Shown piece after piece: positions 1 to 64,000 of a stretch of 64,000 nt of DNA (its first letter is position 1; the number at the start of each line of letters is the position of its first letter). Where the stretch lies: contig CAWAIJ010000010.1 of assembly GCA_963782075.1 (NCBI GenBank), positions 62,526 through 126,525 of the forward strand, given 5' to 3'. The notes beneath the pieces are model-generated. The model made no database searches, was not told the DNA's origin, and was given only the letters and a program-made list of their open reading frames with translations. The DNA is from an uncultured Actinomycetota bacterium. Its GTDB lineage: Bacteria > Actinomycetota > Actinomycetes > Propionibacteriales > Nocardioidaceae. Made by a program: the position numbers and the translations under genes.

Positions 1-1321
1 CCCCACCCGTCGGCGCCGGACCGGCAGTGACCTCGCCGGCGTGACGCTCGACGACCTGGGCGACGATCGAGAGGCCCAGACCTGAGCCGGGCATGGCCCG
101 CGACTCGTCCGAGCGCCAGAACCGGTCGAAGACGTGGGGCAGGTCGTCGGTCGCGATGCCCGGTCCCTCGTCGTCGACGACGAGGGCGCCGTCGCTGAGC
201 CGGATCGTGACCGTCCCGCCCTGCGGGCTCCACTTCGCGGCGTTGTCGAGCAGGTTGGTGACGGCGCGCTCGAGGGCGGCGGAGTCACCGGTGACCCACC
301 ACGGCTCGACGTCGAGCTCGAAGCTCACGCCGGGCGCGCGCCGGCGTACCCGGGTCAGGGCGCGGTCGGCCACGTCCGCGAGGTCGACCCGCTCCACGAC
401 CGTCGGCAGCGGTTCGTCGCGGGCGAGCTCGACCAGGTCGCCGATGAGGGTGGTGAGCTCGGCGATCTGGGCCCGGACGTCCTCGATCAGCTCGGACCGG
501 GCGTGCTCGGGCAGCTCGACGCCGGCCTGCGCCAGCAGGTCCAGGTTGGTGCGCAGCGACGTCAGCGGGGTCCGCAGCTCGTGGCCGGCGTCGGCGACGA
601 GCTGGCGTTGCCGGTCGCGGGAGGCCGCCAGCGCCGCGAGCATGTGGTTGAAGGCGGTCGCCAACCGGGCGATCTCGTCGTCTCCCTCGATCGGCAGCGG
701 CCGCAGGTCCTCGGTGCGGGCGATCTCCTCGACCTCGGAGGTCAGCCGCCGCACCGGCCGCAGCCCGTTGCGCGCCACCGCCCACCCGGCCACCCCCGCG
801 GCCACGACGCCGGCGATGCCGAAGAGCAGCATCACCAGGCCGAGCTTGGCGAGCGTCTCCTGCTGCGCGGACAGCGACTGGGCCAGCACCAGTGCCTGTC
901 CCGGGGTCTGCGCCGGGACCGCGACGACGCGGTAGCGGACCCCGTCGCCGTCGACCATGGTCCGGATGCTGCGGGTCAGCTCCCCGGCGGCCACGGCGTA
1001 CTCCGGCGGACCGAGCGACAGCTCGGAGTCGCGGTCGAAGGAGAAGTACCGCTCGTCGGAGGTGATGTAGAGGATGCGTACGTCGGCGGCGCCGAGCGCC
1101 CACGACGGGACCCGGGCATCGAGGGTGATGCCGGCCGCGACCTTCTCGGCGCGGCTGCCCAGCGACTCGTCGAGGGTCGACTGCATCTGCATCCGCGCGG
1201 TCATGAACGCCGCGAACGCGACGCAGGCCACGGCCACCCCGACCGCCATCGTGGTCAGCAGGATGACCCGGCTGGCCAGCGATCTGCGGTAGCGCCAACG
1301 GCGGTCGTCGACCGTCGACAT
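1..1321 (-). CDS. Sensor histidine kinase (TM-HAMP-HisKA-HATPase_c), MprB-like. The C-terminus runs off the window edge.
   Basis: Not in the ORF track because no stop lies in the window. I hand-translated the minus strand from the ATG at 1321..1319. It gives [31 protein letters not shown]..., an H-box ADAGHELRTPLTSL, an N-box LLDNAAKWSP, G1 DDEGPGI and G2 GSGLGLSIV. The start overlaps the stop of the upstream response regulator (TGATG). Confidence 0.85.
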   Translation of the reverse strand, partial: MSTVDDRRWRYRRSLASRVILLTTMAVGVAVACVAFAAFMTARMQMQSTLDESLGSRAEKVAAGITLDARVPSWALGAADVRILYITSDERYFSFDRDSELSLGPPEYAVAAGELTRSIRTMVDGDGVRYRVVAVPAQTPGQALVLAQSLSAQQETLAKLGLVMLLFGIAGVVAAGVAGWAVARNGLRPVRRLTSEVEEIARTEDLRPLPIEGDDEIARLATAFNHMLAALAASRDRQRQLVADAGHELRTPLTSLRTNLDLLAQAGVELPEHARSELIEDVRAQIAELTTLIGDLVELARDEPLPTVVERVDLADVADRALTRVRRRAPGVSFELDVEPWWVTGDSAALERAVTNLLDNAAKWSPQGGTVTIRLSDGALVVDDEGPGIATDDLPHVFDRFWRSDESRAMPGSGLGLSIVAQVVERHAGEVTAGPAPTGG

Positions 1322-2016
1322 CAGGCGTTCTTCAGCACATAGCCGACACCGCGCACGGTGTGGATCAGCCGCGGCTCCGACTCGGCCTCGGTCTTCCGGC
1401 GCAGGTAGCCGACGTAGACCTCGAGGGAGTTGGCGGTCGTGGGGAAGTCGTAGCCCCACACCTCCTCGAGGATGAACGAGCGCTCCAGGACCCGTCGCGG
1501 CCGGCGCAGGAACATCTCGAGCAGCGTGAACTCGGTGCGGGTCAGCTCGATCAGCCGCGTCCCCCGGCGTACCTCCCGCGTCGCGATGTCCATGGTCAGG
1601 TCGGCGAACTCGAGCACCTCGTCCGCATCGCCCTCGGGTACGACGCGGCGCAGCAACGCCCGCAGCCGGGCCAGCAGCTCGGCGAGCGCGAACGGCTTGG
1701 TGAGGTAGTCGTCGGCGCCCGCGTCGAGCCCCTCGACCCGGTCGCCCACGGCGTCACGCGCGGTCAGCACCAGGATCGGCAGGTCGTGCCCGGCGGTCCG
1801 CATCGCGCGGGTCGCCTCGAGCCCGTCGAGCCGCGGCATCATCACGTCCATGATCACCACGTCCGGCGCGGCGGCGCCGATCCCGGCCAGTGCCTCCGCC
1901 CCGTCGGAGGCGAGCGAGACGTCGTAGCCGTTGAACTCCAGCGACCGGCGCAGCGATTCACGCACCGCACGGTCGTCGTCCACGACCAGGACGCGGGGGC
2001 GTGCGGCAGCAGTCAC
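1321..2016 (-). CDS. OmpR-family response regulator (receiver plus winged-helix), MprA-like
   Basis: Receiver domain: [15 protein letters not shown]...[14 protein letters not shown]...LTARD...KPF. C-terminal trans_reg_C: [13 protein letters not shown]...VRGVGYVL. Coupled to the downstream histidine kinase. Confidence 0.93.
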
Positions 2017-2061
2017 GCCCCTACTGTGCCAAACGAGCCTGAGCCCGTACTGAGAGTCGGC

Positions 2062-2928
2062 TCAGCTGAAGGAGCGGGCGGTCTCGGCCGCGCGGGCGCC
2101 GTACCCGCCGCCGAAGTGGCAGGCGTGGACGAGCATCGGGAACAGCTGGTGCAGGCCGAGCCGGTCGCGCCAGCCGTCGGCGAGGGGAAACTCCTCCTCG
2201 TAGGCGTCCAGCACGCGGTGCAGGTGGGGGATCCCGAACAGGGAGAGCATGGCCAGGTCGACCTCGCGGTGTCCGCCGTACGCCGCCGGGTCGATCACCC
2301 GGCAGGTGCCGTCGAGACCCCAGAGCACGTTGCCGTTCCACAGGTCGCCGTGCAGCCGCGCCGGCGGCTCCTCGGGGATCAGGTCGCTCAGCCGGCGCAG
2401 CACGCCCTCGATCGCGGCTGCGTCCTCCTCGGTGGCGGCGCCGCGGTCGCGGGCCAGCTTGAGGTAGGGGAGGATCCGTCGGGTCGCGTAGAACTCCGGC
2501 CAGGTCGGCGCGGTGCGGTTGGGCATCGGCAGCCGGCCGATGAAGCCGTCGTGCTCGGCGCCGAAGATGTCCGCGCCGGCGCGGTGGGTGCGAGCCAGCG
2601 ACTGGCCCAGGGCGGTCGCGGCGTCGACGGTGTTCTTGCCGGGCTCGACCCACCGCAGCACCAGGCACTCGTGGTCGTGCGCCAGGACCTCGGGGACGGC
2701 GACACCGCCCTCGGCCCTGGCGTCACTCAGCCAGGTGAGGCCGCGGGCCTCCGCGTCGAAGAATCCCTCCGGGGCCTGGTGGTGGGTCTTGACGAGCGCG
2801 GTCGTGCCGTTGCTCAGCCGCACCCGGGTGGTCGTGGAGATCTCGCCACCGGCGACCGGCGCGGTCGCGATCACCGACGAGCCGAGGAGGTCCTCGACGC
2901 GCTTGGCGATCAGCGGCAGGCGGGTCAT
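2062..2928 (-). CDS. Fructosamine/ketosamine-3-kinase family protein
   Basis: 288 aa with HGDLWNGNVLW and the DPAAYGGHREVDLAM catalytic-loop signature of the fructosamine kinase / aminoglycoside-phosphotransferase-like fold. Confidence 0.85.
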   Translation of the reverse strand: MTRLPLIAKRVEDLLGSSVIATAPVAGGEISTTTRVRLSNGTTALVKTHHQAPEGFFDAEARGLTWLSDARAEGGVAVPEVLAHDHECLVLRWVEPGKNTVDAATALGQSLARTHRAGADIFGAEHDGFIGRLPMPNRTAPTWPEFYATRRILPYLKLARDRGAATEEDAAAIEGVLRRLSDLIPEEPPARLHGDLWNGNVLWGLDGTCRVIDPAAYGGHREVDLAMLSLFGIPHLHRVLDAYEEEFPLADGWRDRLGLHQLFPMLVHACHFGGGYGARAAETARSFS

Positions 2929-3419
2929 GAGCGGACGAGCTCACGTGAGAGCGCGGAAACCAGGGACGTGGCGGTGCGCTCGACCATGCCCAGCACCTCC
3001 TCGAATCCGGCTGCCCCACCGTAGTACGGGTCGGGCACCTCGCCACCCGGTTCGTCGGGATCGAACGCGCGGAACATCGCCACCCGCTCGCCCGGACCGC
3101 CGACGTCACGCAGGTTGGCCTCGTCCATCACCAGCACCAGGTCGTGCTCGTCGTGCCAGCTGGCGTCGAAGGTGCGGGCCCGGTGGCGGCTCGCGTCGTA
3201 CCCAGCGCCGGTCAGGGTCGCCGCGGCCCGTTCGTCCATCGGCTTGCCCTCGTGCCAGCCGCCGGTGCCGGAGCTCGACACGGTCACCACGTCGGTCAAC
3301 CCGGCTTCGGCCAGCCTCGCCTCGAGGACCACGTGCGCCATCGGCGAGCGGCAGATGTTGCCGAGGCAGACCAGGGCGATCCGGTAGTGCTCCGGGTCCC
3401 GCGGCGGGGGCAGCTCCAT
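2925..3419 (-). CDS. Low-molecular-weight protein-tyrosine phosphatase
   Basis: P-loop CLGNICRSP (CX5R-S/T), a DPYYG motif near the C-terminus and a size of about 164 aa. The start was moved to MELPPPRD (ATG at 3419), inside track ORF 2925..3578. It overlaps the upstream stop. Confidence 0.9.
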   Translation of the reverse strand: MELPPPRDPEHYRIALVCLGNICRSPMAHVVLEARLAEAGLTDVVTVSSSGTGGWHEGKPMDERAAATLTGAGYDASRHRARTFDASWHDEHDLVLVMDEANLRDVGGPGERVAMFRAFDPDEPGGEVPDPYYGGAAGFEEVLGMVERTATSLVSALSRELVRS

Positions 3420-3796
3420 CAGTCGTCGTCCACGACGGTCGAGACCGCCCAGTTGACCACGGTGATGACCAGTGCGCCGAGCAGCGCCTGCCAGAAGAAG
3501 TCGCCGACCCGGAAGCCGAGGTCGAGCTGTTTGGCGAGCCAGGCGGTCAGCTCCAGCATCAGGGCGTTGATCACCCACAGGAACAGGCCGAGGGTCAAGA
3601 TGATGAAGGGGAGCGACAGCAGCTTGATGACCGGCTTCACGAAGCTGGACACCAGTCCGAGGATCACGCCGACGGCCAGCAGCGTCGGCCAGTACTCCGC
3701 CAGCCCGCCGCGCTCGGTGAACCTGATTCCCGGGACGAGCCAGGCCGCGACACCGACGGCGAGGGTGTTGGTCGCCAGCCAGATCAGAAGCCTCAT
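3419..3796 (-). CDS. Small 4-TM membrane protein (YvlD / phage holin family IV-like)
   Basis: 125 aa and highly hydrophobic (MRLLIWLATNTLAVGVAAWLVPGI...). This protein is usually co-operonic with a LMW-PTP in actinobacteria. There is no phage context here. Confidence 0.6.
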   Translation of the reverse strand: MRLLIWLATNTLAVGVAAWLVPGIRFTERGGLAEYWPTLLAVGVILGLVSSFVKPVIKLLSLPFIILTLGLFLWVINALMLELTAWLAKQLDLGFRVGDFFWQALLGALVITVVNWAVSTVVDDD

Positions 3797-3880
3797 GACC
3801 TCACCCTAGTGACCGGCCCACAAGGGTCGAGTCAACCGGTTAGCCTCGCCGACGTGGACTGGATCGGTGGGACGGAGAGC

Positions 3881-4402
3881 ATGGTGGCCGGGGCGGCAGC
3901 CAGCGCCGTGCTGTGCGCCCTGCTCGCGACCACGCTGCGCCGCTGGCTGGGATGGTTCGGCGCGATCACGTGGACCGGCCTGCTCTGGTGGTTGAGCGTG
4001 ATCGGCCTGGTCACCCTCGTGCCGCTGGCCGGCATCGACCTGACCGTCCCGGCGGAGGCCAGGTCGAGCACCTGCTCGATGGACTACGGCGGCCCGGCTC
4101 CGGACGGGTTCTGGATCTTCTCCGGCGGCCAACGGCTGCTCAACACGGCGCTGTTCGTCCCGGCCGGCACGTTGCTGGTCCTCGCCGCGGCCCGGTGGCG
4201 GATCGGCTGGGTGCTGGCGCCGTGGGGACTGCTGCTGCTCGGCGGCTACTCGGTGGCGATCGAGCTGGTCCAGCTGGAGGTGGCGCGGATCGACCGGGCC
4301 TGCGACATCACCGACGTGGTCGACAACGTGACCGGCGCGGCGATCGGGTTCGCGGCCGGACTGGTGCTGGCCCCGCTGCTGCGGCCGTGGCGTCGACGCT
4401 AG
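3881..4402 (+). CDS. VanZ-family membrane protein
   Basis: Only the C-terminal 173 codons of track ORF 2513..4402 look coding. They show four hydrophobic segments and the ...[34 protein letters not shown]... VanZ-like signature. The upstream part of the ORF is Arg/Pro shadow sequence. Confidence 0.7.
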
Positions 4403-4412
4403 ATTCGCGGTC

Positions 4413-5483
4413 ATGACGTCCCCACAGCCGCGCCCCAACGTCGCCGACATCCCGACGTACGTCGCGGGGAAGCCCCCCGCCCCGCGGGACGGGATGACGC
4501 TCTACAAGCTGTCGTCCAACGAGAACCCCTACCCGCCGCTGCCGGGGGTGCTCGAGGCGGCCACCGCCGCGGCGGCGCGGATGAACCGCTACCCCGACAT
4601 GGGCAGCGCCGAGCTCTACGCCGCCTTGTCGGCCCGGCTCGGGGTCCCCGGCGAGCAGCTCACGGTCGCGACCGGGTCGGTGGCGCTGATCTACCAGCTG
4701 GTGCAGGCGTTCTGCGACCCCGGAGACGAGGTCGTCTACGCGTGGCGCTCCTTCGAGGCCTACCCGATCGCGGTGACCGCAGCGGGCGCGACGTCGGTGC
4801 GGGTGCCGGTCATGACTGACGGCCGTCACGACCTCGACGCGATGGCGGCGGCGGTCACCGAGCGCACCAAGGTCGTGCTGGTCTGCACGCCCAACAACCC
4901 GACCGGCCCGGCGGTGACCCAGGCAGAGCTCGACGCCTTCCTGGCGAAGGTGCCCTCCCACGTGCTGGTCGTCGTCGACGAGGCGTACGTCGAGTTCGTG
5001 CGGATGGCCGACCCGGTCGACGGGATCGCGACCTACCGGGCCCACGACAACGTGCTGCTGACCAGGACCTTCTCCAAGGCCTACGGGCTCGCCGGCCTCC
5101 GCGTCGGCTACGCCGTCGGACCCGAGCCGATCGCCGGGGCGCTGCGCGCGGTGTCACTCCCGTTCGGCATCTCCAGCGTCGCCCAGGCGGCGGCGGTGGC
5201 GTCGCTGGACGCAGAGGACGCCCTGTTCGAGCGGGTCGCGTCGCTGGTCGAGGAGCGCGCCCGCCTCGTGCAGGGCCTGCACGACGTCGGCTGGGACGTG
5301 CCGACGCCGCAGGGCAACTTCGTCTGGTTCGACCTGGGTGACCGCACCGCCGCGTTCGCGGCCGCCGCCGACGACCTCGGCATCGTGGTCCGGCCGTTCG
5401 CCGGCGAGGGGGCACGGGTCTCCATCGGCGAGACCGAGGCCAACGACCGGGTGGTCGAGCTGGCGCGCTCCTTCGCGCGCTGA
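4413..5483 (+). CDS. Class-II PLP aminotransferase (histidinol-phosphate / aromatic aminotransferase, HisC/Pat-like)
   Basis: [10 protein letters not shown] near the N-terminus, the PLP-lysine motif [15 protein letters not shown] and a length of 356 aa. Confidence 0.85.
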
Positions 5484-5505
5484 GGCTCTTGTTGACCGTG
5501 CCACC

Positions 5506-6429
5506 ATGGCAGGCATGCCGTACGTCGAATCGGGCGACTTCAACCGCGACATGTCCTACATCCCTGACCGGATCACGCGTGACGCGCGTGACGGCTGGCC
5601 GATCGAGCCCGGGCGCTACCGCCTGGTCGCGGCGAAGGCCTGCCCGTGGGCGACCCGGTCGATCATCGTCCGGGAGCTGCTCGGCCTCGAGGACGTGATC
5701 AGTCTCGGGGAGCCCGGTCCGACCCACGACGAGGACAGCTGGACCTTCGACCTCGACGAGGACGGCGTCGACCCGGAGCTCGGGATCCCACGGCTCAAGG
5801 ACGCCTTCGAGGCTCGCTACCCGGACTACCCCCGCGGCATCACCGTGCCCGCGTTGGTCGACCTCCCGACCGGCAAGGTGGTCACCAACGACTTCCGCCA
5901 GATCACCCACGACTTCTTCTTCGAGTGGGTCGACCACCACCGACCCGATGCTCCCGACCTGTGGCCCGAGGACCTCCGCGACGAGATGGACGACGTCATG
6001 GCGCGGATCTTCACCGAGGTCAACAACGGCGTCTACCGCTGCGGCTTCGCCGGCAGCCAGGAGGCGTACGACGCCGCCTACGACCGGCTGTGGACGGCGA
6101 TGGACTGGCTCGAGGGGCGCCTCGCTGACCGCCGCTACCTGATGGGTGACGCCATCACCGAGGCCGACGTGCGGCTGTTCACGACGCTGGTGCGCTTCGA
6201 TGCCGTCTACCACGGCCACTTCAAGTGCAACCGGAACAAGCTGACCGAGCTACCGCACCTGTGGGGCTACTCCCGCGACCTCTTCCAGACCCCCGGCTTC
6301 GGTGACAACACCGACTTCGACCAGATCAAGGCGCACTACTACGTCGTCCACAACGACATCAATCCCACGGGAGTGGTGCCGAAGGGCCCCGACCCCGACG
6401 TCTGGCTCACCCCTCACGACCGAGGCTGA
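5506..6429 (+). CDS. Glutathionyl-hydroquinone reductase (Xi-class GST, YqjG-like)
   Basis: CPWATR active-site motif (Xi-class CPWA), GRYRLVAAKACPWATRSII, and a C-terminal GST helix domain. The start was moved to MAGMPYV (ATG at 5506), inside track ORF 5338..6429. Confidence 0.85.
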   Translation: MAGMPYVESGDFNRDMSYIPDRITRDARDGWPIEPGRYRLVAAKACPWATRSIIVRELLGLEDVISLGEPGPTHDEDSWTFDLDEDGVDPELGIPRLKDAFEARYPDYPRGITVPALVDLPTGKVVTNDFRQITHDFFFEWVDHHRPDAPDLWPEDLRDEMDDVMARIFTEVNNGVYRCGFAGSQEAYDAAYDRLWTAMDWLEGRLADRRYLMGDAITEADVRLFTTLVRFDAVYHGHFKCNRNKLTELPHLWGYSRDLFQTPGFGDNTDFDQIKAHYYVVHNDINPTGVVPKGPDPDVWLTPHDRG

Positions 6430-6432
6430 ACC

Positions 6433-7329
6433 TCACCAGGACAGCTCGGTGCAGTGACGCGCCTCGGTCTCGACCTGGAGTGTCGCGTGCTCGACGCCGA
6501 ACTCCTGTCGGAGGGTGGCGGCCGCAGAGGTCAGGACGACGTCGGTGTCGCCGGAGGTGACGAGGTGGGCGGTGGCGACGTGCATGCCGGAGGTCAGGGT
6601 CCACAGGTGCAGGTCGTGGACGGTGTCGACCCCGGGTACGGCGCACAGCGCCGACTCGACCGCGGCCGGATCCATGCCGGCCGGCGCGTGCTGGCCCAGC
6701 ACGGCCAGCACCTCGCGACCCAGCACCAGCGCCCGCACCGCCACGAACACGGCGATCGCCGAGGCGACCAGGGTGTCCCACCACGCGTCGCCGGTGCGCG
6801 CGACGAGCACGCCCGCCACGATCACCCCTACCGAGCCGACGGTGTCGGCGATGACCTCGAAGTAGGCGCCGCGCACGTTCAGGCTCTCGGCGGCACCTCC
6901 CCGCAGCAGCATCAACGCCACCAGGTTGACCAGCAGCCCGAGCCCGCCGACCACCAGCATCGGGCCGGACGCCACGGAGGTCGACGAGCCGATCCGGCCG
7001 ACCGCCTCGATGCCGACGTACGTCGCGGCGCCGAGCATCAGCAGCACGGTCAACCCGGAGGCGAACACCTCGGCCCGGTAGGAACCGAAGGTCCGCCGGC
7101 CGGTGGTGTCCGCGCGGGTGGCGATCCTGGTCGCCGCCAGCGCCGCCCCGAGGGCGACCACGTCCGCGGCCATGTGGCCGGCGTCGGAGAGCAGGGCGAG
7201 CGAGTCGGCCACCAGGCCGACGACCAGCTCGACCACGAAGAACGAACCGACCAGGGCGAACGCCACCGCCAGCCGCCACCGGTGACGGCCCCCGGCGTGT
7301 CCGTGGGTGTGGCCAGGTCCGGCGCCCAT
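6433..7329 (-). CDS. Cation diffusion facilitator (CzcD/ZitB-type) metal efflux transporter
   Basis: His-rich N-terminus MGAGPGHTHGHAGGRH, six TM segments and the SDAGHMAADV / DTLVAS metal-site motifs. A C-terminal cytoplasmic domain is present. The start was moved to 7329, just after the ArsR stop. Confidence 0.88.
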   Translation of the reverse strand: MGAGPGHTHGHAGGRHRWRLAVAFALVGSFFVVELVVGLVADSLALLSDAGHMAADVVALGAALAATRIATRADTTGRRTFGSYRAEVFASGLTVLLMLGAATYVGIEAVGRIGSSTSVASGPMLVVGGLGLLVNLVALMLLRGGAAESLNVRGAYFEVIADTVGSVGVIVAGVLVARTGDAWWDTLVASAIAVFVAVRALVLGREVLAVLGQHAPAGMDPAAVESALCAVPGVDTVHDLHLWTLTSGMHVATAHLVTSGDTDVVLTSAAATLRQEFGVEHATLQVETEARHCTELSW

Positions 7330-7330
7330 G

Positions 7331-7699
7331 TCAGTGCGCCCCGTCGTGACGGGTCGCGAGGCCGCCGGTGGCGTCGAGCAACCGCTCGGCCTCGTCGAGG
7401 AGGGCCCGGATCCGGGTGGGGTCGGTGAGCGAGTAGTGGGAGGAGCGACCGACCGCCCGGTGGGTGACCAGGCCGCAGTCACGCAGGCACGCGAGGTGCT
7501 GGGAGACCGTCGACTGCGCCAGGCCGAGGTGGGCGACGAGGTCGACGACGCGGTGCTCGCCCAGGAAGAGGTGCTCGAGGATGGCCAGCCGCGACGGCTC
7601 GGCGAGCGCGTGGAAGAGCGCGATCGTGCCGCGGGGGTCCGGACCGGTCGAGTCTTCGGCGCGCGCCGCTATCATCGTCATACGGCGATGATAGCGCAT
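7331..7699 (-). CDS. ArsR/SmtB-family metalloregulator
   Basis: HALAEPSRLAILEHL...VVDLVAHLGLAQSTVSQHLACLRDCGLV winged-HTH, sitting directly upstream of the CDF gene. Internal starts at 7681 or 7675 are equally possible. Confidence 0.88.
   Translation of the reverse strand: MRYHRRMTMIAARAEDSTGPDPRGTIALFHALAEPSRLAILEHLFLGEHRVVDLVAHLGLAQSTVSQHLACLRDCGLVTHRAVGRSSHYSLTDPTRIRALLDEAERLLDATGGLATRHDGAH
7669..7694. promoter_or_regulatory. Inverted repeat CTATCATCG-N8-CGATGATAG, candidate ArsR/SmtB operator
   Basis: Perfect 9-bp arms read directly in the sequence. The repeat sits on the 5' end of the ArsR gene and 14 bp upstream of the divergent ORF at 7708. Confidence 0.5.
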
Positions 7700-7707
7700 C
7701 GGGCACG

Positions 7708-8238
7708 ATGGACGCCATGAGCCCGACCTGCTTCGACGCCCTCGACCGCCACGTCATCAGCGGCCACGCCGACCGGGTCGCACTCCGCTCGGTCGGCCGC
7801 GAGTGGACCTACGCACAGCTGCTGGAGGAGGTCGCCGCGTTCGGTGGGGTGCTGCGCCACTGCGGCGTCACCGAACGGGACCGGGTCGCCGTGGCCCTGG
7901 CGCCGTCGGTCGAAGCGGTCGTCGCAGTCCTCGCCTGTGCACGGATCGGCGCCACTCATGCTCTCGAGGCCGGCACCGGCGCGGTCCTGGTGACGGCCAG
8001 CAGCGAGCCGGCGGCGCTCGCGGGAGCAGACGCCGAGGTCGTCCTGGTCAAGCAGGTGCCCGGGCAGCAGGCGGAGCTGACCCAGGATCACCACTACGAC
8101 TGGGACGTCGTGATGCGCGCGGGGCGCACCGACCCGGCCGGCTGCGTCGAGGGCGCCACCGTCACGCCGTACGACGAGCAGACCCGCGCCTGGCTCGAGC
8201 CGCTGCTCGCGGGCGGAACCCTCGACCTCACGACCTGA
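7708..8238 (+). CDS. Short acetyl/acyl-CoA synthetase N-terminal-domain-like protein with no AMP-binding P-loop. May be a gene remnant.
   Basis: CFDALDRHV...DRVAL...WTYAQLLEEV...LACARIGATH matches the N-terminal region of Acs-type adenylate-forming enzymes. The ORF ends after 176 aa without a T/S-S-G-T/S-T-G-x-P-K motif. Confidence 0.45.
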   Translation: MDAMSPTCFDALDRHVISGHADRVALRSVGREWTYAQLLEEVAAFGGVLRHCGVTERDRVAVALAPSVEAVVAVLACARIGATHALEAGTGAVLVTASSEPAALAGADAEVVLVKQVPGQQAELTQDHHYDWDVVMRAGRTDPAGCVEGATVTPYDEQTRAWLEPLLAGGTLDLTT

Positions 8239-8294
8239 CCGGCGGCTGCGGGTCCCGGCCGGTTGGCGGGCCGGCCACCTGCGCCGGTACGTTT

Positions 8295-8315
8295 GGGGAC
8301 ACATGTTGTGTCCCC
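8295..8315 (+). repeat. Hairpin / palindrome GGGGACACA-TGT-TGTGTCCCC
   Basis: Perfect 9-bp stem with a 3-nt loop, 57 bp after the stop at 8238 and 75 bp before the E1alpha start. No T-tract follows it. Confidence 0.4.
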
Positions 8316-8389
8316 CGTCACAAGCGGGAAGCACGACCGCCCCGCACGGCCACCGTGGAGACCCCACGACGCCGGATACCTGAAAAGGA

Positions 8390-9550
8390 GTGCAGGTGAC
8401 CCACGCAGGATTCGGCCCCGACCTGGCAGAGGTCTTCGGACCTTCCCAGCAAGCCGGTGGTCCCCAGCTCGTCCAGCTGCTGACGCCCGAGGGTGAGCGC
8501 GTTCACCACCCGGAGTTCGACCGTGACTTCTCCGCCGAGGAGCTGCGCGGTTTCTACCGCGACATGGTGCTGACCCGGCGGATCGACACCGAGGCCACCG
8601 CCCTCCAGCGCCACGGCGAGCTCGGCATCTGGGCCCAACTGCTCGGCCAGGAGGCGGCCCAGATCGGCGCCGGCCGCGCCCTGCGCCACCAGGACTTCGT
8701 CTTCCCGACCTACCGCGAGCACGGCGTCGCCTACTGCAAGGGGATCGACCCGCTGAAGCTGCTCGGCCTGTTCCGCGGGGTCGACCACGGCGGGTGGGAC
8801 CCGTTCGAGAACAACTTCGGCCTCTACACGATCGTGATCGGCGCCCAGGCGCTGCACGCGACCGGCTACGCGATGGGTGTCCAGCGCGACGGCGCGGTCG
8901 GCACCGGCGACCCCGACCGGGACACGGCCGTCATCGCCCACTTCGGCGACGGCGCCTCCAGCCAGGGTGACGTCAACGAGGCCTTCATCTTCGCCGCCTC
9001 CTACAACGCCCCGGTGGTGTTCTTCTGCCAGAACAACCAGTGGGCGATCTCGGAGCCGATCGAGCGCCAGTCGAAGATCCCGCTCTACCAGCGCGCGCTG
9101 GGCTTCGGCTTCCCCGGCGTCCGCGTCGACGGCAACGACGTCCTCGCGACGTACGCCGTCACCCAGGCCGCCCTGCAGCGGGCCCGCGACGGCCAGGGCC
9201 CGACCCTGGTCGAGGCCTACACCTACCGGATGGGCGCCCACACCACGACCGACGACCCGACCCGCTACCGGCTCAGCGACGACGTCGAGAGCTGGAAGCT
9301 CAAGGACCCGATCGCCCGGGTGGAGGTCTACCTGCGCCGCAACGGCCTGGTCGACGACGCCTTCATCAACGACCTCAAGACCGAGGCCGACGAGCTCGGC
9401 CACCACCTGCGCGAGGGCTGCAAGGCGCTGCCCGACCCGAAGCCGATGGACATGTTCGACTACGTCTACGCCGAGGAGACCGAGGAGCTGCGGGTGCAGC
9501 GTGAGGGCTTCGCCGACTACCTCGAGACGTTCGAGGGGGCGCGCTCATGA
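8390..9550 (+). CDS. 2-oxoacid (branched-chain keto acid / pyruvate) dehydrogenase E1 alpha subunit
   Basis: ThDP-binding motif GDGASSQGDVNEAFIFAASYNAPVVFFCQNNQWAIS and a YRMGAHTTTDDP motif. The GGAG RBS at 8387..8390 favours the second GTG at 8396 as the true start. Confidence 0.92.
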   Translation: MQVTHAGFGPDLAEVFGPSQQAGGPQLVQLLTPEGERVHHPEFDRDFSAEELRGFYRDMVLTRRIDTEATALQRHGELGIWAQLLGQEAAQIGAGRALRHQDFVFPTYREHGVAYCKGIDPLKLLGLFRGVDHGGWDPFENNFGLYTIVIGAQALHATGYAMGVQRDGAVGTGDPDRDTAVIAHFGDGASSQGDVNEAFIFAASYNAPVVFFCQNNQWAISEPIERQSKIPLYQRALGFGFPGVRVDGNDVLATYAVTQAALQRARDGQGPTLVEAYTYRMGAHTTTDDPTRYRLSDDVESWKLKDPIARVEVYLRRNGLVDDAFINDLKTEADELGHHLREGCKALPDPKPMDMFDYVYAEETEELRVQREGFADYLETFEGARS

Positions 9551-10533
9551 CCACGACGCAGAAGATCACTCTCGCCAAGGGCCTCAACATGGGCCTGCGC
9601 AAGGCGATGGAGGACGACCCGAAGGTCCTGATCATGGGTGAGGACGTCGGCAAGCTCGGCGGCGTCTTCCGGATCACCGACGGCCTGCAGAAGGACTTCG
9701 GCGAGGACCGGGTCATCGACTCGCCGCTGGCCGAGTCCGGCATCGTCGGCACCGCCATCGGCATGGCGCTGCGCGGCTTCCGCCCCGTCGTCGAGATCCA
9801 GTTCGACGGGTTCGTCTACCCGGCGTACGACCAGATCGTGTGCCAGGTCGCGAAGATGCACTACCGGTCCAAGGGCAAGTACAAGATCCCGATGGTCATC
9901 CGGATCCCGTTCGGTGGTGGCATCGGCGCGGTCGAGCACCACAGCGAGAGCCCCGAGGCGCAGTTCGCGCACACCCCGGGCCTCAAGGTCGTCGCCTGCT
10001 CCAACCCGATCGACGGCTACTGGATGATCCAGCAGGCCATCGCCAGCGACGACCCGGTGATCTTCCTCGAGCCGAAGCGGCAGTACCACGCCGACAAGGC
10101 CGAGCTGGACGAGACGGCGACCCCGGCGCCGCTGCACACCAGCCGCATCGTCCGCCCGGGCACCGACGTGACCGTGCTCGCCTACGGCCCGACCGTGAAG
10201 ACGGCACTGGCCGCCGCCGAGGCCGCGGCGACCGAGGGGCGCAGCCTCGAGGTCATCGACCTGCGGACGCTGAGCCCGCTCGACATGGGTCCGGTGCTCG
10301 ACTCCGTACGCCGCACCGGGCGCGCCGTGATCACCCACGAGGCACACGTCAACCTCGGCATGGGCTCCGAAGTGGCAGCCCGGATCACCGAGGAGTGCTT
10401 CTACTCGCTCGAGGCGCCGGTGCTGCGCGTCGGCGGATTCGACACCCCCTACCCCGCGTCACGGATCGAGGAGGACTACCTCCCCGACCTCGACCGGGTC
10501 CTCGACGCCGTGGACAGGAGCTGTGCGTTCTGA
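9547..10533 (+). CDS. 2-oxoacid dehydrogenase E1 beta subunit
   Basis: Transketolase-like pyrimidine-binding and C-terminal domains (GEDVGKLGGVFRIT..., SPLAESGIVGTAIGMAL). Start and stop overlap the flanking E1alpha and E2 genes. Confidence 0.93.
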   Translation: MTTTQKITLAKGLNMGLRKAMEDDPKVLIMGEDVGKLGGVFRITDGLQKDFGEDRVIDSPLAESGIVGTAIGMALRGFRPVVEIQFDGFVYPAYDQIVCQVAKMHYRSKGKYKIPMVIRIPFGGGIGAVEHHSESPEAQFAHTPGLKVVACSNPIDGYWMIQQAIASDDPVIFLEPKRQYHADKAELDETATPAPLHTSRIVRPGTDVTVLAYGPTVKTALAAAEAAATEGRSLEVIDLRTLSPLDMGPVLDSVRRTGRAVITHEAHVNLGMGSEVAARITEECFYSLEAPVLRVGGFDTPYPASRIEEDYLPDLDRVLDAVDRSCAF

Positions 10534-11975
10534 TGCCCGAGTTCAAGCTGCCCGATGTCGGTGAGGGCCTCACCGAGGCCGAGCTCGTGTCGTGGAAGGT
10601 CAAGGCGGGCGACGAGATCGCCATCAACGACATCATCTGCGAGATCGAGACCGCCAAGTCGATCGTCGAGCTCCCCTCGCCGTTCGCCGGCACCGTCTCG
10701 AAGCTGATGGTGGCCGAGGGCGAGACCGTCCCCGTCGGCACGCCGATCATCTCGATCGGCGACGGGTCGGCTCCGGCCGACGAGCCGCCCGCACCCGCCG
10801 CGGACGCCGAGATGGAGATCGACCTGTCCAACCCCGCCGCCAGCGGCGGCGGAGAGGGCGAGAGCCTGGTCGGCCGCAACAAGGCCGACCGCGGCCCGGT
10901 CCGCCGCGCCCGCAGGGCCGCGGCGCCGTCCTCCGAGGCGGGCGCCAGCGCGCAGCTGCAGCTCCAGGGCGCGTTCGCCCCGGGCGGCGCCCAGGCTGCC
11001 GACGTCCCCGAGCCCGACGACATCGACGAGCCGGCCGTCCCCGCGACCCCGGCCCGGCTGCCTGCCGAGTCGGCCGACCCGGGCACCGTCCGGTCGCTGG
11101 CCAAGCCGCCGGTCCGCAAGCTCGCCAAGGACCTCGGCGTCGACCTCGCGACCCTGACCGGCTCCGGCGACGGTGGCGTGATCACGCGCGACGACGTCGA
11201 AGGGGCCGCATCGGGAAGCGGCGGCGCTCCTTCCGCGCCTCGCACCTCAACCACCGGGACCGGCGAGCGGGAGACCCGCGAGCCGATCAAGGGCGTGCGC
11301 AAGATGATGGCCGGCGCGATGGTCGGCTCGGCGTTCACCGCTCCCCACGTCACCGAGTGGATCACCGTCGACGTCACCCGGACCATGGAGTTCGTCGACC
11401 GGCTCAAGGCCCGTCGCGAGTTCCGCGACGTCAAGGTCAGCCCGCTGCTGGTGCTGGCCCGCGCGGTGATGCTCGCCGCGCGACGTACGCCGGAGATCAA
11501 CTCGTTCTGGGACGACGCCGCCCAGGAGGTCGTGCTCAAGCACTACGTCAACCTCGGCATCGCCGCCGCGACTCCGCGAGGCCTGGTCGTCCCGAACATC
11601 AAGGACGCCGACTCGATGGGCCTGCTCGAGCTGGCGCAGGCGCTCGGTCAGCTCACGGCCACCGCCCGCGACGGCAAGACGCAGCCGGCCGAGATGGCCG
11701 GCGGCACGATCACGATCACCAACGTGGGCGTCTTCGGCGTCGACGCCGGGACGCCGATCATCAACCCGGGTGAGTCCGCGATCGTGTGCTTCGGCGCGAT
11801 CCGCAAGCAGCCGTGGGTGGTTCCCAAGGACGGTGTGGACGAGATCGTTCCTCGGGACATCACCACGCTCGCGCTCTCCTTCGACCACCGTCACATCGAT
11901 GGCGAGAAGGGCTCACGGTTCCTGGCCGACGTCGCCGGCATCCTGGAGGACCCCGCGTCCGCCCTGCTGTTCTGA
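10533..11975 (+). CDS. Dihydrolipoamide acyltransferase E2
   Basis: Lipoyl domain FKLPDVGEGLTEAELVSWKV...CEIETAKSIVELPSP, an Ala/Pro linker, a subunit-binding domain (AKPPVRKLAKDLGVDL) and the catalytic SFDHRHIDG. The start is the ATG at 10533, inside track ORF 9840..11975. Confidence 0.93.
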   Translation: MPEFKLPDVGEGLTEAELVSWKVKAGDEIAINDIICEIETAKSIVELPSPFAGTVSKLMVAEGETVPVGTPIISIGDGSAPADEPPAPAADAEMEIDLSNPAASGGGEGESLVGRNKADRGPVRRARRAAAPSSEAGASAQLQLQGAFAPGGAQAADVPEPDDIDEPAVPATPARLPAESADPGTVRSLAKPPVRKLAKDLGVDLATLTGSGDGGVITRDDVEGAASGSGGAPSAPRTSTTGTGERETREPIKGVRKMMAGAMVGSAFTAPHVTEWITVDVTRTMEFVDRLKARREFRDVKVSPLLVLARAVMLAARRTPEINSFWDDAAQEVVLKHYVNLGIAAATPRGLVVPNIKDADSMGLLELAQALGQLTATARDGKTQPAEMAGGTITITNVGVFGVDAGTPIINPGESAIVCFGAIRKQPWVVPKDGVDEIVPRDITTLALSFDHRHIDGEKGSRFLADVAGILEDPASALLF

Positions 11976-11976
11976 G

Positions 11977-12945
11977 TCAGTCGGCGTAGAGCCGGATTCG
12001 GGCCAGCATCGGGCGGTGGTCGGAGTGGTAGCCACCCAGCGATCGGTGGGTGGCGAACTGGGCGCTGCCACCACGCCCGATCAGTGACTCGGTCGAGAGC
12101 CACACATAGTCGATCCAGCGGGTGTTGCGGGTCGGGACCACTCCGGTCAACCCGAGCGCGTCGTACGACGACACCGCCTCGCCCTCGAAGCGGCGGCTGA
12201 TGCCGCCCCGGGGACGGGCGGCCGCATCGTCGGCGTAGTCGAAGTTGTAGTCGCCGGTGCCGACGACCACGTCGCCGGGACTGGTGCTCCAGAGGCCGGC
12301 GAGCAGTCGCAGGTGGCGCTTGGCACGTGTCGCGTTGAGGTTGTCCTCGAACCTCTGTCCGGTCTCGATGGTCTGGTTGACGTGGGTGTTGAGCAGGGTG
12401 ACCGTGCGGCCGCTCGCCCGGTGACGCAGCTCGGCAGTCACCACCCACCGGGCAGGGAACGGCGAGTCGGTCTGGCTGGGGTAGCCGCCGCGGTGCATCC
12501 GGCGGTAGCCCACGTCGAGCAGGTCGAAGGTGTCGCGACGCCAGCTGAACGCCAGCGAGACCGGGCCGTCGGGGACCGGGTAGTGCCACGTCGACCAACC
12601 GCGTTCCTCGAAGCGCGGGTAGAGCGTGCGGAAGGGCTGGGACTTGGCCTCCTGCCAGCCGATCAGGTCGACGTCGTCGCGTCGGGTCAGCCGCCGCCAG
12701 TCCTCGGCGGCCTTGCCGAAGCGGAGGCGGTGCAGGGCGTTGTAGGAGACGACTCCGACGGTGTCGAGGACCTCGCCCTGCCGTACGGGCGCCCGTGCCG
12801 GGCGCTCCGCAGTGGGCTCGGTCCGCGGGTCCGCCGACGAGGGGGCACCGTCGCCAGCGGCCCGGTACGCGATCGTCGCGCCACTGATCGCGAGCCCGAG
12901 GAGCAGGACGGCGAGCGCGGTTCGCCACCACACCGTCGCACCCAT
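11977..12945 (-). CDS. Secreted or membrane-anchored endonuclease/exonuclease/phosphatase (EEP) family protein
   Basis: N-terminal TM/signal sequence (WWRTALAVLLLGLAISGA), with YNAL..., GWQE, GDYNFD and the C-terminal catalytic GGYHSDHRPMLARI. Confidence 0.75.
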   Translation of the reverse strand: MGATVWWRTALAVLLLGLAISGATIAYRAAGDGAPSSADPRTEPTAERPARAPVRQGEVLDTVGVVSYNALHRLRFGKAAEDWRRLTRRDDVDLIGWQEAKSQPFRTLYPRFEERGWSTWHYPVPDGPVSLAFSWRRDTFDLLDVGYRRMHRGGYPSQTDSPFPARWVVTAELRHRASGRTVTLLNTHVNQTIETGQRFEDNLNATRAKRHLRLLAGLWSTSPGDVVVGTGDYNFDYADDAAARPRGGISRRFEGEAVSSYDALGLTGVVPTRNTRWIDYVWLSTESLIGRGGSAQFATHRSLGGYHSDHRPMLARIRLYAD

Positions 12946-12983
12946 GGGCCTGATGGTAGGTCGGCGGTTGTGGAGATCCGGGT

Positions 12984-14306
12984 GTGAAGCGCGCCCACCT
13001 GGGGTACAACTCGGCCGTGAGCGTGTCGGGCGACGACCCCGCCGAGGGGATGGTGATCGGCCCCTATCGCATCGTCCGTGAGATCGGCGGCGGTGGCATG
13101 GGGGTCGTCTACGAGGCTGCCGACGACGCCCTCGACCGGACCGTCGCGCTCAAGATCATCTCCCCGCACCTCGCGGCGGACGAGGAGTTCCGGGCCCGGT
13201 TCACCCGGGAGGCGCAGGTCCTGGCCGCGCTCGACTCGCCGCAGGTCGTGCACGTCTACGCGCACGGTGAGGTGGACGGCCAGCTCTACCTGGCGACCCA
13301 GCTGATGCCGGACGGGGACCTCGCCGGGATGCTGCAGCAGTACGGCGCCCCGCCGGTGCGGGTCGCTCTCGACCTGGTCTCACAGGTGGCGGCCGGCCTC
13401 GCCGACGCCCACGAGGGCGGCATGATCCATCGCGACATCAAGCCGGCCAACATCTTGCTGCGACGACGCGGCAACACCATGTCCGCCTGTCTCGGTGACT
13501 TCGGCATCGCCCGCAAGCTCGCCGGGGAGGCGACCCACGCCAGCCGGACCGGGACGGTCGGCACACCCTCCTACATGGCCCCCGAGCTCCACACCGGGGG
13601 CCAGGCCGGGGTGGCCAGCGACGTCTACTCCGTGGGCTGCCTGCTCTGGGCGGCGCTCAGCGGCCAGGCGCCCTACCGGGGGACGACCGAGTACCAGATC
13701 GTCAGCGCCCACCTCGAGCAGCCGATCCCGCAGCTGCCGGGTCAGTCGGCGCTGGTGACCGAGGTGAACCGGATCCTTCGGACCGCGATGGCGAAGGACC
13801 CGGCCGACCGCTACGCCAGCGCGTCCCGGCTGCGCGACGACCTGCGGCGGGCCAGGTCGCTGCCCCTCGTCGGCGGTGCCCGCACCGGTCGGATGGTCGG
13901 GGCCGGCGGGCAGCGCGCGCTCACCGCGGGACTGGTCGGGTTCGGACTGCTGCTCGTGGTCGCGGCGGTCGTGTGGGGCGTCACCCACGACGACGATCGG
14001 CCGGTGGCTCGTCACTCCCGGCCGGCGACCAGCGTCAGCCCTCAGGTCCCCGGTACGACGAGCGGCGCCGACGTGGCGCGCGCTCGAGACAGCCTGGCCG
14101 AGGCGCTGCAGGCGCAGGGCCTGCTCACCGAGGAGCAGGCCGCCTGCACCGCCGAGGAGTGGATCGACGATGTGGGCCTCGACGCGATGATCGCCGAGGG
14201 CTTCTTCGACGACGACCTCAACTTCGTCGACCAGCCGGCCGCGGAGATGTCGCCGGAGATGCAGTCGGCGGCCACGTTGGCGACCGTCACCTGCGTGACG
14301 CCCTGA
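12984..14306 (+). CDS. Hanks-type Ser/Thr protein kinase with one TM segment and a roughly 100-aa extracytoplasmic tail
   Basis: IGGGGMGVVYEA, ALK, HRDIKPANILL, DFGIA, TPSYMAPE. TM segment: ALTAGLVGFGLLLVVAAVVWGV. An alternative start exists at ATG 13050 (MVIGPYRIV). Confidence 0.9.
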   Translation: MKRAHLGYNSAVSVSGDDPAEGMVIGPYRIVREIGGGGMGVVYEAADDALDRTVALKIISPHLAADEEFRARFTREAQVLAALDSPQVVHVYAHGEVDGQLYLATQLMPDGDLAGMLQQYGAPPVRVALDLVSQVAAGLADAHEGGMIHRDIKPANILLRRRGNTMSACLGDFGIARKLAGEATHASRTGTVGTPSYMAPELHTGGQAGVASDVYSVGCLLWAALSGQAPYRGTTEYQIVSAHLEQPIPQLPGQSALVTEVNRILRTAMAKDPADRYASASRLRDDLRRARSLPLVGGARTGRMVGAGGQRALTAGLVGFGLLLVVAAVVWGVTHDDDRPVARHSRPATSVSPQVPGTTSGADVARARDSLAEALQAQGLLTEEQAACTAEEWIDDVGLDAMIAEGFFDDDLNFVDQPAAEMSPEMQSAATLATVTCVTP

Positions 14307-14309
14307 TCC

Positions 14310-15782
14310 TCAGGCGTAGCGGGCGGCCCGCTCGGCGGGGGTACGGGGGCCGGTCGCGAGCAACGTGCTGAGCTCGTGCTCGAGGACGAGCCCCACCCGC
14401 TGGCAGAAGGCCTCGGCTTCGTCGGCCGCGTCGGGCTTCTCGGCGACGATCCGGTCGACGACACCCATCCGGTGCAGGTCGAGAGCGCGCACCTGCTGGG
14501 CGCGCGCCATCTCCGGTGCGTGGTCGAGGTCGCGGTGGACGATCGCGCTCGCACCCTCGGGTGGCAGCGGCGAGAGCCACGCGTGCTGGGCGGCCACGAC
14601 CCGGTCGGCCGGCAGCAGCGCCAGCGCGCCGCCACCGTTGCCCTCGCCGAGCATCAGGCACAGGGTCGGGGCGTCGAGGGTGACCAGGTCGGCCAGGCAC
14701 CGGGCGATCTCGCCGGCCAGCCCGCCGTTCTCGGCCTCAGGGGAGAGTGCGGCGCCCTGCGTGTCGATCACCGTCAGCAGCGGCAGCCCCAGCTCGCTGG
14801 CCAGCCGCATCCCGCGCCGAGCCTCCCGCAACGCCTCCGGACCCATCGGGTGGTCGGGCGTCTGGCCGCGACGGTCCTGGCCGAGGAACACGCACGGCGC
14901 GGACCCGAACCGCACCAGCGCGATCAGCAGGCCGGGGTCGGCCTCGCCCTGACCGGTGCCGTTGAGCGGCACGACGTCGCTGGCGGCGTACCTCAGCAGG
15001 CGTCGTACGCCGGGGCGGTCGGTGCGGCGGGAACGGGTGACCGCGTCCCAGGTGTCGACGTCCTGGATCGGGTCGTCCGGCGGCTCCGGCACGGTCGGGA
15101 CGCCGAGCCGCGGTGCCATCAGGACGGTCAGCGCGCGGTCGAGGATGTCGGCGATCTCGTCGGGCGCGATGACCGCGTCGATGATGCCGTGGGCGTAGAG
15201 GTTCTCCGCGGTCTGCACGCCCTCGGGGAACGGCTTGTCGTAGAGAGCCTCGTAGACCCGCGGCCCGAGGAAGCCGACCAGTGCACCCGGCTCGGCGACG
15301 GTGACGTGGCCGAGCGACCCCCACGACGCCATCACGCCGCCGGTGGTGGGGTGGCGGAGGTAGACCAGGTAGGGGAGACCCGCCACCCGGTGGGACGCGA
15401 CCGCTTCGGAGATCCGCACCATCTGCACGAACGCGGGCGTGCCCTCCTGCATCCGGGTTCCGCCGCTGACGGGGGCGGCCAGCAGCGGCAACCCCTCCTC
15501 GGTCGAGCGGGCGATCGCCGCGACCAGCCGGTCGGCGGCGGCGCGACCGATGGAGCCGGCCAGGAAGCCGAACTCACCGACCAGGACCGCCACTCGACGG
15601 CCGCGCATCAGACCTTCGCCGGTCACCACGGACTCGTCGACGCCACACTTCTCGGCAGCCGCGGCCAGCTCGTCGGCGTACGCCTCGCTGATCTCGCCGC
15701 GCTCAGGGGCGACGTCCCAGCTCTGCCAGGACCCCTCGTCGAGGACGAGCTCGATCAGGTCGTGTGCGGAGAGTCGGGCCAT
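14310..15782 (-). CDS. Fused acyl-CoA carboxylase carboxyltransferase (AccD-like N-half plus AccA-like C-half)
   Basis: N-half: GRRVAVLVGEFGFLAGSIGRAAADR...GGTRMQEG. C-half: GLPLLTVIDTQGAALSPEAENGGLAGEIARC...LGEGNGGGALAL. The start was moved to MARLSAHD (15782). Confidence 0.8.
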   Translation of the reverse strand: MARLSAHDLIELVLDEGSWQSWDVAPERGEISEAYADELAAAAEKCGVDESVVTGEGLMRGRRVAVLVGEFGFLAGSIGRAAADRLVAAIARSTEEGLPLLAAPVSGGTRMQEGTPAFVQMVRISEAVASHRVAGLPYLVYLRHPTTGGVMASWGSLGHVTVAEPGALVGFLGPRVYEALYDKPFPEGVQTAENLYAHGIIDAVIAPDEIADILDRALTVLMAPRLGVPTVPEPPDDPIQDVDTWDAVTRSRRTDRPGVRRLLRYAASDVVPLNGTGQGEADPGLLIALVRFGSAPCVFLGQDRRGQTPDHPMGPEALREARRGMRLASELGLPLLTVIDTQGAALSPEAENGGLAGEIARCLADLVTLDAPTLCLMLGEGNGGGALALLPADRVVAAQHAWLSPLPPEGASAIVHRDLDHAPEMARAQQVRALDLHRMGVVDRIVAEKPDAADEAEAFCQRVGLVLEHELSTLLATGPRTPAERAARYA

Positions 15783-15874
15783 GGGCGTCAGGGTACGGCG
15801 CGTGCCGGGTTTCCCTTCGCCGAACCACAGGAGGTTGACCCAGGCACGGCCCGCCAGTCGATACGTTCGGAGTC

Positions 15875-16012
15875 GTGGCTCGCAACCGGACCTTGGCATG
15901 CGTCGTCGCCCATCCAGACGATGACGCGTTCGGAGTCGCGGGCAGCGTCGCCCTGCATGCCGAGGAGCCGGACTTCCGGTTCGTCTTGGTGCACGCCACT
16001 TGCGGCGAGGGC
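15875..16012 (+). pseudogene. 5' fragment of a PIG-L/LmbE-family deacetylase (Mca/MshB-like), truncated after about 45 codons
   Basis: RTLACVVAHPDDDAFGVAGSVALHAEEPDFRFVLVHATCGEG carries the AHPDD(E/D) and T-x-G-E motifs. It then degenerates into Arg/Pro antisense sequence over the convergent cupin gene. No continuation in any plus-strand frame was recognised in the supplied ORF-track translations. Confidence 0.6.
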
Positions 16013-16016
16013 AGTC

Positions 16017-16493
16017 TCAGGCGTGCTCGTCCGCCGCGTGCTCTTCCGGCTGGACGGACCACGCCGGCGGCGCGTCCGCACCAGACGCCTCGTCGCGCTC
16101 GGCGTCGTCAGCAGTGGCCTGCACGGCACCGGCGGAGTGGTGCACTGGTGCGTACACGGTGTACAGACGTATCGGCTCGTCGCCGGTGTTGGTGATGTTG
16201 TGCCAGGTGCCGGCGGGGACGAGCACCGCCCAGCCGTCCTCGACTTCCTGGTCGAAGTCGAGTCGGTCCTCGGTGGGGCCCATCTGTACGCGGCCCCGGC
16301 CGCCGTCGAGGCGGAGGAACTGGTCGGTCTGGGGGTGCGCCTCGAGGCCGATGTCTTCGCCGGGCGGGATCGACATGAACGTCAGCTGGAGGTACGTGCC
16401 CGACCAGGCGACCGCTCGGTAGTTCTCGTTCTCGAGCGTTGCCTTCTCCAAGTTGAAGCTCTGGGGCTGAGGTCCGATGTCCTTGATGGTCAT
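16017..16493 (-). CDS. Cupin-domain protein with an acidic, disordered C-terminal tail
   Basis: GEDIGLEAHPQTDQFLRLDGGRG...VPAGTWHNITNTGDEPIRLYTVYAP are the cupin motifs 1 and 2. Confidence 0.8.
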   Translation of the reverse strand: MTIKDIGPQPQSFNLEKATLENENYRAVAWSGTYLQLTFMSIPPGEDIGLEAHPQTDQFLRLDGGRGRVQMGPTEDRLDFDQEVEDGWAVLVPAGTWHNITNTGDEPIRLYTVYAPVHHSAGAVQATADDAERDEASGADAPPAWSVQPEEHAADEHA

Positions 16494-16879
16494 GCTGGTC
16501 TCCTTGGTGACGATGGTGTTCTGGGGCGCGAACCACGCCAGGGCACGGGTGTCTGCAGTGCGTGCGTCGACCCCACACAGGGACGGACCCGGCTCACCCC
16601 TGACGCGCCTACGACGCTACGTCGCTCTTCGTACCCCGCACAGTGACGTTCGGCCCGAGTCGCGAGACCTTGGTCCGCAACTGAGCCGGGCCGGCGCTCC
16701 GGCCCGGGCCCGTGAGCGGTGGCCTCGTGCGACTGAGACCCCCGTGTCGAGAGCGCCGATATCACCCGTTTCTCGTAGCTGCGGCCTTCCGCCGCGAGCC
16801 GGGCGCACGGATCTGGCACATGAGCGGACACGCGCGCAGGTGTCTGAGGCTGCGCAGAAGCGACGGCAGACTGCCTCTC

Positions 16880-17524
16880 ATGTGGATTCCCGACGATCGG
16901 GCTCAGACACGGCACGCCTACGACGCCGTCGCAGACGCCTACGCCAACTTGCTTCCGGACCTTGATGCGGAGACAGACCTCGACCGTGCCCTGATCGACG
17001 ACTTTGCGGACCGCTGCGAAGAAGCGACTGGGCTGGTTGCTGACGTGGGATGCGGCACTGGTCGTGTCAGTTCCTATCTTGCCGCACGCGGAGTCGACAT
17101 CTTCGGTCTCGACCTGTCCTCCGGCATGGTTGAGGTCGCCCGACGGCGGTACCCGCACCTGCGCTTTGAGGTGGGCCAGATGGAGGACCTGAGCATTCCC
17201 GATGCTGGGCTTGCCGGGCTGGTCGCTTGGTACTCGCTCATCCACAGCGACCCAGATCGGCTGTCCTCAATAGTCGGCGAGTTCGCGAGGGTGCTGAGGC
17301 CGGGCGGTTGGTTGCTGACCGCATTCCAGACCGGTGGAGGCGAGTCCTTGAAGCGCGAGGCCGCGTACGGACTCTCGGTCACCATGACGAACTATCGGCA
17401 TGCGCCGAAGCATGTACTGGCGGTGCTCAACGCAGGTGGCTTCGGTGTTCACGCCGAGTTGCAGCGTCAAGCAGAGGGGGCCGAGACGACGCCGCAGACG
17501 ATCCTTCTCGCGCGGCGTCGCTAG
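16880..17524 (+). CDS. Class I SAM-dependent methyltransferase
   Basis: Motif I DVGCGTGRVSSYL, post-I GLDLS, and ...LRPGGWLL. The start was moved to MWIPDD (ATG at 16880), inside track ORF 16712..17524. Confidence 0.85.
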   Translation: MWIPDDRAQTRHAYDAVADAYANLLPDLDAETDLDRALIDDFADRCEEATGLVADVGCGTGRVSSYLAARGVDIFGLDLSSGMVEVARRRYPHLRFEVGQMEDLSIPDAGLAGLVAWYSLIHSDPDRLSSIVGEFARVLRPGGWLLTAFQTGGGESLKREAAYGLSVTMTNYRHAPKHVLAVLNAGGFGVHAELQRQAEGAETTPQTILLARRR

Positions 17525-17647
17525 GGATCCATAGCGACGGTGAGCTGGAAGAGGATCGGGGCTGCGGTACGGCGTGCCGCTGGAGACGTACGTCCCCGAA
17601 GCTCACCAATCTGCGCGTTCGAGCAGGCTGGCATACGTCCAGCGCGC

Positions 17648-18598
17648 CTATACGTTCAATCTCTTGACGGTCTTGGTGACGTGCTTGCCCAGGTTCTCGA
17701 GGAAGACGATCTCGCCGAACTCGAGGTGCGACCAGCCGTCGTCGCTGTCTGTCAGAGGCTCGGAGGCGAAGATGGCGGCCGTCGCCTCCTCCTCAGAGCG
17801 CACCTCGAAGTCATAGGACGTCTCGTCGTGCTGGAAGTTGCGACCCAGCTGCAGGTACATCGGCTCCAGGAGCATCGAGAGAGCGAAGTCGCTCGTGCCC
17901 GGGCCAGACTCTCGTAGCTCTCTCCAGTCCCCGACCGGGTCGGTCTCGCCCTGGTGTCCGAGACCGACGTTGACCCCGATGATGCGGTTCGGCGATACCA
18001 GGGCCAGCTTCAACTTGGTCAGGCCTGCGAGGTCGAGATCCTTCATGGCCTGGGCGATGAGCTTGAGCATCTCCTCGATCGCACGTTGGACCTCCTCGTC
18101 GCTGTCGCCCTCCATCAAGGAGAGCAGAAGCACGTAGAGGAACTCCGTGTCAGTCGTGCCCCGCATCTGCTTCAGGTACGTGTCCTCGCAGTGCTGCAGC
18201 AGCTCCCGCTGCAGGAGTACCCAGTTCGGAAGGTCACCGTTCTGGGCAATGATCCACGGGGTCTCTTCGACGGAGAAGGGGTGGCAGTTCTCGTCGGCCA
18301 GAACAGTCTTCGAGTTGTAGGCGGCCGCTCGAACATGAGCAAGCATCGTGCTGGCCTGGAGGCTGGGAATGATGCGGTCGGCGTTGTCGTCGTAGAAGGC
18401 AGCCATCGGTCGGCGGTAGATGAAGGGCTTCTCCGGTTTCAGCAGATGCTCGCTCCAGGCCCCGAATCCCCACCCTGCTAGCTGGAGCTCCGGGTGACGC
18501 TCCGGGTCGAGGGACTGGTTGATCAGGCTGTTCTCCGGCGTGAGCAGCAGGCTCTCCAGAGGTGTTTCCGGCCCGATGTAGGCGAGTACTCGGCACAT
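17648..18598 (-). CDS. Class II (Ntn) glutamine amidotransferase-like protein, YafJ/EgtC-type
   Basis: Begins MCRVLAYIG (nucleophile Cys2), with NCHPF and AQNGDL motifs and the C-terminal ASEPL...W signature. By eye it has more A/T-ending codons than its neighbours. Confidence 0.75.
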   Translation of the reverse strand: MCRVLAYIGPETPLESLLLTPENSLINQSLDPERHPELQLAGWGFGAWSEHLLKPEKPFIYRRPMAAFYDDNADRIIPSLQASTMLAHVRAAAYNSKTVLADENCHPFSVEETPWIIAQNGDLPNWVLLQRELLQHCEDTYLKQMRGTTDTEFLYVLLLSLMEGDSDEEVQRAIEEMLKLIAQAMKDLDLAGLTKLKLALVSPNRIIGVNVGLGHQGETDPVGDWRELRESGPGTSDFALSMLLEPMYLQLGRNFQHDETSYDFEVRSEEEATAAIFASEPLTDSDDGWSHLEFGEIVFLENLGKHVTKTVKRLNV

Positions 18599-18796
18599 AC
18601 GCTTCCTTCACTAAACGAGTCGATGTACGGCGATCACCTCGACCGCGAGCGCGCCAGCCTACGGCCCGGGCGGCGCCACGCTCGGCGTTGACGCGACCCA
18701 GCCACCCACGGCGTCATCGGAGGCCGCGCTCGCCATCAGCCCATCACCCGCGGCAGCGGCGGAGCACCCGCGTCATAGCTGTCACTCGGAGTCACA

Positions 18797-19726
18797 TCAC
18801 CCGGATCGAGTCGCCCGCACACCTGGCACCCGTGCGGCCGGCTCAGCCCCACCCACCCCCGCCCGCCGTACGACGCGCGGCCGGCGCAGTGCCACAAGCA
18901 CCCCGAGCAGCATCACCACGCCACCACCGAGCTCGCCCGGACTCGGCACGTCGCCGACGACCGCCCAGGCGAAGGCGATGGCGATCGGCGGCACCAGCAG
19001 CACCCATGGCACGACTGCCGCGGGTGGGTTCCTCGAGAGCAAGGTATTGAAGATGCCGTACCCGACCAGCGAGGCGAGCACCGCGGTGTAGAGCGTCGCT
19101 GCCACCGCCTGCCACGACAACCCGACCAGCGCGTTGCCGACCGCAGCCGGACCGTCGAGGAGCAGCGACGCCGCCAGAGCGGGCACCGGCACGACCAGTG
19201 CCGACCAGACGGTCAGTGAGAGCCCGCCGGCGATGCCCGAGGAGCGGGAGACCACGTTGCCGATGCCCCAGGACAACGCGGCGATCACGCACAGCGCGAG
19301 CGCCAGCAGCGGAGTGTCGCCCCCGCGGCCGAGTCCGACCAGCACCAGTCCGGTCGCGCCGATGCCGACCCCGACGACCTGCGGCCGGGTCGGCAGCTCC
19401 CGCAGCGCGGTCGCTGCGATCACGATCGTGAAGACCACCTGCGCCTGCAGCACCAGCGCCGCGAGCCCGGGCGAGAGGCCGGCCGCGATCGAGAGGTAGA
19501 GGAAGCTGAACTGGCCCAGCGACATGAAGACACCCACTAGCGCGACCACGCGCCACGGGGCCCGCGGCCGGGGCACCCACCACAGCGCCGGCAGGGCGAC
19601 CACGACGAAGCGCAGCGCGAGGAAGGTCAACGGCGGCACGTCAGCCATCCCCCAGTCGATGGCGAGGAAGTTCAAGCCCCACAGCACCGTCACCAGGACG
19701 ACGAGGGCGCGGTCGCGACTGTTCAC
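18797..19726 (-). CDS. EamA/DMT-family transporter
   Basis: Ten predicted TM segments with a duplicated EamA pattern (VLWGLNFLAIDWG...; ALSWGIGNVVSR...). The start was moved to GTG 19726 (VNSRDRALV). The upstream 88 codons of the track ORF are non-hydrophobic shadow. Confidence 0.82.
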   Translation of the reverse strand: MNSRDRALVVLVTVLWGLNFLAIDWGMADVPPLTFLALRFVVVALPALWWVPRPRAPWRVVALVGVFMSLGQFSFLYLSIAAGLSPGLAALVLQAQVVFTIVIAATALRELPTRPQVVGVGIGATGLVLVGLGRGGDTPLLALALCVIAALSWGIGNVVSRSSGIAGGLSLTVWSALVVPVPALAASLLLDGPAAVGNALVGLSWQAVAATLYTAVLASLVGYGIFNTLLSRNPPAAVVPWVLLVPPIAIAFAWAVVGDVPSPGELGGGVVMLLGVLVALRRPRVVRRAGVGGAEPAARVPGVRATRSG

Positions 19727-19798
19727 GCGCCCAGTCTGGAGGCGTTGACCATGAAGCACCAGCGATGTTAGACCGGCATGACGATGTAGCGTTGCTGC

Positions 19799-20728
19799 AT
19801 GATCGACTTGGATGCCCTGGTCTCGTTGCGCGCCGTCTCGGCGCACGGATCCGTCGTGGCGGCGGCCGAGGCGCTGGGCTTCACCCCCAGCGCCGTTTCG
19901 CAGCAGGTCAAGCGTCTCGAGCGCCAGTTGGGGGTCCCGCTGCTCGAGCGCGTCGGGCGCGGAGTGGTGCTGACCGATCCCGGACGTCACCTCGCCGATG
20001 ACGGTGCCCGGGTTCTCGCCGAGGTCGAGTCGCTCGAGACCGGACTGCGTCGCGTCGACCGGTCACCCTCGGGCCGGCTGCGCCTGAGCGCCTTCTCGAC
20101 CGCCGTGCGCGGCCTGGTGGCGCCCGCCCTCGGCATGCTTCGTGAGACGCACCCCGACCTGCACGTCGCCCTGCGGGAGGAGGAACCCTGGCGCACCGTC
20201 GGCCTGGTCGCGGCCGGTCACACCGACCTCGGCGTCGTCCACAGCTGGGGCGACGTGCCGCTCGACGTGCCCGACAACCTCGTTGCGACGGCGCTCGGCA
20301 CCGACGAGGCCGACGTGATCATGCCGACTGGCCATCCGCTCGCCGGTCGCCGTCGCGTCACCCCGCGAGACCTGCGCGACCAGGCCTGGGTGGCCACCCC
20401 TCAGGGCACCATCTGCCGGCAGTGGCTGCACCGGATGTACGTCGGCGTCGGCCGTTCCCCGCAGATCGCTCACGTCTCGCTCGAGTACGACTCCCATATC
20501 GCGCTCGTCGCAGCCGGACTCGGGATCGCGCTGGTGCCTCGCCTGGGCCGCGCCACGCTGCCCGACGGCCTGGTCGCCGTACCGGCCGCCGAGCCCGTGC
20601 CGACCCGCACCCTGGTCGCGGTGCACCGCAGCAGCATGCACGGCTCTCCGGCGGTCGAGACTGTCGTACGCACCCTCCTCGAGGTCGGCACGGGGACCGG
20701 GAACGACGCCATTCAATGCTGCAACTGA
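19799..20728 (+). CDS. LysR-family transcriptional regulator
   Basis: N-terminal HTH SVVAAAEALGFTPSAVSQQVKRLERQLGVPLLER plus a LysR substrate-binding domain. Divergent from the EamA transporter. Confidence 0.92.
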   Translation: MIDLDALVSLRAVSAHGSVVAAAEALGFTPSAVSQQVKRLERQLGVPLLERVGRGVVLTDPGRHLADDGARVLAEVESLETGLRRVDRSPSGRLRLSAFSTAVRGLVAPALGMLRETHPDLHVALREEEPWRTVGLVAAGHTDLGVVHSWGDVPLDVPDNLVATALGTDEADVIMPTGHPLAGRRRVTPRDLRDQAWVATPQGTICRQWLHRMYVGVGRSPQIAHVSLEYDSHIALVAAGLGIALVPRLGRATLPDGLVAVPAAEPVPTRTLVAVHRSSMHGSPAVETVVRTLLEVGTGTGNDAIQCCN

Positions 20729-20784
20729 GAACCACCCGGAATGCCCCGATCCGAGCGCTTCTGACCGCAGCTGGTCGGACGTTG

Positions 20785-20919
20785 TCAGGAGCCGCGATAG
20801 GCATCGCGTCGGAGGTCGATGCGTAGTACGACAACCTCGCGGGCCTCGGGAAGGTTGTGCTGGATGGCCCGTATGGCCGGTGGGGTGAGAACGAGCTCAT
20901 GGGGCTCGCGATCGGTCAA
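20785..20919 (-). pseudogene. Possible internally deleted RelE/ParE-family toxin remnant (44 codons)
   Basis: My hand translation of the minus strand gives (TTG)MTDREPHELVLTPPAIRAIQHNLPEAREVVVLRIDLRRDAYRGS*. The N-terminal part resembles the Y-x-L-x-(L/F)-T-P-x-A...LP toxin start. The C-terminal VVVLRI..RRDAYR resembles the toxin end. The roughly 45-aa core is missing and there is no antitoxin ORF. Confidence 0.3.
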
Positions 20920-20952
20920 CCGCGAGCGCGCCGGCCTATGCCTCGAAGGGAC

Positions 20953-21456
20953 CTACTCGGTTGCCGAGATGATCCAGTGGTCTGCCGGCACCTGGGGCTT
21001 GCCGGGGACCTTGCGCCGCTCCTCGGTCCACTTGTCAGGTCCGAAGGCTCGGTCGGCGACGAGGCGCCAGAACGCGGCGGCCGACGCGTTGTCGTGCTGG
21101 AAGGGGATCTCCCATGGGCTGCGGTGGCGGGCGATGATGTTGAGTGCCAGCTCCGCACCCGCGCCGCGGCGCCGCGCCGCAGGGGCCACCCACAGTGCGG
21201 CCATCAGACGGGCCGGTCGACCGAGTCCCTCGACAACGCCGAAGCCGATCGGGGCAAGACCACCAGTGTTCGGGTGGACGTCCCAGGCAAGATACGCCGC
21301 CACGTCGGGGTCGTGACCAGTCGGCAACCCTGCCGCGTTGTATCGACCGTCCGAGTGCGGAAGGGCGCCAACAACCGGGGCGAGGTCGCTCTTGAAACTC
21401 TGCCAAAGCCATGCCAGGACGGACCATTGCTCGTCCGCGACGGGGTCCACCTGCAC
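20953..21456 (-). CDS. GNAT-like predicted acetyltransferase
   Basis: 167 aa with ...LWVAPAARRRGAGAELAL... (an acetyl-CoA-binding R/Q-x-x-G-x-G/A-like motif) and AAAFWR. This resembles the small 'predicted acetyltransferase' family. Confidence 0.55.
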   Translation of the reverse strand: MQVDPVADEQWSVLAWLWQSFKSDLAPVVGALPHSDGRYNAAGLPTGHDPDVAAYLAWDVHPNTGGLAPIGFGVVEGLGRPARLMAALWVAPAARRRGAGAELALNIIARHRSPWEIPFQHDNASAAAFWRLVADRAFGPDKWTEERRKVPGKPQVPADHWIISATE

Positions 21457-21647
21457 CCGCTCACCCTAAGTGCACCATCGCGCCCGGACGCACCTGGACT
21501 GTGCAGTCATTCCACTGCCATTGCCCTCCGCAGGAGAAGACACTGGCCAGTCACTCGACCAGGCGTCGGTCGCGGTTGAGGTAGGCGCTTCACAGGGTTG
21601 GGGACGAGGGGTTGCGGGTGTCGGCGGCGTGCCGTATGATCGAACGT

Positions 21648-23021
21648 ATGTTCGAACAAGCATCCCAGCGAATCCGGGAGGGCGCCTCGGTGGCGCCCCC
21701 GGAAGACGTGGATGCCCAGACGGTGGCGGGGTGGGCGGCAGCCCTCGCCTGTAGCGAGCTCGCGCTGGACGACCCCGCACGGATCGACCTGATCCGGGCG
21801 TTGGAGGAGCTGAAGTGCGCGGCCGAGGGCGCGCAGGCCCAGGTGGCGGCCGAGTTCGAGAACTCCCAGCGCGCGGTAGCTGAGCAACGCGGGGTTCCGG
21901 CCGAACGACGGGGTCGGGGGATCGCCGAACAGATCGCGCTGGCTCGTCGCGAGTCGCCCCACCGGGGCCGCCGCCACCTGCGACTGGCCCGGGTGCTCCA
22001 CGAGGAGATGACCTGCACCGCCGCGGCGCTGCGGGCAGGCAGGATCACCGAGTACAAGGCGTCCCTGCTCGCGCACGAGACCTCGTGCCTGTCCCGCGAG
22101 GACCGCATCATCGTGGATGCCACGATCTCCGGCGACCCCGCCCGGGTGGAGGAGATGGGCGACCGCCAGGCCGCGGCGCAGGCCCGCAAGCTGGCTGCCG
22201 AGCTCGACGTGGAGGCGGTGGCTGAACGGCGCCGGCGGGCCGAGTCCGAGCGCCACGTCTCCGTCCGTCCCGCCCCGGACACCATGACCTGGCTGGGAGC
22301 GTTGCTGCCGGTCAAGGACGGCATCGCCGTGTTCGCCGCGCTCAAGGCAGCGGCTGACACCGCCCGGGCGAGCGGCGACCCACGAAGCCGCGGCCAGGTC
22401 ATGGCCGACACGTTGTGCCAACGCGTCACCGGCGCTGCCGGGGATGCCACGGCTCCCACCGGCGGACGCGGTACGTCGACGCCGGTGTCGCTGGGTGTGG
22501 TCATGACCGACGGCGCCCTGTTCGCAGGCGCCGACGACCCCGCCCACCTCGAGGGCTACGGCCCGATCCCCGCCGACCTGGCCCGGGAGCTCGTGGCTCA
22601 CGCCATCAGCGCCGGCGACCGGGTCTGGCTGCGCCGGCTCTACACCCACCCCGGCACCGGTGAGCTGGTCGCCATGGACTCCCGGCAGCGGCTCTTCCGT
22701 GACGGCCTCGCCGCGCTGATCCGGCTGCGCGACCAGACCTGCCGCACCCCCTGGTGCGATGCCCCGATCCGCCGCGGCGACCACGCCGTCGAGCACCAGT
22801 CGCGCGGGCCGACCAGCCTCGAGAACGGCCAAGGCCTCTGCGAGGCCTGTGACCTGGCCAAGCAAGCGCCCGGCTGGCGGGCCTCACCCGTGGCCGACAC
22901 CGTCGGCCACCAGATCGACACGACCACCCCCACCGGACACCGCTATCGATCGCGAGCGCCGGCGCTCACGCGCCCGCCCTACCGACTCACCCAGCCCGGC
23001 GTGTGGACCTTGGTCGCCTGA
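21648..23021 (+). CDS. DUF222 plus HNH endonuclease domain protein (REP13E12-like)
   Basis: N-terminal DUF222-like helical region (LIRALEELKCAAEGAQAQVAAEF). C-terminal HNH region: CRTPWCDAPIRRGDHAVEHQSRGPTSLENGQGLCEACDLAKQ. The start is taken as MFEQAS (ATG at 21648). Confidence 0.85.
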   Translation: MFEQASQRIREGASVAPPEDVDAQTVAGWAAALACSELALDDPARIDLIRALEELKCAAEGAQAQVAAEFENSQRAVAEQRGVPAERRGRGIAEQIALARRESPHRGRRHLRLARVLHEEMTCTAAALRAGRITEYKASLLAHETSCLSREDRIIVDATISGDPARVEEMGDRQAAAQARKLAAELDVEAVAERRRRAESERHVSVRPAPDTMTWLGALLPVKDGIAVFAALKAAADTARASGDPRSRGQVMADTLCQRVTGAAGDATAPTGGRGTSTPVSLGVVMTDGALFAGADDPAHLEGYGPIPADLARELVAHAISAGDRVWLRRLYTHPGTGELVAMDSRQRLFRDGLAALIRLRDQTCRTPWCDAPIRRGDHAVEHQSRGPTSLENGQGLCEACDLAKQAPGWRASPVADTVGHQIDTTTPTGHRYRSRAPALTRPPYRLTQPGVWTLVA

Positions 23022-23024
23022 CCA

Positions 23025-23447
23025 CTACGGCTGCGGTCGCATCGGGTTCGCCGCCCGCTCCTCCTCGCTGCGCAGGATGCAGAACTCGTTGCCCTCCGGA
23101 TCCTGGAGGACCACCCAGCCGATCCCGGGACCGTGGTGATCGCGCTGGTCGTCGACCTCCATCGCTCCGAGCGTGACGACCCGCCGCACCTCCTCGTCGC
23201 GGGTGCCGGTGTGCGGCTGGACGTCGAAGTGGATGCGGTTCTTGGTGCGCTTCTCGTCGGGCACCTCGATGAACAGCAGCCGGTGGCCGCTCTCCGGCGA
23301 GATGATCATGCACTCCTCGTGCCCGGGCTCGTTCGGGTCGCCGTCGATGTCGACGTACCCGAGCACCTGCTTCCACCACTCCGAGAGCTCGTAGGCGTTC
23401 GCGCAGTCCACGGTCGTGTGCGAGATGAAGGACGTCATGGCGGCCAT
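23025..23447 (-). CDS. VOC (glyoxalase/bleomycin-resistance fold) family protein
   Basis: 140 aa with HTTVDCANAYELSEWWKQVLGY...RIHFDV...WVVLQDPEGNEFCIL, typical of glyoxalase-like domain proteins. Confidence 0.8.
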   Translation of the reverse strand: MAAMTSFISHTTVDCANAYELSEWWKQVLGYVDIDGDPNEPGHEECMIISPESGHRLLFIEVPDEKRTKNRIHFDVQPHTGTRDEEVRRVVTLGAMEVDDQRDHHGPGIGWVVLQDPEGNEFCILRSEEERAANPMRPQP

Positions 23448-23622
23448 CCTGCACCGCGTCGACGGACAGACAACACTGCTTTTCGTTCCAGCTATCAGCC
23501 GCGCTCCTCCGCGATGCTGTTCCCACCATCGGCCACGAGGCAGTGCCGGACGCCGGCCGTGGTCACACTCGACCCGGCTCGCGCGTCAGGTGGGTGACCA
23601 CCGAAGTAGGAGGAAGAGGGCT

Positions 23623-24459
23623 GTGGACCAGACAGAGCTGTTCGAGGCTGAGCGACCGCGCCTGCTGGGGATCGCGAGCCGGGTGCTGGGTGACCATGCC
23701 GAGGCCCAGGACATCGTCCAGCAGGCGTGGCTGCGGCTGCACCGGACCGACGAGGAGATCGAGAACCTGCCGGCCTGGCTGACGACCGTCACCACCAGGT
23801 TGTGCCTCGACCGGCTGCGCTCGCGCACGCCCACGCCGGTCGAGGACGTCGAGCCCGGGGAGGCACTCAGCGACCCGGCCGACGACGTGGCACTGGCCGA
23901 GACCGTCGGGCTCGCCCTGCACGTCGTGCTCGACCGCCTGTCCCCACGCGAACGGGTCGCCTTCGTGCTCCACGACAGCTTCGGGTTCGAGTTCCCGACG
24001 ATCGCCGCGGTCCTGGACACCACGCCGACGGCCGCGCGCAAGCTGGCCTCGCGGGCGCGGGCCAAGGTCAGCCAGCCCCATCCCGAGGACCGCCTGGCCG
24101 ACTGGGAAGTCGTGGATGCCTTCATGGCCGCAGCCAAGGACGGCGAGTTCGACCAGCTGATGCGCCTCCTCGCACCCGACGCCGACGTCACGGCCGACGC
24201 CGACGCGGTCATGGTCGGCACCCCGTCGAAGATCGAGGGCCGGGACGAGGTGGCGGCCTTCTTCAACGGCAGCGCCCAGTCCGCGTTCCCGGTCTTCGTC
24301 GGCGACCGTCCCGGTGCTGCCTGGTTCCACCTCGGCGCCGCCAAGGTCGTCTTCGACTTCACCGTCGGCGACGGCCTCGTGCGCGCCATCACCTTCCGCG
24401 CCGCACCCGAGGTGCTCTCCCAGGTCGTACGCCGCGACGCCGATCAGCCGCGCGGCTGA
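23623..24459 (+). CDS. ECF sigma factor with a C-terminal SnoaL-like extension (SigJ/ECF41-type)
   Basis: Region 2: LLGIASRVLGDHAEAQDIVQQAWLRL...TTVTTRLCLDRLR. Region 4: LSPRERVAFVLHDSFGFEFPTIAAVLDTTPTAARKLASRAR. These are followed by a roughly 110-aa NTF2-like tail. GTG start at 23623, preceded by AGGAGGAAG. Confidence 0.85.
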   Translation: MDQTELFEAERPRLLGIASRVLGDHAEAQDIVQQAWLRLHRTDEEIENLPAWLTTVTTRLCLDRLRSRTPTPVEDVEPGEALSDPADDVALAETVGLALHVVLDRLSPRERVAFVLHDSFGFEFPTIAAVLDTTPTAARKLASRARAKVSQPHPEDRLADWEVVDAFMAAAKDGEFDQLMRLLAPDADVTADADAVMVGTPSKIEGRDEVAAFFNGSAQSAFPVFVGDRPGAAWFHLGAAKVVFDFTVGDGLVRAITFRAAPEVLSQVVRRDADQPRG

Positions 24460-24542
24460 TCCCGGTCGACATCGGCGTCGACATCCGGTCACACCTGGCC
24501 GGGCCCGATCGTCAACACACCAGAACACCCAACGAAGAGGAG

Positions 24543-24785
24543 ATGATCATGAAGACGATGACCTGCCGGGCCCTCGGCGGGCCCTGCGACCTCGAGCACC
24601 GCGGCGACAACGCCGACGAGGTCATCAAGGCCCAGGACCGCCACCTCAAGGAGGCGGAGAAGGCGGGCGACACGACCCACCAGGAGGCCCGTGAGGCCAT
24701 GAAGGGCCGCTGGCGGCACCCCAAGAAGGCCATGGGCTGGTACCGCGACACCAAGCAGGCCTTCGAGGCCCTTCCCGCCGAGTAG
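24543..24785 (+). CDS. DUF1059-family small protein
   Basis: MIMKTMTCRALGGPCDLEHRGDNADEVIKAQDRHLKE... matches the conserved small Cys-containing DUF1059 pattern. A GAGGAG RBS lies just upstream. Confidence 0.7.
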   Translation: MIMKTMTCRALGGPCDLEHRGDNADEVIKAQDRHLKEAEKAGDTTHQEAREAMKGRWRHPKKAMGWYRDTKQAFEALPAE

Positions 24786-24794
24786 CAGCCCAGG

Positions 24795-26258
24795 TCAGGG
24801 CGTGTACGCCGGCTGCCGCTCCGCCAGCAGGTGCCTGCGGAAGACCCCAGTCAGCTCGACGCCGGACTCGTCCTCCCACCAGGTCGTGATGTCGTCGAAG
24901 TCGGCGTGACCGTTGTCGCGGCTCGCCGGCCACTCCCGGACCAGCCGGAAGAACTCGTCGTCGCCGAGGCGTTCCCGCACCTGGTGCCACATCACGGCCG
25001 GCAGGTAGTAGACGTTGGCCTCGGCGAACCTGGTGGGGTCGTACGCCGCCGGCGGGCCGGCCTTCTTCCGAAGGCCGGCCCCGGCCACGGCCCAGTCCGC
25101 GATCCGGTCATCCAGCGGGGCGTCGGCGAACTCGTCCTCCCACATCGCCTGCAGGTACATCGTCATGCCCTCGCTCATCCAGAGGTCGCGCCAGTCGCGG
25201 GGCGTGACCTGGTCGCCCCACCACTGGTGCACGACCTCGTGGACCAGCACCGCAGGCGAGGTCGTGTAGTCGGTGAGACCGAGGGTGATCATGGTCTGGG
25301 TCTCCATGCCGCTGGTGGAGTCGACGAAGAGGAAACCGAGCGAGTCGAAGGGGTAGGGGCCGAGCCGGTCCTCGGTCCACTCCACGGAGTGGACCGCGAT
25401 CTCGAGCAGGCCGTCCGCCCTCTCCTCGACGCGGCGCGGCAGCCAGATGCTGACCGGAACCCCGCCCGCGGAGGTGTCGGTCTCGGTCACGAAGTCCCCG
25501 AACGCGACGGTCACCAGGTAGGACGCCGCAGGCTCGGCGAGGTGCCACTCGGTGACGGTCTGCCCGTCGACCCGCTCACGCGACTCCAGCTCGCCGTTGG
25601 CGACGCCGACCATCGGGTTCGCCACCCGCAGCGTGAAGTCGTAGAGCGCCTTGTCGGAGGGGTGGTCGTTGACGGCGTACCAGGAGTAGGCGCCGAACGG
25701 CTCCTGCATCGTCCACGTCGAACCGTCACTCATGTTGGTCCACCCGACCTGTGCCGCGTCCTTGCGCGTGGTGGGCGCCGTGACGGACCGGGGCGTGCCG
25801 TCGTACCTGATCTCGAGGACGTAGCGCTCGTCCTCGACGACGGGTGCCTTGACCACGAGGTTCTTGCCGCGCTGCGCGAACCCGACCCCGTCACCGTCGA
25901 TCCGCACGTGGAACACGTCCATCGCCGCAGCGAGATCGAGCTGGACGCGGGGTGAGTCCCGGGTCGCCCGGAAGGTGAGGAGCTCGGTCCCGTCGAGCAC
26001 ATGGTTCTCCGGGTCCCAGGTCAGGTCGAGGTCGTAGTGGAGCGCGTCGACGCCCGGGTCGCCGACGTCGGGATAGAGCGGGTCCTCGACCGGCTCGCTC
26101 AGGGCCACGTCGAGCGCGGGGTCGTACGCCGGACCGGGGGTCGGTTCGGCGCTCTCGCCGGCCGGCGTGGTCGGTGTGGTCGGCGCGGGGGTCGGCTCGC
26201 CGGCGGAGCAGCCGGCCAGCAGGAGCACGCCGGCCGCGATCGCGGCCAGCCGCCGCAC
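24795..26258 (-). CDS. M1-family zinc metallopeptidase (aminopeptidase N-like) lipoprotein
   Basis: HEVVHQWWGD (HExxH) followed by WMSEG. The N-terminus VRRLAAIAAGVLLLAGCSAG carries a lipobox (LAGC). The GTG start at 26258 sits immediately after the sigma-factor stop. The upstream 208 codons of track ORF 24795..26882 overlap the sigma gene out of frame. Confidence 0.85.
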   Translation of the reverse strand: MRRLAAIAAGVLLLAGCSAGEPTPAPTTPTTPAGESAEPTPGPAYDPALDVALSEPVEDPLYPDVGDPGVDALHYDLDLTWDPENHVLDGTELLTFRATRDSPRVQLDLAAAMDVFHVRIDGDGVGFAQRGKNLVVKAPVVEDERYVLEIRYDGTPRSVTAPTTRKDAAQVGWTNMSDGSTWTMQEPFGAYSWYAVNDHPSDKALYDFTLRVANPMVGVANGELESRERVDGQTVTEWHLAEPAASYLVTVAFGDFVTETDTSAGGVPVSIWLPRRVEERADGLLEIAVHSVEWTEDRLGPYPFDSLGFLFVDSTSGMETQTMITLGLTDYTTSPAVLVHEVVHQWWGDQVTPRDWRDLWMSEGMTMYLQAMWEDEFADAPLDDRIADWAVAGAGLRKKAGPPAAYDPTRFAEANVYYLPAVMWHQVRERLGDDEFFRLVREWPASRDNGHADFDDITTWWEDESGVELTGVFRRHLLAERQPAYTP

Positions 26259-26260
26259 GG

Positions 26261-26824
26261 TCAGTCCTCGCCGCGCAGCATCGGCCGCACCAGCTTGCGG
26301 CCGTGGTGGATCTGCGCCTTCACCGTCCCCAGCGGCGCGTCGACCAGCCGCGCGATCTCGTCGTACGGCAGCCCGTAGACGTCGCGCAGCAGCAGTGGCT
26401 CGACGAACTGGGGGTGGTCGCGCTCGAGCGTCTCCATCGCTTCCAGCAGGTCGAGCCGGGTGCCGGCGATGACGCTGGTGGTGCGGGGGTCGGGCCGGTC
26501 GACGAGGGCGTCGCTGACTCCGCCGACCACGGCCTGGTTCTTCAGCCGACGATAGGTCGACCGGGCGGAGTTGACCGCGACCGAGTGCATCCAGGTCGTG
26601 AAGCGACCGTTGCCGTGCCACGAGCCGATCTTGTTCGCGATGTTGATGAGGGCTTCCTGGCAGGCGTCCTCGGCGTCGTTGGAGAACGGGAGCACCCCAC
26701 GACACACGTTGAGGGCGCGCGGCCGGACGGCGGTCAGCAGCGTCTCCAGGGCGTCGCGTTCCCCGGCCTGCGCCCGTCGGGCCAGGTCGTCGATCTCGTC
26801 CGGTGTCGTGCTGTCCCACGCCAT
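26261..26824 (-). CDS. ECF-type RNA polymerase sigma-70 factor
   Basis: Region 2: DAEDACQEALINIANKI...FTTWMHSVAVNSARSTYRR. Region 4: LLRDVYGLPYDEIARLVDAPLGTVKAQIHHGRKLV. Length 187 aa. Confidence 0.88.
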   Translation of the reverse strand: MAWDSTTPDEIDDLARRAQAGERDALETLLTAVRPRALNVCRGVLPFSNDAEDACQEALINIANKIGSWHGNGRFTTWMHSVAVNSARSTYRRLKNQAVVGGVSDALVDRPDPRTTSVIAGTRLDLLEAMETLERDHPQFVEPLLLRDVYGLPYDEIARLVDAPLGTVKAQIHHGRKLVRPMLRGED

Positions 26825-26880
26825 GTGGCGATCCCTCCCCCGTAGTGCGCTGTCGACATGAACATAATGCAGGGGTGTCC

Positions 26881-28359
26881 ATGCCCTCTCGGATCGGTCG
26901 CTACGCCGTGCGCCGGCGCATCGGTTCCGGCGGTTTCGCCACCGTCTGGCTCGCCTACGACGAGCAGCTGGATTCGCCTGTCGCGGTGAAGGTGCTGGCC
27001 GAGAACTGGACCGAGGACCACCACGTCCGGCAGCGGTTCCTCGAGGAGGGGCGCTTCCTGCGCAAGGTCGAGTCGCCCCACGTCGTCTCCGTCTACGACG
27101 CCGGTGAGCTCGACGACGGGCGGCCCTACCTGGTGATGTCGTACGCCGACCAGGGCACCCTCGCCGACCGGCTGGAGATCGACGGGCTGACTCCCACCCA
27201 GGCGCTGGAGGTGGTGCGCCAGATCGGGCTCGGGCTGACCGCCCTCCACGAGCGCGGCGTGCTCCACCGCGACGTCAAGCCGGCCAACGTGCTGTTCCGC
27301 ACGATCGAGTCGCGCGACGGGGAGCCGCAGGTGCGGGCGATGCTGGCCGACCTCGGTCTCGGCAAGGCCTTCGACGTCTCGTCGCGGCTGACCATGATCG
27401 CCGGCACCCCCTCCTTCGTCGCACCCGAGCAGGCGCAGGGGGAGCGGCTCGACCCGCGCGCCGACCTCTACGCGCTGGGCGCGCTGACCCACCTGCTGCT
27501 GACCGGCCAGGCGCCGTTCCGGCACGCCTCGCTCTCCGCGGCCGCCCAGCCCGGCCCGCCACCGGAGCTCGCGGCCGAGGGCCGGACGTTCGGCGCGGAC
27601 GTCGTGGCCGCGGTCCGGCAGGCCCTCGAACCGGACCGCGACGACCGCTGGCCCGACGTGGCGACGTACGTCGGCGCGCTCACCACCGCCCTGGGCGCGT
27701 CGGTCGACGGCGACCGCGGCCCACTCCCCGAACCGTGGCTGCCGCTCGACCCGAACCTGACCCAGCCCGGACCGCGACCCAGCTCGTTCGGTCCCGAGGG
27801 GGATCTTCCCGATCCGGTGCCCCCGCGGCGCTCCCGGACCCGGAGCCGGATCCTGCTCGGTGGCGCCGCTGTGCTCGCGCTGCTCGTCGGTGCGGGAGGC
27901 GGATACGCAGCGCAGCGCACGCAGCAGGAGCCGGTGACGCTCCGCGACTCCACCGGCTCCCTGGTCGCGACCGTTCCGCACTCCTGGACCGCCGCGGTGG
28001 CGAGGGGACAGTGGACCCCTCCGGAGCAGGAGGAGGAGCTGCCCGCGCTGTCGGCCGGGACCTCCGAGGACTGGGTCAGCGCCGCGGAGGGTGAGGGAGT
28101 GTTCATCGGGGTGATCGCGTCCGACGACATGCCCGAGCAGCTCCCCGGTCACGACGGGTGCGAGAGCGTGCTCGTCCCGGTGAGCGACGTCGACGGCGGC
28201 GACCCGGTGCTGACCCAGGTGTCGACCGGGTGCCCGGGCGTGATCGTGGAGCGGGTGCGACAGGTCTCGGTGGGCCGCTACCTGTGGGTGCAGGTCCGCA
28301 GCCTGGACCGGGTGACCGCCTACGGCGTCCTGGACGACGTCGCCGCGCCGGGATTCTGA
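26881..28359 (+). CDS. Hanks-type Ser/Thr protein kinase with a TM segment and an extracytoplasmic domain
   Basis: IGSGGFATVWLA, VAVK, HRDVKPANVLF, DLGLGK, TPSFVAPEQ. TM segment: ILLGGAAVLALLVGAGGGYAA. The roughly 150-aa C-terminal domain contains two Cys. The start is the ATG at 26881, inside track ORF 26803..28359. Confidence 0.9.
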   Translation: MPSRIGRYAVRRRIGSGGFATVWLAYDEQLDSPVAVKVLAENWTEDHHVRQRFLEEGRFLRKVESPHVVSVYDAGELDDGRPYLVMSYADQGTLADRLEIDGLTPTQALEVVRQIGLGLTALHERGVLHRDVKPANVLFRTIESRDGEPQVRAMLADLGLGKAFDVSSRLTMIAGTPSFVAPEQAQGERLDPRADLYALGALTHLLLTGQAPFRHASLSAAAQPGPPPELAAEGRTFGADVVAAVRQALEPDRDDRWPDVATYVGALTTALGASVDGDRGPLPEPWLPLDPNLTQPGPRPSSFGPEGDLPDPVPPRRSRTRSRILLGGAAVLALLVGAGGGYAAQRTQQEPVTLRDSTGSLVATVPHSWTAAVARGQWTPPEQEEELPALSAGTSEDWVSAAEGEGVFIGVIASDDMPEQLPGHDGCESVLVPVSDVDGGDPVLTQVSTGCPGVIVERVRQVSVGRYLWVQVRSLDRVTAYGVLDDVAAPGF

Positions 28360-29024
28360 TCTCCCTTCGTGGGCAGCGGCTGGGGGCGCACCTCCTGGTC
28401 GATCTTCGCCACCAGCGCCTCGAGTCCCGACTCGTCGATCAGCCGGCCGGTCGCCGCGATCTCGAGGTCGACCAGGCCCCCGCTGAAGCTCACCCAGCGG
28501 ATGACCGTCAGCCGCCGGTAGCCCTGGAAGATGAAGCTCGCCTTGAGGGTGTCGAAGGACTTCCCCAGGACCCGCAGGTCCGACACCAGGTCGTCGCGGC
28601 GCAGCTCCGCGGGGCGGACGCCGACCTTCTGGCTGACGGTCCGGTTCTCGTCGAGGAGCTGGACCCGGAAGGTGTAGCCGCCCGCCGGGCCGTCGGGCAG
28701 CCGCCACGTGGCCTGCCGCCCGTCGGGGAACGTGGTCCTGACCCAGCCGTTCGGGACGGGCAGGATCACCCCGCCCTTCCGGGGGGTTCCCAGCTGCTCG
28801 TCGTGAGTGGCCAGGGTCTCCGACAGCGCGTCGAGTTCCGGGTCGGGCTTGGTCTTCTCGGGCGGCGTGAACGGGATCGCCGGGTCTGCGGCGGCCACCG
28901 GCGACGGGGCGGCCTCGGAGATGCTGGGGTGGTCGCGCTGCTCGGCGTACGACCAGCCGGCCGCTCCACCCACCACCAAGGTGAGGAGCAGCAGTACGGT
29001 CCCCCGAACGCCCACGGAGGACAC
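28320..29024 (-). CDS. Hypothetical membrane-anchored extracytoplasmic protein
   Basis: N-terminal anchor GTVLLLLTLVVGGAAGW followed by a Pro-rich linker and a roughly 170-aa domain. I recognised no family. Its 3' end overlaps the convergent kinase gene by 40 nt. The start (GTG at 29024 or 29015) is uncertain. Confidence 0.5.
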   Translation of the reverse strand: MSSVGVRGTVLLLLTLVVGGAAGWSYAEQRDHPSISEAAPSPVAAADPAIPFTPPEKTKPDPELDALSETLATHDEQLGTPRKGGVILPVPNGWVRTTFPDGRQATWRLPDGPAGGYTFRVQLLDENRTVSQKVGVRPAELRRDDLVSDLRVLGKSFDTLKASFIFQGYRRLTVIRWVSFSGGLVDLEIAATGRLIDESGLEALVAKIDQEVRPQPLPTKGDQNPGAATSSRTP

Positions 29025-29054
29025 GGTAGACCCACCCTGTGGTTGGCTGGCGCC

Positions 29055-30743
29055 ATGACCACGTCCACTCCGGCAGACCTCCTCTCCCAGCACCGTGACC
29101 GACTCGATGCGGCGGTCGCCGCGAGCGCCTCACGCGGCTACTACTCGGCCTTCGACGAGTCCCCGTCGCCGCGCGTCTACGGCGAGAACGCCGCGGCTGA
29201 GGGCAAGGCCGCGTACGAGGCGTGGCTGGGCGGCGACTTCCCGCTCTCGACCCCGGGCAGCGACGGCACCGTCGCGACCGAGCGCTCGCCGTTCGGGATC
29301 GACCTGGGGGTCCGCTATCCGCGGGTCCACTCCTCCGACGAGTCGATCGATGCCCTGCTGGCCGGCGCCGAGGCGGGCAAGCGTGCCTGGCGCGACGCCG
29401 GGCCGGAGGGACGCACCGGTGTCTGCCTGGAGATCCTCGACCGGCTGCACGGCCGGGTCTTCGAGCTCGCCAACGCCGTCCAGCACACCAGCGGGCAGGC
29501 GTTCGTGATGGCGTTCCAGGCCGGCGGCGCCCACGCGCTGGACCGCGCCCTGGAGGCGATCGCCTACGCCTGGGTCGAGATGACCCGGACGCCCGCGACC
29601 GCCCGCTGGGAGAAGCCGGGCAAGCACCCCCTGGTCATGGAGAAGACGTTCACCGTCGTCCCGCGCGGCGTCGCGCTGGTCATCGGCTGCAACACGTTCC
29701 CCACGTGGAACTCCTGGCCCGGGCTGTTCGCCTCGCTCGTGACCGGCAACCCGGTCGTCGTGAAGCCCCACCCGGCCGCGGTGCTGCCCCTGGCGATCAC
29801 CGTGCAGGCCTGCCAGGAGGTGCTGGCCGAGCAGGGGTTCGACCCGAACCTGATCACCCTCGCCGCCGAGGACCCGGCGGACCGGGTGGCCGGCGTGCTC
29901 GCCGTACGTCCCGAGGTGAAGCTGATCGACTTCACCGGCGGCAACGCCTTCGGCGACTGGTTGGAGGACAACGCCCGGCAGGCGACGGTCTTCACCGAGA
30001 AGGCCGGCGTCAACACCGTCGTCGTCGACTCGACGAGTGACTTCAAGGCCATGTGCCAGAACCTGGCCTTCTCCTTCGCGCTCTACACCGGCCAGATGTG
30101 CACCGCCCCGCAGAACGTCTACCTGCCGGCCGACGGCATCGAGACCGACGACGGCCGCAAGACCCCGGCCGAGGTCGGCGAGGGCATCGGCGCGGCGCTC
30201 GACCGGATGCTCGGCGACGACGCCCGCGCGGTGGAGCTGCTCGGCGGCGTGGTGAACGAGGGCGTGCTCGAGCGGCTCGACGCGTCCGGGTCCCGCGGCG
30301 ACGTGCTGGTCGCGTCGCGCACGGTCACCCACCCGTCGTACGCCGACGCCACCGTGCGTACGCCGACGCTGGTGGCGCTCACGGCCGGTGACGACGCCGA
30401 CGTCTACGAGACCGAGTGCTTCGGACCGGTCGCCTACCTGATCTCCACGCCGGCAACGACTGCGTCGATCGAGCTGTTCCGCGACACCGTGCAGCGCCAC
30501 GGCGCGATGACGGCGGCGGTCTACTCGACCTCCGACACCGTCATCGACGACATGCGCGAGGCCGCCCTCGACGCCGGCGTCGCACTGTCGGAGAACCTGC
30601 TCGGCGGCGTCTTCGTCAACCAGTCCGCGGCCTACTCCGACTTCCACGGCACCGGCGCCAACCCGGCGGCCAACGCGTCCTACACCGACGGCGCCTACGT
30701 GGCGTCCCGGTTCCGGATCGTGCAGTCACGCCGCCACGTGTGA
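29055..30743 (+). CDS. PaaN-type (phenylacetic acid degradation) aldehyde dehydrogenase family protein
   Basis: 562 aa. N-terminus: SQHRDRLDAAVAASASRGYYSAFDESPSPRVYGE. ALDH core: FTGGNAFGDWLE, FTEKAGVNTVVV, catalytic YTGQMCTAPQNVY, ECFGPV. The start is the ATG at 29055, inside track ORF 28158..30743. Confidence 0.75.
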   Translation: MTTSTPADLLSQHRDRLDAAVAASASRGYYSAFDESPSPRVYGENAAAEGKAAYEAWLGGDFPLSTPGSDGTVATERSPFGIDLGVRYPRVHSSDESIDALLAGAEAGKRAWRDAGPEGRTGVCLEILDRLHGRVFELANAVQHTSGQAFVMAFQAGGAHALDRALEAIAYAWVEMTRTPATARWEKPGKHPLVMEKTFTVVPRGVALVIGCNTFPTWNSWPGLFASLVTGNPVVVKPHPAAVLPLAITVQACQEVLAEQGFDPNLITLAAEDPADRVAGVLAVRPEVKLIDFTGGNAFGDWLEDNARQATVFTEKAGVNTVVVDSTSDFKAMCQNLAFSFALYTGQMCTAPQNVYLPADGIETDDGRKTPAEVGEGIGAALDRMLGDDARAVELLGGVVNEGVLERLDASGSRGDVLVASRTVTHPSYADATVRTPTLVALTAGDDADVYETECFGPVAYLISTPATTASIELFRDTVQRHGAMTAAVYSTSDTVIDDMREAALDAGVALSENLLGGVFVNQSAAYSDFHGTGANPAANASYTDGAYVASRFRIVQSRRHV

Positions 30744-30761
30744 CGGCGGGTTGCGCGTCGC

Positions 30762-31166
30762 TCAGACCGTGAGCAGACCGATCCCCAACGTCGTCAGGCT
30801 GACAGCGAGCAGGGCCGCGCCGGCGAACACCAGCGCGATCAACCGGTTGGGTTGCGTGCGCCCGGCGCCCATCGACGCGAAGAAGAAGCCGCCGGGCATC
30901 AGGAGCGCCGCGGCGGCGACGCCCGATCGGGCGAACCAACCGAGTGGGCCGTCCAGCCCGGTGGCGTCGACGTAGGGCTGGCAGATCAGTGCGAGCAGCA
31001 GCAGTACCGCGGCGTGGGCATGACCGGCGCGGGCGAACTTCTCCTGGAACGGGGTGACGTCGGCCCTGCCGCGCACGACCTTCAGCAGGTAGAGGCCACC
31101 GGTCTCCACCGTGACCAGGGCGAGCAGCAGGATCCCGGCCAGGGCCACGGACTCGTCGGACAACAT
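30762..31166 (-). CDS. Small 4-TM membrane protein (hypothetical)
   Basis: MLSDESVALAGILLLALVTVETGG... with four hydrophobic segments. Divergent from the MerR regulator. Confidence 0.55.
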   Translation of the reverse strand: MLSDESVALAGILLLALVTVETGGLYLLKVVRGRADVTPFQEKFARAGHAHAAVLLLLALICQPYVDATGLDGPLGWFARSGVAAAALLMPGGFFFASMGAGRTQPNRLIALVFAGAALLAVSLTTLGIGLLTV

Positions 31167-31190
31167 CTGAACTCCTAGTGGGTAGCAAAC

Positions 31191-31206
31191 TATCCATAAG
31201 TGGATA
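31191..31206. promoter_or_regulatory. Perfect palindrome TATCCA-TAAG-TGGATA in an AT-rich divergent promoter region, candidate MerR operator
   Basis: Read directly in the sequence. It is flanked by the direct repeat AACTATCCA (31188.. and 31210..). A TTGACA hexamer lies on the minus strand (plus-strand tgtcaa at 31222..31227). Confidence 0.5.
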
Positions 31207-31236
31207 CCCAACTATCCAATATGTCAAGATGTCTTC

Positions 31237-31845
31237 ATGTGGCTGGGTGAGCTGTCGACCTGCAGCGGGGTGCCGATCCCCACGATCAAGTACTACCTGC
31301 GCGAGGCGCTGCTGCCTCGTGGGGACGGTTCCGGCCCCGCGCGGGCGTCGTACGACGAGCGCCACCTGGACCGGCTCCGGCTGATCCGGGCGCTGGTCGG
31401 TGTGGGTGGCATGCCGATCGCTCGGGTCCGGGAGGTCCTGGCCGCCGTGGACGACGAGTCGGTGTCGGTCGCAGCGGCCATGGGCTCCGCCCACCTCCAG
31501 CTCTCGGAGGACACAGCTCCTTCGGCCGGCTCGCAGGCCAGGGTCGACTCAGCGGTGACGAGCCGTCGCTGGCGGGTCGAGACCGATGGCCGTCACGGCC
31601 GTGCCGTGGCCGCCGCTCTCGATGCGATGGAGGCAGCCGGGTCGCCGATGACCGACGCCACCTTGGCGGTCTACGTCGATGCCGCCGACACGATCGGCCG
31701 CGCCGACCTGGCGGGAATGACGGACCTCAGTCGAGCTCGCGCCGTCGAGCGGGCCGTCGCCGGAACGGTGCTCGGAGAGCCGGTGTTGCTTGCCCTCCGG
31801 CGGCTCTCGCACGAGAACCAGGCGCGTCGGCGCACCCGCCGATGA
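31237..31845 (+). CDS. MerR-family transcriptional regulator
   Basis: MWLGELSTCSGVPIPTIKYYLREALLP...YDERHLDRLRLIRAL is the MerR HTH signature. Confidence 0.9.
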   Translation: MWLGELSTCSGVPIPTIKYYLREALLPRGDGSGPARASYDERHLDRLRLIRALVGVGGMPIARVREVLAAVDDESVSVAAAMGSAHLQLSEDTAPSAGSQARVDSAVTSRRWRVETDGRHGRAVAAALDAMEAAGSPMTDATLAVYVDAADTIGRADLAGMTDLSRARAVERAVAGTVLGEPVLLALRRLSHENQARRRTRR

Positions 31846-31876
31846 CCCCCTGTCGCGCCTCTCCTACCGTGGCATC

Positions 31877-33361
31877 ATGACGAGCTTCCTCCTCCGCAAC
31901 GCTCGTCTGGCCGACCTCGACGGCAGCGGTACGCCGGACGCCCCGGTCGACGTCCGGGTGACCGACGGCCTCGTCACCGAGGTCGCGCACGGTCTGGCCG
32001 CGGACGGGGTCGAGGAGGTCGACGCCGAGGGGCGGTGGTTGATGCCCGGCCTCTGGGACCAGCACGTCCACCTCACCCAGTGGAGCCTGTCGAGCTCGCG
32101 GCTCGACCTCACCGGCGTGCGGTCGGTGGAGCAGGCTCTGGTGGCGGTGCGGGAGCGGCTCGAGACCCGGCCCGACCAGTCGATCGTCGGCTGGGGACAC
32201 CGGCCGACCGACTGGCCGATCGAGCCGGTCGTCTCGATGCTGGACGAGCTCGACACCGACCAGCCGATCGTGCTGATCGCCGGCGACGGCCACCACGCCT
32301 GGCTCAACAGCGTCGCCCTGATGACCCTCGCCATCCCGCTGCGCGAGGGGATGGTGGCCGAGGGCGAGTGGTTCGCGGTCTATCCCCGCCTGATGGCGGT
32401 CCTCGGCGACGACGGCACCGGCCCCGACGCGCTCCTCCGCACCCAGCAGGAGGCCGCGACGCTGGGAATCGTCGGCATCACCGACTTCGAGTTCAGCGGC
32501 GGCCCCGAGCAGTGGACCACCCGCTGGGAGGCCGGCGGTGACTTGCTCCGGGTCCGGGCGGCGACGTACGCCGACGGGCTGGACGCCGTCATCGAGCGCG
32601 GCCTGCGCACCGGCGACGTACTGCCCGGCTGCGACGACCGGGCCCGGATGGGTCCGCTGAAGATCATCAGCGACGGCTCGCTCAACACCCGCACCGCCTG
32701 GTGCTGCGAGCCCTACGCCGGCCCGTCCCCGCTCGGGTTCCCGCACGGCCAGCCCAACCAGACCCCCGAGGAGCTGCGGCACCTGCTGCGCCGCGCCACC
32801 GAGAACGGTCTCGAGGTCGCCGTGCACGCGATCGGCGACCGGGCCGTCGGCGAGGCACTCGACGCCATCGCCGAGGTCGGTGCGCGGGGCTCGATCGAGC
32901 ACGCGCAGCTGGTGCGCCGCGAGGACCTTCGCCGGATGGCGGACCTCGGCGTGGTGGCCAGCGTGCAGCCGGCGCACCTGGTCGACGACCGCGACGTCTG
33001 CGACCGGCTGTGGCCGGGCCAGGGCGATCGCAGCTTCGCGTTCCGCTGGATGCTCGACGACGGGGTCCGGCTCGCGCTGGGCTCCGACGCCCCGGTCGCC
33101 AGCCTCGATCCGTGGCTGGCCGTGATGGCGGCGGCACATCGCAGCGTCGACGGCCGCGAGGCCTGGTACGCCGACCAGGCGATCACGCTCCGCGAGGCAC
33201 TGACCGCGTCGACCGACGGGTGGGGCACGGTGGCCGCGGGCCATCCCGCAGACCTGGCGCTGGTCGAGGAGGACCCGTTCGGTGACTGGTCCGAGCGGCG
33301 CCAACAGCCACAGGTCGCGGCGACCTGGGTCGGCGGACGTCAGATCCACGGGCCCGACTGA
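31877..33361 (+). CDS. Amidohydrolase-family (amidohydrolase_3, TIM-barrel metal-dependent hydrolase) protein
   Basis: PGLWDQHVHL (HxH metal motif), VAVHAIGDRAV, SIEHAQL and LGSDAPV. The start is the ATG at 31877. Confidence 0.8.
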   Translation: MTSFLLRNARLADLDGSGTPDAPVDVRVTDGLVTEVAHGLAADGVEEVDAEGRWLMPGLWDQHVHLTQWSLSSSRLDLTGVRSVEQALVAVRERLETRPDQSIVGWGHRPTDWPIEPVVSMLDELDTDQPIVLIAGDGHHAWLNSVALMTLAIPLREGMVAEGEWFAVYPRLMAVLGDDGTGPDALLRTQQEAATLGIVGITDFEFSGGPEQWTTRWEAGGDLLRVRAATYADGLDAVIERGLRTGDVLPGCDDRARMGPLKIISDGSLNTRTAWCCEPYAGPSPLGFPHGQPNQTPEELRHLLRRATENGLEVAVHAIGDRAVGEALDAIAEVGARGSIEHAQLVRREDLRRMADLGVVASVQPAHLVDDRDVCDRLWPGQGDRSFAFRWMLDDGVRLALGSDAPVASLDPWLAVMAAAHRSVDGREAWYADQAITLREALTASTDGWGTVAAGHPADLALVEEDPFGDWSERRQQPQVAATWVGGRQIHGPD

Positions 33362-33400
33362 TGGGTTTGACTGACGCCCGAGCGGGGTAGCCTCCGCGAC

Positions 33401-33694
33401 GTGGATGAGCAGCTGATCGCACCGCCCGTGATCTACCTCCCCGTCGAGACCGACGCCGACGGCCAGGTGGCCGACATCAAGATGATCAAGTTGGGCGACG
33501 GCCGGGTGGCCCTGCTGGGCTACACCGCCCTCGACCGGTTCATCGACGCCTGGGGCGAGCACCAGCCGTGGCTGCTCCTCGAGAGCAACCGCCTCGCCGA
33601 GGTCCACGAGGCGAAGCCCTACGACCTGAAGCTGCTCGACGTCGCCGTGCCCGAGGAGTTCCGGCCCGGTCCGCCGCGGGAGGTGCCGGCGTGA
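33401..33694 (+). CDS. Small SseB-like / SAV_915-like protein, the first gene of the toxin module
   Basis: 97 aa. ...VIYLPVETDADGQ...GDGRVALLGYTALDRFIDAWGEHQPWLLLESNRLAEV resembles the SseB N-terminal fold pattern (x-L-x-x-F/Y-T-x-x-x-x-L). GTG start. Its stop overlaps the next gene's start (GTGA). Confidence 0.5.
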   Translation: MDEQLIAPPVIYLPVETDADGQVADIKMIKLGDGRVALLGYTALDRFIDAWGEHQPWLLLESNRLAEVHEAKPYDLKLLDVAVPEEFRPGPPREVPA

Positions 33695-33978
33695 CGCTGC
33701 GACTCGACGCGGGAGCCGCGGCCCGGATCGCCGGCGGCCACGACGACGCGGCCTCGACGATCGACGGCTCGGCCGGTAGCGCGCCCGGAACCGTCGACGC
33801 CGGCTACGGCTCGGCGTACGTCACCGACATCCTGGCCGCCGTCACCGAGACTGCCGGCGAGATCGCCGCGATCAACGTCGGGATCGCCGCGCTGGTGCGC
33901 GACGTCGCCGACTCACTCGGGCGCACCGAGGACGAGATCGCGCGCGAGTTCGACTCGATGGCGAGGGTCGGCGAATGA
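33691..33978 (+). CDS. Small helical protein resembling EspC/DUF2580 'type VII secretion target' proteins
   Basis: 95 aa. VTLRLDAGAAARIAGGHDDAASTIDG...AGEIAAINVGIAALVRDVADSLGRTEDEIAREFDS has the size, helical Ala-rich character and 'L-x-(V/L)-D-x-x-A-(L/A)-x-x-x-A' opening typical of that family. It is coupled to both neighbours. Confidence 0.45.
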   Translation: MTLRLDAGAAARIAGGHDDAASTIDGSAGSAPGTVDAGYGSAYVTDILAAVTETAGEIAAINVGIAALVRDVADSLGRTEDEIAREFDSMARVGE

Positions 33979-35117
33979 CGGAGATGGACACGCGGGTCGA
34001 GGGCGACCCCGGAGCGGTGACCAAGGCCGCGACCTGGTTGCGCGACACCCTCTCCACCAACCTCGCGACCGCCGGTGACGACCAGCAGGACGCCCGCAAC
34101 GACGCCCGGGGCAGCTGGGAGGGCGAGACCGCCTCGTCGTACCAGAACGTCGCCGGCGACACCCTCAAGGCCACCGACAAGCACGAGGAACGGGTCAAGC
34201 GGGCCGCGACCGCGCTCGACCAGTACGCCGCGCGCCTGCAGCGCTGCATCAACGAGATGACCGCGATCAGGGGCCGAGCCACCACCGGCGGCCTGACCGT
34301 CGCCGGCACCGTCATCCACTCACCGCCGGACGCGCCGTCGACCTCGTTCGAGGTCGGCTCTCCCGAGGAGACGGCGTACAACGACGCGGTCGCCAAGGTC
34401 GAGCTGTGGAACACCCTGGTCAACGACACGTCGAAGACCTACCAGGACTTCGTCGACTGGGTGGACTCCCAGCTGCCCCCGGACGTCGCCGACGCGCGTG
34501 AGAAGGACGGGTCCGACACCCTTCTCGGCGTGCTCGAGGACGCGTTCCCGAACTTCGCCGGCGGCATCGGCGCCGGCCTCATCGGGTTCGGGCTGCTGGG
34601 CAAGGCGGACGACTACACGGCGGCCGCGCGCGAGTTCCGCCGCAGGAGCCGGGTCTCGGGCGACCCGCGGGTCCGCGGCTCGGCCGACACCCCGTCGGGG
34701 AGGGTCAAGCTCGACGACCTCCTCGGCAAGGCCGACTGGCTCGGCAAGGGAGGCCGGTTCCTCGGCGGCCCCGGAGGCATCCTGATCGACGTCGGCTTCG
34801 GCATCCACGAGGGCATGGAGACCGGTGACTGGACCCGGGTCGCCCTCACCACCGGCACCAGCATCGCGGTGGGGGCGGGGGCGGCCGCTCTCGTGGCCGC
34901 GGGCGTGATCTCGGCACCGGCCATCGTGGTGATCGGCGGGACCGCGGTGGCCGCGATGGCCCTCTCGGCCGGCGTCGGCTACGTCTACGACAACTGGGAC
35001 GACATCACCGACTGGACCGGCGACCGGGTCGACGACGTGACCGACTTCGCCTCCGACACCTGGGACAGCGCGACCGACGTCGCCGGTGACGCCTGGGACG
35101 CCGTGACCCCGTGGTGA
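33975..35117 (+). CDS. Candidate T7SS-exported polymorphic toxin: WXG-type helical N-domain, glycine-zipper membrane domain and acidic Asp/Trp repeat tail
   Basis: Residues 1-100: GDPGAVTKAATWLRD...ARGSWEGETASSYQNV...ALDQYAARLQRCINEMTAIR, with W48-E-G50, as in WXG100/LXG-like T7SS signal domains. Glycine-rich hydrophobic segments: FAGGIGAGLIGFGLLG, GGPGGILIDVGFG and GTSIAVGAGAAALVAAGVISAPAIVVIGGTAVAAMALSAGVGYVY. Tail: DNWDDITDWTGDRVDDVTDFASDTWDSATDVAGDAWDAVTPW. Confidence 0.6.
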   Translation: MTEMDTRVEGDPGAVTKAATWLRDTLSTNLATAGDDQQDARNDARGSWEGETASSYQNVAGDTLKATDKHEERVKRAATALDQYAARLQRCINEMTAIRGRATTGGLTVAGTVIHSPPDAPSTSFEVGSPEETAYNDAVAKVELWNTLVNDTSKTYQDFVDWVDSQLPPDVADAREKDGSDTLLGVLEDAFPNFAGGIGAGLIGFGLLGKADDYTAAAREFRRRSRVSGDPRVRGSADTPSGRVKLDDLLGKADWLGKGGRFLGGPGGILIDVGFGIHEGMETGDWTRVALTTGTSIAVGAGAAALVAAGVISAPAIVVIGGTAVAAMALSAGVGYVYDNWDDITDWTGDRVDDVTDFASDTWDSATDVAGDAWDAVTPW

Positions 35118-35785
35118 GCGATGACGCAGCGCGCCGGCTGATCCCGCGCTGGTTCACCGTCGCCGTCCTGGCGGCGCTGACGGTCCTCACGGCCACGGCG
35201 TTCGGGTTGTCCTTCGCCTTCGACGGTGTGCTCGGGTGGTCCTTCCGAGTCATGTTCGTCTTCGCGGCTCTGCTCCTGGTCTCTGCCGTGTCGGCGCTCG
35301 CGCGCCCCCGACGTCCCCAGGAGCCGGTCGTCGCCGCCGACGGCACCCGGACCTTCCTCGCCCCCGCAGCCACGGTGTGGCCGCTGGTCGGAGCGATGGT
35401 GGCCATGATGGCGGTGGCCGTGATGTGGGCCTACGTCGCGGTCACCGACTTCGGCTCGCTGGAGTCACCCGGCTTCGCCCTGGTGACCATCGGTGCGGCG
35501 GTGGTCGCGATCCCCGACTTCCTGCGGCTGGTCACGGGTCGGCTGCACCGCTGGCGTCTCGAGCTCGGGCCCGAGTCCCTCCGCTACCGCGGCTACCGCA
35601 CCGACCTCACCTGGCCGTGGTCGAAGGTCCACGGCGCCCGGATCCAGGCGCGTGGTCCGGCGGGGGTGCTCATCGACGTCAAGGGCGCCGGCGAGGACCC
35701 GGTCGTGCCGATCACCGCGTTCGCCGTACCCGCCGAGCAGCTGATCGAGGAGATCGAGCGCGCCAAGGCCACGGCCCGCCGCTGA
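35111..35785 (+). CDS. Polytopic membrane protein with a C-terminal bacterial PH-like domain, candidate cognate immunity protein
   Basis: Four hydrophobic segments (FTVAVLAALTVLTATAFGL; VMFVFAALLLVSAVSAL; VWPLVGAMVAMMAVAVMWAYV; FALVTIGAAVVAIPDF). These are followed by LHRWRLELGPESLRYRGYRTDLTWPWSKVHGARIQ...VLIDVKG...PITAF. The GTG start overlaps the toxin stop by 7 nt. Confidence 0.55.
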   Translation: MVSDDAARRLIPRWFTVAVLAALTVLTATAFGLSFAFDGVLGWSFRVMFVFAALLLVSAVSALARPRRPQEPVVAADGTRTFLAPAATVWPLVGAMVAMMAVAVMWAYVAVTDFGSLESPGFALVTIGAAVVAIPDFLRLVTGRLHRWRLELGPESLRYRGYRTDLTWPWSKVHGARIQARGPAGVLIDVKGAGEDPVVPITAFAVPAEQLIEEIERAKATARR

Positions 35786-35815
35786 GTCGGTCGACCGCGG
35801 AAAACCGCACCAGCC

Positions 35816-36961
35816 TCACGCCAGCGCGAGCGTCAACGCCAGCACCGTCTCGGGGTCCTCGAGTGTGTCGCCGTAGAGCTCGCGGAGCTGGTTCATGCGG
35901 TAGCGGACGGTCTGCGGGTGGACGAACAGGTCGCCCGCGACGTCCTCACGACGGCCCTGGTGGAGCAGCCACGACCGCAACGTCGCCTCCAGCTTCTCGG
36001 CCGTCGCGGGCCTCAGGTCGGCGAGTGGCGCGAGTGCGCGCGCCCGCAGGTCGGCCAGTGCCTCGGGGTCGGCGGTGACCACCAGGGAGGTGAGGTGCCG
36101 CTCCGTGTCGAGCGGTGCCGCCGAGTGCCGGAGGTCGAGGCCGCGGACCGCCCGGGCGTACGACGTACGTGCCTCTCGCCAGGGCCGCGCCGGTCCGACC
36201 ACGGCGTGCCGGTCGGCGAGGATCCGCAGCAGCCGGGTCCGTGACTGGCCGCCCATGTCGGGCACCAGCACGACGGCGAGGCCCTCGGGCAGTCCGTGGT
36301 CGCTCGGGGTCAACGCGGCCGGCGCCACCAGCCCGAGCACCGGCCGGACCTGGGCCTCGGGCAGCACCACGGCGGTGAGGGTCCTGGGTGCCGTCCAGTC
36401 CGCGCGCTCGGCGGCCTCCGTCACGTCGTTCGCGGGCTCGCCGCGCAGCAGCGCCACCGCGAGCCGGTCGAGGTAGCGCTCCTGGAGCCGGCCGGAGGTC
36501 TCCAGCTCGTCGGTGTGACCGGCGACCGAGGCCGCCGAGAGCTCGTCGATGTAGGCGAACACCAGCTCCGCGAAGGATGCCACCGTGACGGCCGGGACCC
36601 CCGCCTCGACCGCGGTCGCCGAGAGCTCCCGCCACGCGACGCGAGCACCGACCCGGTAGGCAGCCAGCAGTGCGTCGGCCGAGCGCCCGGACCTGGCCTC
36701 GCCGCGGCCGAGCGCGTAGGCGCCCTCGACGGTCGGGGAGAGTGGCTTGCCGGGGTCACCGGTGCGACCGGCTACACGCAGGAAGCCGGCCAGCGCCATC
36801 TGCACCGCCTGCTCGATGGTGGCGGCCATTTGCTCGCCGAGTCCCGCGTTGTAGGCGGGGACCTCCTCGCGGACCGCGGTCACGGTGTGCTCGGCGACCT
36901 CGGGCAGGGTCGCCCGGAGCAGGTCGACGAGCGAGCCCTCGAGCGTGAGCCGTTCCGACAT
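35816..36961 (-). CDS. PucR/CdaR-family transcriptional regulator
   Basis: C-terminal HTH LFVHPQTVRYRMNQLRELYGDTLEDPE. Divergent from the reductase/desaturase pair. Confidence 0.85.
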   Translation of the reverse strand: MSERLTLEGSLVDLLRATLPEVAEHTVTAVREEVPAYNAGLGEQMAATIEQAVQMALAGFLRVAGRTGDPGKPLSPTVEGAYALGRGEARSGRSADALLAAYRVGARVAWRELSATAVEAGVPAVTVASFAELVFAYIDELSAASVAGHTDELETSGRLQERYLDRLAVALLRGEPANDVTEAAERADWTAPRTLTAVVLPEAQVRPVLGLVAPAALTPSDHGLPEGLAVVLVPDMGGQSRTRLLRILADRHAVVGPARPWREARTSYARAVRGLDLRHSAAPLDTERHLTSLVVTADPEALADLRARALAPLADLRPATAEKLEATLRSWLLHQGRREDVAGDLFVHPQTVRYRMNQLRELYGDTLEDPETVLALTLALA

Positions 36962-37035
36962 TTGTCATCTCCGAACAATAAGTGGCGACGGATTCACGCC
37001 TCTACGTCATGTATTGAGCGTACCGCGCAGTCAGG

Positions 37036-38139
37036 ATGGATGTCATGGAGTCCTCCCTGCGAACCCGAGCGCGTCAGCTGGCCGAAGCGGTCACGACGCC
37101 GTTGGTGCCCGCAGACTTCCTCGACCTGTTCGCGCCGCTGCGCGCGGGCGCGGAGCTGCGCGGCCGGATCGAGGAGGTGCGCCCCGAGACCAAGGACGCC
37201 GCCACCTTGGTGATCCGTCCCGGCGCCGACTGGGCGGGGCACGTCCCCGGTCAGTACGTCCGGATCGGTGTCGACGTCGACGGGGTCCGCCAGTGGCGCG
37301 CCTACTCCCTCACCCACGGCCCCCGCGCCGACCGGCGGATCGCGGTGACGGTCAAGGCCGTCCCCGACGGGCTGGTCAGCCACCACCTCGTGCATGACCT
37401 GAAGCCGGGCACCCTGGTCCACCTCGAGCAGGCGGCCGGCGACTTCGTGCTGCCGCCGACCGGTGGCCGGTTCCTCTTCGTCACCGCCGGCAGTGGCATC
37501 ACCCCGGTGATCGGGATGCTGCGCAACCTGTTCCCGTCGACCGACGAGGGCGTGCTGCGGCCCGACCGCAGTGCGGCGTACGACGTCGTCGTCGTCCACG
37601 TCGCGCCCAGCCGGCCCGACTCGATCTTCCTGCGTGACCTCGAGGCCCTCGACGCAGCCGGCGCCATCACCCTGGTCGCACGCTACGACGACGTCCACGG
37701 CGTCCTCGACATCGACGAGCTCCCCGCGCTGGTGCCCGACCTCGCCGAGCGGCTCACCTTCGCCTGCGGCCCGGCCGGGCTGCTCGAGGCGCTCGAGCAG
37801 TTCCACGCCGACAAGGGCCTGGAGCTGTTCACCGAGCAGTTCCGCACCACCCGGGTCGAGCCCGGCGACGGCGGCACCGTCACCTTCGGCAACGGCCAGA
37901 CGATCACGGCCGACGGCGCCACCCCGATCCTCGAGGTCGCCGAGAACGGCGGCGTCCTGATGCCGAGCGGCTGCCGGATGGGCATCTGCTTCAGCTGCGT
38001 GCTGCCGATGACCGAGGGCAGCGTGCGCGACCTGCGCAACGGACAGATCACCACTGCAGTGCCCGGTGAGAGCGGCGCCATCAAGATCCAGACCTGCATC
38101 AGCGCCGCCGCCGGCGCCTGCCACCTCGACCACTCCTGA
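37036..38139 (+). CDS. Ferredoxin-NAD(P)H reductase-type oxidoreductase (FAD/NAD-binding plus C-terminal 2Fe-2S), desaturase electron donor
   Basis: RAYSLT (RxYS FAD motif), FVTAGSGITPVIGML (NAD-binding) and the C-terminal CRMGICFSCV...C plant-type ferredoxin cysteines. Confidence 0.88.
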   Translation: MDVMESSLRTRARQLAEAVTTPLVPADFLDLFAPLRAGAELRGRIEEVRPETKDAATLVIRPGADWAGHVPGQYVRIGVDVDGVRQWRAYSLTHGPRADRRIAVTVKAVPDGLVSHHLVHDLKPGTLVHLEQAAGDFVLPPTGGRFLFVTAGSGITPVIGMLRNLFPSTDEGVLRPDRSAAYDVVVVHVAPSRPDSIFLRDLEALDAAGAITLVARYDDVHGVLDIDELPALVPDLAERLTFACGPAGLLEALEQFHADKGLELFTEQFRTTRVEPGDGGTVTFGNGQTITADGATPILEVAENGGVLMPSGCRMGICFSCVLPMTEGSVRDLRNGQITTAVPGESGAIKIQTCISAAAGACHLDHS

Positions 38140-38163
38140 CGCGACTCCCCCGAAAGGACTGAC

Positions 38164-39399
38164 ATGACTGTCATCCAGAAGAAGGCCGACAACCCGATCG
38201 CTCACCTCACCCCCGAGGACATCGAGCAGCTCGGCCGCGAGCTCGACGCGATCCGCCAGGACATCATCGACTCCCGCGGCGCCTCCGACGCGGCGTACAT
38301 CCGTCGGATGATCAAGACCCAGCGCAGCATCGAGCTCGGCAGTCGAGCCGTGCTCCTGTTCAGCATCTTCCCGCCGGCCTGGTTGATCGGCACCGCCGGC
38401 CTCTCGGTCTCCAAGATCCTCGACAACATGGAGATCGGCCACAACATCCTCCACGGCCAGTGGGACTGGATGCGCGACCCGAAGATCCACTCCACGACCT
38501 GGGACTGGGACATGGCCTCGCCGGCCGAGCAGTGGAAGCACAGCCACAACGAGGTCCACCACAACTTCACCAACGTCGTCGGCAAGGACAACGACCTCGG
38601 CTACGGCATCATGCGCGTCGACGAGGACCAGCCCTGGGCGCCGTTCCACCTCGGCCAGCCGGTCTGGTGCTTCATCAACGCCATGTTCTTCGAGTACGGC
38701 ATCGCCGCCTACGACCTCGACCTCGGCGCCGTGATCAAGAAGAAGCAGACCAAGGACCCCGACTTCCAGCGCCGCGCGAAGCAGGTCCTGGCCAAGATCC
38801 GCAAGCAGGTCACCAAGGACTACGTCGCCCACCCGCTGCTCTCGCTGCCGACCGGCTCGTTCCTGCCGACGCTCGCCGCCAACTTCACCGCGAACATCGT
38901 GCGCAACCTGTGGAGCAACTCGATCATCCTCTGCGGTCACTTCCCCGAGGGTGTCGAGACCTTCGAGAAGCGCTCGATCGAGGGCGAGACCAAGGGCGAC
39001 TGGTACATCCGGCAGATGCTCGGTGCGGCCAACATCTCCGGCTCCCAGGCGATGCACGTGATGTCGGGCAACCTGAGTCACCAGATCGAGCACCACCTCT
39101 TCCCGGACCTGCCGTCCAACCGCTACGCCGAGATCGCACCGAAGGTGCAGGCCCTGTTCGAGAAGTACGAGCTCACCTACCTCACCCGGCCGCTCGCGCC
39201 CCAGGTCTACTCGGCCTGGCACAAGGTGGTCCGGCTCTCGCTGCCCAACGGCTGGCTCGCCACGACCACCAAGCGCAACCTGCCGCGCCAGCTCAAGGCC
39301 CTCTACAAGATGACCACTGGCAGCAAGCGCGAGCGCCGCGCGATCCAGGTGGCACTGACCCGCGAGGCGCGCCAGCAGGACCAGCAGCTCGTCGCCTGA
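38164..39399 (+). CDS. desA3: Membrane fatty-acyl (stearoyl-CoA Delta9, DesA3-like) desaturase
   Basis: Three histidine boxes: HNILHGQWDW, HSHNEVHHNFTN and HQIEHHLFP. The partnership with an upstream FNR-type reductase matches the mycobacterial DesA3/Rv3230c arrangement. Confidence 0.8.
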   Translation: MTVIQKKADNPIAHLTPEDIEQLGRELDAIRQDIIDSRGASDAAYIRRMIKTQRSIELGSRAVLLFSIFPPAWLIGTAGLSVSKILDNMEIGHNILHGQWDWMRDPKIHSTTWDWDMASPAEQWKHSHNEVHHNFTNVVGKDNDLGYGIMRVDEDQPWAPFHLGQPVWCFINAMFFEYGIAAYDLDLGAVIKKKQTKDPDFQRRAKQVLAKIRKQVTKDYVAHPLLSLPTGSFLPTLAANFTANIVRNLWSNSIILCGHFPEGVETFEKRSIEGETKGDWYIRQMLGAANISGSQAMHVMSGNLSHQIEHHLFPDLPSNRYAEIAPKVQALFEKYELTYLTRPLAPQVYSAWHKVVRLSLPNGWLATTTKRNLPRQLKALYKMTTGSKRERRAIQVALTREARQQDQQLVA

Positions 39400-39402
39400 C
39401 GA

Positions 39403-40044
39403 TCAGCCGCTGAGCAGCCCGGCCACCGGCCGCAGGTCGGCGTACGTCGCGTGAGCGCCGGCGTCGGCCAGCTGCTCGGCGGTCGCGCTGGTGGTCACGC
39501 CGATCACGGTGCCGACGCCCGCGGCCGCTGCGGCCGTGATGCCCGCGACGCTGTCCTCGGCCGCCCAGGTCTCGCGGGGATCGGTGCCCAGCCGCTCGCA
39601 GGCCAACAGGAAGCCGGCGGGGTGGGGCTTGCCGTCGACCACGTCGTGCGCGGTGACGACCAGCTCGACCAGGTCGAGCACGTCGAGCCCGTCGCCGAGC
39701 GCCGTCTGCACCCAGGGCGGACTGGCCGAGGTGACGATGGCGACCCGGACCCCGAGCGACGCCGCCGCCCGCACCAGGTCGATCGCCCCCGGCACCTCCT
39801 CAGGTGTGACGTCGCGCGGCACCAGTGAGGTCACCTCGAGTGCGAGGGCGACCGGGTCGTGGTCCAGCCAGGGTCCGGGCACGGTGGGGAACACGTCGGC
39901 CCCGCGCCGACCCGTGAACAGCGACAGGTCGGGCACCGGCCAGCCGCGAGCCTCGAAGAAGCGTTGGTAGCCGATCCGCTGCAGCGGCTCCGAGTCGACC
40001 AGGGTGCCGTCGAGGTCGAGCAGCAGCGCAGCGGGCCGTCTCAC
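39403..40044 (-). CDS. HAD-superfamily hydrolase (beta-phosphoglucomutase-like subfamily IA)
   Basis: Motif I LLDLDGTLVDSEP, motif II VTSA and motif III/IV ...GKPHPAGF...EDSVAG. Confidence 0.85.
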   Translation of the reverse strand: MRRPAALLLDLDGTLVDSEPLQRIGYQRFFEARGWPVPDLSLFTGRRGADVFPTVPGPWLDHDPVALALEVTSLVPRDVTPEEVPGAIDLVRAAASLGVRVAIVTSASPPWVQTALGDGLDVLDLVELVVTAHDVVDGKPHPAGFLLACERLGTDPRETWAAEDSVAGITAAAAAGVGTVIGVTTSATAEQLADAGAHATYADLRPVAGLLSG

Positions 40045-40487
40045 GCGGTGAACAGCGGGTCGCCGGTGGCCACGACGAGGTCGGCGGCCGGTGCGGCGAT
40101 CGATCCCGCGGCACGATCCATCACCACGACCGGCACCACGGTCGACATGTCCTCGCCGTCGACGGTCGAGGGGTCCCAGCGGACCATCGGGTCGCCGGCG
40201 GCGACCGTGTCACCCTCGGTGGCGAGCAGCTCGAAGCCGCGTCCCTCGAGCCGCACGGTGTTGATGCCGAGGTGGACCAGGACGCCGACGCCGTCAGCAC
40301 TGAGCACCACGAACGCGTGGGGGTGCAGCTTCAGCACCCGGCCGGCGATCGGCGCGACCACGGTGACGACCTCGCCGGTCGGCTCGATGGCGACGCCAGG
40401 GCCGACCATCTCCGCGGCGAACACCGGGTCCGCCACCTCGGTGACCGAGATGACCCGGCCGGGGCAGGGAGCGAGGACCTGGGTCAC
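40041..40487 (-). CDS. PTS glucose-family EIIA component
   Basis: VSVTEVADPVFAAEMVGPGVAIEP...VLVHLGINTVRLEG (phosphorylatable His region). GTG start at 40487, overlapping the EIIB stop (GTGA). The upstream part of track ORF 40041..40778 is shadow. Confidence 0.88.
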   Translation of the reverse strand: MTQVLAPCPGRVISVTEVADPVFAAEMVGPGVAIEPTGEVVTVVAPIAGRVLKLHPHAFVVLSADGVGVLVHLGINTVRLEGRGFELLATEGDTVAAGDPMVRWDPSTVDGEDMSTVVPVVVMDRAAGSIAAPAADLVVATGDPLFTA

Positions 40488-40717
40488 ATCAAGTCCTCGA
40501 TGTCGTCGGCGAGGTTGTCCGCCTCCGGCCCGACGACGACCTGCACGACCTGGCCCGAGGCCACGACGCCGTGGGCGCCGGCGGCCTTCAGCGCCGCCTG
40601 GTCGACCTTGGAGGGGTCGTTCACCTCGGTCCGGAGCCGGGTGATGCAGGCTTCGATCTCGACGATGTTGTCGGCGCCGCCGAGTCCGGCGAGGATCTGT
40701 TCGGCCTTGCTGCTCAT
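40484..40717 (-). CDS. PTS glucose-family EIIB domain protein
   Basis: MSSKAEQILAGLGGADNIVEIEACITRLRTEV carries the C-x-T-R-L-R phospho-cysteine motif. Length 77 aa. Confidence 0.88.
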   Translation of the reverse strand: MSSKAEQILAGLGGADNIVEIEACITRLRTEVNDPSKVDQAALKAAGAHGVVASGQVVQVVVGPEADNLADDIEDLM

Positions 40718-41775
40718 GAGTGGTCTCCTTCTGCTGGTGGATCGGTCCGGGTGACCTTGGCCAGGCCACGCGGGGCATCGGGGTCGAGCCCGAGGTCGCG
40801 CGCGAGCGCCTCGACCACGAGCTGGGCGGGGACGATGGTGCCCAACGGCGCCAGTGTCTCGGGAAGTCGCGGACCGCGCACCTGTACGTCGCACGCGGCC
40901 GCGAAGGCGCTGTCGCCGCCGATGCCGACCACGGTGGCCCCGCGCTGCGCGAGGTCCCGGGCCAGCTCGGTCATCGGCGCCAGCATCGGCCCGTCGGCGG
41001 CGGCCACGAGCACGGCGGCCATGCCGGTCGTCACCACCGAGATCGGTCCGTGCCGCAGGTCGGCGTACGAGTAGCCGCGCACCGGCCGCAGGCAGGTCTC
41101 CTCCAGCTTGAGCGCCGTCTCCAGCGCGGTCCCCATCATCAGCCCGCGGCCGGAGACGACGGTGTAGTCGGCCGAGCTCAGTGCGGCGACGCCGTCGGAG
41201 ATGCCGGCCCGCTCGGCCAGCACCGACTCGATGACCTCGGGCACGCGGGCCATCTCGTCATCGAGCGCTGCGGGGTCGGGGGCGGCGGCGGTGCCGAGCG
41301 CGACCATCGCCACCAGCTGTCCGAGGTAGGTCTTGGTCGCCGGGACCGCGAGCTCGGGGCCGGCCTGTGTCACGAGCGCGAGGTCGGCACCGGTCGTGAG
41401 TGGGGAGCCGTCGACGTTGGTGACGGCCACCGTGGCCGCGCCGCAGTCCCGCGCCCACTCCTGCGTCTCGACGATCTCCGCGGTCGCGCCGGACTGGCTG
41501 ACCGAGACCACGACCGCATCGGTCAGGTCGAGGCGGGTCCCGTAGTGGGTGGCGACACTGGGGGAGACCAGACCGCCGGCGATGGCGGCGTGCGTCTCGA
41601 GCAGGTAGCGGCCGTAGATGGCGGCGTTGTCGCTGGTGCCTCGAGCCGCGAAGAGGACCCGCCGTCGCCCGGCCAGCAGTCGCGCCAGGTCCGGGCGCAG
41701 CGGCGCCAGCGCCTGCCAGGTCCGGCGGGCCGTGTCCGGCTGCTCGGCGATCTCCTGCGCCATCTGGGTCGACAT
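40714..41775 (-). CDS. SIS-domain sugar-phosphate isomerase/deaminase (GlmS isomerase-domain-like, NagB-II/AgaS-type)
   Basis: Two SIS domains: FAARGTSDNAAIYGRYL...VSQSGATAEIV and ...VVSGRGLMMGTALETALKLEE. It sits in the nag/PTS cluster. Confidence 0.8.
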   Translation of the reverse strand: MSTQMAQEIAEQPDTARRTWQALAPLRPDLARLLAGRRRVLFAARGTSDNAAIYGRYLLETHAAIAGGLVSPSVATHYGTRLDLTDAVVVSVSQSGATAEIVETQEWARDCGAATVAVTNVDGSPLTTGADLALVTQAGPELAVPATKTYLGQLVAMVALGTAAAPDPAALDDEMARVPEVIESVLAERAGISDGVAALSSADYTVVSGRGLMMGTALETALKLEETCLRPVRGYSYADLRHGPISVVTTGMAAVLVAAADGPMLAPMTELARDLAQRGATVVGIGGDSAFAAACDVQVRGPRLPETLAPLGTIVPAQLVVEALARDLGLDPDAPRGLAKVTRTDPPAEGDHS

Positions 41776-41809
41776 CCCTTGACACACCCTCCTCGTCGCG
41801 GCATCCTCA

Positions 41810-41823
41810 CTGGTACGTACCAG
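41810..41823. promoter_or_regulatory. Perfect palindrome CTGGTAC|GTACCAG, a dre-like (DasR/NagR-type GntR) operator
   Basis: ACTGGTACGTACCAGA keeps the TGGT....ACCA core of the Streptomyces dre consensus ACTGGTCTAGACCACT. It lies in the 90-bp divergent region between the SIS/EIIB/EIIA operon and the GntR/EIIC/nagA operon. An extra GTACCA half-site follows at 41826..41831. Confidence 0.65.
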
Positions 41824-41865
41824 ACCGTACCAATCAAATCACTCCGCGTCGAGAGGCAACCACGG

Positions 41866-42647
41866 GTGACCAGCCGACAGATCACCGACGGGCCGCGGCC
41901 CAAGCACGCGCAGCTCACCGACGTGCTCGCCGACCTCGCCGTGAGCGAGCTCGGCCCGGACGCTGCGATCCCGTCCGAGCGTGACCTGATGACGACGTAC
42001 GGCGTCTCGCGGGCCACGGTGCGCCGGGCGATCGACACGCTGGTGACCGACGGACTGCTGCAGCGGATCCACGGCAAGGGCACGTTCGTGGCCCGGCCGC
42101 GGCTGGAGAGCACGCTCCACCTCGCGTCCTTCAGCCAGGACATGCGCCGGCGCGGTCTCACGCCGTCGACCCGGTCGCTCGGCATCGAGCGGGAGCGGCC
42201 GCCCGCCGACGTGGTCGAGGCGCTGCGGCTGGGCAAGTCGGGGGAGGCCTGGCGGATCGAGCGGGTCCGGCTCGCCGACGGCCAGCCGATCGCGCTCGAG
42301 CAGGGCTGGTACCCCGAGGCGGCGCTGCCGAACCTCGACCGCGAGGACCTCGGCGGCTCGCTCTACGAGGTCTTCGGGACCCGCTACGGCCACACCATCG
42401 ACGCCGCCGAGCAGACGCTGTGGGGCGAGACCGCGGACGCGACGCTGGCCCGCCGGCTCGACGCCCCGATCCACACCCCCCTCCTCGTCTTCCGCCGCGT
42501 CTCGAGCGCGGCGGGCACCCCGCTGGAGTACGTCGTCTCGCGGTACCGCGGCGACCGCTACCAGCTCCACATGTCGTTGGGTCGTGACGAGCTCGACCCA
42601 CAACCCGGACCGAAGCGGCCCGGGAGCACCCACGGAAGGACAGCATC

Positions 42648-42651
<4 letters not shown>
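41866..42651 (+). CDS. GntR/HutC-family regulator (DasR/NagR-like) with a UTRA effector domain
   Basis: IPSERDLMTTYGVSRATVRRAIDTLVTDGLLQRIHGKGTFV plus a UTRA-type C-terminus. GTG start at 41866, inside track ORF 40720..42651. Confidence 0.88.
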
Positions 42652-43866
<1,215 letters not shown>

Positions 43867-43880
<14 letters not shown>

Positions 43881-44997
43881 CCTGCTCATCTCAGCGGGAC
43901 GGGTCGTCACCCCGGCGCGGACCTTCGCGCCGGGGTGGGTCCACGTCGAGGGTGGCCAGATCGCGGCGGTCGGGCCCGGTGAGCCGGTCCGACCGCCCGA
44001 TCTCGACCTGCCCGACGCCACGATCGTCCCCGGCTTCGTCGACACCCACGCGCACGGCGGTGGCGGGGCCGCGTTCGACGGCGGCGACCCGACCGCCGTC
44101 GAGCGGGCGGTGCTCGCCCACCGGGCGCACGGCACCACCACGATGGTGGCCAGCCTGGTCACCGACACCGTCGACGGACTGGTCGACTCCTCGACCCGGC
44201 TCGCCGACCTCGTCGACGACGGTCTGCTCGCGGGGATCCACCTCGAAGGCCCGTGGCTCAGCCCCGTCCACCCGGGGGCGCACGACCCCGCGCTGCTGAC
44301 CGTGCCCGACGAGCGGTCGGTGGGTCGGTTGCTGGAGGCCGCGCGCGGGGAGCTGCGGATGGTGACGCTCGCGCCGGAGCTGCCGGGTGCGTCCGCGGCG
44401 ATCCGGCAGCTCGTGTCGGCGGGCGTCGTGGTGGCGATCGGTCACACCGATGCGACGTATGACCAGGCGCGGGCCGCGCTGGACTCGGGCGCGGCGGTCG
44501 GCACCCACCTGTTCAACGCGATGCGGGGGCTGCACCACCGGGAGCCGGGTCCGGTCGCGGCACTGCTCGAGCATCCCGACGCCTACGTCGAGCTGATCGC
44601 GGACGGGGTCCATGTGCACCCGGCGATGATCGGACTGGCCGCGGCGGCCAAACCGCAGCACACCGTCCTGGTGACCGACGCGATGGCGGCGGCGGCCGCG
44701 CAGGACGGTGACTACCGGCTCGGGTCGCTGGTGGTGGAGGTCCGCGACGGGGTCGCGCGGCTGCCCGGTGGCGGAGCCATTGCCGGGTCGACGGCCACGA
44801 TGGCGACCGCGGTCCAGCACGCCGTGGGCGCCGGGCTCAGCCTCGAGGACGCCGTCCGCGCGGCGACCGCCACGCCCGCCGCCCTCCACGGCCTGACCCG
44901 GGTCGGGACCCTGCGCCCCGGCACCGACGCCGACCTGGTGGTGCTCGACGCCGACCTCGCCGTACGCCGGGTGATGCGCCACGGCGACTGGCTCTGA
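43867..44997 (+). CDS. nagA: N-acetylglucosamine-6-phosphate deacetylase
   Basis: GFVDTHAHGGGGAAF, HLEGPWLSP, ...IGHTDATY..., THLFNAM and VTDAMAAA are the NagA metal-ligand and substrate motifs. Confidence 0.9.
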
Positions 44998-45003
44998 CCC
45001 CGA

Positions 45004-45090
45004 GGGTTGAGTCGCCACAAAATCAGGTCGAGTCGCCACAAATGATCCGCATTTGTGGCGACTCGACCCGAATAAGTGGCGACTCAACCC
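45004..45090. repeat. Nested double inverted repeat (two concentric hairpins) built from four copies of the GAGTCGCCAC/GTGGCGACTC core
   Basis: Outer arms GGGTTGAGTCGCCAC (45004..45018) and GTGGCGACTCAACCC (45076..45090). Inner arms GAGTCGCCACAAAT (45030..45043) and ATTTGTGGCGACTC (45051..45064), with a 7-nt loop. All arms are perfect. It lies between convergent genes, so it may be a bidirectional terminator or a REP/MITE-like element. Confidence 0.8.
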
Positions 45091-45097
45091 GTGTGGG

Positions 45098-46381
45098 TCA
45101 GCGGCGCCAGACGAAGACCTCGCGGTGGTCGAACTGGTCGTTGTCGACGAGGTTGTCGGCGTACGACGAGTAGGCCATCGAGTTGCCGTCGTCGCTCACC
45201 ACGGCGCCGGTGGTGGCGCTCCAGTCGTTGCCTCCGGGTCCCCCGGGTCCCTGGGAGGTGCGGAGCACCTCACCGGTCATGACGTCGGCGATGAACGCGT
45301 CGGGCTGGCCCTCGGTGTCTCCCTCGACGATGTCGGTGGCCTCGGAGCCGAACCCGACGAACCGGCCGTCCCGCGACAGGGTCGGGATGTAGGAGTTGCC
45401 GTTGCCTGCCGGGTGGGCCCGGACGATCTGGCCGTTGACCAGGTCGAACCGGTAGATGTCGGTGGCCTGGCCGTCCTCGCCGGGCAGGTCCGTCGCGCAG
45501 GAGGAGAACGCTGCGTAGCGTCCGTCGCCCGAGAGCACGGGCCGGCCGGCGCTGCCGATCGGCGCGTCCTGGCAGGGCGGGGAGTCGGGCTCCTGCCAGA
45601 ACCGCACGGTGGCCTTCTCGTGGAGGTTGCGGATCCACAGGTGGTTGGCGTCGCCGAAGGTCACCAGCTCCCCGTTGTCGGAGATGTCACCGACCAGGAC
45701 CCGGGCGCGGACGTCGCGCCCGTCGGGGTGCAGCGAGACCTGGACCGTCTTGCCGGTGGCGAGCTTGTGGGCGTAGACGTCCTCGCGGCGGTCGTCGTCG
45801 CGCACGTCGAAGGAGGCGAACGACTGGAAGGCCACGACGCGGCCGTTGCCGGAGATGACCGGCGAGAAGCTGTTCTGCTCGCGCTGGAAGCCGGCGGTGG
45901 ACTGCGAGACCCGCACGGTGCGGCCGGTGTTGACGTTGGTCACCACGACGTCGAGCGCGGACTTGTTGCGGTCCCGGGTGCCAGTCAGGTTCGTCGCGTA
46001 CGTCGTGTAGGCGATCTTGCGACCGTTGGCCGAGATCGTCGGCTCGAAGCTGTAGTCGTTGCCCGGGCGACCGTTGCGTTGGCTGACGAGCACGGTGCGC
46101 CCGTCGACGGTGTCGCGGCGGTAGACGTCGTCGACCTCGTTCTTGTCCGCGGCGACCAGTGGTGCGGCGGTCGAGAAGACGACGTAGCGGCCGTCGGCCG
46201 AGATGACCTGGCCGGCGCCGCTGACGTCGCTGGAGATCGCGTGCTGCGCGTCGGTGCCGTCACTGAGGACGACCTGCTCGTTGTGGGCGGTGCCCCCGGC
46301 CAGAGCGGCGGGGACCGCGACCGCGAGTGCGGCCAGGGCGATGCCGGCGGCGGTGCCCGCGCGGCGAGTCGTGATGTGCAT
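45098..46381 (-). CDS. Secreted TolB-like / PD40 beta-propeller repeat protein
   Basis: Signal peptide MHITTRRAGTAAGIALAALAVAVPAALA. This is followed by repeated S-x-(D/N)-G-R-(Y/F/K/V)-(V/I)-(A/V)-(F/Y) blades: SADGRYVVFS, SANGRKIAYT, SGNGRVVAFQ, SGDGRYAAFS, SRDGRFVGFG, SDDGNSMAYS. Confidence 0.8.
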   Translation of the reverse strand: MHITTRRAGTAAGIALAALAVAVPAALAGGTAHNEQVVLSDGTDAQHAISSDVSGAGQVISADGRYVVFSTAAPLVAADKNEVDDVYRRDTVDGRTVLVSQRNGRPGNDYSFEPTISANGRKIAYTTYATNLTGTRDRNKSALDVVVTNVNTGRTVRVSQSTAGFQREQNSFSPVISGNGRVVAFQSFASFDVRDDDRREDVYAHKLATGKTVQVSLHPDGRDVRARVLVGDISDNGELVTFGDANHLWIRNLHEKATVRFWQEPDSPPCQDAPIGSAGRPVLSGDGRYAAFSSCATDLPGEDGQATDIYRFDLVNGQIVRAHPAGNGNSYIPTLSRDGRFVGFGSEATDIVEGDTEGQPDAFIADVMTGEVLRTSQGPGGPGGNDWSATTGAVVSDDGNSMAYSSYADNLVDNDQFDHREVFVWRR

Positions 46382-46659
46382 GGTGTTCTTCCCTCTCGTG
46401 AATGTCCACCCCAAGACGCAGGACCCCGGTCAGGGGTTGCATGGTTGGGTAGTTGTCTGGACCAGCCCGGGGTGCGACGTACGCCGACGTCCTGGCGGTG
46501 GGTCCGGAGCCACCGTCGCGGAAGCGACTTGTGCGCCTCTTGAGAGTCGGTCCTAGTCGGGCCCCAGTGGCGCCGAAGGGTCAGCCGTGAGCCTTCAGGC
46601 CTGACCTCGCCACCGTCGAGCGAGCAGATCCGACGCCACTCACGACAAGGAGGACCACC

Positions 46660-47376
46660 ATGTCCACCACCACGCCCACCCAGTTCCTGCTCCCCGGGCA
46701 GGCGGCCGCCCCGGCCGGACCGATCGACATGAACCACATGTACGTGATGCATCACGGCTTCCGTCGTGACCTGATGCGGTTCGTCGAGGCCGCGCAGGGC
46801 ACCCCGGTCAGCGCTCGCGACACCTGGCGGGCGCTGGCCCGCCGTTGGGAGCTGTTCGCGCTGCTCCTGCACCACCACCACTCCGGGGAGGACGCCACGC
46901 TGTGGCCTGCCCTGGAGGCGCGGGCCGACGAGGCCGGTCTGGCCACGCTGGCCGCGATGGAGGCCGAGCACGGCGAGATCGACCCGCTGCTGGCAGCGTG
47001 TTCGCAAGGCTTCACCCGTCTGGCTGAGGTGGCCGATGACGACGCCCGTCGAGCCCTCTCCGTGCGCCTGGTCGCCACGCGGGAACGGCTCGGAGCGCAC
47101 CTGCGGCACGAGGAGACCGAGGCCATCGAGCTGATCCAGGCGGTGTTGACTCCGCAGGAGTGGCACGAGATCGACGAGGTGTTCCGCAAGGAGATGACCT
47201 TCGCCCTGGTGCTCCAGATGGTCCCGTGGGCGCTGTCGGGACTGACCGACGACGTCCGGCACGAGCTCTTCACCCAGCCCGGCGGTGCGGGGTACCGGGT
47301 CGTGGCGGCGTTGACCTGCCGCAGGTTCGAGCGCCAGGAGCGCCGTACGTTCCGCTACATCCCGGCGTCGGACTAG
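46660..47376 (+). CDS. Hemerythrin (HHE cation-binding) domain protein
   Basis: MHHGFRRDL...LLLHHHHSGEDATLWPAL...MEAEHGEID...HLRHEETEA show the hemerythrin-like His/Glu ligand pattern. A GGAGGA RBS lies upstream. Confidence 0.8.
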   Translation: MSTTTPTQFLLPGQAAAPAGPIDMNHMYVMHHGFRRDLMRFVEAAQGTPVSARDTWRALARRWELFALLLHHHHSGEDATLWPALEARADEAGLATLAAMEAEHGEIDPLLAACSQGFTRLAEVADDDARRALSVRLVATRERLGAHLRHEETEAIELIQAVLTPQEWHEIDEVFRKEMTFALVLQMVPWALSGLTDDVRHELFTQPGGAGYRVVAALTCRRFERQERRTFRYIPASD

Positions 47377-50300
47377 AAGCCGAAGCGCTCCCGGACCCCG
47401 TCGAACCAGGCGGCACAGCGGGGGATGCCCCACTGCTCCATCAGGGCCACCGCGCCGTCGGCATGGCGGGAGGCCGCCTCCCGCTCACCGGCGGCGCACG
47501 CGGCCATGGCCAGGAACGCGTCCACCGGACCTTCGGCCACGCTGGAACCGGACGCGACGACGGTGCCGACATACGGCGCCAGCTGGGCGTAGGTGCTCTC
47601 GCCGAGATCGGGGTCATCGACCCACAGTGCGGTCTCGGCGGCGGCGGCGATCAACAGCATCGAGAACCAGTCCATCGCCCCCGGCAGGTCGATGGGGTGG
47701 GCGGTCACGAAGTCCCGGGCCCGCTCAGGATCGCCGTCGCGGATCATCATCTGGCACAACAGCGAGGTGACCGGGAGCGACGTGGTCTCGTGCGTCGACA
47801 GCAGCGCCGGCAACAAGGCCCCCACGTCGCCGCTCCACATCTCCATCGACAGTGCCGCACCCAGCAATGCCTCCTTGAGCTGGAACAGCACCACCCGTTG
47901 GCTGGTGTGCTGCATCCGGGCCATGGCCTCTCGGGCGTCGTTCTCACGACCGGCCATCGCCAGCCACGGCACCACGAGACCGTCGAGCACGATCAGTCCG
48001 TAGGGGATCCGGAGCCGCTCGGCCTCCGAGCGCGCACCCGCCTCGACCTGCCACATCTCCTCGACCCGACCGAGCTCGGACAGGGCCACCGCCCGCAAGG
48101 TCGCCGCCACCACGAACCGGGGCCCGTCGCCCAGACGTTGGGACAGCTCCGACGCCTCCGCCGCCAGCGCCAGCCGCTCTGCAGCCGTGTCCGGCCGCCA
48201 CAGCGAGATGAACCCGGTCAGGCAGGCGTCGACGAGCAGCGCGTCGTCAACGAGACGGCGGGCCATCGCCAGCGACTCCTCGACCAGGGCCGCGCGTTCC
48301 TCGTGTCCAGCGAGGAAGTAGAGCTCTGACGCCAGGGCCGTCATCACCCGGCAACGCTGGGAGGAGTCGCCGGTCGGCAGCTCGGTCAGAACCCGCCTGA
48401 GCGCCGCGATCTGTCGATGGTGGACCTCGCCGTAGCCGGAGGTCTGCCAGAAGGCGCCGATGGTCATGATCGTCGCGGCCTTCGCGAGCGCCTCGGGGTC
48501 ACCGACGGTCTCGGCCACATCGAGGGCGAGCTCGGCTGCCTCGCGGAGGCGCGGCCACTGCCCCGACCAGCGCTCCGCATCAGCGAGCTCGATCAGCACG
48601 CCCAGCCGGTCGTGGTCGTCAAGGGTGGGGTCCTCAGCCATCACCTCGAGCGCCTGGCGCAGCAGCAGCGCCGCCTCCTCGTGCGCGTGGAGGAGCCTCG
48701 CCACCGCAGCGGCGCGTACCGCGGCGCGCCACGCGTGGCCGGCGTGCTCGACCCCGGCCGCGAGCCAGTGCCGCGCCACCTCGGTCTCCCGACCGGGTCG
48801 ACCCTCGAGGGCCGCCGCGACCCGGGCATGGGCGCGGGCCGCGCGGGTCGGGCCGAGCGCTTCGTACGCCGCATCCCGGACCAGCGCATGACCGAAGGAC
48901 CAGCGGCCCACGCCGTCCTCGCGGACCAGGCCGACACTCACGGCCCGCTCGACTCCGTCGATCAGGTCGTCCTCGCTGTCGCCGGTGGCGGCGACGAGGC
49001 TGTCGAGGTCGAAGGAGCGGCCCACGACGCTCGCGGCGCGCAGCGTGGCCGCGTCGGCATCGGACAGTCTGCCGATCCGCCGCGAGACCACGTCGCGCAC
49101 CGCGACGGGCGCTGCCGTCTCGGTCAGGAGCACGGCGAGGTCGCCTTCCTGGGCGAGCCGGGCGAACTCCACGAGGTAGAACGGGTTGCCGTCTGTACGC
49201 CGCGCCAGCTCTTCGGCGTCCTCAGAGCTCGGTTCCGTGCTGCTGATGGCGGCCACGACGTCCCCGGCGGCGGCACCGTCGAGGCCGGTGAGCTCGACCC
49301 GGACCGCGTGGGCCCGCGACATCGCCTCGGCGACGTCGGCCAGCGCGCCGGTGGGCTCGGGGTGCGGGCGCCAGGTCGCCAGCACCAGCAACCGACCCGT
49401 GGTGAGGGTCTCCACCAGCAGTCGCAGCACTTGCAGGCTCGCGCGGTCGGCCCAGTGGAGGTCGTCGAGGACCACCACGATCGTCTCGTTGCGGGCCGCA
49501 TCGCGTACCCGCTGCACGATCGTGTCCCAGGTCCGGAAGCCGGCGCCGTGGTCGACCGAGTGCTCGACCTCCAGTTCGCGGTCGAGGCCCCGCAGCACCT
49601 GCTGCCACGGCCACAGCGGTGGCGCACCGTCGTCCTGGGAGCACCGGCCGACCAGCAACCGGGCTCCAGCGTCGACGGCTCGCGCCCCCAGCTCGGCGGC
49701 CAGGCGGGACTTGCCGATCCCCGGCTCGCCCGTGAGCGTCGCGTAGGTCGGTGCCCCGGCGACCGCACCCTCGAGCGCGTTGCCGAGCCGGGCCAGCTCG
49801 CCGACCCTGCCCACCATCGGCCAGGCGGGGAGTGACGGGCGGTGCGATGCCGATCCGCTCGCCGATGTCGTCGCGGACGGGGGCCCGGTCGGTGACGAGT
49901 CGTTGCCCGCTTCCCAGCGGAGCGCAGGGTCCTGGCGCAGGATCCGCACCTGGAGGTCGCGCAGCTCCTCCGACGGCTCCAGCCCGAGCTCGTCGTCGAG
50001 CAGGTCGGCCAGCTCGCGCAGCACGTCCAGGGCGTCGGCCTGCCGGCCACCGTGGACGAGGGCCAGCGCCCGCAGCGCCCAGAGCCGCTCGCGCATCGGG
50101 TAGGTGCCGGTGAGCGCCTCGAGCTCGGCGGCGACCGGCGCGTGCGCTCCCTGGGCGAGTCGGACAGTGGCGCGATCCTCCAGCGCGACCGTGCGCAGCT
50201 CGTCGAGCCGCGCCCGCTCGGCCCGGACCACGTCGGCGTCACCGAGGTCGGCGTACGCCTCGCCCCGCCAGAGGGCCAGGGCTTCGTCGAGCTCGGTGAC

Positions 50301-50711
50301 GATCGCGGCCAGCTCCTCGGCGCGCAGCGCCGGTCGGGTCAGCAGCCCGGACCGGCCGAGCCGCCGGTTGGTGTCGGAGACGGCCCGCTGGAACCGCGTC
50401 GCGTCGAGGGCGTCATCGTCGATCCGCAGGGCGTAGCCGGCGCCGACCGTGACCAACATCCGAGCCGGGGCGCGCGGAGCACGATCCGGCTCGAGGGTGC
50501 GTCGCAGCGCTGCGATGTAGGCGTGCAGTGTGCCGGGCAGCGCCTCGGGTGGCTCGTCGCCCCACATCATGTCGACGAGGGCGTCGTAGGTGACCGGGCG
50601 ACCGCTTGCCATCGCCAGGGTGGCGACGATCTGGCGCAGCTTCATGGAGGTGAGCTCCAGCGGCTGGCGGTCGCGCTCCACCGTGGTCTCGCCCAGGACG
50701 CTCACGCGCAT
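47373..50711 (-). CDS. SARP/AfsR-family regulator: OmpR-type winged helix, BTAD, NB-ARC-like P-loop ATPase and TPR-like C-terminal half
   Basis: MRVSVLGETTVERDRQPLEL...LVTVGAGYALRI (trans_reg_C), a BTAD region (ATRFQRAV...LWRGEAYADL...LRLA) and Walker A GEPGIGKSRLAAE. Walker B is VVVLDDLHWAD. A long helical repeat region follows. The start was moved to 50711, inside track ORF 47373..50978. Confidence 0.88.
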   Translation of the reverse strand: MRVSVLGETTVERDRQPLELTSMKLRQIVATLAMASGRPVTYDALVDMMWGDEPPEALPGTLHAYIAALRRTLEPDRAPRAPARMLVTVGAGYALRIDDDALDATRFQRAVSDTNRRLGRSGLLTRPALRAEELAAIVTELDEALALWRGEAYADLGDADVVRAERARLDELRTVALEDRATVRLAQGAHAPVAAELEALTGTYPMRERLWALRALALVHGGRQADALDVLRELADLLDDELGLEPSEELRDLQVRILRQDPALRWEAGNDSSPTGPPSATTSASGSASHRPSLPAWPMVGRVGELARLGNALEGAVAGAPTYATLTGEPGIGKSRLAAELGARAVDAGARLLVGRCSQDDGAPPLWPWQQVLRGLDRELEVEHSVDHGAGFRTWDTIVQRVRDAARNETIVVVLDDLHWADRASLQVLRLLVETLTTGRLLVLATWRPHPEPTGALADVAEAMSRAHAVRVELTGLDGAAAGDVVAAISSTEPSSEDAEELARRTDGNPFYLVEFARLAQEGDLAVLLTETAAPVAVRDVVSRRIGRLSDADAATLRAASVVGRSFDLDSLVAATGDSEDDLIDGVERAVSVGLVREDGVGRWSFGHALVRDAAYEALGPTRAARAHARVAAALEGRPGRETEVARHWLAAGVEHAGHAWRAAVRAAAVARLLHAHEEAALLLRQALEVMAEDPTLDDHDRLGVLIELADAERWSGQWPRLREAAELALDVAETVGDPEALAKAATIMTIGAFWQTSGYGEVHHRQIAALRRVLTELPTGDSSQRCRVMTALASELYFLAGHEERAALVEESLAMARRLVDDALLVDACLTGFISLWRPDTAAERLALAAEASELSQRLGDGPRFVVAATLRAVALSELGRVEEMWQVEAGARSEAERLRIPYGLIVLDGLVVPWLAMAGRENDAREAMARMQHTSQRVVLFQLKEALLGAALSMEMWSGDVGALLPALLSTHETTSLPVTSLLCQMMIRDGDPERARDFVTAHPIDLPGAMDWFSMLLIAAAAETALWVDDPDLGESTYAQLAPYVGTVVASGSSVAEGPVDAFLAMAACAAGEREAASRHADGAVALMEQWGIPRCAAWFDGVRERFGF

Positions 50712-50840
50712 GGTCGGAGCATAGGGACTGAGCCCTCCAAGCGGCATCCAAGCCGCTCGCAAGTCCACTGCAAGTAGACCGCGGTTCAGTAGGACACACG
50801 ACGGACCGCCGTCGTGAGTGAAACCCGAAGAGGAACAGCC

Positions 50841-50996
50841 ATGACCACCATCACGACCCGCACGAGAGCCGCACGACGGCGTACGAGGGCAGTCAGCCGC
50901 GCCACGCTCGCGGCGCGCTCCGACCGCCCGATGACCTACTACCCGACACGCACCCAGACCTCCGTGGAGGCGCTTCACCTGCTGCGCAACCGGTGA
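50841..50996 (+). CDS. Hypothetical 51-aa Arg/Thr-rich small protein
   Basis: MTTITTRTRAARRRTRAVSRATLAARSDRPMTYYPTRTQTSVEALHLLRNR. The ATG is preceded by GAAGAGGAA at a 5-nt spacing. About 43 of 50 codons end in G/C, consistent with coding, but I recognised no homology. Confidence 0.3.
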   Translation: MTTITTRTRAARRRTRAVSRATLAARSDRPMTYYPTRTQTSVEALHLLRNR

Positions 50997-51008
50997 CGCT
51001 CCGACCCT

Positions 51009-52048
51009 TCAACCACTCAAGGCGGTCCAGATCTCGTCGCCGCGAGTGTGGTCGCCCAGGCCGCGGGTGACGTACGCCGCGGCGTACTCGCCCGAGAACG
51101 ACCACCAGGCAGCGCACCCGCCGGCGCCGCCCATGCCCAGGTCGTCGTCGTCGACCTGGAAGCCCAGCGTCCACGCCACCTCGCGGTCGAGCAGCAGGTC
51201 GTGGCCGCGGGCCTGGGTGCTGACGTACGCCGAGTGGAGCTCCGGCCCGAGCCGGTCCACGACGGGACCGCCGGGAGCCATCAGGTCGGCATAGAAGCGT
51301 GCGAGTCCACGCGCGCTGGCGTGCATCGCGACCGCCGGGAAGCTGCAGGTCCGGAACCGCTCCGAGTTGAGGACTGCCGGGTCGAGCAGCCCCGGCGGGC
51401 GAGCGAACGCCGGACCCCAGCGCGGGTCGTCGGTGTACACCTCGGGCCAACCCTCCAGCGCGACCACGTCGGCGACCCGGTCCAGGTCGGCCGGCGCGAC
51501 CCGCAGGTGCACGTCCCACCCGTGCTCGGCCGCGATCCGGGCGAACCGGTCGGCGAGGTCGTCCCCGGTGGCGCCCCGCACCAGCGCAGCGCAGAGGTGG
51601 CCGTAGGTCAGGGCGTGCTCGGCCACGGCCGCGCCGGGGGCGTGGTCGGGCGTCGCGTCGGCGAGCAGCGCGGTCAGCCGTTCGAAGTCGTCGAAGGCGA
51701 CCCCGGCCGCCGCCGGCGGGAAGAGCGGTACGCCGGCCGCGTGGCTCAGCACGTGCCGGACCGTCGTCCCCTCCTTGCCGTGCCGCGCGTAGTCCGGCCA
51801 CACCTCGGCCACCCGCTGGTCGAGTCCGAGGTGCCCGGCCGCAACCACGTCGAGGACGGTCAGTGCGGCGAAGGGCTTGGCGACCGAGTACGTCATGACC
51901 AGCGAGTCCGAGGCCCACGGCGAGACGCCGTCGCGGGTCCCGGCGACGTGGTCGACCTCCACCTCGCCGCCGCGGATCACGCAGACGGCGCCGCCGGGCT
52001 CGCGGCCCGACGCGACCCACCCGTCGAGCAGCCGACCCAGCGGGTGGC

Positions 52049-52052
<4 letters not shown>
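51009..52052 (-). CDS. Serine hydrolase, beta-lactamase/transpeptidase-like (class C / esterase EstB-type)
   Basis: SxxK nucleophile motif in MTYSVAKPF, with LSHAAGVP further on. The start was moved to MSHPLGRLL (52052), which overlaps the pgm stop. Confidence 0.8.
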
Positions 52053-53692
<1,640 letters not shown>

Positions 53693-53715
53693 GCAGGAAG
53701 TCGGGCGCCACTAGG

Positions 53716-54732
53716 GTGGCGCGGGTGACCGACGGAACGTTCCGCACGACCGTCGACGGCGATGTCGTCGTGGTCCGGACGCCGGACCCCGGGGGTACGG
53801 CGACAAAGGTCAGGCTCTGGTCCGACCTCGAGCTCGGCGACACCACGTTCACTCAGGTCGAGGGCGGCTGGGAGCTCCAGTTGTCCGACCTGCCGGTCGA
53901 CCGGCTCGAGTACCTCGTGGATGTCGACGGCGACCTCGCCCCCGATCCGACCAACCCGCAGCGAGTCGACGGCGCCTTCGGAGCCCACTCCTGGGTGGCC
54001 CTCGACGGCTACCGCCCGCCCGCCTGGTTGGACGCGCCCACGGTGAGCGGGGAGTCCCACGAGCTGCAGGTCGGCGACGTCGACCTGGTGCTGTGGGAAC
54101 CGCCCGGCGCCGACCACCTGCTGCTGGCCCACGACGGACCGGAGATGGCGGCGTACGGCGGCCTGCTCGACTTCGTCGCCTCCGCGATCGCCGCCGGCAC
54201 GATCCCGCCGACCCGGGTCGCCCTGCTCGATCCGGGCCCGCGCAACCAGCGCTACGCCGCCGACCCGGGTTACGCCGCAGCGCTGAGCGAGGAGATCGTG
54301 CCGGCGCTCATCGCCGCGGCGCCGACCACCGCGCCCCCGGTGCTCCTCGGGCAGAGCCTCGGCGGCGTCGCCGCTCTGCACGCCGCGTGGACCACCCCGA
54401 GCGTGTACGCCGGGTTGCTGATCCAGTCCGGTTCGTTCTTCACCCCCGACCTCGACGCGCAGGAGAAGGACTTCGAGTCCTGGGACGAGGTGACCGGGTT
54501 CGTCGCGAGCCTGCTCGCGGCGACGCAGGCAGCGCCTGACGCACCGGCGATCGCAATGACCTGCGGCTCCGCGGAGGAGAACCTCGCCAACAACCGGCTG
54601 ATGTTCGACCACCTGCGCAGCACCGGCATCGACGTGACCTGGGGCGAGACCCGGCAGGCCCACACCTGGACCTGCTGGCGTGACCTGCTCGACCCGCACC
54701 TGACCGACCTCCTGCAACGGGTCTGGACATGA
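53716..54732 (+). CDS. Esterase-family (enterochelin-esterase-like 'putative esterase') protein with an N-terminal beta-sandwich domain
   Basis: The roughly 100-aa N-terminus resembles an E-set/CBM-like domain. The alpha/beta-hydrolase part has LLAHDGPE... and the nucleophile elbow GQSLGG. The start may be the GTG at 53725. Confidence 0.7.
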   Translation: MARVTDGTFRTTVDGDVVVVRTPDPGGTATKVRLWSDLELGDTTFTQVEGGWELQLSDLPVDRLEYLVDVDGDLAPDPTNPQRVDGAFGAHSWVALDGYRPPAWLDAPTVSGESHELQVGDVDLVLWEPPGADHLLLAHDGPEMAAYGGLLDFVASAIAAGTIPPTRVALLDPGPRNQRYAADPGYAAALSEEIVPALIAAAPTTAPPVLLGQSLGGVAALHAAWTTPSVYAGLLIQSGSFFTPDLDAQEKDFESWDEVTGFVASLLAATQAAPDAPAIAMTCGSAEENLANNRLMFDHLRSTGIDVTWGETRQAHTWTCWRDLLDPHLTDLLQRVWT

Positions 54733-55478
54733 GCGACCGCGCCCAGTGGGAGCTCGACGTGCCCGGCCTGGACCGAGCCGGCACGGTGATCCGCTACGGC
54801 CACTGGGGTCGACCGGTCCTGGTCTTCCCGAGCGAGCAGGGCCGGGCCTGGGACTACGAGAACAACGGCATGGTCGACGCGGTCGGCGACCTGATCGACG
54901 CCGGCCGGATCAAGCTGTACTGCGTCGACTCGGTCGACGACCGGAGCTGGTCGGACCGGGGGTTGCCGCTGGAGGAGCGGGCGCAGCGCCACCGCGCCTA
55001 CGAGTCGTGGATCACCGACCGCGTCGTCCCGCTCATCGACCACGACTCACCGGATCGCGGTGAGCTGGTGGTGACCGGCTGCAGCCTCGGCGCCTTCCAC
55101 GCCCTGCAGCTGGCGCTCACGCGAGCGGACCTCTTCCCGCTGGCGATCTGCCAGTCCGGCAACTACGACCCGTCGGCCTGGCACGCGTGGGGCGACCGCA
55201 GCGACGCGGCGTACTTCACCAACCCCACCGACTACGTCCCCCACCTCGGTGGCGACCACCTGGACTGGCTGCGCGGGCGTCTCCACGTGGTGCTCACGGT
55301 CGGCGAGGGGCCGTGGGAGACCCATCCCACCGGCTCGCTGCCCAGCGCGCGACACCTGGCCGGCCTGCTCGCCGAGCGTGGGATCTCCCACGACCTCGAC
55401 GTCTGGGGCCACGACTCCGCCCACGACTGGCCCTGGTGGCAGCGCCAGCTCGCCCACCACCTGCCCCGGTTCTGCTGA
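54729..55478 (+). CDS. Esterase-family (alpha/beta hydrolase, 'putative esterase') protein
   Basis: YGHWGRPVLVFPSEQG..., nucleophile elbow GCSLGAFHAL and a C-terminal ...WGHDSAHDWPWW. The start overlaps the upstream stop. Confidence 0.7.
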   Translation: MSDRAQWELDVPGLDRAGTVIRYGHWGRPVLVFPSEQGRAWDYENNGMVDAVGDLIDAGRIKLYCVDSVDDRSWSDRGLPLEERAQRHRAYESWITDRVVPLIDHDSPDRGELVVTGCSLGAFHALQLALTRADLFPLAICQSGNYDPSAWHAWGDRSDAAYFTNPTDYVPHLGGDHLDWLRGRLHVVLTVGEGPWETHPTGSLPSARHLAGLLAERGISHDLDVWGHDSAHDWPWWQRQLAHHLPRFC

Positions 55479-55493
55479 TCGGAAAGGAACGCG

Positions 55494-56720
55494 ATGACCG
55501 ACCACCTGATCGGACTGCTGCTCGGAGCAGAGGAGGACTGGCCGCGCGCCTTCGAGGCGATCCTGCGACGGGTGGGACCCGTGACCGTGGAGGGTGAGCG
55601 CCACACCGTCTCCAGCGAACGGCTGACCATCGAGCCGTTCGACCTCACCGACCCGGTGCGCACCGACCTCGTCATCGACCGGCTCGCCCACTGGTACTAC
55701 CACCCGCGCGAGTGGTTGAAGAAGTCGGCGCTGATCAACGGCAGCTACCTGCTCAACAGCCCGTTCACGTTCCAGTCGATGGAGAAGCACAGCGCCTACT
55801 GCGCGATGCTGCGGCTCGGGCTCAAGGTCCCCACCACGATCCTGGTGCCCTACAAGAACCCGATCGACAACGTCCGCTGGGCCTACACGTCCGAGAAGTA
55901 CAACCAGTCCTTCGACCTCGACGCGATCGCCGACTCCCTGGGCTACCCGCTCTACATGAAGCCCTTCGACGGTGGCGGCTGGCGCGGTGTCTCCCGCATC
56001 AACGACCGCGGTGACCTCCACCGCGCCTACGACGAGTCCGGCGAGATGCTGATGCACCTGCAGGCGACCGTCGAGTACGAGCACTTCGCGCGGGCGCTGT
56101 CGATCGGCCCCGAGACGATGGTGATGGACTTCCGGCCCGACCAGCCGATGCACCAGCGGTACGCCGTCAACCACGACTTCCTCTCACCGTCGGCCGGCTA
56201 CGAGACAGCCGCCATCAGCCGGATCGTCAACGCCTTCTTCCACTGGGAGTTCAACTCCGCGGAGATGCTGGTTGCCGGCGACGAGGTCTACCCGATCGAC
56301 TACGCCAACGCCTGTCCCGACGTCGCGGTGACCAGCCTCCACTACTACTTCCCGTGGGCGATCACGGCGCTGGTGCGGTGGTCGGTCTACTGCGTCGTCA
56401 CCGGCCGGCGCAGCAACGTCGACCTCGAGACCAGCCGCTACTTCGACATCGCCGACTCCGACCGGACCTACGACGAGAAGCTGGCCGCCTACCTGGAGCT
56501 GGCCGACGCCCACTTCGAGACCGACCGCTACCGCGAGTGGTGCGCGGAGCACCTGCCCCACCTCGAGGAGCAGGTCCACGACTGGGTGGCGTCGGAGGAC
56601 TTCGACCGGATGCTGCGCGACACCGTCGCGGCGACGTACCCGCCGCACGAGCACGACGAGTTCATGGCCCACTTCCGCGGCCTGATCGGGCTCTGGGCCG
56701 AGCAGAACACCCCCAGCTGA
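55494..56720 (+). CDS. ATP-grasp-fold protein (RimK/glutathione-synthetase-like), conserved hypothetical
   Basis: ...KHSAYCAMLRLGLKVPTT...LGYPLYMKPFDGGGWRGVSRI...LMHLQ... matches the ATP-grasp central-domain pattern (K-P-x-x-G-x-x-G-x-G-V). A roughly 130-aa helical C-terminal extension follows. Confidence 0.65.
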   Translation: MTDHLIGLLLGAEEDWPRAFEAILRRVGPVTVEGERHTVSSERLTIEPFDLTDPVRTDLVIDRLAHWYYHPREWLKKSALINGSYLLNSPFTFQSMEKHSAYCAMLRLGLKVPTTILVPYKNPIDNVRWAYTSEKYNQSFDLDAIADSLGYPLYMKPFDGGGWRGVSRINDRGDLHRAYDESGEMLMHLQATVEYEHFARALSIGPETMVMDFRPDQPMHQRYAVNHDFLSPSAGYETAAISRIVNAFFHWEFNSAEMLVAGDEVYPIDYANACPDVAVTSLHYYFPWAITALVRWSVYCVVTGRRSNVDLETSRYFDIADSDRTYDEKLAAYLELADAHFETDRYREWCAEHLPHLEEQVHDWVASEDFDRMLRDTVAATYPPHEHDEFMAHFRGLIGLWAEQNTPS

Positions 56721-56727
56721 CCGCGAC

Positions 56728-57657
56728 TCAGGGGTAGTCGAGGGCCACGGCGCGCTGGCTGAGCTCCCACAGCGCCTGCTGTGCCTGCTCGTCGCGGGCC
56801 AGCGACGTGCAGCCCACCAGTCGCGGTGCGCCACGGGCCTCAGCCGCACCGCCCGGGCCGCAGTAGGTGCTGCCCGGCAGGTCGTCGGTCGCCGCCATCA
56901 GCAGCGGCTGCGCGCCCGCTGCCGCGGACTGCGAGATCGCCCGGTTGGCGCCGTGGAGGATCGACGCGAACGGCCCGCCGAGACCGCCGGTCTGGCCGTT
57001 GACGACCAGGTGGGTGCCGGCATAGCCCGGGTGGGCAGCCAGCGCCTTGACCGGCAGCCCCGCTGCCCGACAGCGACGGTCGAGCTCGAAGGTGAAGAGC
57101 AGGTTGGCCAGCTTGGAGCGGGCGTACGCCGGCCAGCGTCGGTAGTGAGTGGTGTGGCTGCGCGGGTCCTCCAGCGGCGGCCGCTTCGCAACCCGGTGCA
57201 TCTGCGACGACACCGCCACGACCCGGCCGTCGCCACTGGCGACCAGCTGCGGCAGCAGCAGGCCGGTCAGCAGGAACGGGCCGAGGTGGTTGGTCGCGAG
57301 CTGCAGCTCGAAGCCGTCCGGGGTCCGCTTCTCCGGCGTCGCCATCACGCCGGCGTTGTTCACCAGGCAGTGGATCGGACCGACGCCAGCGGCACGGGCC
57401 GCCGCCCGGCGTACGGAGGAGAGGTCCGCGAGGTCGACCACCAGTCGAGAGAGCTCGGCCGTGGGGACCGCCTCGGAGATCTGGCGCTCGGCGTCGGCGA
57501 GCTTGTCGTCGGAGCGGCCGGCGAGCACCACGCGGGCACCTCGCCGGGCGAGCTCGAGGGCGGTGTGGAAGCCGAGGCCACCGACGGTGCAGCCGGTGAC
57601 CAGGACGGTCCGTCCACTCTGGTCGGGCATGTCGTCGACGTGCCAGCCGCGGCTCAT
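56728..57657 (-). CDS. Short-chain dehydrogenase/reductase (retinol-dehydrogenase-like SDR)
   Basis: VLVTGCTVGGLG (TGxxxGxG), NNAG and the catalytic YARSK (YxxxK). The start is the ATG at 57657, overlapping the upstream stop. Confidence 0.88.
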   Translation of the reverse strand: MSRGWHVDDMPDQSGRTVLVTGCTVGGLGFHTALELARRGARVVLAGRSDDKLADAERQISEAVPTAELSRLVVDLADLSSVRRAAARAAGVGPIHCLVNNAGVMATPEKRTPDGFELQLATNHLGPFLLTGLLLPQLVASGDGRVVAVSSQMHRVAKRPPLEDPRSHTTHYRRWPAYARSKLANLLFTFELDRRCRAAGLPVKALAAHPGYAGTHLVVNGQTGGLGGPFASILHGANRAISQSAAAGAQPLLMAATDDLPGSTYCGPGGAAEARGAPRLVGCTSLARDEQAQQALWELSQRAVALDYP

Positions 57658-58481
57658 GGCGTCACCGCGAGGCTGGCGACGATGCGCTGCCCGAGCTCGG
57701 GGTCGCCCTCGATCCGGACCGCGTCGCTCTCGGCAGCACGCCGTCCGCCCGCCAGCTCGATGAAGCAGCCACGGCTCATCGCGAGCCGGACCGTCGGATC
57801 GGCCGGTGGCTCGGGGAGCCGCTCGCCGCGGCCCCGGTCGTTGACCGTGCAGGCGTACGGCGCATGGCCGTCGATCTCGAGCACGACCGTCGTGCCGGCG
57901 GGGGCACCGACCTTCTTGGCCACCACGAAGCCCAGGCTCTCGGCGAGGTAGTCGGCCGCGTGGATCCCGGCCGGGCCCTCCAGGTTGCCGGGCCGACCGA
58001 GCGCACGGCGTACGTCCTGCTCGTGCATCCAGAGGTCGAGCGGGCGGTTGCGCAGGAGCGTCTCGGTCGACCAGCCGATCATCCCGAACAGCCCGGGCGC
58101 GGGCGCCGACGGATCGGTGGGCGGTTCGGTCAGCAACGCGGTGTGACGCGTCGTGGCGGAGGAGCGGATCTCGTTGATCAGCTCGTCGGGCGACCGGTCG
58201 CGCCGGGCGACGACGCCCTGCTCGGTGAACTGTCCCATCGAGCTGCGCACGTGGTCGGGATCCCCGATCTCGACCTCGTCGTGCTCGGCTCCGGCCAGCA
58301 GTGCCTCGAGGTGGGCGGCGTGGGCAGCGACGGCGTGGACGTCCCACCCGGGCAGGTCGGTGGGCGTCGACCACTCCTCGTCGGGGACCTGCTCCAGGAG
58401 TGCGGTGAAGTCGTCGACCGCCTGCCACCAGAGCTCGACGTAGCCGGTCAGCTGCTCGGCGTCGTGCGGGGCTTGGCTCAT
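57654..58481 (-). CDS. Mycothiol-dependent maleylpyruvate-isomerase-family (DinB-like) protein with an SCP2-like C-terminal domain
   Basis: LPGWDVHAVAAHAAHLE (DinB/MDMPI N-terminal metal-site region), ...RNRPLDLWMHEQDVRRA..., and a C-terminal ...RIEGDPELGQRIVASLAV. Confidence 0.75.
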   Translation of the reverse strand: MSQAPHDAEQLTGYVELWWQAVDDFTALLEQVPDEEWSTPTDLPGWDVHAVAAHAAHLEALLAGAEHDEVEIGDPDHVRSSMGQFTEQGVVARRDRSPDELINEIRSSATTRHTALLTEPPTDPSAPAPGLFGMIGWSTETLLRNRPLDLWMHEQDVRRALGRPGNLEGPAGIHAADYLAESLGFVVAKKVGAPAGTTVVLEIDGHAPYACTVNDRGRGERLPEPPADPTVRLAMSRGCFIELAGGRRAAESDAVRIEGDPELGQRIVASLAVTP

Positions 58482-58696
58482 GGCCGGAGCCTAATCATGG
58501 GCCGTGACGCAGCGCACGGCGGTGAGGATTCATGGGACGGACGGTGTCGGTGGGAGGATGAAACCGTTGTGGCGCGGGCGTTTCGGCCCCGCCGCACTTC
58601 TCTTGAAACCCGGTGTGGTGTGCGGATGGAACCGCGCGGAGACCAGTGATCGGGTGCCCGGAGTCGTCATTCCGCACCCGAACCGAAAGCACCCCT

Positions 58697-60034
<1,338 letters not shown>

Positions 60035-60040
60035 GGATCC

Positions 60041-60895
60041 TCAGGCGCCCGAGAGCCGTCGCAACACGTCGGTGAGGTCGACCAGGTCGGCGGACTGCTC
60101 GGGCGGAAGCGCCGCCAGGTCGGTCGCCGCCAGCCGTCGGTAGACCGCGGCCATCGCGGCGAACAGCTCACCGGACGCGCCGGCGGCCGACTGCGTGGCG
60201 GCGATCTGCTCCATCTCGCCGACGAACCGGTGCGCCTTGCTGGTTGCGACCCCGATCCGTCGAGCTGCGGTCGTCACCTGCTCTGGATGTTCCTCGGCCA
60301 GGTCGGCGAGGACGATGTCGAGCACGCCGAGCGCGTGTGCGGTCTGGAGTGCCTGCGCCCAGACGGCAGTGGTGCCCTTGTAGACCGAGGCTGTGCACAT
60401 CTTCACTGCCGACGCGGTCCCGATCTCGGCGCCGACGACCCGGGTGCGGATCCCGTCGCCCGGGAGTGAGGCGAGCACGTCGGCCTGCGCGCCGCTCAGG
60501 TAGACCATCGTGTCGCCGCCGGGCCGTGGTGGACCGCCACTGATCGACCCGTCGACGAGTGCGAACGCGGCCTCTCCTGCTCGCTCCTCGAGCGCGGACA
60601 TGGTCTCGGGAGAGACCGCGTTGAGGTCGACCAGTAGGGGGCGCGCGTCGCCGGCCGCGGCGATCACGTCGTCCAGAACGGTGGTCGCAGCGGCGGGAGG
60701 GCACACGGTCACCACGACGTCGGCCGCGGTGACGACGTCACCCAGCGACGGAAGCAGCTCGAGCCCGTGCGCCAGTTCGCGGGTCCGTTCCGACCGGCCG
60801 TCGACCGTGGCCACGACCCGCGCGCCACCTGCGGCCCACGCCCGACCCAGCGCCGATCCCATGGCACCCGGCGACACGATCCCGACGGTCGTCAT
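60041..60895 (-). CDS. NAD(P)-binding oxidoreductase (6-phosphogluconate/3-hydroxyisobutyrate dehydrogenase-like N-domain plus DUF1932-like C-domain)
   Basis: Rossmann motif VGIVSPGAMGSALG at the N-terminus. Length 284 aa. Confidence 0.7.
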   Translation of the reverse strand: MTTVGIVSPGAMGSALGRAWAAGGARVVATVDGRSERTRELAHGLELLPSLGDVVTAADVVVTVCPPAAATTVLDDVIAAAGDARPLLVDLNAVSPETMSALEERAGEAAFALVDGSISGGPPRPGGDTMVYLSGAQADVLASLPGDGIRTRVVGAEIGTASAVKMCTASVYKGTTAVWAQALQTAHALGVLDIVLADLAEEHPEQVTTAARRIGVATSKAHRFVGEMEQIAATQSAAGASGELFAAMAAVYRRLAATDLAALPPEQSADLVDLTDVLRRLSGA

Positions 60896-60926
60896 CGGAG
60901 CAGCCTAGGTGCTCAGTCTGACCGGG

Positions 60927-61529
60927 TCACCCCAGCGCGAGCATGACGGCGATTCCCAGCATGGTGAGCCCGATCAGCACGTCGAGCACCTGCCAGGCCC
61001 GGGGGCTCGCGAGCACGCGGCTGGCACGGCGCGCGCCGTACCCGAGCCCGGTGAACCACACCAGGCTCGCGACGCTCGCACCCGCTGCGAACCACCAGCG
61101 ACCGTCCCCGCCGTCCTGGTTGGCAATCGAGCCGAGCAGCATCACCGTGTCGAGGTAGACGTGCGGGTTGAGCCAGGTGAGGGCCACCGCCGTGAGCACG
61201 GCCCGGCGCAGCCCGCCAGCGCCCGTCGCCGACGCCCGCAAGGAGTCCGGATTGCGGGCGCGGAGCAGCGAGCTCACGCCGTACCAGCCCAGGAAGGCGA
61301 CCCCGAGCCACCGCACGACGGTGATCGCGGCCGGTGCCTGCTCGACGATCGTGCCGATCCCGGCGACGCCCGCGACGATCAGCGCCAGGTCTGACAAGGC
61401 GCAGATCGCGACCACCGTGCCGACGTGGGAGCGCAGCAGCCCTTGCCGGAGCACGAAGGCGTTCTGCGCGCCGATGGCGATGATGAGGGTCAGGCCGGTG
61501 AGGAACCCGGTCGTGGTGTCGAGGAGCAC
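60927..61529 (-). CDS. LysE/ArgO-family amino-acid exporter
   Basis: GFLTGLTLIIAIGAQNAFVLRQGL (LysE signature), six hydrophobic segments and a length of 200 aa. Confidence 0.88.
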   Translation of the reverse strand: MLLDTTTGFLTGLTLIIAIGAQNAFVLRQGLLRSHVGTVVAICALSDLALIVAGVAGIGTIVEQAPAAITVVRWLGVAFLGWYGVSSLLRARNPDSLRASATGAGGLRRAVLTAVALTWLNPHVYLDTVMLLGSIANQDGGDGRWWFAAGASVASLVWFTGLGYGARRASRVLASPRAWQVLDVLIGLTMLGIAVMLALG

Positions 61530-61609
61530 GACCTGACGCTAGTCCGGACACACCGCAGCCAGTGGCCGGCCGCGAACTGCGACCGGCCACCGGGAAGTGA
61601 GGGCGAACG

Positions 61610-61822
61610 TCAGAGCTGGCGGCGCTCCTCGACGTGCGTGGTCTTCGACCGCTGCTGGTTCATGATCAGCGCCAGCACCAGCGCCAGGACGCCGGCGATG
61701 ACGCAGATCCAGCCGATGGTCTGCGCGTCGATGGCGGACGTGACGGACTCGGGGAGGTCGATGGCCTCGAGCACGAGGATCAGACCGAACACGAGCAACA
61801 GGATTCCAACACCGATTCCCAT
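61610..61822 (-). CDS. Small 2-TM membrane protein (DUF6458-like)
   Basis: MGIGVGILLLVFGLILVL...IGWICVIAGVLALVLALIM: two TM helices plus a basic tail, 70 aa. Confidence 0.6.
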   Translation of the reverse strand: MGIGVGILLLVFGLILVLEAIDLPESVTSAIDAQTIGWICVIAGVLALVLALIMNQQRSKTTHVEERRQL

Positions 61823-61875
61823 GGGAACTCCTTCGTGGTGGACGGGGACCTGAGTTCAGGTTACGCGTACAGACC

Positions 61876-63762
61876 TCAGAAGCTGGCCTCGTCGAGGTCC
61901 ATCAGGGCCAGGTCGATGCCCTCGGCGATGCGGCGCTCGGCGGTGATCTTGGGCAGGTTGTGCTGGGCGAAGAACTGCGCCGCCGCCACCTTGCCCTCGT
62001 AGAACCGCTGGTCCTTCTCGGAGACGTCGCCGGACAGCTTGGTCAGCGCGACCTCGGCACCGCGCAGCAGCAGCCACGCGCACACGACGTCGCCCAGCAC
62101 CATCAGCAGTCGGGTCGTGTTGAGGCCCACCTTGTAGATGTTGCGCAGCTCGCCGCCCTCAGCGGAGGCGTCAGCCGACATCAGGTCGTTGATCATGTGC
62201 CCGACGATCGCGTTCGCGTCCTCGAGCGCGGTCGCGAGCAGCGCCCGCTCGGTCTTGAGCCGACCGTTGCCGGCTTCACCGGCGATGAAGCCCTCGATCT
62301 CCTTGGCCAGGTGGCCCAGGGCACGGCCCTGGTCCTTGACGATCTTGCGGAAGAAGAAGTCCTGGCCCTGGATCGCGGTGGTGCCCTCGTAGAGGGTGTC
62401 GATCTTGGCGTCGCGCACGTACTGCTCGATCGGGTACTCGGTGAGGAAGCCCGACCCGCCCAGGGTCTGCAGCGACTCGGTGCCGAGCAGCACCCACGAA
62501 CGCTCCGAGCCGTAGCCCTTCACGATCGGCAGCAGCAGGTCGTTGACCGCCGCGGCGAGCTCGTCCTTCTCGCCCGCGTGCTCGGCCACCATCACCCGGT
62601 CCTGCCAGGAGGCGGTGTAGAGCACGAGGGACCGCATCGCCTCGGCGAACGACTTCTGCGTCATCAGCGAGCGCCGTACGTCGGGGTGGTGCGTGATCGT
62701 GACGCGCGGGGCCGTCTTGTCGGCGGCCTGCGTGAGGTCGGCGCCCTGGACGCGGGTCTTGGCGTAGTCGAGCGCGTTGAGGTAGCCGGTCGACAGCGTG
62801 GCGATGGCCTTGGAGCCCACCATCATCCGCGCGTTCTCGATCACCTGGAACATCTGCGCGATGCCGTCGTGGACCTCGCCGAGCAGCCAGCCCTTCGCGG
62901 GCTCGCCGCCACCGACGGAGGCGTCGCCGAAGGTGACCTCGCAGGTGTTGGAGACCTTGATGCCCATCTTGTGCTCGACGTTGGTGACGTAGGCGCCGTT
63001 GCGCTCGCCGGTCAGCTCGCCGGTCTCGTGGTCGAAGTGGATCTTCGGGACGATGAACAGGGAGAGGCCCTTGGTGCCGGGCCCACCGACGCCCTCGACG
63101 CCGACCGGGCGGGCGAGCACGAGGTGGATGATGTTCTCGCTCATGTCGTGCTCGGCCGAGGTGATGAAGCGCTTGACGCCCTCGATGTTCCAGGAGCCGT
63201 CCTCGTTGGCGGTGGCCTTGGCGCGGCCGGCGCCGACGTCGGAGCCGGCGTCGGGCTCGGTGAGGACCATCGTGGCCCCCCAGCCCCGCTCGACCATGAA
63301 CTCGGCGATCCGCTGGTCCCGCTCGTTGCCGTTGCTGTGGACGATCGAGGCGAAGCTCGGGCCGCAGGCGTACATCCAGACCGGGGCGTTGGAGCCGAGG
63401 ACCATCTCGCCGATCGCCCAGTTGAGCGTGGAGGGGGCGGGCGTGCCACCGATCTCCTCGGGGATCGAGAGCCGCCAGTACTCCGCGTCCATCCAGGTGT
63501 CGTAGCTCTTCTTGAAGGACGCCGGGACCGGCGCGGTGTGGGTCTGCGGGTCGAAGACCGGCGGGTTGCGGTCGCTGTCCTCGTACGACGCCGCAAGGTC
63601 CTCGCGGGACAGGCGGTCGACCTCGGACAGGATCGCGCGGGCGGTGTCGGAGTCGATCTCCGCGAACGGTCCGGTGCCGAGGACCTCGTCACGGCCGAGC
63701 ACCTCGAAGAGGTTGAACTCGATGTCGCGGAGGTTGCTCTTGTAGTGACTCACTGGATTCAC
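61876..63762 (-). CDS. Large acyl-CoA dehydrogenase (FadE5-type, with N- and C-terminal extensions)
   Basis: 628 aa. ...[13 protein letters not shown]..., ...[31 protein letters not shown]... (ACAD signature 2 and catalytic Glu region) and a C-terminal helical extension. Confidence 0.9.
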
Positions 63763-63920
63763 CTGTTCGGTCTCGGGGCGGTCGTTCTCAGGGGGCCGGC
63801 ATGAGTATTACTACTCACCGGTAACAACAAGTATCACTCGCCGTCGTCGGCCGTGCAAGGGAATCCGGGGGTCCACCGCCTCACATGTGACGGGGACCAC
63901 CGAGCGCCACTGATTCACCA

Positions 63921-63938
63921 CCGAGTCGATCGACTCGG
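63921..63938. promoter_or_regulatory. Perfect 18-bp palindrome CCGAGTCGATCGACTCGG, candidate Rrf2 autoregulatory operator
   Basis: Read directly in the sequence. It ends 18 bp upstream of the Rrf2 start codon. Confidence 0.5.
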
Positions 63939-63956
63939 TCTGACAGACTCGCCCCA

Positions 63957-64000
63957 TGCGTGTCTCCGCCAAATCCGACTACGCCCTGCGGGCCCTGATC
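63957..64000 (+). CDS. Rrf2-family transcriptional regulator (N-terminal 14 codons only, then the window ends)
   Basis: MRVSAKSDYALRALI is the canonical Rrf2 N-terminus. Confidence 0.7.

Follow-up and report, generated by a model that had tools for sequence, protein, structure and literature searches.

A translationally coupled four-gene cassette of Actinomycetota as a candidate type VII-secreted membrane toxin and immunity module

We found that four overlapping genes, g1 to g4, within a 64,000-nucleotide stretch of DNA from an uncultured member of the Nocardioidaceae (the window) form a conserved unit, which, on balance, we lean toward reading as a T7SSa/ESX-4-type effector module sited apart from the secretion genes, with a membrane toxin directed against rivals and its immunity protein. 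The reading is built on the gene structure and its conservation, a WXG100/PPE-like N-terminal domain and a remote colicin-type similarity in g3, the SAV_915 membership of g1, and the four transmembrane (TM) segments plus PH-like domain of g4, whose membrane half evolves fast. In such a module, g3 would be secreted by a T7SS and be toxic, g1 would act as a chaperone, and g4 would confer immunity.

RESULTS

The four genes (97, 95, 380, and 224 aa) lie on the same strand and are chained by stop/start overlaps (Table 1), as the first-pass annotation of this DNA had described; the open reading frame (ORF) coordinates agree with it exactly, and an independent gene caller returned the identical four genes on two Logan contigs. 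The g3/g4 overlap could alternatively be a 4-nt GTGA, if g4 starts at the in-frame GTG at 35114. The GC3 of 0.92-0.97 in g1-g4, at a window GC of 71%, is the coding signature of the source genome. A genome scan and protein look-ups yielded the order g1-g2-g3-g4 at 25 independent loci, where stop and start signals nearly always overlap by 4 or 7 nt, and five further, more distant loci brought the total to about 30, with hosts among Nocardioides, Aeromicrobium, Marmoricola, Cellulomonas, and Herbihabitans, i.e., at least four actinobacterial orders. This recurrence of order and overlaps far exceeds chance. Each genome carries one copy, at a position that is syntenic within species groups and vertically inherited, and most of the related genomes are MAGs of soil or environmental origin.

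Table 1. Features of the cassette, with positions in the window
Feature	Position	Strand	Remarks
Promoter-like element	33365-33393	+	upstream of g1; conservation
-35-like GTTTGA	33365-33370	+	part of promoter-like element
-10-like GGTAGCCT	33386-33393	+	ends 7 nt before g1 start codon
g1	33401-33694	+	GTG start, 97 aa
g2	33691-33978	+	GTG start, 95 aa; GTGA overlap with g1 at 33691-33694
g3	33975-35117	+	380 aa; ATGA overlap with g2 at 33975-33978
g3 N-domain, residues 1-175	33975-34499	+	helices 12-47, 51-104, 130-175
g3 WxG turn motif W48-E49-G50	34116-34124	+	conservation; model turn
g3 C-domain, residues 176-345	34500-35009	+	putatively membrane-active; amphipathic helices, then hydrophobic hairpin
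g3 E-T-G-D-W motif	34818-34832	+	precedes hairpin
g3 Gly/Ala-rich hydrophobic helical hairpin, ~residues 291-338	34845-34988	+
g3 tail, residues 346-380 + stop codon	35010-35117	+	acidic, Trp-containing, 11-residue repeats
g4	35111-35785	+	224 aa; 7-nt overlap with g3
g4 membrane half, residues 1-140	35111-35530	+	four TM segments (hydropathy)
g4 PH-like half, residues 141-224 + stop codon	35531-35785	+	conserved, predicted cytoplasmic; motif TGRLHRW...YRGYR

Directly upstream of g1, 20 of the 30 cassette loci carry GGTAGNNN, followed after 6-7 nt by GTG or ATG, a pattern that is present in non-syntenic loci too and that would be expected 0.026 times per region from background. Because a generic sigma-70 scan found nothing, the promoter-like element is proposed from conservation only. 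Given the spacing between its -10-like part and the g1 start codon, a leaderless transcript is predicted, and the cassette is probably an autonomous operon with a leaderless mRNA. No T7SS core gene (EccC, EccB, EccD, or MycP) was found in the window among its sole ORF above 1000 aa (a BTAD/AAA regulator) and the 20 largest other ORFs, nor within 8-10 kb of the ~30 related loci. The two matching statements of the first-pass annotation, that such genes are absent from the 64 kb and that the unit is remote from the T7SS core, thus hold, the former for the ORFs scanned and the latter at every locus examined.

Judging from family profiles and a structural model, we are confident that the g3 N-terminal domain is of the WXG100/PPE type, an assignment that is strong at the family level. 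AF2 modeling with an 82-sequence alignment gave pLDDT >90 over the region of residues 1-175, where the helices are followed by a conserved GGLTVxGTVI strand motif. The top Foldseek matches of this domain were PPE41, PPE15, and PPE4 (probability 0.92-0.99), together with EsxA (probability 0.97, TM 0.82), all at weak E values of at least 0.4; helical proteins of the BAR and ESCRT-III-like (CdvB2) kinds were listed as well. Family profiles matched Staphylococcus aureus EsxA (E 3e-4 for profile A6 and 3e-3 for A2) and about a dozen other WXG100 structures. Among 82 family members, WXG100-clan families were the only recurrent N-terminal Pfam matches (WXG100 in 22/82, WXG100_2 in 14/82, T7SS_signal in 13/82), EspA_EspE was matched by two relatives, and the window g3 alone stayed below every WXG100 threshold (15.4 bits vs a cut-off of 27.3). 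The WEG motif forms the turn joining two long helices of the model; across 33 orthologues, G50 never varies and conservation is at least 90% at W48 and E49, and most of the distant representatives carry W-x-G at residues 45-49. Homologues are annotated in source databases as 'YukE' or 'WXG100 family type VII secretion target'. Sequence reading and a hydropathy profile revealed no N-terminal hydrophobic segment that could serve as a signal peptide. The WXG-type N-terminus proposed at first pass is hence borne out by the family, while an LXG-type reading is not, as LXG was matched by none of the 82 members.

The g3 C-terminal domain appears, from sequence profiles, to be a remote relative of colicin and pyocin pore-forming domains. 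Against the PDB, profile A2 matched pyocin S5 (E 9.1e-6), colicin A (E 2.8e-5, aligned over chain residues 7-188), colicin S4 (1.1e-4), Ib (0.012), and E1 (0.027); six different pore-forming colicin/pyocin structures were matched, three at E ~1e-4 or better, with the whole pore domain spanned. Of the three family profiles, A2 is the one that gives this significant link. Profile A1 had colicin E1 as its best match at a marginal E of 0.035, aligned on the TGDW motif, and the distant-clade profile A6 gave no colicin match. An HMM restricted to the C-domain scored 31.8, 17.8, and 16.2 bits against colicin/pyocin targets, with reversed targets at no more than 2.4 bits and 200 local shuffles each never reaching the real scores, and the portion before the hairpin added score by itself. 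An hhalign comparison with a thin three-sequence colicin alignment was weak (P 0.0017, 44 columns). Pfam Colicin was matched by 0/82 family members, Foldseek with the g3 model returned no colicin, and the AF2 model, in which the hairpin has pLDDT <50, showed no confident compact colicin fold; weak apolipoprotein/SHERP-type matches were also seen. Of the glycine-zipper membrane domain originally suggested here, the membrane-inserting character is retained, while colicin/pyocin-like describes it better than a generic glycine zipper.

The C-domain looks like a separable module, because a Brachybacterium protein carries it joined to a canonical EsxA-like N-domain. This protein is the one exception to an architecture that is otherwise fixed across ~150 representatives, and the variable C-termini on conserved N-termini that had been anticipated among homologues were not seen. 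The g3 tail reads TDWTGDRVDDV / TDFASDTWDSA / TDVAGDAWDAV / TPW, with a repeat number that differs among homologues via insertions and deletions (alignment A1) and an invariant terminal W380.

The product of the first gene is acidic, soluble, and a member of the SAV_915 family (NCBIfam NF042914, 8e-16, 57.6 bits vs a cut-off of 40) with a weak Pfam SseB match, found weakly in 9/19 orthologues as well; its 758 homologues are named 'SAV_915 family' or 'SseB N-terminal domain' in NCBI/UniRef, and domain searches of g1 and its orthologues gave no DUF4176 match. The SseB domain is predicted to be a peptide-binding chaperone (PMC9503650), and the SAV_915/SseB likeness leads to the same prediction for g1, which, by this analogy and its gene context, may be specific to the toxin. 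The first-pass label of SseB-like can stand, if weakly, but that of a small helical partner cannot, the protein being of the alpha/beta SseB/SAV_915 type. A TY-chaperone protein is present in one related locus.

The acidic, helical 95-aa g2 is weakly EspC/WXG100-like and is predicted to be the targeting partner of the g3 N-domain. Pfam T7SS_ESX_EspC was weakly matched by 11/21 orthologues (best E 0.0046), which lends some weight to the EspC/DUF2580-like description at the level of orthologues but not to the window protein, for which the Pfam search gave no domain match; the g2 profile matched ESAT-6/EsxA in the PDB only non-significantly (E 0.18-0.7). Its hydrophobic-x-x-x-D/E motif is L76...E80, with Y at the first position in L020, L028, and L029 and L/I/M in the other loci; that it is mostly LxxxE and not YxxxD/E counts against a T7SS effector.

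For g4, the 4-TM plus PH-like plan was confirmed by four hydrophobic segments and by bPH_6 matches in 8/19 orthologues (best E 1.6e-4; 0.0023 in the Aeromicrobium orthologue; only 0.23 for the window g4), and the positive-inside rule predicts an N-in/C-in topology. Invariant residues are concentrated in the PH-like half, which is 68-90% identical among syntenic orthologues, compared with 50-58% for the membrane half (75% in L008, 67% in L014) and mostly 79-94% for flanking genes. No part of the locus evolves faster than the membrane half, which has a dN two to five times that of the flanking genes and a dN/dS of 0.44-0.54 in 4/5 pairwise comparisons; all dN/dS values are below 1. Nocardioides limicola carries tandem g4 paralogues that differ mainly in the membrane half; related loci apart from this one showed no immunity arrays. 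In its fourth gene, the distant clade retains the plan of four TM segments plus a soluble domain without detectable sequence similarity, while g1-g3 are still detectable, and in Herbihabitans an unrelated soluble repeat protein takes the g4 position. We predict the membrane half to be the specificity determinant of an immunity protein. Conservation within g4 is highest in its cytoplasmic PH-like domain, a feature not accounted for by a simple role in immunity.

DISCUSSION

At each step of the mechanism that we infer, the roles are conditional. After synthesis of g3 in the cytoplasm, its WXG100/PPE-like N-domain would pair with the EspC-like g2, forming a composite WxG plus h-x-x-x-D/E export signal, while g1 would act as a dedicated chaperone keeping the hydrophobic C-domain soluble until export. 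The exported C-domain may then enter the cytoplasmic membrane of a neighboring cell from outside, where the hydrophobic hairpin after the amphipathic helices would dissipate the membrane potential in the manner of colicins and pyocin S5. In the producer membrane, g4 would neutralize the cognate toxin with its four TM segments and cytoplasmic PH-like domain, much as TsaI of S. aureus and the polytopic proteins that confer immunity to pore-forming colicins do.

The likeness to pore-forming colicins (A, S4, Ib, E1, B) and pyocin S5 extends along their whole pore-forming domain and includes an (E/D)TG(D/N)W motif directly before a hydrophobic helical hairpin of ~40-45 residues. Immunity proteins of the colicin A type have four TM helices, and the immunity candidate g4 is likewise a small polytopic membrane protein. 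Unlike colicins, g3 has no receptor-binding or translocation domains, so delivery would be by a T7SS; its family stays below the Pfam Colicin thresholds throughout, the AF2 model has fewer pre-hairpin helices, and g4 is co-directional, translationally coupled, and equipped with an extra PH-like domain.

Another related system is TspA/TsaI of S. aureus, a T7SSb membrane-depolarizing toxin with a membrane immunity protein (PMC7456083), which we liken to g3/g4 by architecture and not by sequence comparison. Common to both are a helical T7SS-type N-domain fused to a C-domain that has been compared with the channel-forming domain of colicins, a locus apart from the secretion gene cluster, an adjoining polytopic membrane protein as candidate for immunity, and an architecture fixed within the family. 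TspA differs in belonging to Bacillota, in its LXG-like N-domain, and in a colicin similarity obtained by modeling on colicin Ia, where that of g3 emerged from sequence profiles (pyocin S5, colicins A and S4). As for the immunity proteins, TsaI belongs to DUF443 and occurs in arrays, while g4 has the 4TM + bPH plan and is usually single. The T7SSb also provides LXG toxins with Lap targeting factors and dedicated Ltc (DUF4176) chaperones (PMC12478183), a division of labor that would correspond to g2 as helical targeting factor, g1 as globular chaperone, g3 as toxin, and g4 as immunity protein, albeit in another phylum and with other protein families.

Within the same phylum, the mycobacterial Eat/Tap loci comprise ESX-4-secreted EatA, accessory TapA1/TapA2, and the inhibitor EatI (PMC13444075, 2026). 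As far as the main text of that paper describes them, they share with our cassette small accessory genes, a toxin whose helical N-domain is elongated, a protective protein that is encoded downstream and has a topology in keeping with the target compartment, and discrete sites remote from the ESX-4 genes. They differ in that EatA bears a GH183 arabinanase payload and not a membrane domain, TapA1 and TapA2 are both WXG100-like hairpins where only g2 is here, and EatI is a lipoprotein. The EspA-EspC-EspD and EspE-EspF-EspH modules combine an EspC-family partner of ~100 aa, a WXG-type substrate of ~390 aa, and a chaperone, and espACD is an orphan locus far from its T7SS with a dedicated stabilizing chaperone (PMC6107294). 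Their gene order is different, no g4 equivalent exists, and they serve the virulence-associated ESX-1 in mycobacteria only. We know of no description of a colicin-like hairpin domain in EspA.

This last resemblance suggests an alternative that we consider rather unlikely, namely an EspA/EspC/EspD-like module of T7SS substrate and secretion accessories that serves the physiology of the producer's own envelope and is no antibacterial toxin, and which might build a membrane or surface structure aiding the crossing of other substrates, or modulate development, with g4 as membrane partner, anchor, or regulator. It would accommodate the EspC and EspA_EspE matches, the EspA-like size of g3, the orphan, chaperone-equipped espACD precedent (PMC6107294), the fixed architecture, the single syntenic copy, purifying selection throughout, and the strong conservation of the g4 PH-like domain. 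Against this, g1 is SseB-like where EspD and EspH are YbaB-like, the best-supported C-domain relatives are bacteriocin pore domains, and the fourth gene, though its plan is kept, is completely turned over from clade to clade (replaced in Herbihabitans, duplicated in N. limicola). Moreover, Nocardioides has no mycomembrane, and, to our knowledge, ESX-1-associated EspA/EspC functions are known only in pathogenic mycobacteria.

It seems quite improbable that the module is independent of any T7SS, with the g3 hairpin residing in the producer's own membrane as a membrane-stress, holin-like, or scaffold protein partnered by g4, and an N-domain that resembles WXG100 only because long helical hairpins look alike. 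T7SS genes are indeed absent near all loci, Foldseek E values are weak with BAR and CdvB2 also listed, the window g3 is sub-threshold, and the acidic repeat tail together with the apolipoprotein/SHERP-type matches suggests membrane-surface binding; yet profiles of sequence, for which fold shape is immaterial, return ~12 WXG100 structures as best matches, WXG100-clan families recur alone in Pfam, the near-invariant WxG falls exactly at the turn, translational coupling ties in the gene of an EspC-like partner, and the Brachybacterium relative has a canonical EsxA-type N-domain. We give very little credence to a toxin aimed at eukaryotes (protists, fungi, nematodes), from which g4 would protect the producer only during export: its nearest C-domain sequence relatives are antibacterial pore formers and a dedicated, fast-diverging, strictly co-inherited membrane protein is a hallmark of self-protection from antibacterial toxins, even if host-directed T7SS effectors such as CpnT/TNT exist (main text of PMC13444075), a fixed architecture with little polymorphism suits a target other than kin, and the carriers are soil organisms.

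Fixed architecture, vertical inheritance, dN/dS below 1, and the lack of nearby T7SS genes count against the T7SS-dependent membrane toxin and immunity module that we favor. Published precedents may be cited by analogy for each of its elements (PMC7456083, PMC12478183, and the main text of PMC13444075). The claim that such a cassette is uncharacterized is weakened because PMC13444075 reports diverse T7-secreted toxins with this locus grammar to be widespread in Actinomycetota; the main text of that paper does not refer to Nocardioides or to any payload of a colicin-like or pore-forming kind. If our reading is true, the cassette would be an uncharacterized actinobacterial version of a type of weapon known from staphylococci and mycobacteria.

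Results

The cassette is a genuine conserved operon of four genes, which encode a SAV_915/SseB-like protein (g1), a weakly EspC-like candidate partner (g2), a candidate toxin (g3), and a candidate immunity protein with four transmembrane segments and a PH-like domain (g4). The open reading frames (ORFs) and overlaps read in the first-pass annotation were confirmed, and the gene caller applied to two Logan contigs with an identical g3 predicts the same four genes. Using tblastn and ORF tracing, we found 25 independent loci with the g1-g2-g3-g4 order, which come from Nocardioides species and MAGs as well as Aeromicrobium and Marmoricola, nearly all with 4-nt or 7-nt stop/start overlaps, and the order is also kept in a distant Nocardioides clade, Cellulomonas, and Herbihabitans. 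Because the same order and overlaps recur across loci, we regard the operon as real. An in-frame GTG at 35114 offers an alternative g4 start that would give a 4-nt GTGA overlap with g3. GC3 lies at 0.92-0.97 in all four genes, with a GC content of 71% for the window.

The cassette also appears to bring its own promoter. A -10-like GGTAGNNN stands 6-7 nt 5' of the g1 start in 20 of the 30 cassette loci (the window, L003, L005, L006, L007, L009-L011, L013-L021, L023, L024, and L027), compared with an expected background of 0.026 per region for this arrangement, and GTTTG/C often occurs ~17 nt further 5'. The element is kept whatever the context, including in loci with unrelated flanks, which suggests that a promoter travels with the cassette and that the transcript may be leaderless. 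A generic promoter and terminator scan gave no match; the promoter is called from the conservation of the element across loci.

Coordinates of the cassette and of other features in the window and in related loci (L numbers)
Locus	Feature	Coordinates	Strand	Details
Window	g1	33401-33694	+	GTG start, 97 aa (ORF list and sequence)
Window	g2	33691-33978	+	GTG start, 95 aa; GTGA at 33691 shared with the g1 end
Window	g3	33975-35117	+	ATG start, 380 aa; ATGA at 33975
Window	g4	35111-35785	+	GTG start, 224 aa; 7-nt overlap with g3
Window	Region of GGTAGNNN	33365-33400		
Window	g3 acidic tail	35010-35114		residues 346-380
Window	g3 and g4 membrane half	33975-35530		segment compared with L011 and L023
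Window	Region compared with L032	33400-39400		
Window	Ser/Thr protein kinase	12984-14303		
Window	DUF222 protein	21612-23018		
Window	Ser/Thr protein kinase	26803-28356		
Window	BTAD / AAA_16 / Trans_reg_C regulator	47376-50978		1201 aa
Window	ORF	55494-56717		408 aa, no Pfam match
L003 (N. zeae)	S8 peptidase gene pair	11978-15093		just downstream of the cassette
L005 (N. limicola)	S8 peptidase gene pair	16246-19492		just downstream of the cassette
L022 (Nocardioides MAG)	Second, divergent cassette and chaperone-fold gene	11815-15400		cassette on the opposite strand to the first
L022	TY-Chap3 + TY-Chap1 chaperone-fold protein	11815-13188		Pfam 7e-29 and 7e-23
L022	g3-like	13633 to ~14640		without WxG
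L022	g2-like	14658-15050		
L032	Distant-type cassette	5700-11200		
L033 (Cellulomonas bogoriensis)	g1, tandem duplicate	8001-8555		184 aa
L034 (Herbihabitans rhizosphaerae)	g1, tandem duplicate	8001-8549		182 aa
L034	Fourth gene	10041-11696		551 aa, five ~110-aa repeats
L035 (Brachybacterium sp. P6-10-X1)	C-domain and acidic tail on an EsxA-like N-domain	10001-11970		

At the level of the family, the N-terminal domain of g3 is of the WXG type. AF2 with an alignment of 82 g3 sequences (A2) placed residues 1-175 at pLDDT >90, as a pair of long helices (residues 12-47 and 51-104) joined by a turn that contains W48-E49-G50, a further long helix, and a small sheet built from the conserved 'DTxV' and 'GGLTVxGTVI' motifs. 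The W48-E49-G50 triad is near-invariant among g3 orthologues, with G50 invariant and W48 conserved in ≥90%. Foldseek ranked PPE41, PPE15, and PPE4 first (probability 0.92-0.99) and also returned EsxA (TM 0.82), all with the weak E-values that are usual for helical bundles. Staphylococcus aureus EsxA was matched at 3e-4 by a profile of distant-clade g3 proteins (A6), whose match list is headed by about a dozen WXG100 structures, and at 3e-3 by A2. The only recurrent N-terminal Pfam families were WXG100 (22 of the 82 members, best match 1.8e-6), WXG100_2 (14/82), and T7SS_signal (13/82), and several g3 homologues carry precomputed PF06013 assignments. Taken alone, the window g3 gave weak WXG100 and YwqH-like matches, the former full length and sub-threshold (15.4 bits vs 27.3). 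No LXG match occurred among the 82 members at E ≤0.01, and the LXG-type label proposed earlier was dropped.

The C-terminal domain (residues 176-345) is probably related, remotely, to the pore-forming domains of bacteriocins and is in any case a close analogue of them in architecture. With a profile of close orthologues (A1), colicin E1 was the best PDB match (E 0.035), its alignment setting 'GPGGILIDVGFGIxEGxETGDWTR' on the colicin segment 'GHVSFGYDVVSDILKIKDTGDWKPLF' just before the hydrophobic hairpin. The broader A2 profile matched pyocin S5 at 9.1e-6, colicin A at 2.8e-5, colicin S4 at 1.1e-4, Ib at 0.012, and E1 at 0.027, with the colicin A match covering chain residues 7-188, virtually the entire pore domain. 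As a control, a C-domain-only HMM was scored on three matched bacteriocin sequences, transcribed from the printed alignments; it gave 31.8, 17.8, and 16.2 bits, against ≤2.4 bits for the reversed targets, and none of 200 local shuffles per target attained the real score. In these controls the pre-hairpin region contributed by itself, and the hairpin alone did not discriminate. A local hhalign comparison with a thin three-sequence colicin alignment was weak, and the distant-clade profile A6 matched no colicin. Because none of the 82 members matched Pfam Colicin (PF01024) at E ≤0.01, we do not file the domain in that family and treat it as a remote relative or analogue only. The hydrophobic stretch at about residues 291-338 is preceded by amphipathic helices, and the hairpin was modeled at pLDDT <50 in both AF2 runs; the Foldseek search with these models, which returned no colicin, is therefore no test of the colicin fold. 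Of the glycine-zipper membrane domain described in the first-pass annotation, the membrane character stands, but the domain is better described as colicin-related than as merely a glycine zipper. The last 35 residues of g3 form an acidic tail of Trp-containing 11-residue repeats (TDWTGDRVDDV / TDFASDTWDSA / TDVAGDAWDAV / TPW), whose number varies among homologues. Weak apolipoprotein and SHERP matches of the tail hint at a membrane-surface amphipathic helix.

The two small upstream genes proved to be of different kinds. g1 lies above the NCBIfam cut-off for SAV_915 (NF042914; 8e-16, 57.6 bits vs 40), as does its Aeromicrobium orthologue with 79.6 bits, and it matches Pfam SseB below threshold (13.8 bits vs 21), with likewise weak matches in 9/19 orthologues. 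A profile search returned 758 homologues, named 'SAV_915 family' or 'SseB N-terminal domain-containing' in their sources. As the sequence of g1 reads as an alternating beta/alpha pattern, it holds no helical hairpin, and the earlier description as an SseB-like small helical partner is thus retained in its first part and replaced in its second by that of an alpha/beta protein. The SAV_915/SseB-like domain is present twice in tandem in the g1 of Cellulomonas bogoriensis and Herbihabitans, and both halves match the g1 profile. A peptide-binding chaperone function and a relationship to Tic22 have been predicted for the SseB domain (PMC9503650), and we regard g1 as a chaperone-like alpha/beta protein with a putative chaperone role. 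PDB profile searches with g1, g2, and g4 gave chance or non-significant matches only; those of g1 to light-harvesting proteins were rejected as spurious, and those of g2 included full-length ESAT-6 matches. Pfam T7SS_ESX_EspC (PF10824) was matched weakly by 11 of 21 g2 orthologues (best E 0.0046) and no family by the window g2, so that the EspC-like reading is weakly supported at the level of the orthologues. g2 carries a conserved hydrophobic-x-x-x-D/E motif (L76...E80) near the end of its second predicted helix, with Y at the first position only in L020, L028, and L029.

The 4-TM plus PH-like description of g4 agrees with what we found. g4 contains four hydrophobic segments, and its conserved C-terminal domain resembles bPH_6 (PF10756) in 8/19 orthologues (best E 1.6e-4) and also in that of Aeromicrobium; the window g4 stays below the cut-off, with 11.9 bits vs 22. 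By the positive-inside rule, both termini and the PH-like domain are predicted to be cytoplasmic. Two g4 paralogues stand in tandem in N. limicola, and most of their differences fall in the membrane half. HMMs still recognize g1, g2, and g3 in the distant Nocardioides clade, where the fourth gene keeps the plan of four transmembrane segments and a soluble domain but is without detectable similarity to g4. In Herbihabitans rhizosphaerae the fourth gene encodes a soluble rather than a membrane protein, with five repeats ('GWRHLD...GYAF.V.TQPD.Y...GPL.V.K.TG.V..FGSNP') that have no Pfam, NCBIfam, or PDB match, in a layout resembling a poly-immunity arrangement. The fourth-position proteins of the distant loci matched no immunity family in Pfam or NCBIfam and no PDB entry.

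An exhaustive representative search assigned 937 clusters (50% identity) to the g3 family at E ≤1e-3 and 471 at ≤1e-10. Most of the best 150 of the 937 representatives match end to end at 350-425 aa, and the partial matches among them retain the 'G-E-S' loop, the Gly/Ala-rich hairpin, and the acidic tail; the architecture is therefore fixed and not polymorphic, in disagreement with the variable C-termini on a conserved N-terminus that had been expected. The only module exchange seen is in Brachybacterium, where an N-domain of the canonical EsxA-like WXG100 type precedes the same C-domain and acidic tail; neither g1 nor g2 lies upstream, and a 272-aa acidic soluble protein of no assigned family lies downstream. 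This fusion indicates that the C-domain is a separable module.

Both flanks of the window locus are common to eight other loci, indicating vertical inheritance in that species group, and the deeper clades have unrelated contexts. We found no tblastn match in PLSDB that would point to plasmid carriage. Within the syntenic group, identity to the window is mostly 79-94% for the flanking genes, 62-85% for g3, 68-90% for the PH-like half of g4, and 50-58% in most comparisons for its membrane half. The dN of g3 and the g4 membrane half is 2-5x that of the flanking genes in most pairwise comparisons, with dN/dS <1 in all. In L011 and L023, dS against the window reaches 0.68-0.85 across g3 and the g4 membrane half and 0.15-0.46 in g1, g2, and most flanks (PucR in L011, 0.61); L023 is noisy and has frameshifts. 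These two comparisons hint that the toxin-immunity segment may have been swapped by recombination inside a conserved locus. L023 and L008, two copies in one MAG, share the same flanks and so most likely reflect strain heterogeneity or a binning effect and not paralogy.

Two loci carry divergent cassettes. In L022, a second cassette lies convergent with the first and consists of a g2-like and a g3-like gene with no g1 or g4; the TY-Chap gene stands after g4 of the first cassette. The distant-type cassette of L032 lies beyond the PucR/ferredoxin-reductase/fatty-acid-desaturase block that also borders the window cassette, which places two divergent cassette types at neighboring but different sites in related genomes.

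In line with what had been noted, we found no T7SS core gene in the 64 kb: no EccC-like ORF (>600 aa, several P-loops) occurs in the window or, within 8-10 kb, in 29 related loci, and 20 large ORFs of the window that were scanned are ordinary metabolic and regulatory genes. Look-ups of the proteins at the window edges gave no record that would extend the contig. The S8 peptidase pairs of N. zeae and N. limicola have the T7SS mycosin as their best NCBIfam model, far below its cut-off (122-156 bits vs 279), and were rejected as MycP in favor of generic subtilases. Their proximity to related cassettes also raised the reading of an ABP-type protease-activated toxin; we rejected it, since those toxins are enzymatic (PMC12582261) and the window locus has no protease.

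Discussion

Work on antibacterial T7 effectors is extensive in Bacillota. For Actinomycetota, the experimental demonstration of a first such effector dates only from 2026; according to its authors, loci that combine Tap-like genes with a helical N-domain, a range of payloads, and immunity proteins of matching topology are widespread in the phylum, and 47% of candidate T7 toxins are without a predicted function (PMC13444075). The layout of the cassette matches the locus grammar of mycobacterial ESX-4 Eat/Tap, with small upstream genes, a candidate toxin with a helical N-domain, and a downstream candidate protective gene; g2 is weakly EspC/WXG100-like, while g1 is SseB/SAV_915-like and not WXG100. 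Globular dedicated chaperones of T7SS toxins are known in Bacillota (PMC12478183). The layout also parallels TspA/TsaI of S. aureus, in which a toxin with a colicin Ia-like model depolarizes the membrane and is paired with a membrane immunity protein at a locus remote from ess (PMC7456083); TsaI is, however, a DUF443 protein, a family that g4 orthologues do not match. The cassette falls outside the LXG polymorphic toxins (T7SSb), given that none of the 82 members matched LXG, and outside the general polymorphic toxin systems, as no interchangeable C-termini were seen among the best 150 of 937 representatives.

The best-supported reading is that the cassette is a T7SS effector module with a toxin-immunity mechanism, an interpretation toward which we lean, with modest confidence. 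We infer that g2 would pair with the N-domain of g3 to bring the WxG and the hydrophobic-xxx-D/E motif together as an export signal, and that g1 would act as a chaperone for the hydrophobic C-domain until its export. Once exported, the C-domain would enter the cytoplasmic membrane of a target from outside and depolarize it, with g4 guarding the producer within its own membrane.

The strongest competing reading makes the cassette an EspACD-like module that serves a physiological function in the envelope of the producer, and much of the evolutionary pattern would suit it: the architecture is fixed, the cassette is single copy and vertically inherited within species groups, purifying selection acts throughout, and the cytoplasmic PH-like domain of g4 is strongly conserved. 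Against such a role stand the bacteriocin-type relatives of the g3 C-domain and the rapid turnover of the fourth gene. In terms of protein families, g2 matches PF10824 weakly, and PF18879 of the EspA/EspE substrates occurs in only 2 of 82 g3 members. The chaperones EspD (for EspA/EspC) and EspH (for EspE/EspF) are YbaB-like, so that the SseB-like g1 is no homologue of them; we accordingly do not place the cassette in the EspA/EspC/EspD group. As an effector module, the cassette keeps the sense of the first-pass annotation as far as computation reaches, with corrections to g1, the LXG label, C-terminal polymorphism, and the type of C-domain. Our literature search found no paper on the g3 family, on SAV_915, or on T7SS in Nocardioides, but the claim to novelty applies to the family and not to the class, which is already known (PMC7456083, PMC13444075); with a known analogue for each element, no current view is overturned.

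A wider proposal, which we put forward tentatively and consider somewhat doubtful as a whole, is that the cassette defines a large, uncharacterized actinobacterial family of colicin-related pore-forming toxins delivered by a T7SS, with at least 937 clusters at 50% identity. Export of these toxins would need a chaperone class so far unrecognized for T7SS toxins, the SAV_915/SseB-like proteins with their 758 homologues, which would stand in for a second WXG100-type partner, and immunity would come from a new family of 4TM plus bacterial-PH proteins whose membrane half sets specificity. Were this true, monoderm Actinomycetota would have co-opted colicin-type pore domains for type VII secretion. 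The family would add a predicted mechanism, colicin-related membrane depolarization, for a very common cassette of actinobacterial soil bacteria, as well as a candidate new chaperone class and a new immunity architecture, and it could provide a pore-former of narrow spectrum together with its immunity protein for Nocardioides and related genera.

Follow-up and report, generated by a model that had tools for sequence, protein, structure and literature searches.

Background

Glycine-zipper membrane toxins are known among the T6SS toxins (Tse4, Ssp6, Tse5-CT) and in Caulobacter (CdzC/D). LXG-T2 of Streptococcus suis likewise possesses a glycine zipper and is depolarising (PMC12955049), while in Staphylococcus aureus the depolarising T7SSb toxin TspA combines an LXG domain with a part modelled as colicin-Ia-like and is countered by the polytopic immunity protein TsaI (PMC7456083). 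In Actinomycetota, antibacterial T7SS toxins were shown experimentally only in 2026, with the arabinanase EatA (PMC13444075). The experimentally characterised EatA/TapA1/TapA2/EatI loci of Mycobacterium are ESX-4-dependent, Eat-type loci occur across the Actinomycetota, and toxins acting outside the cytoplasm are accompanied by immunity of the membrane type (PMC13444075). Many of these loci carry payloads without an assigned function, and in M. abscessus 47% of the candidate toxin sequences have no predicted function (PMC13444075).

An initial annotation of a 64,000-nucleotide stretch of DNA (the window) of a Nocardioides-like soil actinobacterium proposed a non-enzymatic, TspA-like membrane toxin in which a WXG helical hairpin is fused to three glycine-zipper segments. 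By combining profile searches, profile-profile comparison, structure models and the synteny of related genome loci, we found this 380-aa protein to belong to a four-gene cassette that has the layout of the LXG/Lap and Eat/Tap toxin loci. The anatomy of the protein, the cassette and its conservation, and the similarities found at the profile level are described below. We read the protein, with somewhat better than even confidence, as a T7SS (Esx) substrate, an antibacterial toxin that would insert into membranes and depolarise them or form pores, and that would be provided with a cognate immunity protein. The new evidence thus strengthens the earlier idea and supports it in part, short of proof: the matches of the N-terminal domain, the cassette layout and the colicin-like profile speak for it, whereas T7SS core genes are missing nearby and the fold is unconfirmed. 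The kind of system is already known; this protein family has not yet been described.

Results

A four-gene cassette with conserved order

The cassette consists of the following genes:

33401..33694, + strand: gene 1, p97, a 97-aa SseB/SAV_915-like protein and candidate peptide-binding chaperone (NCBIfam NF042914)
33691..33978, + strand: gene 2, p95, a 95-aa acidic protein read as helix-loop-helix (gene call, synteny, profile)
33975..35117, + strand: gene 3, the toxin candidate (380 aa), the main protein of the cassette
35111..35785, + strand: gene 4, a 224-aa membrane protein with a PH-like C-terminal soluble domain, the candidate immunity protein (hydropathy, weak bPH_6)

The open reading frame of gene 3, annotated earlier on the same strand, proved sound: it encodes 380 aa, its GC by codon position (0.67/0.53/0.96) is a coding-type composition with a GC3 of 0.96, it has homologues, and two public contigs carry the identical call from independent gene callers. 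The GC3 of p97 is also 0.96, and p95 is called on a public contig as a 95-aa gene with no family assignment. The four genes are translationally coupled by overlapping starts and stops, the p97 stop sharing GTGA with the p95 start, the p95 stop sharing ATGA with the start of the toxin candidate, and the stop of the latter overlapping the start of the 224-aa gene. Their order (p97, p95, toxin candidate, membrane protein) is kept in 23/23 related genome loci. Around the cassette we found no sigma-70-like promoter or intrinsic terminator, and in the window no tRNA or Rfam match.

As in LXG/Lap and Eat/Tap loci, two small accessory genes lie directly upstream of the toxin candidate; one of them, p97, is not a helical protein of the Lap/Tap type, which counts against reading the cassette as a toxin locus. 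The cassette occurs in at least three different chromosomal neighbourhoods and therefore behaves as a self-contained module. Such movement as a unit between unrelated neighbourhoods argues against a first alternative, which we consider rather improbable, namely that the 380-aa protein is a resident membrane protein of its producer. Its hairpin would then anchor it in the membrane of that cell, its WXG-like domain would remain cytoplasmic or envelope-associated, and the PH-like protein would be a functional partner, in a conserved envelope, stress-response or T7SS-associated role. This alternative does account for the amidohydrolase/PucR context that stays the same around the cassette in many genomes, for the divergence of the toxin candidate and the membrane protein at rates near those of neighbouring housekeeping genes, and for the absence of linked T7SS genes: a scan of window ORFs and, at the related loci, of the largest ORFs within 10 kb on either side found no T7SS core gene.

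Large ORFs of the window and the locus flanks were considered as EccC and rejected, as they encode SARP regulators, a SNF2 helicase, RecC, a mutase and IleRS. The S8 peptidases beside the N. zeae and N. limicola loci were considered as mycosins and are none, since their scores (122-156 bits) lie far under the mycosin cutoff of 279. A literature search on the T7SS of Nocardioides returned nothing.

That the cassette is small, mobile and self-contained and encodes a candidate membrane disruptor would also suit an intracellular abortive-infection or defence module, in which the membrane inserter, restrained by its cassette partners, kills the host on phage infection. We regard this as very improbable: PADLOC gave no meaningful match for the four proteins (a weak, coiled-coil-type ZorA match at E = 0.002), the cassette has neither a sensor nor a nuclease or NTPase, its toxin candidate has an N-terminal domain from a superfamily of secretion substrates, and the cassette is absent from viral contigs. 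These contigs hold no relative, by which a phage origin was rejected as well.

A large family with a conserved payload

Close homologues of the 380-aa protein, about 100 in number, are found in Nocardioides. A profile search at E <= 1e-3 extended the family to at least 913 cluster representatives, i.e. at least 900 clusters at 50% identity, reaching Cellulomonas and Actinomyces; some members carry the JGI name YukE. Word-indexed homology searches with the C-domain and N-domain profiles returned only fragments of this family and no other architectures. For the toxin candidate, p95 and the membrane protein nothing above threshold was found in Pfam, NCBIfam or PADLOC, and the earlier statement that the toxin candidate lacks an enzymatic motif holds, as Pfam and NCBIfam assign it no enzymatic family.

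Within Nocardioides, mean pairwise identity is 0.59-0.69 for the payload compared to 0.45-0.57 for the N-terminal domain, a pattern that, judged from the sequences, is unlike that of classical polymorphic toxins. Taken with the housekeeping-like divergence, the conserved payload fits a conserved cellular role and favours a resident protein, as does the lack of alternative enzymatic payloads on the N-terminal domain (none in the 10 N-terminal-only matches from the top 150 relatives).

A conserved payload would suit a fixed target too, and it is conceivable, though distinctly unlikely, that the protein is a T7SS-exported membrane-active effector not aimed at rivals, with epibionts, phage or eukaryotic grazers as target, or that it serves as a pore for export or uptake. 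A pore role of the latter kind has been proposed for EsxE/EsxF and some PPE proteins; in Nocardioides, however, no mycolic-acid outer membrane is known to us for which such a pore would be required. The extension of the family to Actinomyces accords with a non-rival target, and a precedent is given by Actinomycetaceae Esx substrates with adjacent WXG100-like hairpin genes, which limit Saccharibacteria epibionts (PMC13622651).

A WXG100/PPE-like N-terminal domain

33975..34499, + strand: residues 1-175, WXG100/PPE-like helical domain, a putative T7SS trafficking domain (AF2, Pfam, Foldseek)
34116..34124, + strand: W48-E49-G50 (WxG) turn (conservation and AF2 helices)

The W48-E49-G50 turn noted initially is present, with W48 nearly invariant and G50 invariant among the 31 relatives (the Nocardioides set) from which residue conservation was read. 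It lies between helices predicted by AF2 at residues 12-47 and 51-104, a W-x-G in a helix-turn-helix of about 100 residues as in the WXG100 superfamily. The two long helices proposed around it are thus retained, but the domain is larger than had been thought, reaching residue ~175 with a third helix (130-175) and a strand motif. This predicted three-helix domain of about 175 residues is modelled with moderate to high confidence (pLDDT mostly 73-96), except for the region of the WxG turn at about residues 31-70 (block means 48-64). Its strand motifs are IDTxVxGxP at the N-terminus and the highly conserved GGLxVxGTxIxxP at 105-117, and in the broad family near-invariant columns are confined to this domain.

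The WXG100 superfamily and T7SS substrate models considered were PF06013, PF25547, PF21725 and TIGR03930. Pfam matches among the 31 members were to WXG100 (17/31), T7SS_signal (8/31), PPE (7/31) and WXG100_2 (2/31; best 8.6e-6), all matches in this Nocardioides set lying under the gathering score (best WXG100_2 26.2 bits vs 27). The 380-aa protein itself scores below the curated thresholds of WXG100 (15.4 bits vs 27.3) and TIGR03930 (15.4 vs 44.85), whereas a distant relative, P0221, passes that of WXG100 (28.8 bits vs 27.3). The LXG family is absent from the Pfam matches of the 380-aa protein and the 31 members. With the N-terminal model, Foldseek retrieved PPE15 (5xfs_B; probability 0.85, TMt 0.53), one of a few matches beyond the trivial, PPE4 being another; the AF2 model of the whole protein (pLDDT 59) matched only generic long helices and PPE in the PDB. 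No hydrophobic, signal-like segment is visible at the N-terminus, either in the sequence or in its hydropathy profile.

A single hydrophobic hairpin and an acidic repeat tail

34530..34682, + strand: residues 186-236, Gly-rich amphipathic helix (FAGGIGAGLIGFGLLG) followed by the basic segment EFRRRSRVSGDPRVRG (AF2, conservation)
34839..34988, + strand: residues 289-338, Ala/Gly-rich helical hairpin, the sole transmembrane-grade segment (hydropathy, AF2, conservation)
34989..35114, + strand: residues 339-380, acidic Trp-rich tail with 11-residue repeats (repeat register, charge, conservation)

Three hydrophobic segments had been quoted for the C-terminal half, and each is found at its residues: 194-209 (FAGGIGAGLIGFGLLG), 264-276 (GGPGGILIDVGFG) and 288-338. 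Only the last is hydrophobic enough to stand as such. Hydropathy of transmembrane grade (Kyte-Doolittle, 19-residue window, >1.5) occurs only at about 289-338, with a maximum of 2.29, whereas the first two stretches are Gly-rich, too polar to span a membrane, and situated inside predicted helices 186-227 and 266-283. In the AF2 model of the C-domain, whose mean pLDDT is 72, helix 186-227 has block-mean pLDDT above 90 from residue 205. It is followed by the basic segment, in which R223, R226, G229 and P231 are invariant in the 31 relatives; net charge over residues 216-262, which include this segment, is +6.

The helical hairpin suggested for 288-338 agrees with the C-domain model, which predicts helices at 286-308 and 316-339 with P315 at the turn, although this region is modelled at a pLDDT of only ~50-60. 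P315 is invariant, and G294, S296, A326 and G335 are nearly so, among the 31 relatives. The glycine zippers, on the other hand, have to be abandoned: the hairpin contains small-xxx-small ladders (G294-A298-G302 and G321-A325-A329-G333) and not canonical GxxxGxxxG, classical GxxxG being restricted to 197-201 and soluble loops. Neither the 380-aa protein nor its close relatives match a Gly-zipper Pfam family (e.g. PF13488); two distant relatives have weak matches of this kind, at 17-18 bits vs a cutoff of 25.

The tail is built of 3.8 copies of the unit DxWDxxTDxxG and ends in a nearly invariant VTPW-COOH, of which W380 is invariant in the 31 relatives. Its net charge is -12 and its helical hydrophobic moment 0.40 at 100 degrees. 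In 29 homologues the tails comprise 27-53 aa, mostly about 3, 4 or 5 units, and at the DNA level no tandem repeat was found in the tail. A match of the tail to SHERP in the PDB profile search (E = 0.16) was set aside as not significant, the two having in common only a similar acidic helical stretch.

Across the broad family the C-terminal module comes in TGDW, GDSPGQ and GKPPGK types. In Brachybacterium the same module follows a canonical WXG100 N-terminus in a fusion protein, a recombination that speaks against a resident membrane protein.

Similarity to colicin pore domains

34731..34922, + strand: residues 253-316, colicin pore-domain-like stretch, including IDVxFGIxEGxETGDW (profile-profile comparison)

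In a PDB profile search, the channel domain of colicin E1 (2i88) was the top match (E = 0.05). Residues 253-316 are collinear with colicin E1 from before its T-x-x-W into the hydrophobic hairpin, and in the hhalign alignment the predicted helices 240-264, 266-283 and 286-308 pair in order with a colicin segment whose end lies in the first helix of the hairpin. Comparison by hhalign with 9 colicin pore domains gave probabilities of 91.7/89.4/80.6 % (P = 7.7e-7/2e-6/1.3e-5), for alignments that span 51-61 columns only (61 columns at 33% identity). The real score of 47.1 compares with at most 15.6 for column shuffles, at most 24.4 for block shuffles and 21.2 for the reversed profile, and an unrelated membrane-protein profile gave P = 0.22. 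A reverse search with the colicin HMM returned 16-23 bits in the same register. In the 9 colicins T135 and W138 of T-x-x-W are invariant; in the 380-aa protein a conserved T283-G284-D285-W286, in which G284 never varies and W286 almost never, directly precedes the 289-338 hairpin, so that the colicin arrangement of a T-x-x-W just before a hydrophobic hairpin of 40-50 residues is found here too.

Other searches did not bear out a colicin fold, which is a globular bundle of ten helices with the hydrophobic hairpin buried inside. At E <= 10, PF01024 matched none of the 31 members. In the PDB, colicin E1 ranked only fourth (E = 0.17) when a smaller profile of the C-domain was used, an AAA protein without relation to it ranking higher, and the broad-family profile, which loses the TGDW motif, reached a colicin probability of 44% only. 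Neither AF2 model retrieved a colicin from the PDB with Foldseek, the hairpin being modelled at low confidence, and the C-domain model (pLDDT 72) had no significant match in the PDB or among viral structures. The colicin fold is therefore suggested by similarity at the profile level and not confirmed by Pfam, PDB sequence search or Foldseek. In the PDB the basic segment also matched the AAA ATPase Msp1 (E = 0.014); the match covers a short charged stretch and was taken as chance.

A region similar to colicin pore domains is not what a resident membrane protein would lead one to expect. That the payload is a true, trimmed homologue of the colicin pore domain, within a large unannotated T7SS toxin family of Actinomycetota, we put forward only tentatively, as possible but doubtful. 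Such a toxin would be equipped with an SseB/Tic22-like chaperone, a partner resembling Esx proteins, a PH-like immunity protein in the membrane and the acidic 11-residue-repeat tail.

Cassette partners of the toxin candidate

p97 matches NF042914 (SAV915_dom) at E = 8e-16, with 57.6 bits vs a cutoff of 40, and has a weak Pfam SseB match in addition. A literature search on SAV_915 function returned nothing; the SseB domain has been predicted to be a Tic22-like chaperone (PMC9503650). From its sequence, p97 is a candidate chaperone for the hydrophobic toxin candidate. The p95 profile aligns over nearly its full length with S. aureus EsxA and M. tuberculosis ESAT-6, at a non-significant E of 0.3-0.9; p95 is without WxG and has a conserved loop, SAPGxVDAGYG. 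It is a candidate Esx-like or Tap/Lap-like targeting partner of the N-terminal domain. A chaperone-like and an Esx-like partner gene fit the export of a hydrophobic cargo better than the ordinary membrane insertion of a resident protein.

The 224-aa protein has four hydrophobic segments (about 14-37, 40-64, 85-112 and 120-140), followed by a soluble domain for which a weak bPH_6 match occurs in 6/16 orthologues (best 1.6e-4). Its gene always lies directly downstream of the toxin candidate, and N. limicola has it twice in tandem. Where the toxin C-domain is divergent, in Aeromicrobium and Marmoricola, it is followed by a protein that has diverged as well but retains the layout of four segments plus a soluble domain. 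The 224-aa protein shows no similarity to the colicin E1 immunity protein. It is probably the cognate immunity protein, protection being suggested by its position, co-divergence and duplication. A tightly coupled polytopic protein, co-diverging with the payload and duplicated in one genome, is what marks self-protection from a toxin able to hit kin, which argues against a target other than rivals; the tandem duplication in one species also tells against a resident protein and its functional partner, whereas the finding that the soluble PH-like domain, and not the membrane segments, is the most conserved part of the 224-aa protein favours that pair.

Discussion

Proposed mechanism

For the antibacterial toxin that we favour, we infer the export route, the target, the toxicity and the immunity as follows. 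In the producer cell, the SseB-like p97 would keep the hydrophobic C-terminal half soluble, while the Esx-like p95 hairpin would pair with the WXG100/PPE-like domain into a T7SS-competent helical bundle, and the complex would be exported without a Sec or Tat signal. At a neighbouring cell, the C-terminal module, consisting of amphipathic Gly-rich helices, a basic patch, a colicin-like TGDW helix and the 50-residue Ala/Gly hairpin, would bind the outer face of the cytoplasmic membrane, after which the hairpin might insert in the way of colicin pore domains and dissipate the membrane potential. The acidic, amphipathic 11-residue-repeat tail could either aid surface binding or be a C-terminal recognition signal. 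The four-segment PH-like protein would intercept the toxin within the membrane and as such protect the producer and its kin.

If this is right, the cassette would be a concrete candidate, and a widespread one, for a class of toxins in soil actinobacteria that target membranes without enzymatic activity; it has defined parts (chaperone, partner, toxin and immunity candidates) and defined motifs (TGDW, P315, the basic RRSRVSGDP and the VTPW C-terminus). Should the colicin similarity reflect common descent, it would lend sequence-level support to the colicin analogy of TspA, which has so far come from modelling alone. A true colicin homologue would moreover be the first pore-forming T7SSa toxin, and it would mean that Gram-negative colicins and Gram-positive T7SS pore toxins share one ancestral membrane-insertion module. 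If the protein instead turned out to be a resident membrane protein, it would caution against taking every WXG-plus-hairpin protein as a toxin.

Comparison with known systems

With the glycine-zipper toxins, compared by description, the 380-aa protein shares Gly/Ala/Ser ladders in the hydrophobic helices of a non-enzymatic, here putatively secreted effector, and depolarisation as the expected read-out; it differs from them in having one hairpin and no repeated zippers. With colicin pore domains (E1, K, Ia, Ib and A/B/N/S4 types; PF01024) it has a collinear stretch of about 61 residues in common, which runs from a helix over a Gly turn to a helix with [YI]DV, then T-G-[DN]-W, a hydrophobic hairpin of 40-50 residues and a Y/I-D motif. 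An adjacent gene for a small polytopic membrane immunity protein, here a candidate, is a further common trait. Compared to colicins, the domain is some 30-40 residues shorter, part of its N-terminal half gives way to a basic loop, and the conserved Glu eight residues after the Trp is Gly. Moreover, no relationship links the immunity candidate to the immunity protein of colicin E1, and delivery would be by T7SS instead of receptor and translocation domains.

TspA, which was compared by description, likewise joins an N-terminal helical T7SS-targeting domain to a non-enzymatic C-terminal domain, and its link to colicins comes from structural modelling on colicin Ia, where that of the 380-aa protein comes from profile similarity. 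As with TsaI, a polytopic membrane protein is encoded downstream and tandem copies are possible, immunity being only proposed here. Differences are that the N-terminal domain is WXG100/PPE-like with no LXG Pfam match, that the host is an actinobacterium in which a T7SSa-type system is expected, that an acidic 11-residue-repeat tail is added, that one immunity gene is present vs ten for TspA, and that TsaI is a five-transmembrane DUF443 protein, the immunity candidate combining four hydrophobic segments with a PH-like domain.

In layout the cassette resembles the LXG/Lap/immunity loci of Firmicutes, which are experimentally characterised, and the Eat loci. In the latter a pair of small accessory genes precedes a toxin whose N-terminal helical domain is elongated, and an immunity gene comes last; their counterparts in the cassette are the two small upstream genes, the toxin candidate with its predicted helical domain and the candidate immunity gene. 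In contrast to the GH183 arabinanase EatA, the payload is non-enzymatic and putatively membrane-active; unlike TapA1/TapA2 as described in PMC13444075, with which the comparison was by description, one accessory protein is SseB/SAV_915-like; and the immunity candidate is an integral membrane protein where EatI is a lipoprotein. Like the cassette described here, the Eat loci belong to the Actinomycetota and lie away from a T7SS cluster.

Gene structure and coding evidence

The toxin candidate is the third gene of a four-gene cassette, in which successive genes overlap at their stop and start codons (GTGA, ATGA and GTGGTGA):

33401-33694: gene 1, 97 aa, SAV_915/SseB domain (NF042914, 8e-16, above cutoff)
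33691-33978: gene 2, 95 aa, acidic and without family assignment, read as a helix-loop-helix; its own profile matches EsxA/ESAT-6 weakly along the length of the protein (E 0.3-0.9)
33975-35117, + strand: gene 3, 380 aa, toxin candidate
35111-35785: gene 4, 224 aa, candidate immunity protein with four hydrophobic segments and a conserved C-terminal PH-like domain (weak bPH_6 match in 6 of 16 orthologues)

The DNA of the window is rich in GC (about 0.70-0.73), as is typical of an actinobacterium, and since the codon-position GC of the toxin candidate (0.67/0.53/0.96) fits such a genome, the ORF has the pattern of a real gene. An identical gene was predicted on two public contigs by independent gene callers, and about 100 full-length relatives (365-385 aa, 35-82% identity) were found; Nocardioides and related metagenome bins account for almost all of them, and they are labelled "hypothetical protein" or "YukE". 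The ORF and most of the features described in the initial annotation are borne out, and the motifs it quoted are present at the residues it gave.

Domain architecture and family

In an AlphaFold2 (AF2) model of the full-length protein made with 31 homologues, the N-terminal domain (residues 1-175) consists of helices 12-47 and 51-104, separated by a W48-E-G50 turn, and a third helix 130-175, with a short strand 113-115 paired with strand 3-5; its pLDDT is mostly 73-96 except around the WxG turn. The near-invariant columns of the whole family lie only in this domain (T6, G10, W21, L22, G50, R99, A102, G106, L107 and P117). Sub-threshold Pfam/NCBIfam matches among 31 close Nocardioides relatives were to WXG100 (17/31), T7SS_signal (8/31), PPE (7/31) and WXG100_2 (2/31, at 8.6e-6), and one distant relative passed the WXG100 threshold. 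A Foldseek search with the full model returned nothing significant; its few non-trivial matches include PPE15 (probability 0.85, TMt 0.53) and PPE4.

The C-terminal half is composed, in order, of:

Gly-rich amphipathic helix, then the invariant basic segment EFRRRSRVSGDPRVRG
two helices, with ETGDW at the end
residues 289-338: Ala/Gly hairpin whose turn carries the invariant P315
tail of 11-residue repeats, DxWDxxTDxxG

The tail, which among homologues mostly counts about 3 to 5 units and is closed by a nearly invariant VTPW, is strongly amphipathic as a helix in the toxin candidate (moment 0.40) and carries a net charge of -12. The initial annotation had counted three hydrophobic glycine-zipper segments, but only the stretch at about 289-338 exceeds 1.5 on the 19-residue Kyte-Doolittle scale (maximum 2.29), while those at 194-209 and 264-276 are Gly-rich parts within longer predicted helices; the supposed three zippers amount to a single hairpin and amphipathic helices.

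A full profile search retrieved 913 cluster representatives (50% identity clusters) at E <= 1e-3 and 463 at E <= 1e-10, most of them proteins of 350-425 aa matched end to end, with Cellulomonas bogoriensis and Actinomyces wuliandei among the named members. Across this family the C-module varies, TGDW giving way to GDSPGQ- or GKPPGK-type motifs, which always precede the Gly/Ala hairpin and acidic tail, and in Brachybacterium the same C-module (hairpin and tail) is joined to a canonical WXG100 N-terminus. Ten relatives matching the N-terminal domain only contained no enzymatic payload. At the locus of Brachybacterium sp. P6-10-X1 (L006:7397-9970), there are no small genes upstream and the gene following the toxin relative encodes a soluble, acidic 272-aa protein, not a membrane protein.

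Similarity to colicin pore domains

A search of all PDB sequences with a profile built on the 31 Nocardioides proteins had the colicin E1 channel domain 2i88 as its top match (E = 0.05), aligning residues 239-306 of the toxin candidate with chain residues 85-150. A colicin profile was built from nine diverse pore domains of plasmid records, namely E1, K, Ia, Ib, N, S4, B, a Klebsiella protein annotated as colicin-like pore-forming and one unannotated protein. Profile-profile comparison with it gave a probability of 91.7% (P = 7.7e-7) over 61 columns with 33% identity at residues 253-316; in hhalign, the full-length alignment reached 89.4% (P = 2e-6) and a C-domain alignment of 14 sequences 80.6% (P = 1.3e-5). 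Among the controls, scores were at most 15.6 in 60 column shuffles and 24.4 in 60 block shuffles, which preserve local composition, and 21.2 for the reversed profile, all far below the true score of 47.1; an unrelated membrane-protein profile gave P = 0.22. In the reverse direction, the colicin HMM matched the family at 16-23 bits in a single consistent register. The aligned elements are collinear: a helix, Gly, a helix with [YI]DV, T-G-[DN]-W, of which T and W are invariant in colicins, and a hydrophobic hairpin.

Against these profile matches stand four observations: PF01024 matched none of the 31 relatives, even at E <= 10; with a smaller profile colicin E1 ranked only fourth in PDB (E = 0.17); the broad family reached only 44% against colicins; and Foldseek retrieved no colicin with a model made for the C-domain alone from 110 sequences (pLDDT 72, about 50-60 in the hairpin). 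Because of this conflict, relatedness of the C-domain to colicins is rated plausible but not established, the chances being about even. The domain is not classed as a member of the colicin pore-domain family, and the toxin candidate may have a genuine evolutionary link to it.

Genomic context of the cassette

The four genes keep one and the same order in all 23 genome loci compared (Nocardioides, Aeromicrobium and Marmoricola), and these loci represent at least three neighbourhoods that are unrelated: amidohydrolase/PucR, as in the window, where an amidohydrolase gene and a convergent PucR regulator gene flank the cassette; tuf/methyltransferase with S8 peptidases, in N. zeae; and NYN/topoisomerase I, in N. 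limicola. In N. limicola gene 4 is present in two tandem copies (L005:9096-10417 = L036:11093-12402) of 216 and 219 aa, with 38% and 41% identity to the immunity candidate of the window. In Aeromicrobium and Marmoricola the toxin C-domain is divergent, and so is the protein encoded after it, which has the same layout of four segments plus a soluble domain.

Several loci have further peculiarities. Two S8 subtilisin-like peptidase genes lie directly 3' of the N. zeae cassette (L003:9978-13093) and two lie about 4.5 kb downstream of that of N. limicola (L005:14246-17092); as mycosins these were rejected, the three scanned scoring 122-156 bits against a cutoff of 279. The Nocardioides sp. MAG BWSM_104 locus (L032:11815-18568) holds a second, very divergent toxin paralogue about 2.6 kb downstream of the cassette (13738-14637, opposite strand, 25% identity, E = 8e-9), flanked by the genes for a 458-aa protein with the chaperone domains TY-Chap3 and TY-Chap1 on one side and a 1313-aa SWIM + SNF2 helicase on the other. 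The metagenome bin MFD05176.bin.2.239 has two cassette copies on different contigs (L033:6106-13022 and L018); L033 shows duplication of the upstream amidohydrolase gene and of part of the 97-aa gene, with several genes apparently frameshifted. Rearrangement or a mixed-strain assembly may account for this.

Elsewhere in the window, the scanned ORFs encode ordinary metabolic and regulatory functions. Further features are:

16001-20000: local GC dip (0.66-0.68 compared to about 0.71-0.73 elsewhere) in which long ORFs of high GC3 are few
21612-23021, + strand: 469-aa DUF222 protein, of a family that in actinobacteria is often associated with HNH endonuclease domains and with mobile DNA
47373-50978, - strand: 1201-aa SARP/AfsR-like regulator (Trans_reg_C, BTAD and AAA_16 domains), its gene adjoining a beta-lactamase-family gene

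T7SS core genes were looked for among the scanned window ORFs and among the largest ORFs flanking the related loci, and none turned up; no link of the cassette to a defence system or phage was found.

Putative function and comparison with known systems

The explanation with the best support, and in our judgement a somewhat probable one, is a membrane-inserting toxin that is exported by a T7SS and paired with a cognate immunity protein, all roles being putative. If it holds, the toxin candidate, unannotated until now, would be of a known kind. Several points weaken the toxin reading. The scanned window ORFs and the largest flanking ORFs of related loci yielded no T7SS core genes; in Nocardioides, conservation is higher in the payload than in the N-terminal domain (mean pairwise identity 0.59-0.69 compared to 0.45-0.57); and the cassette diverges at about the rate of its housekeeping neighbours, which is unlike classical polymorphic toxins and suits a resident membrane function.

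TspA, to which the initial annotation referred, is a T7SS substrate of Staphylococcus aureus that combines an LXG domain with a C-domain modelled on colicin Ia. It depolarises cells from outside, and TsaI, a polytopic membrane protein encoded by tandem gene copies, neutralises it (PMC7456083). LXG-T2 of S. suis is a membrane-depolarising glycine-zipper T7SS toxin (PMC12955049). The ESX-4-dependent toxin EatA of M. abscessus is preceded by two small Tap genes and followed by an immunity gene, at a locus sited away from the T7SS cluster; according to the authors, similar loci are spread over the Actinomycetota, many of them have payloads whose function is unknown, and toxins that act outside the cytoplasm have immunity proteins of the membrane type (PMC13444075). 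Schaalia Esx substrates adjoin small WXG100-like hairpin genes (PMC13622651), and for the SseB domain a role as Tic22-like peptide-binding chaperone has been predicted (PMC9503650). By analogy, the four-gene cassette would fit this T7SS toxin-locus pattern part by part; it differs from the known loci in its SseB-like accessory protein, in having a PH-like membrane protein as immunity candidate and in the repeat tail of the toxin candidate.
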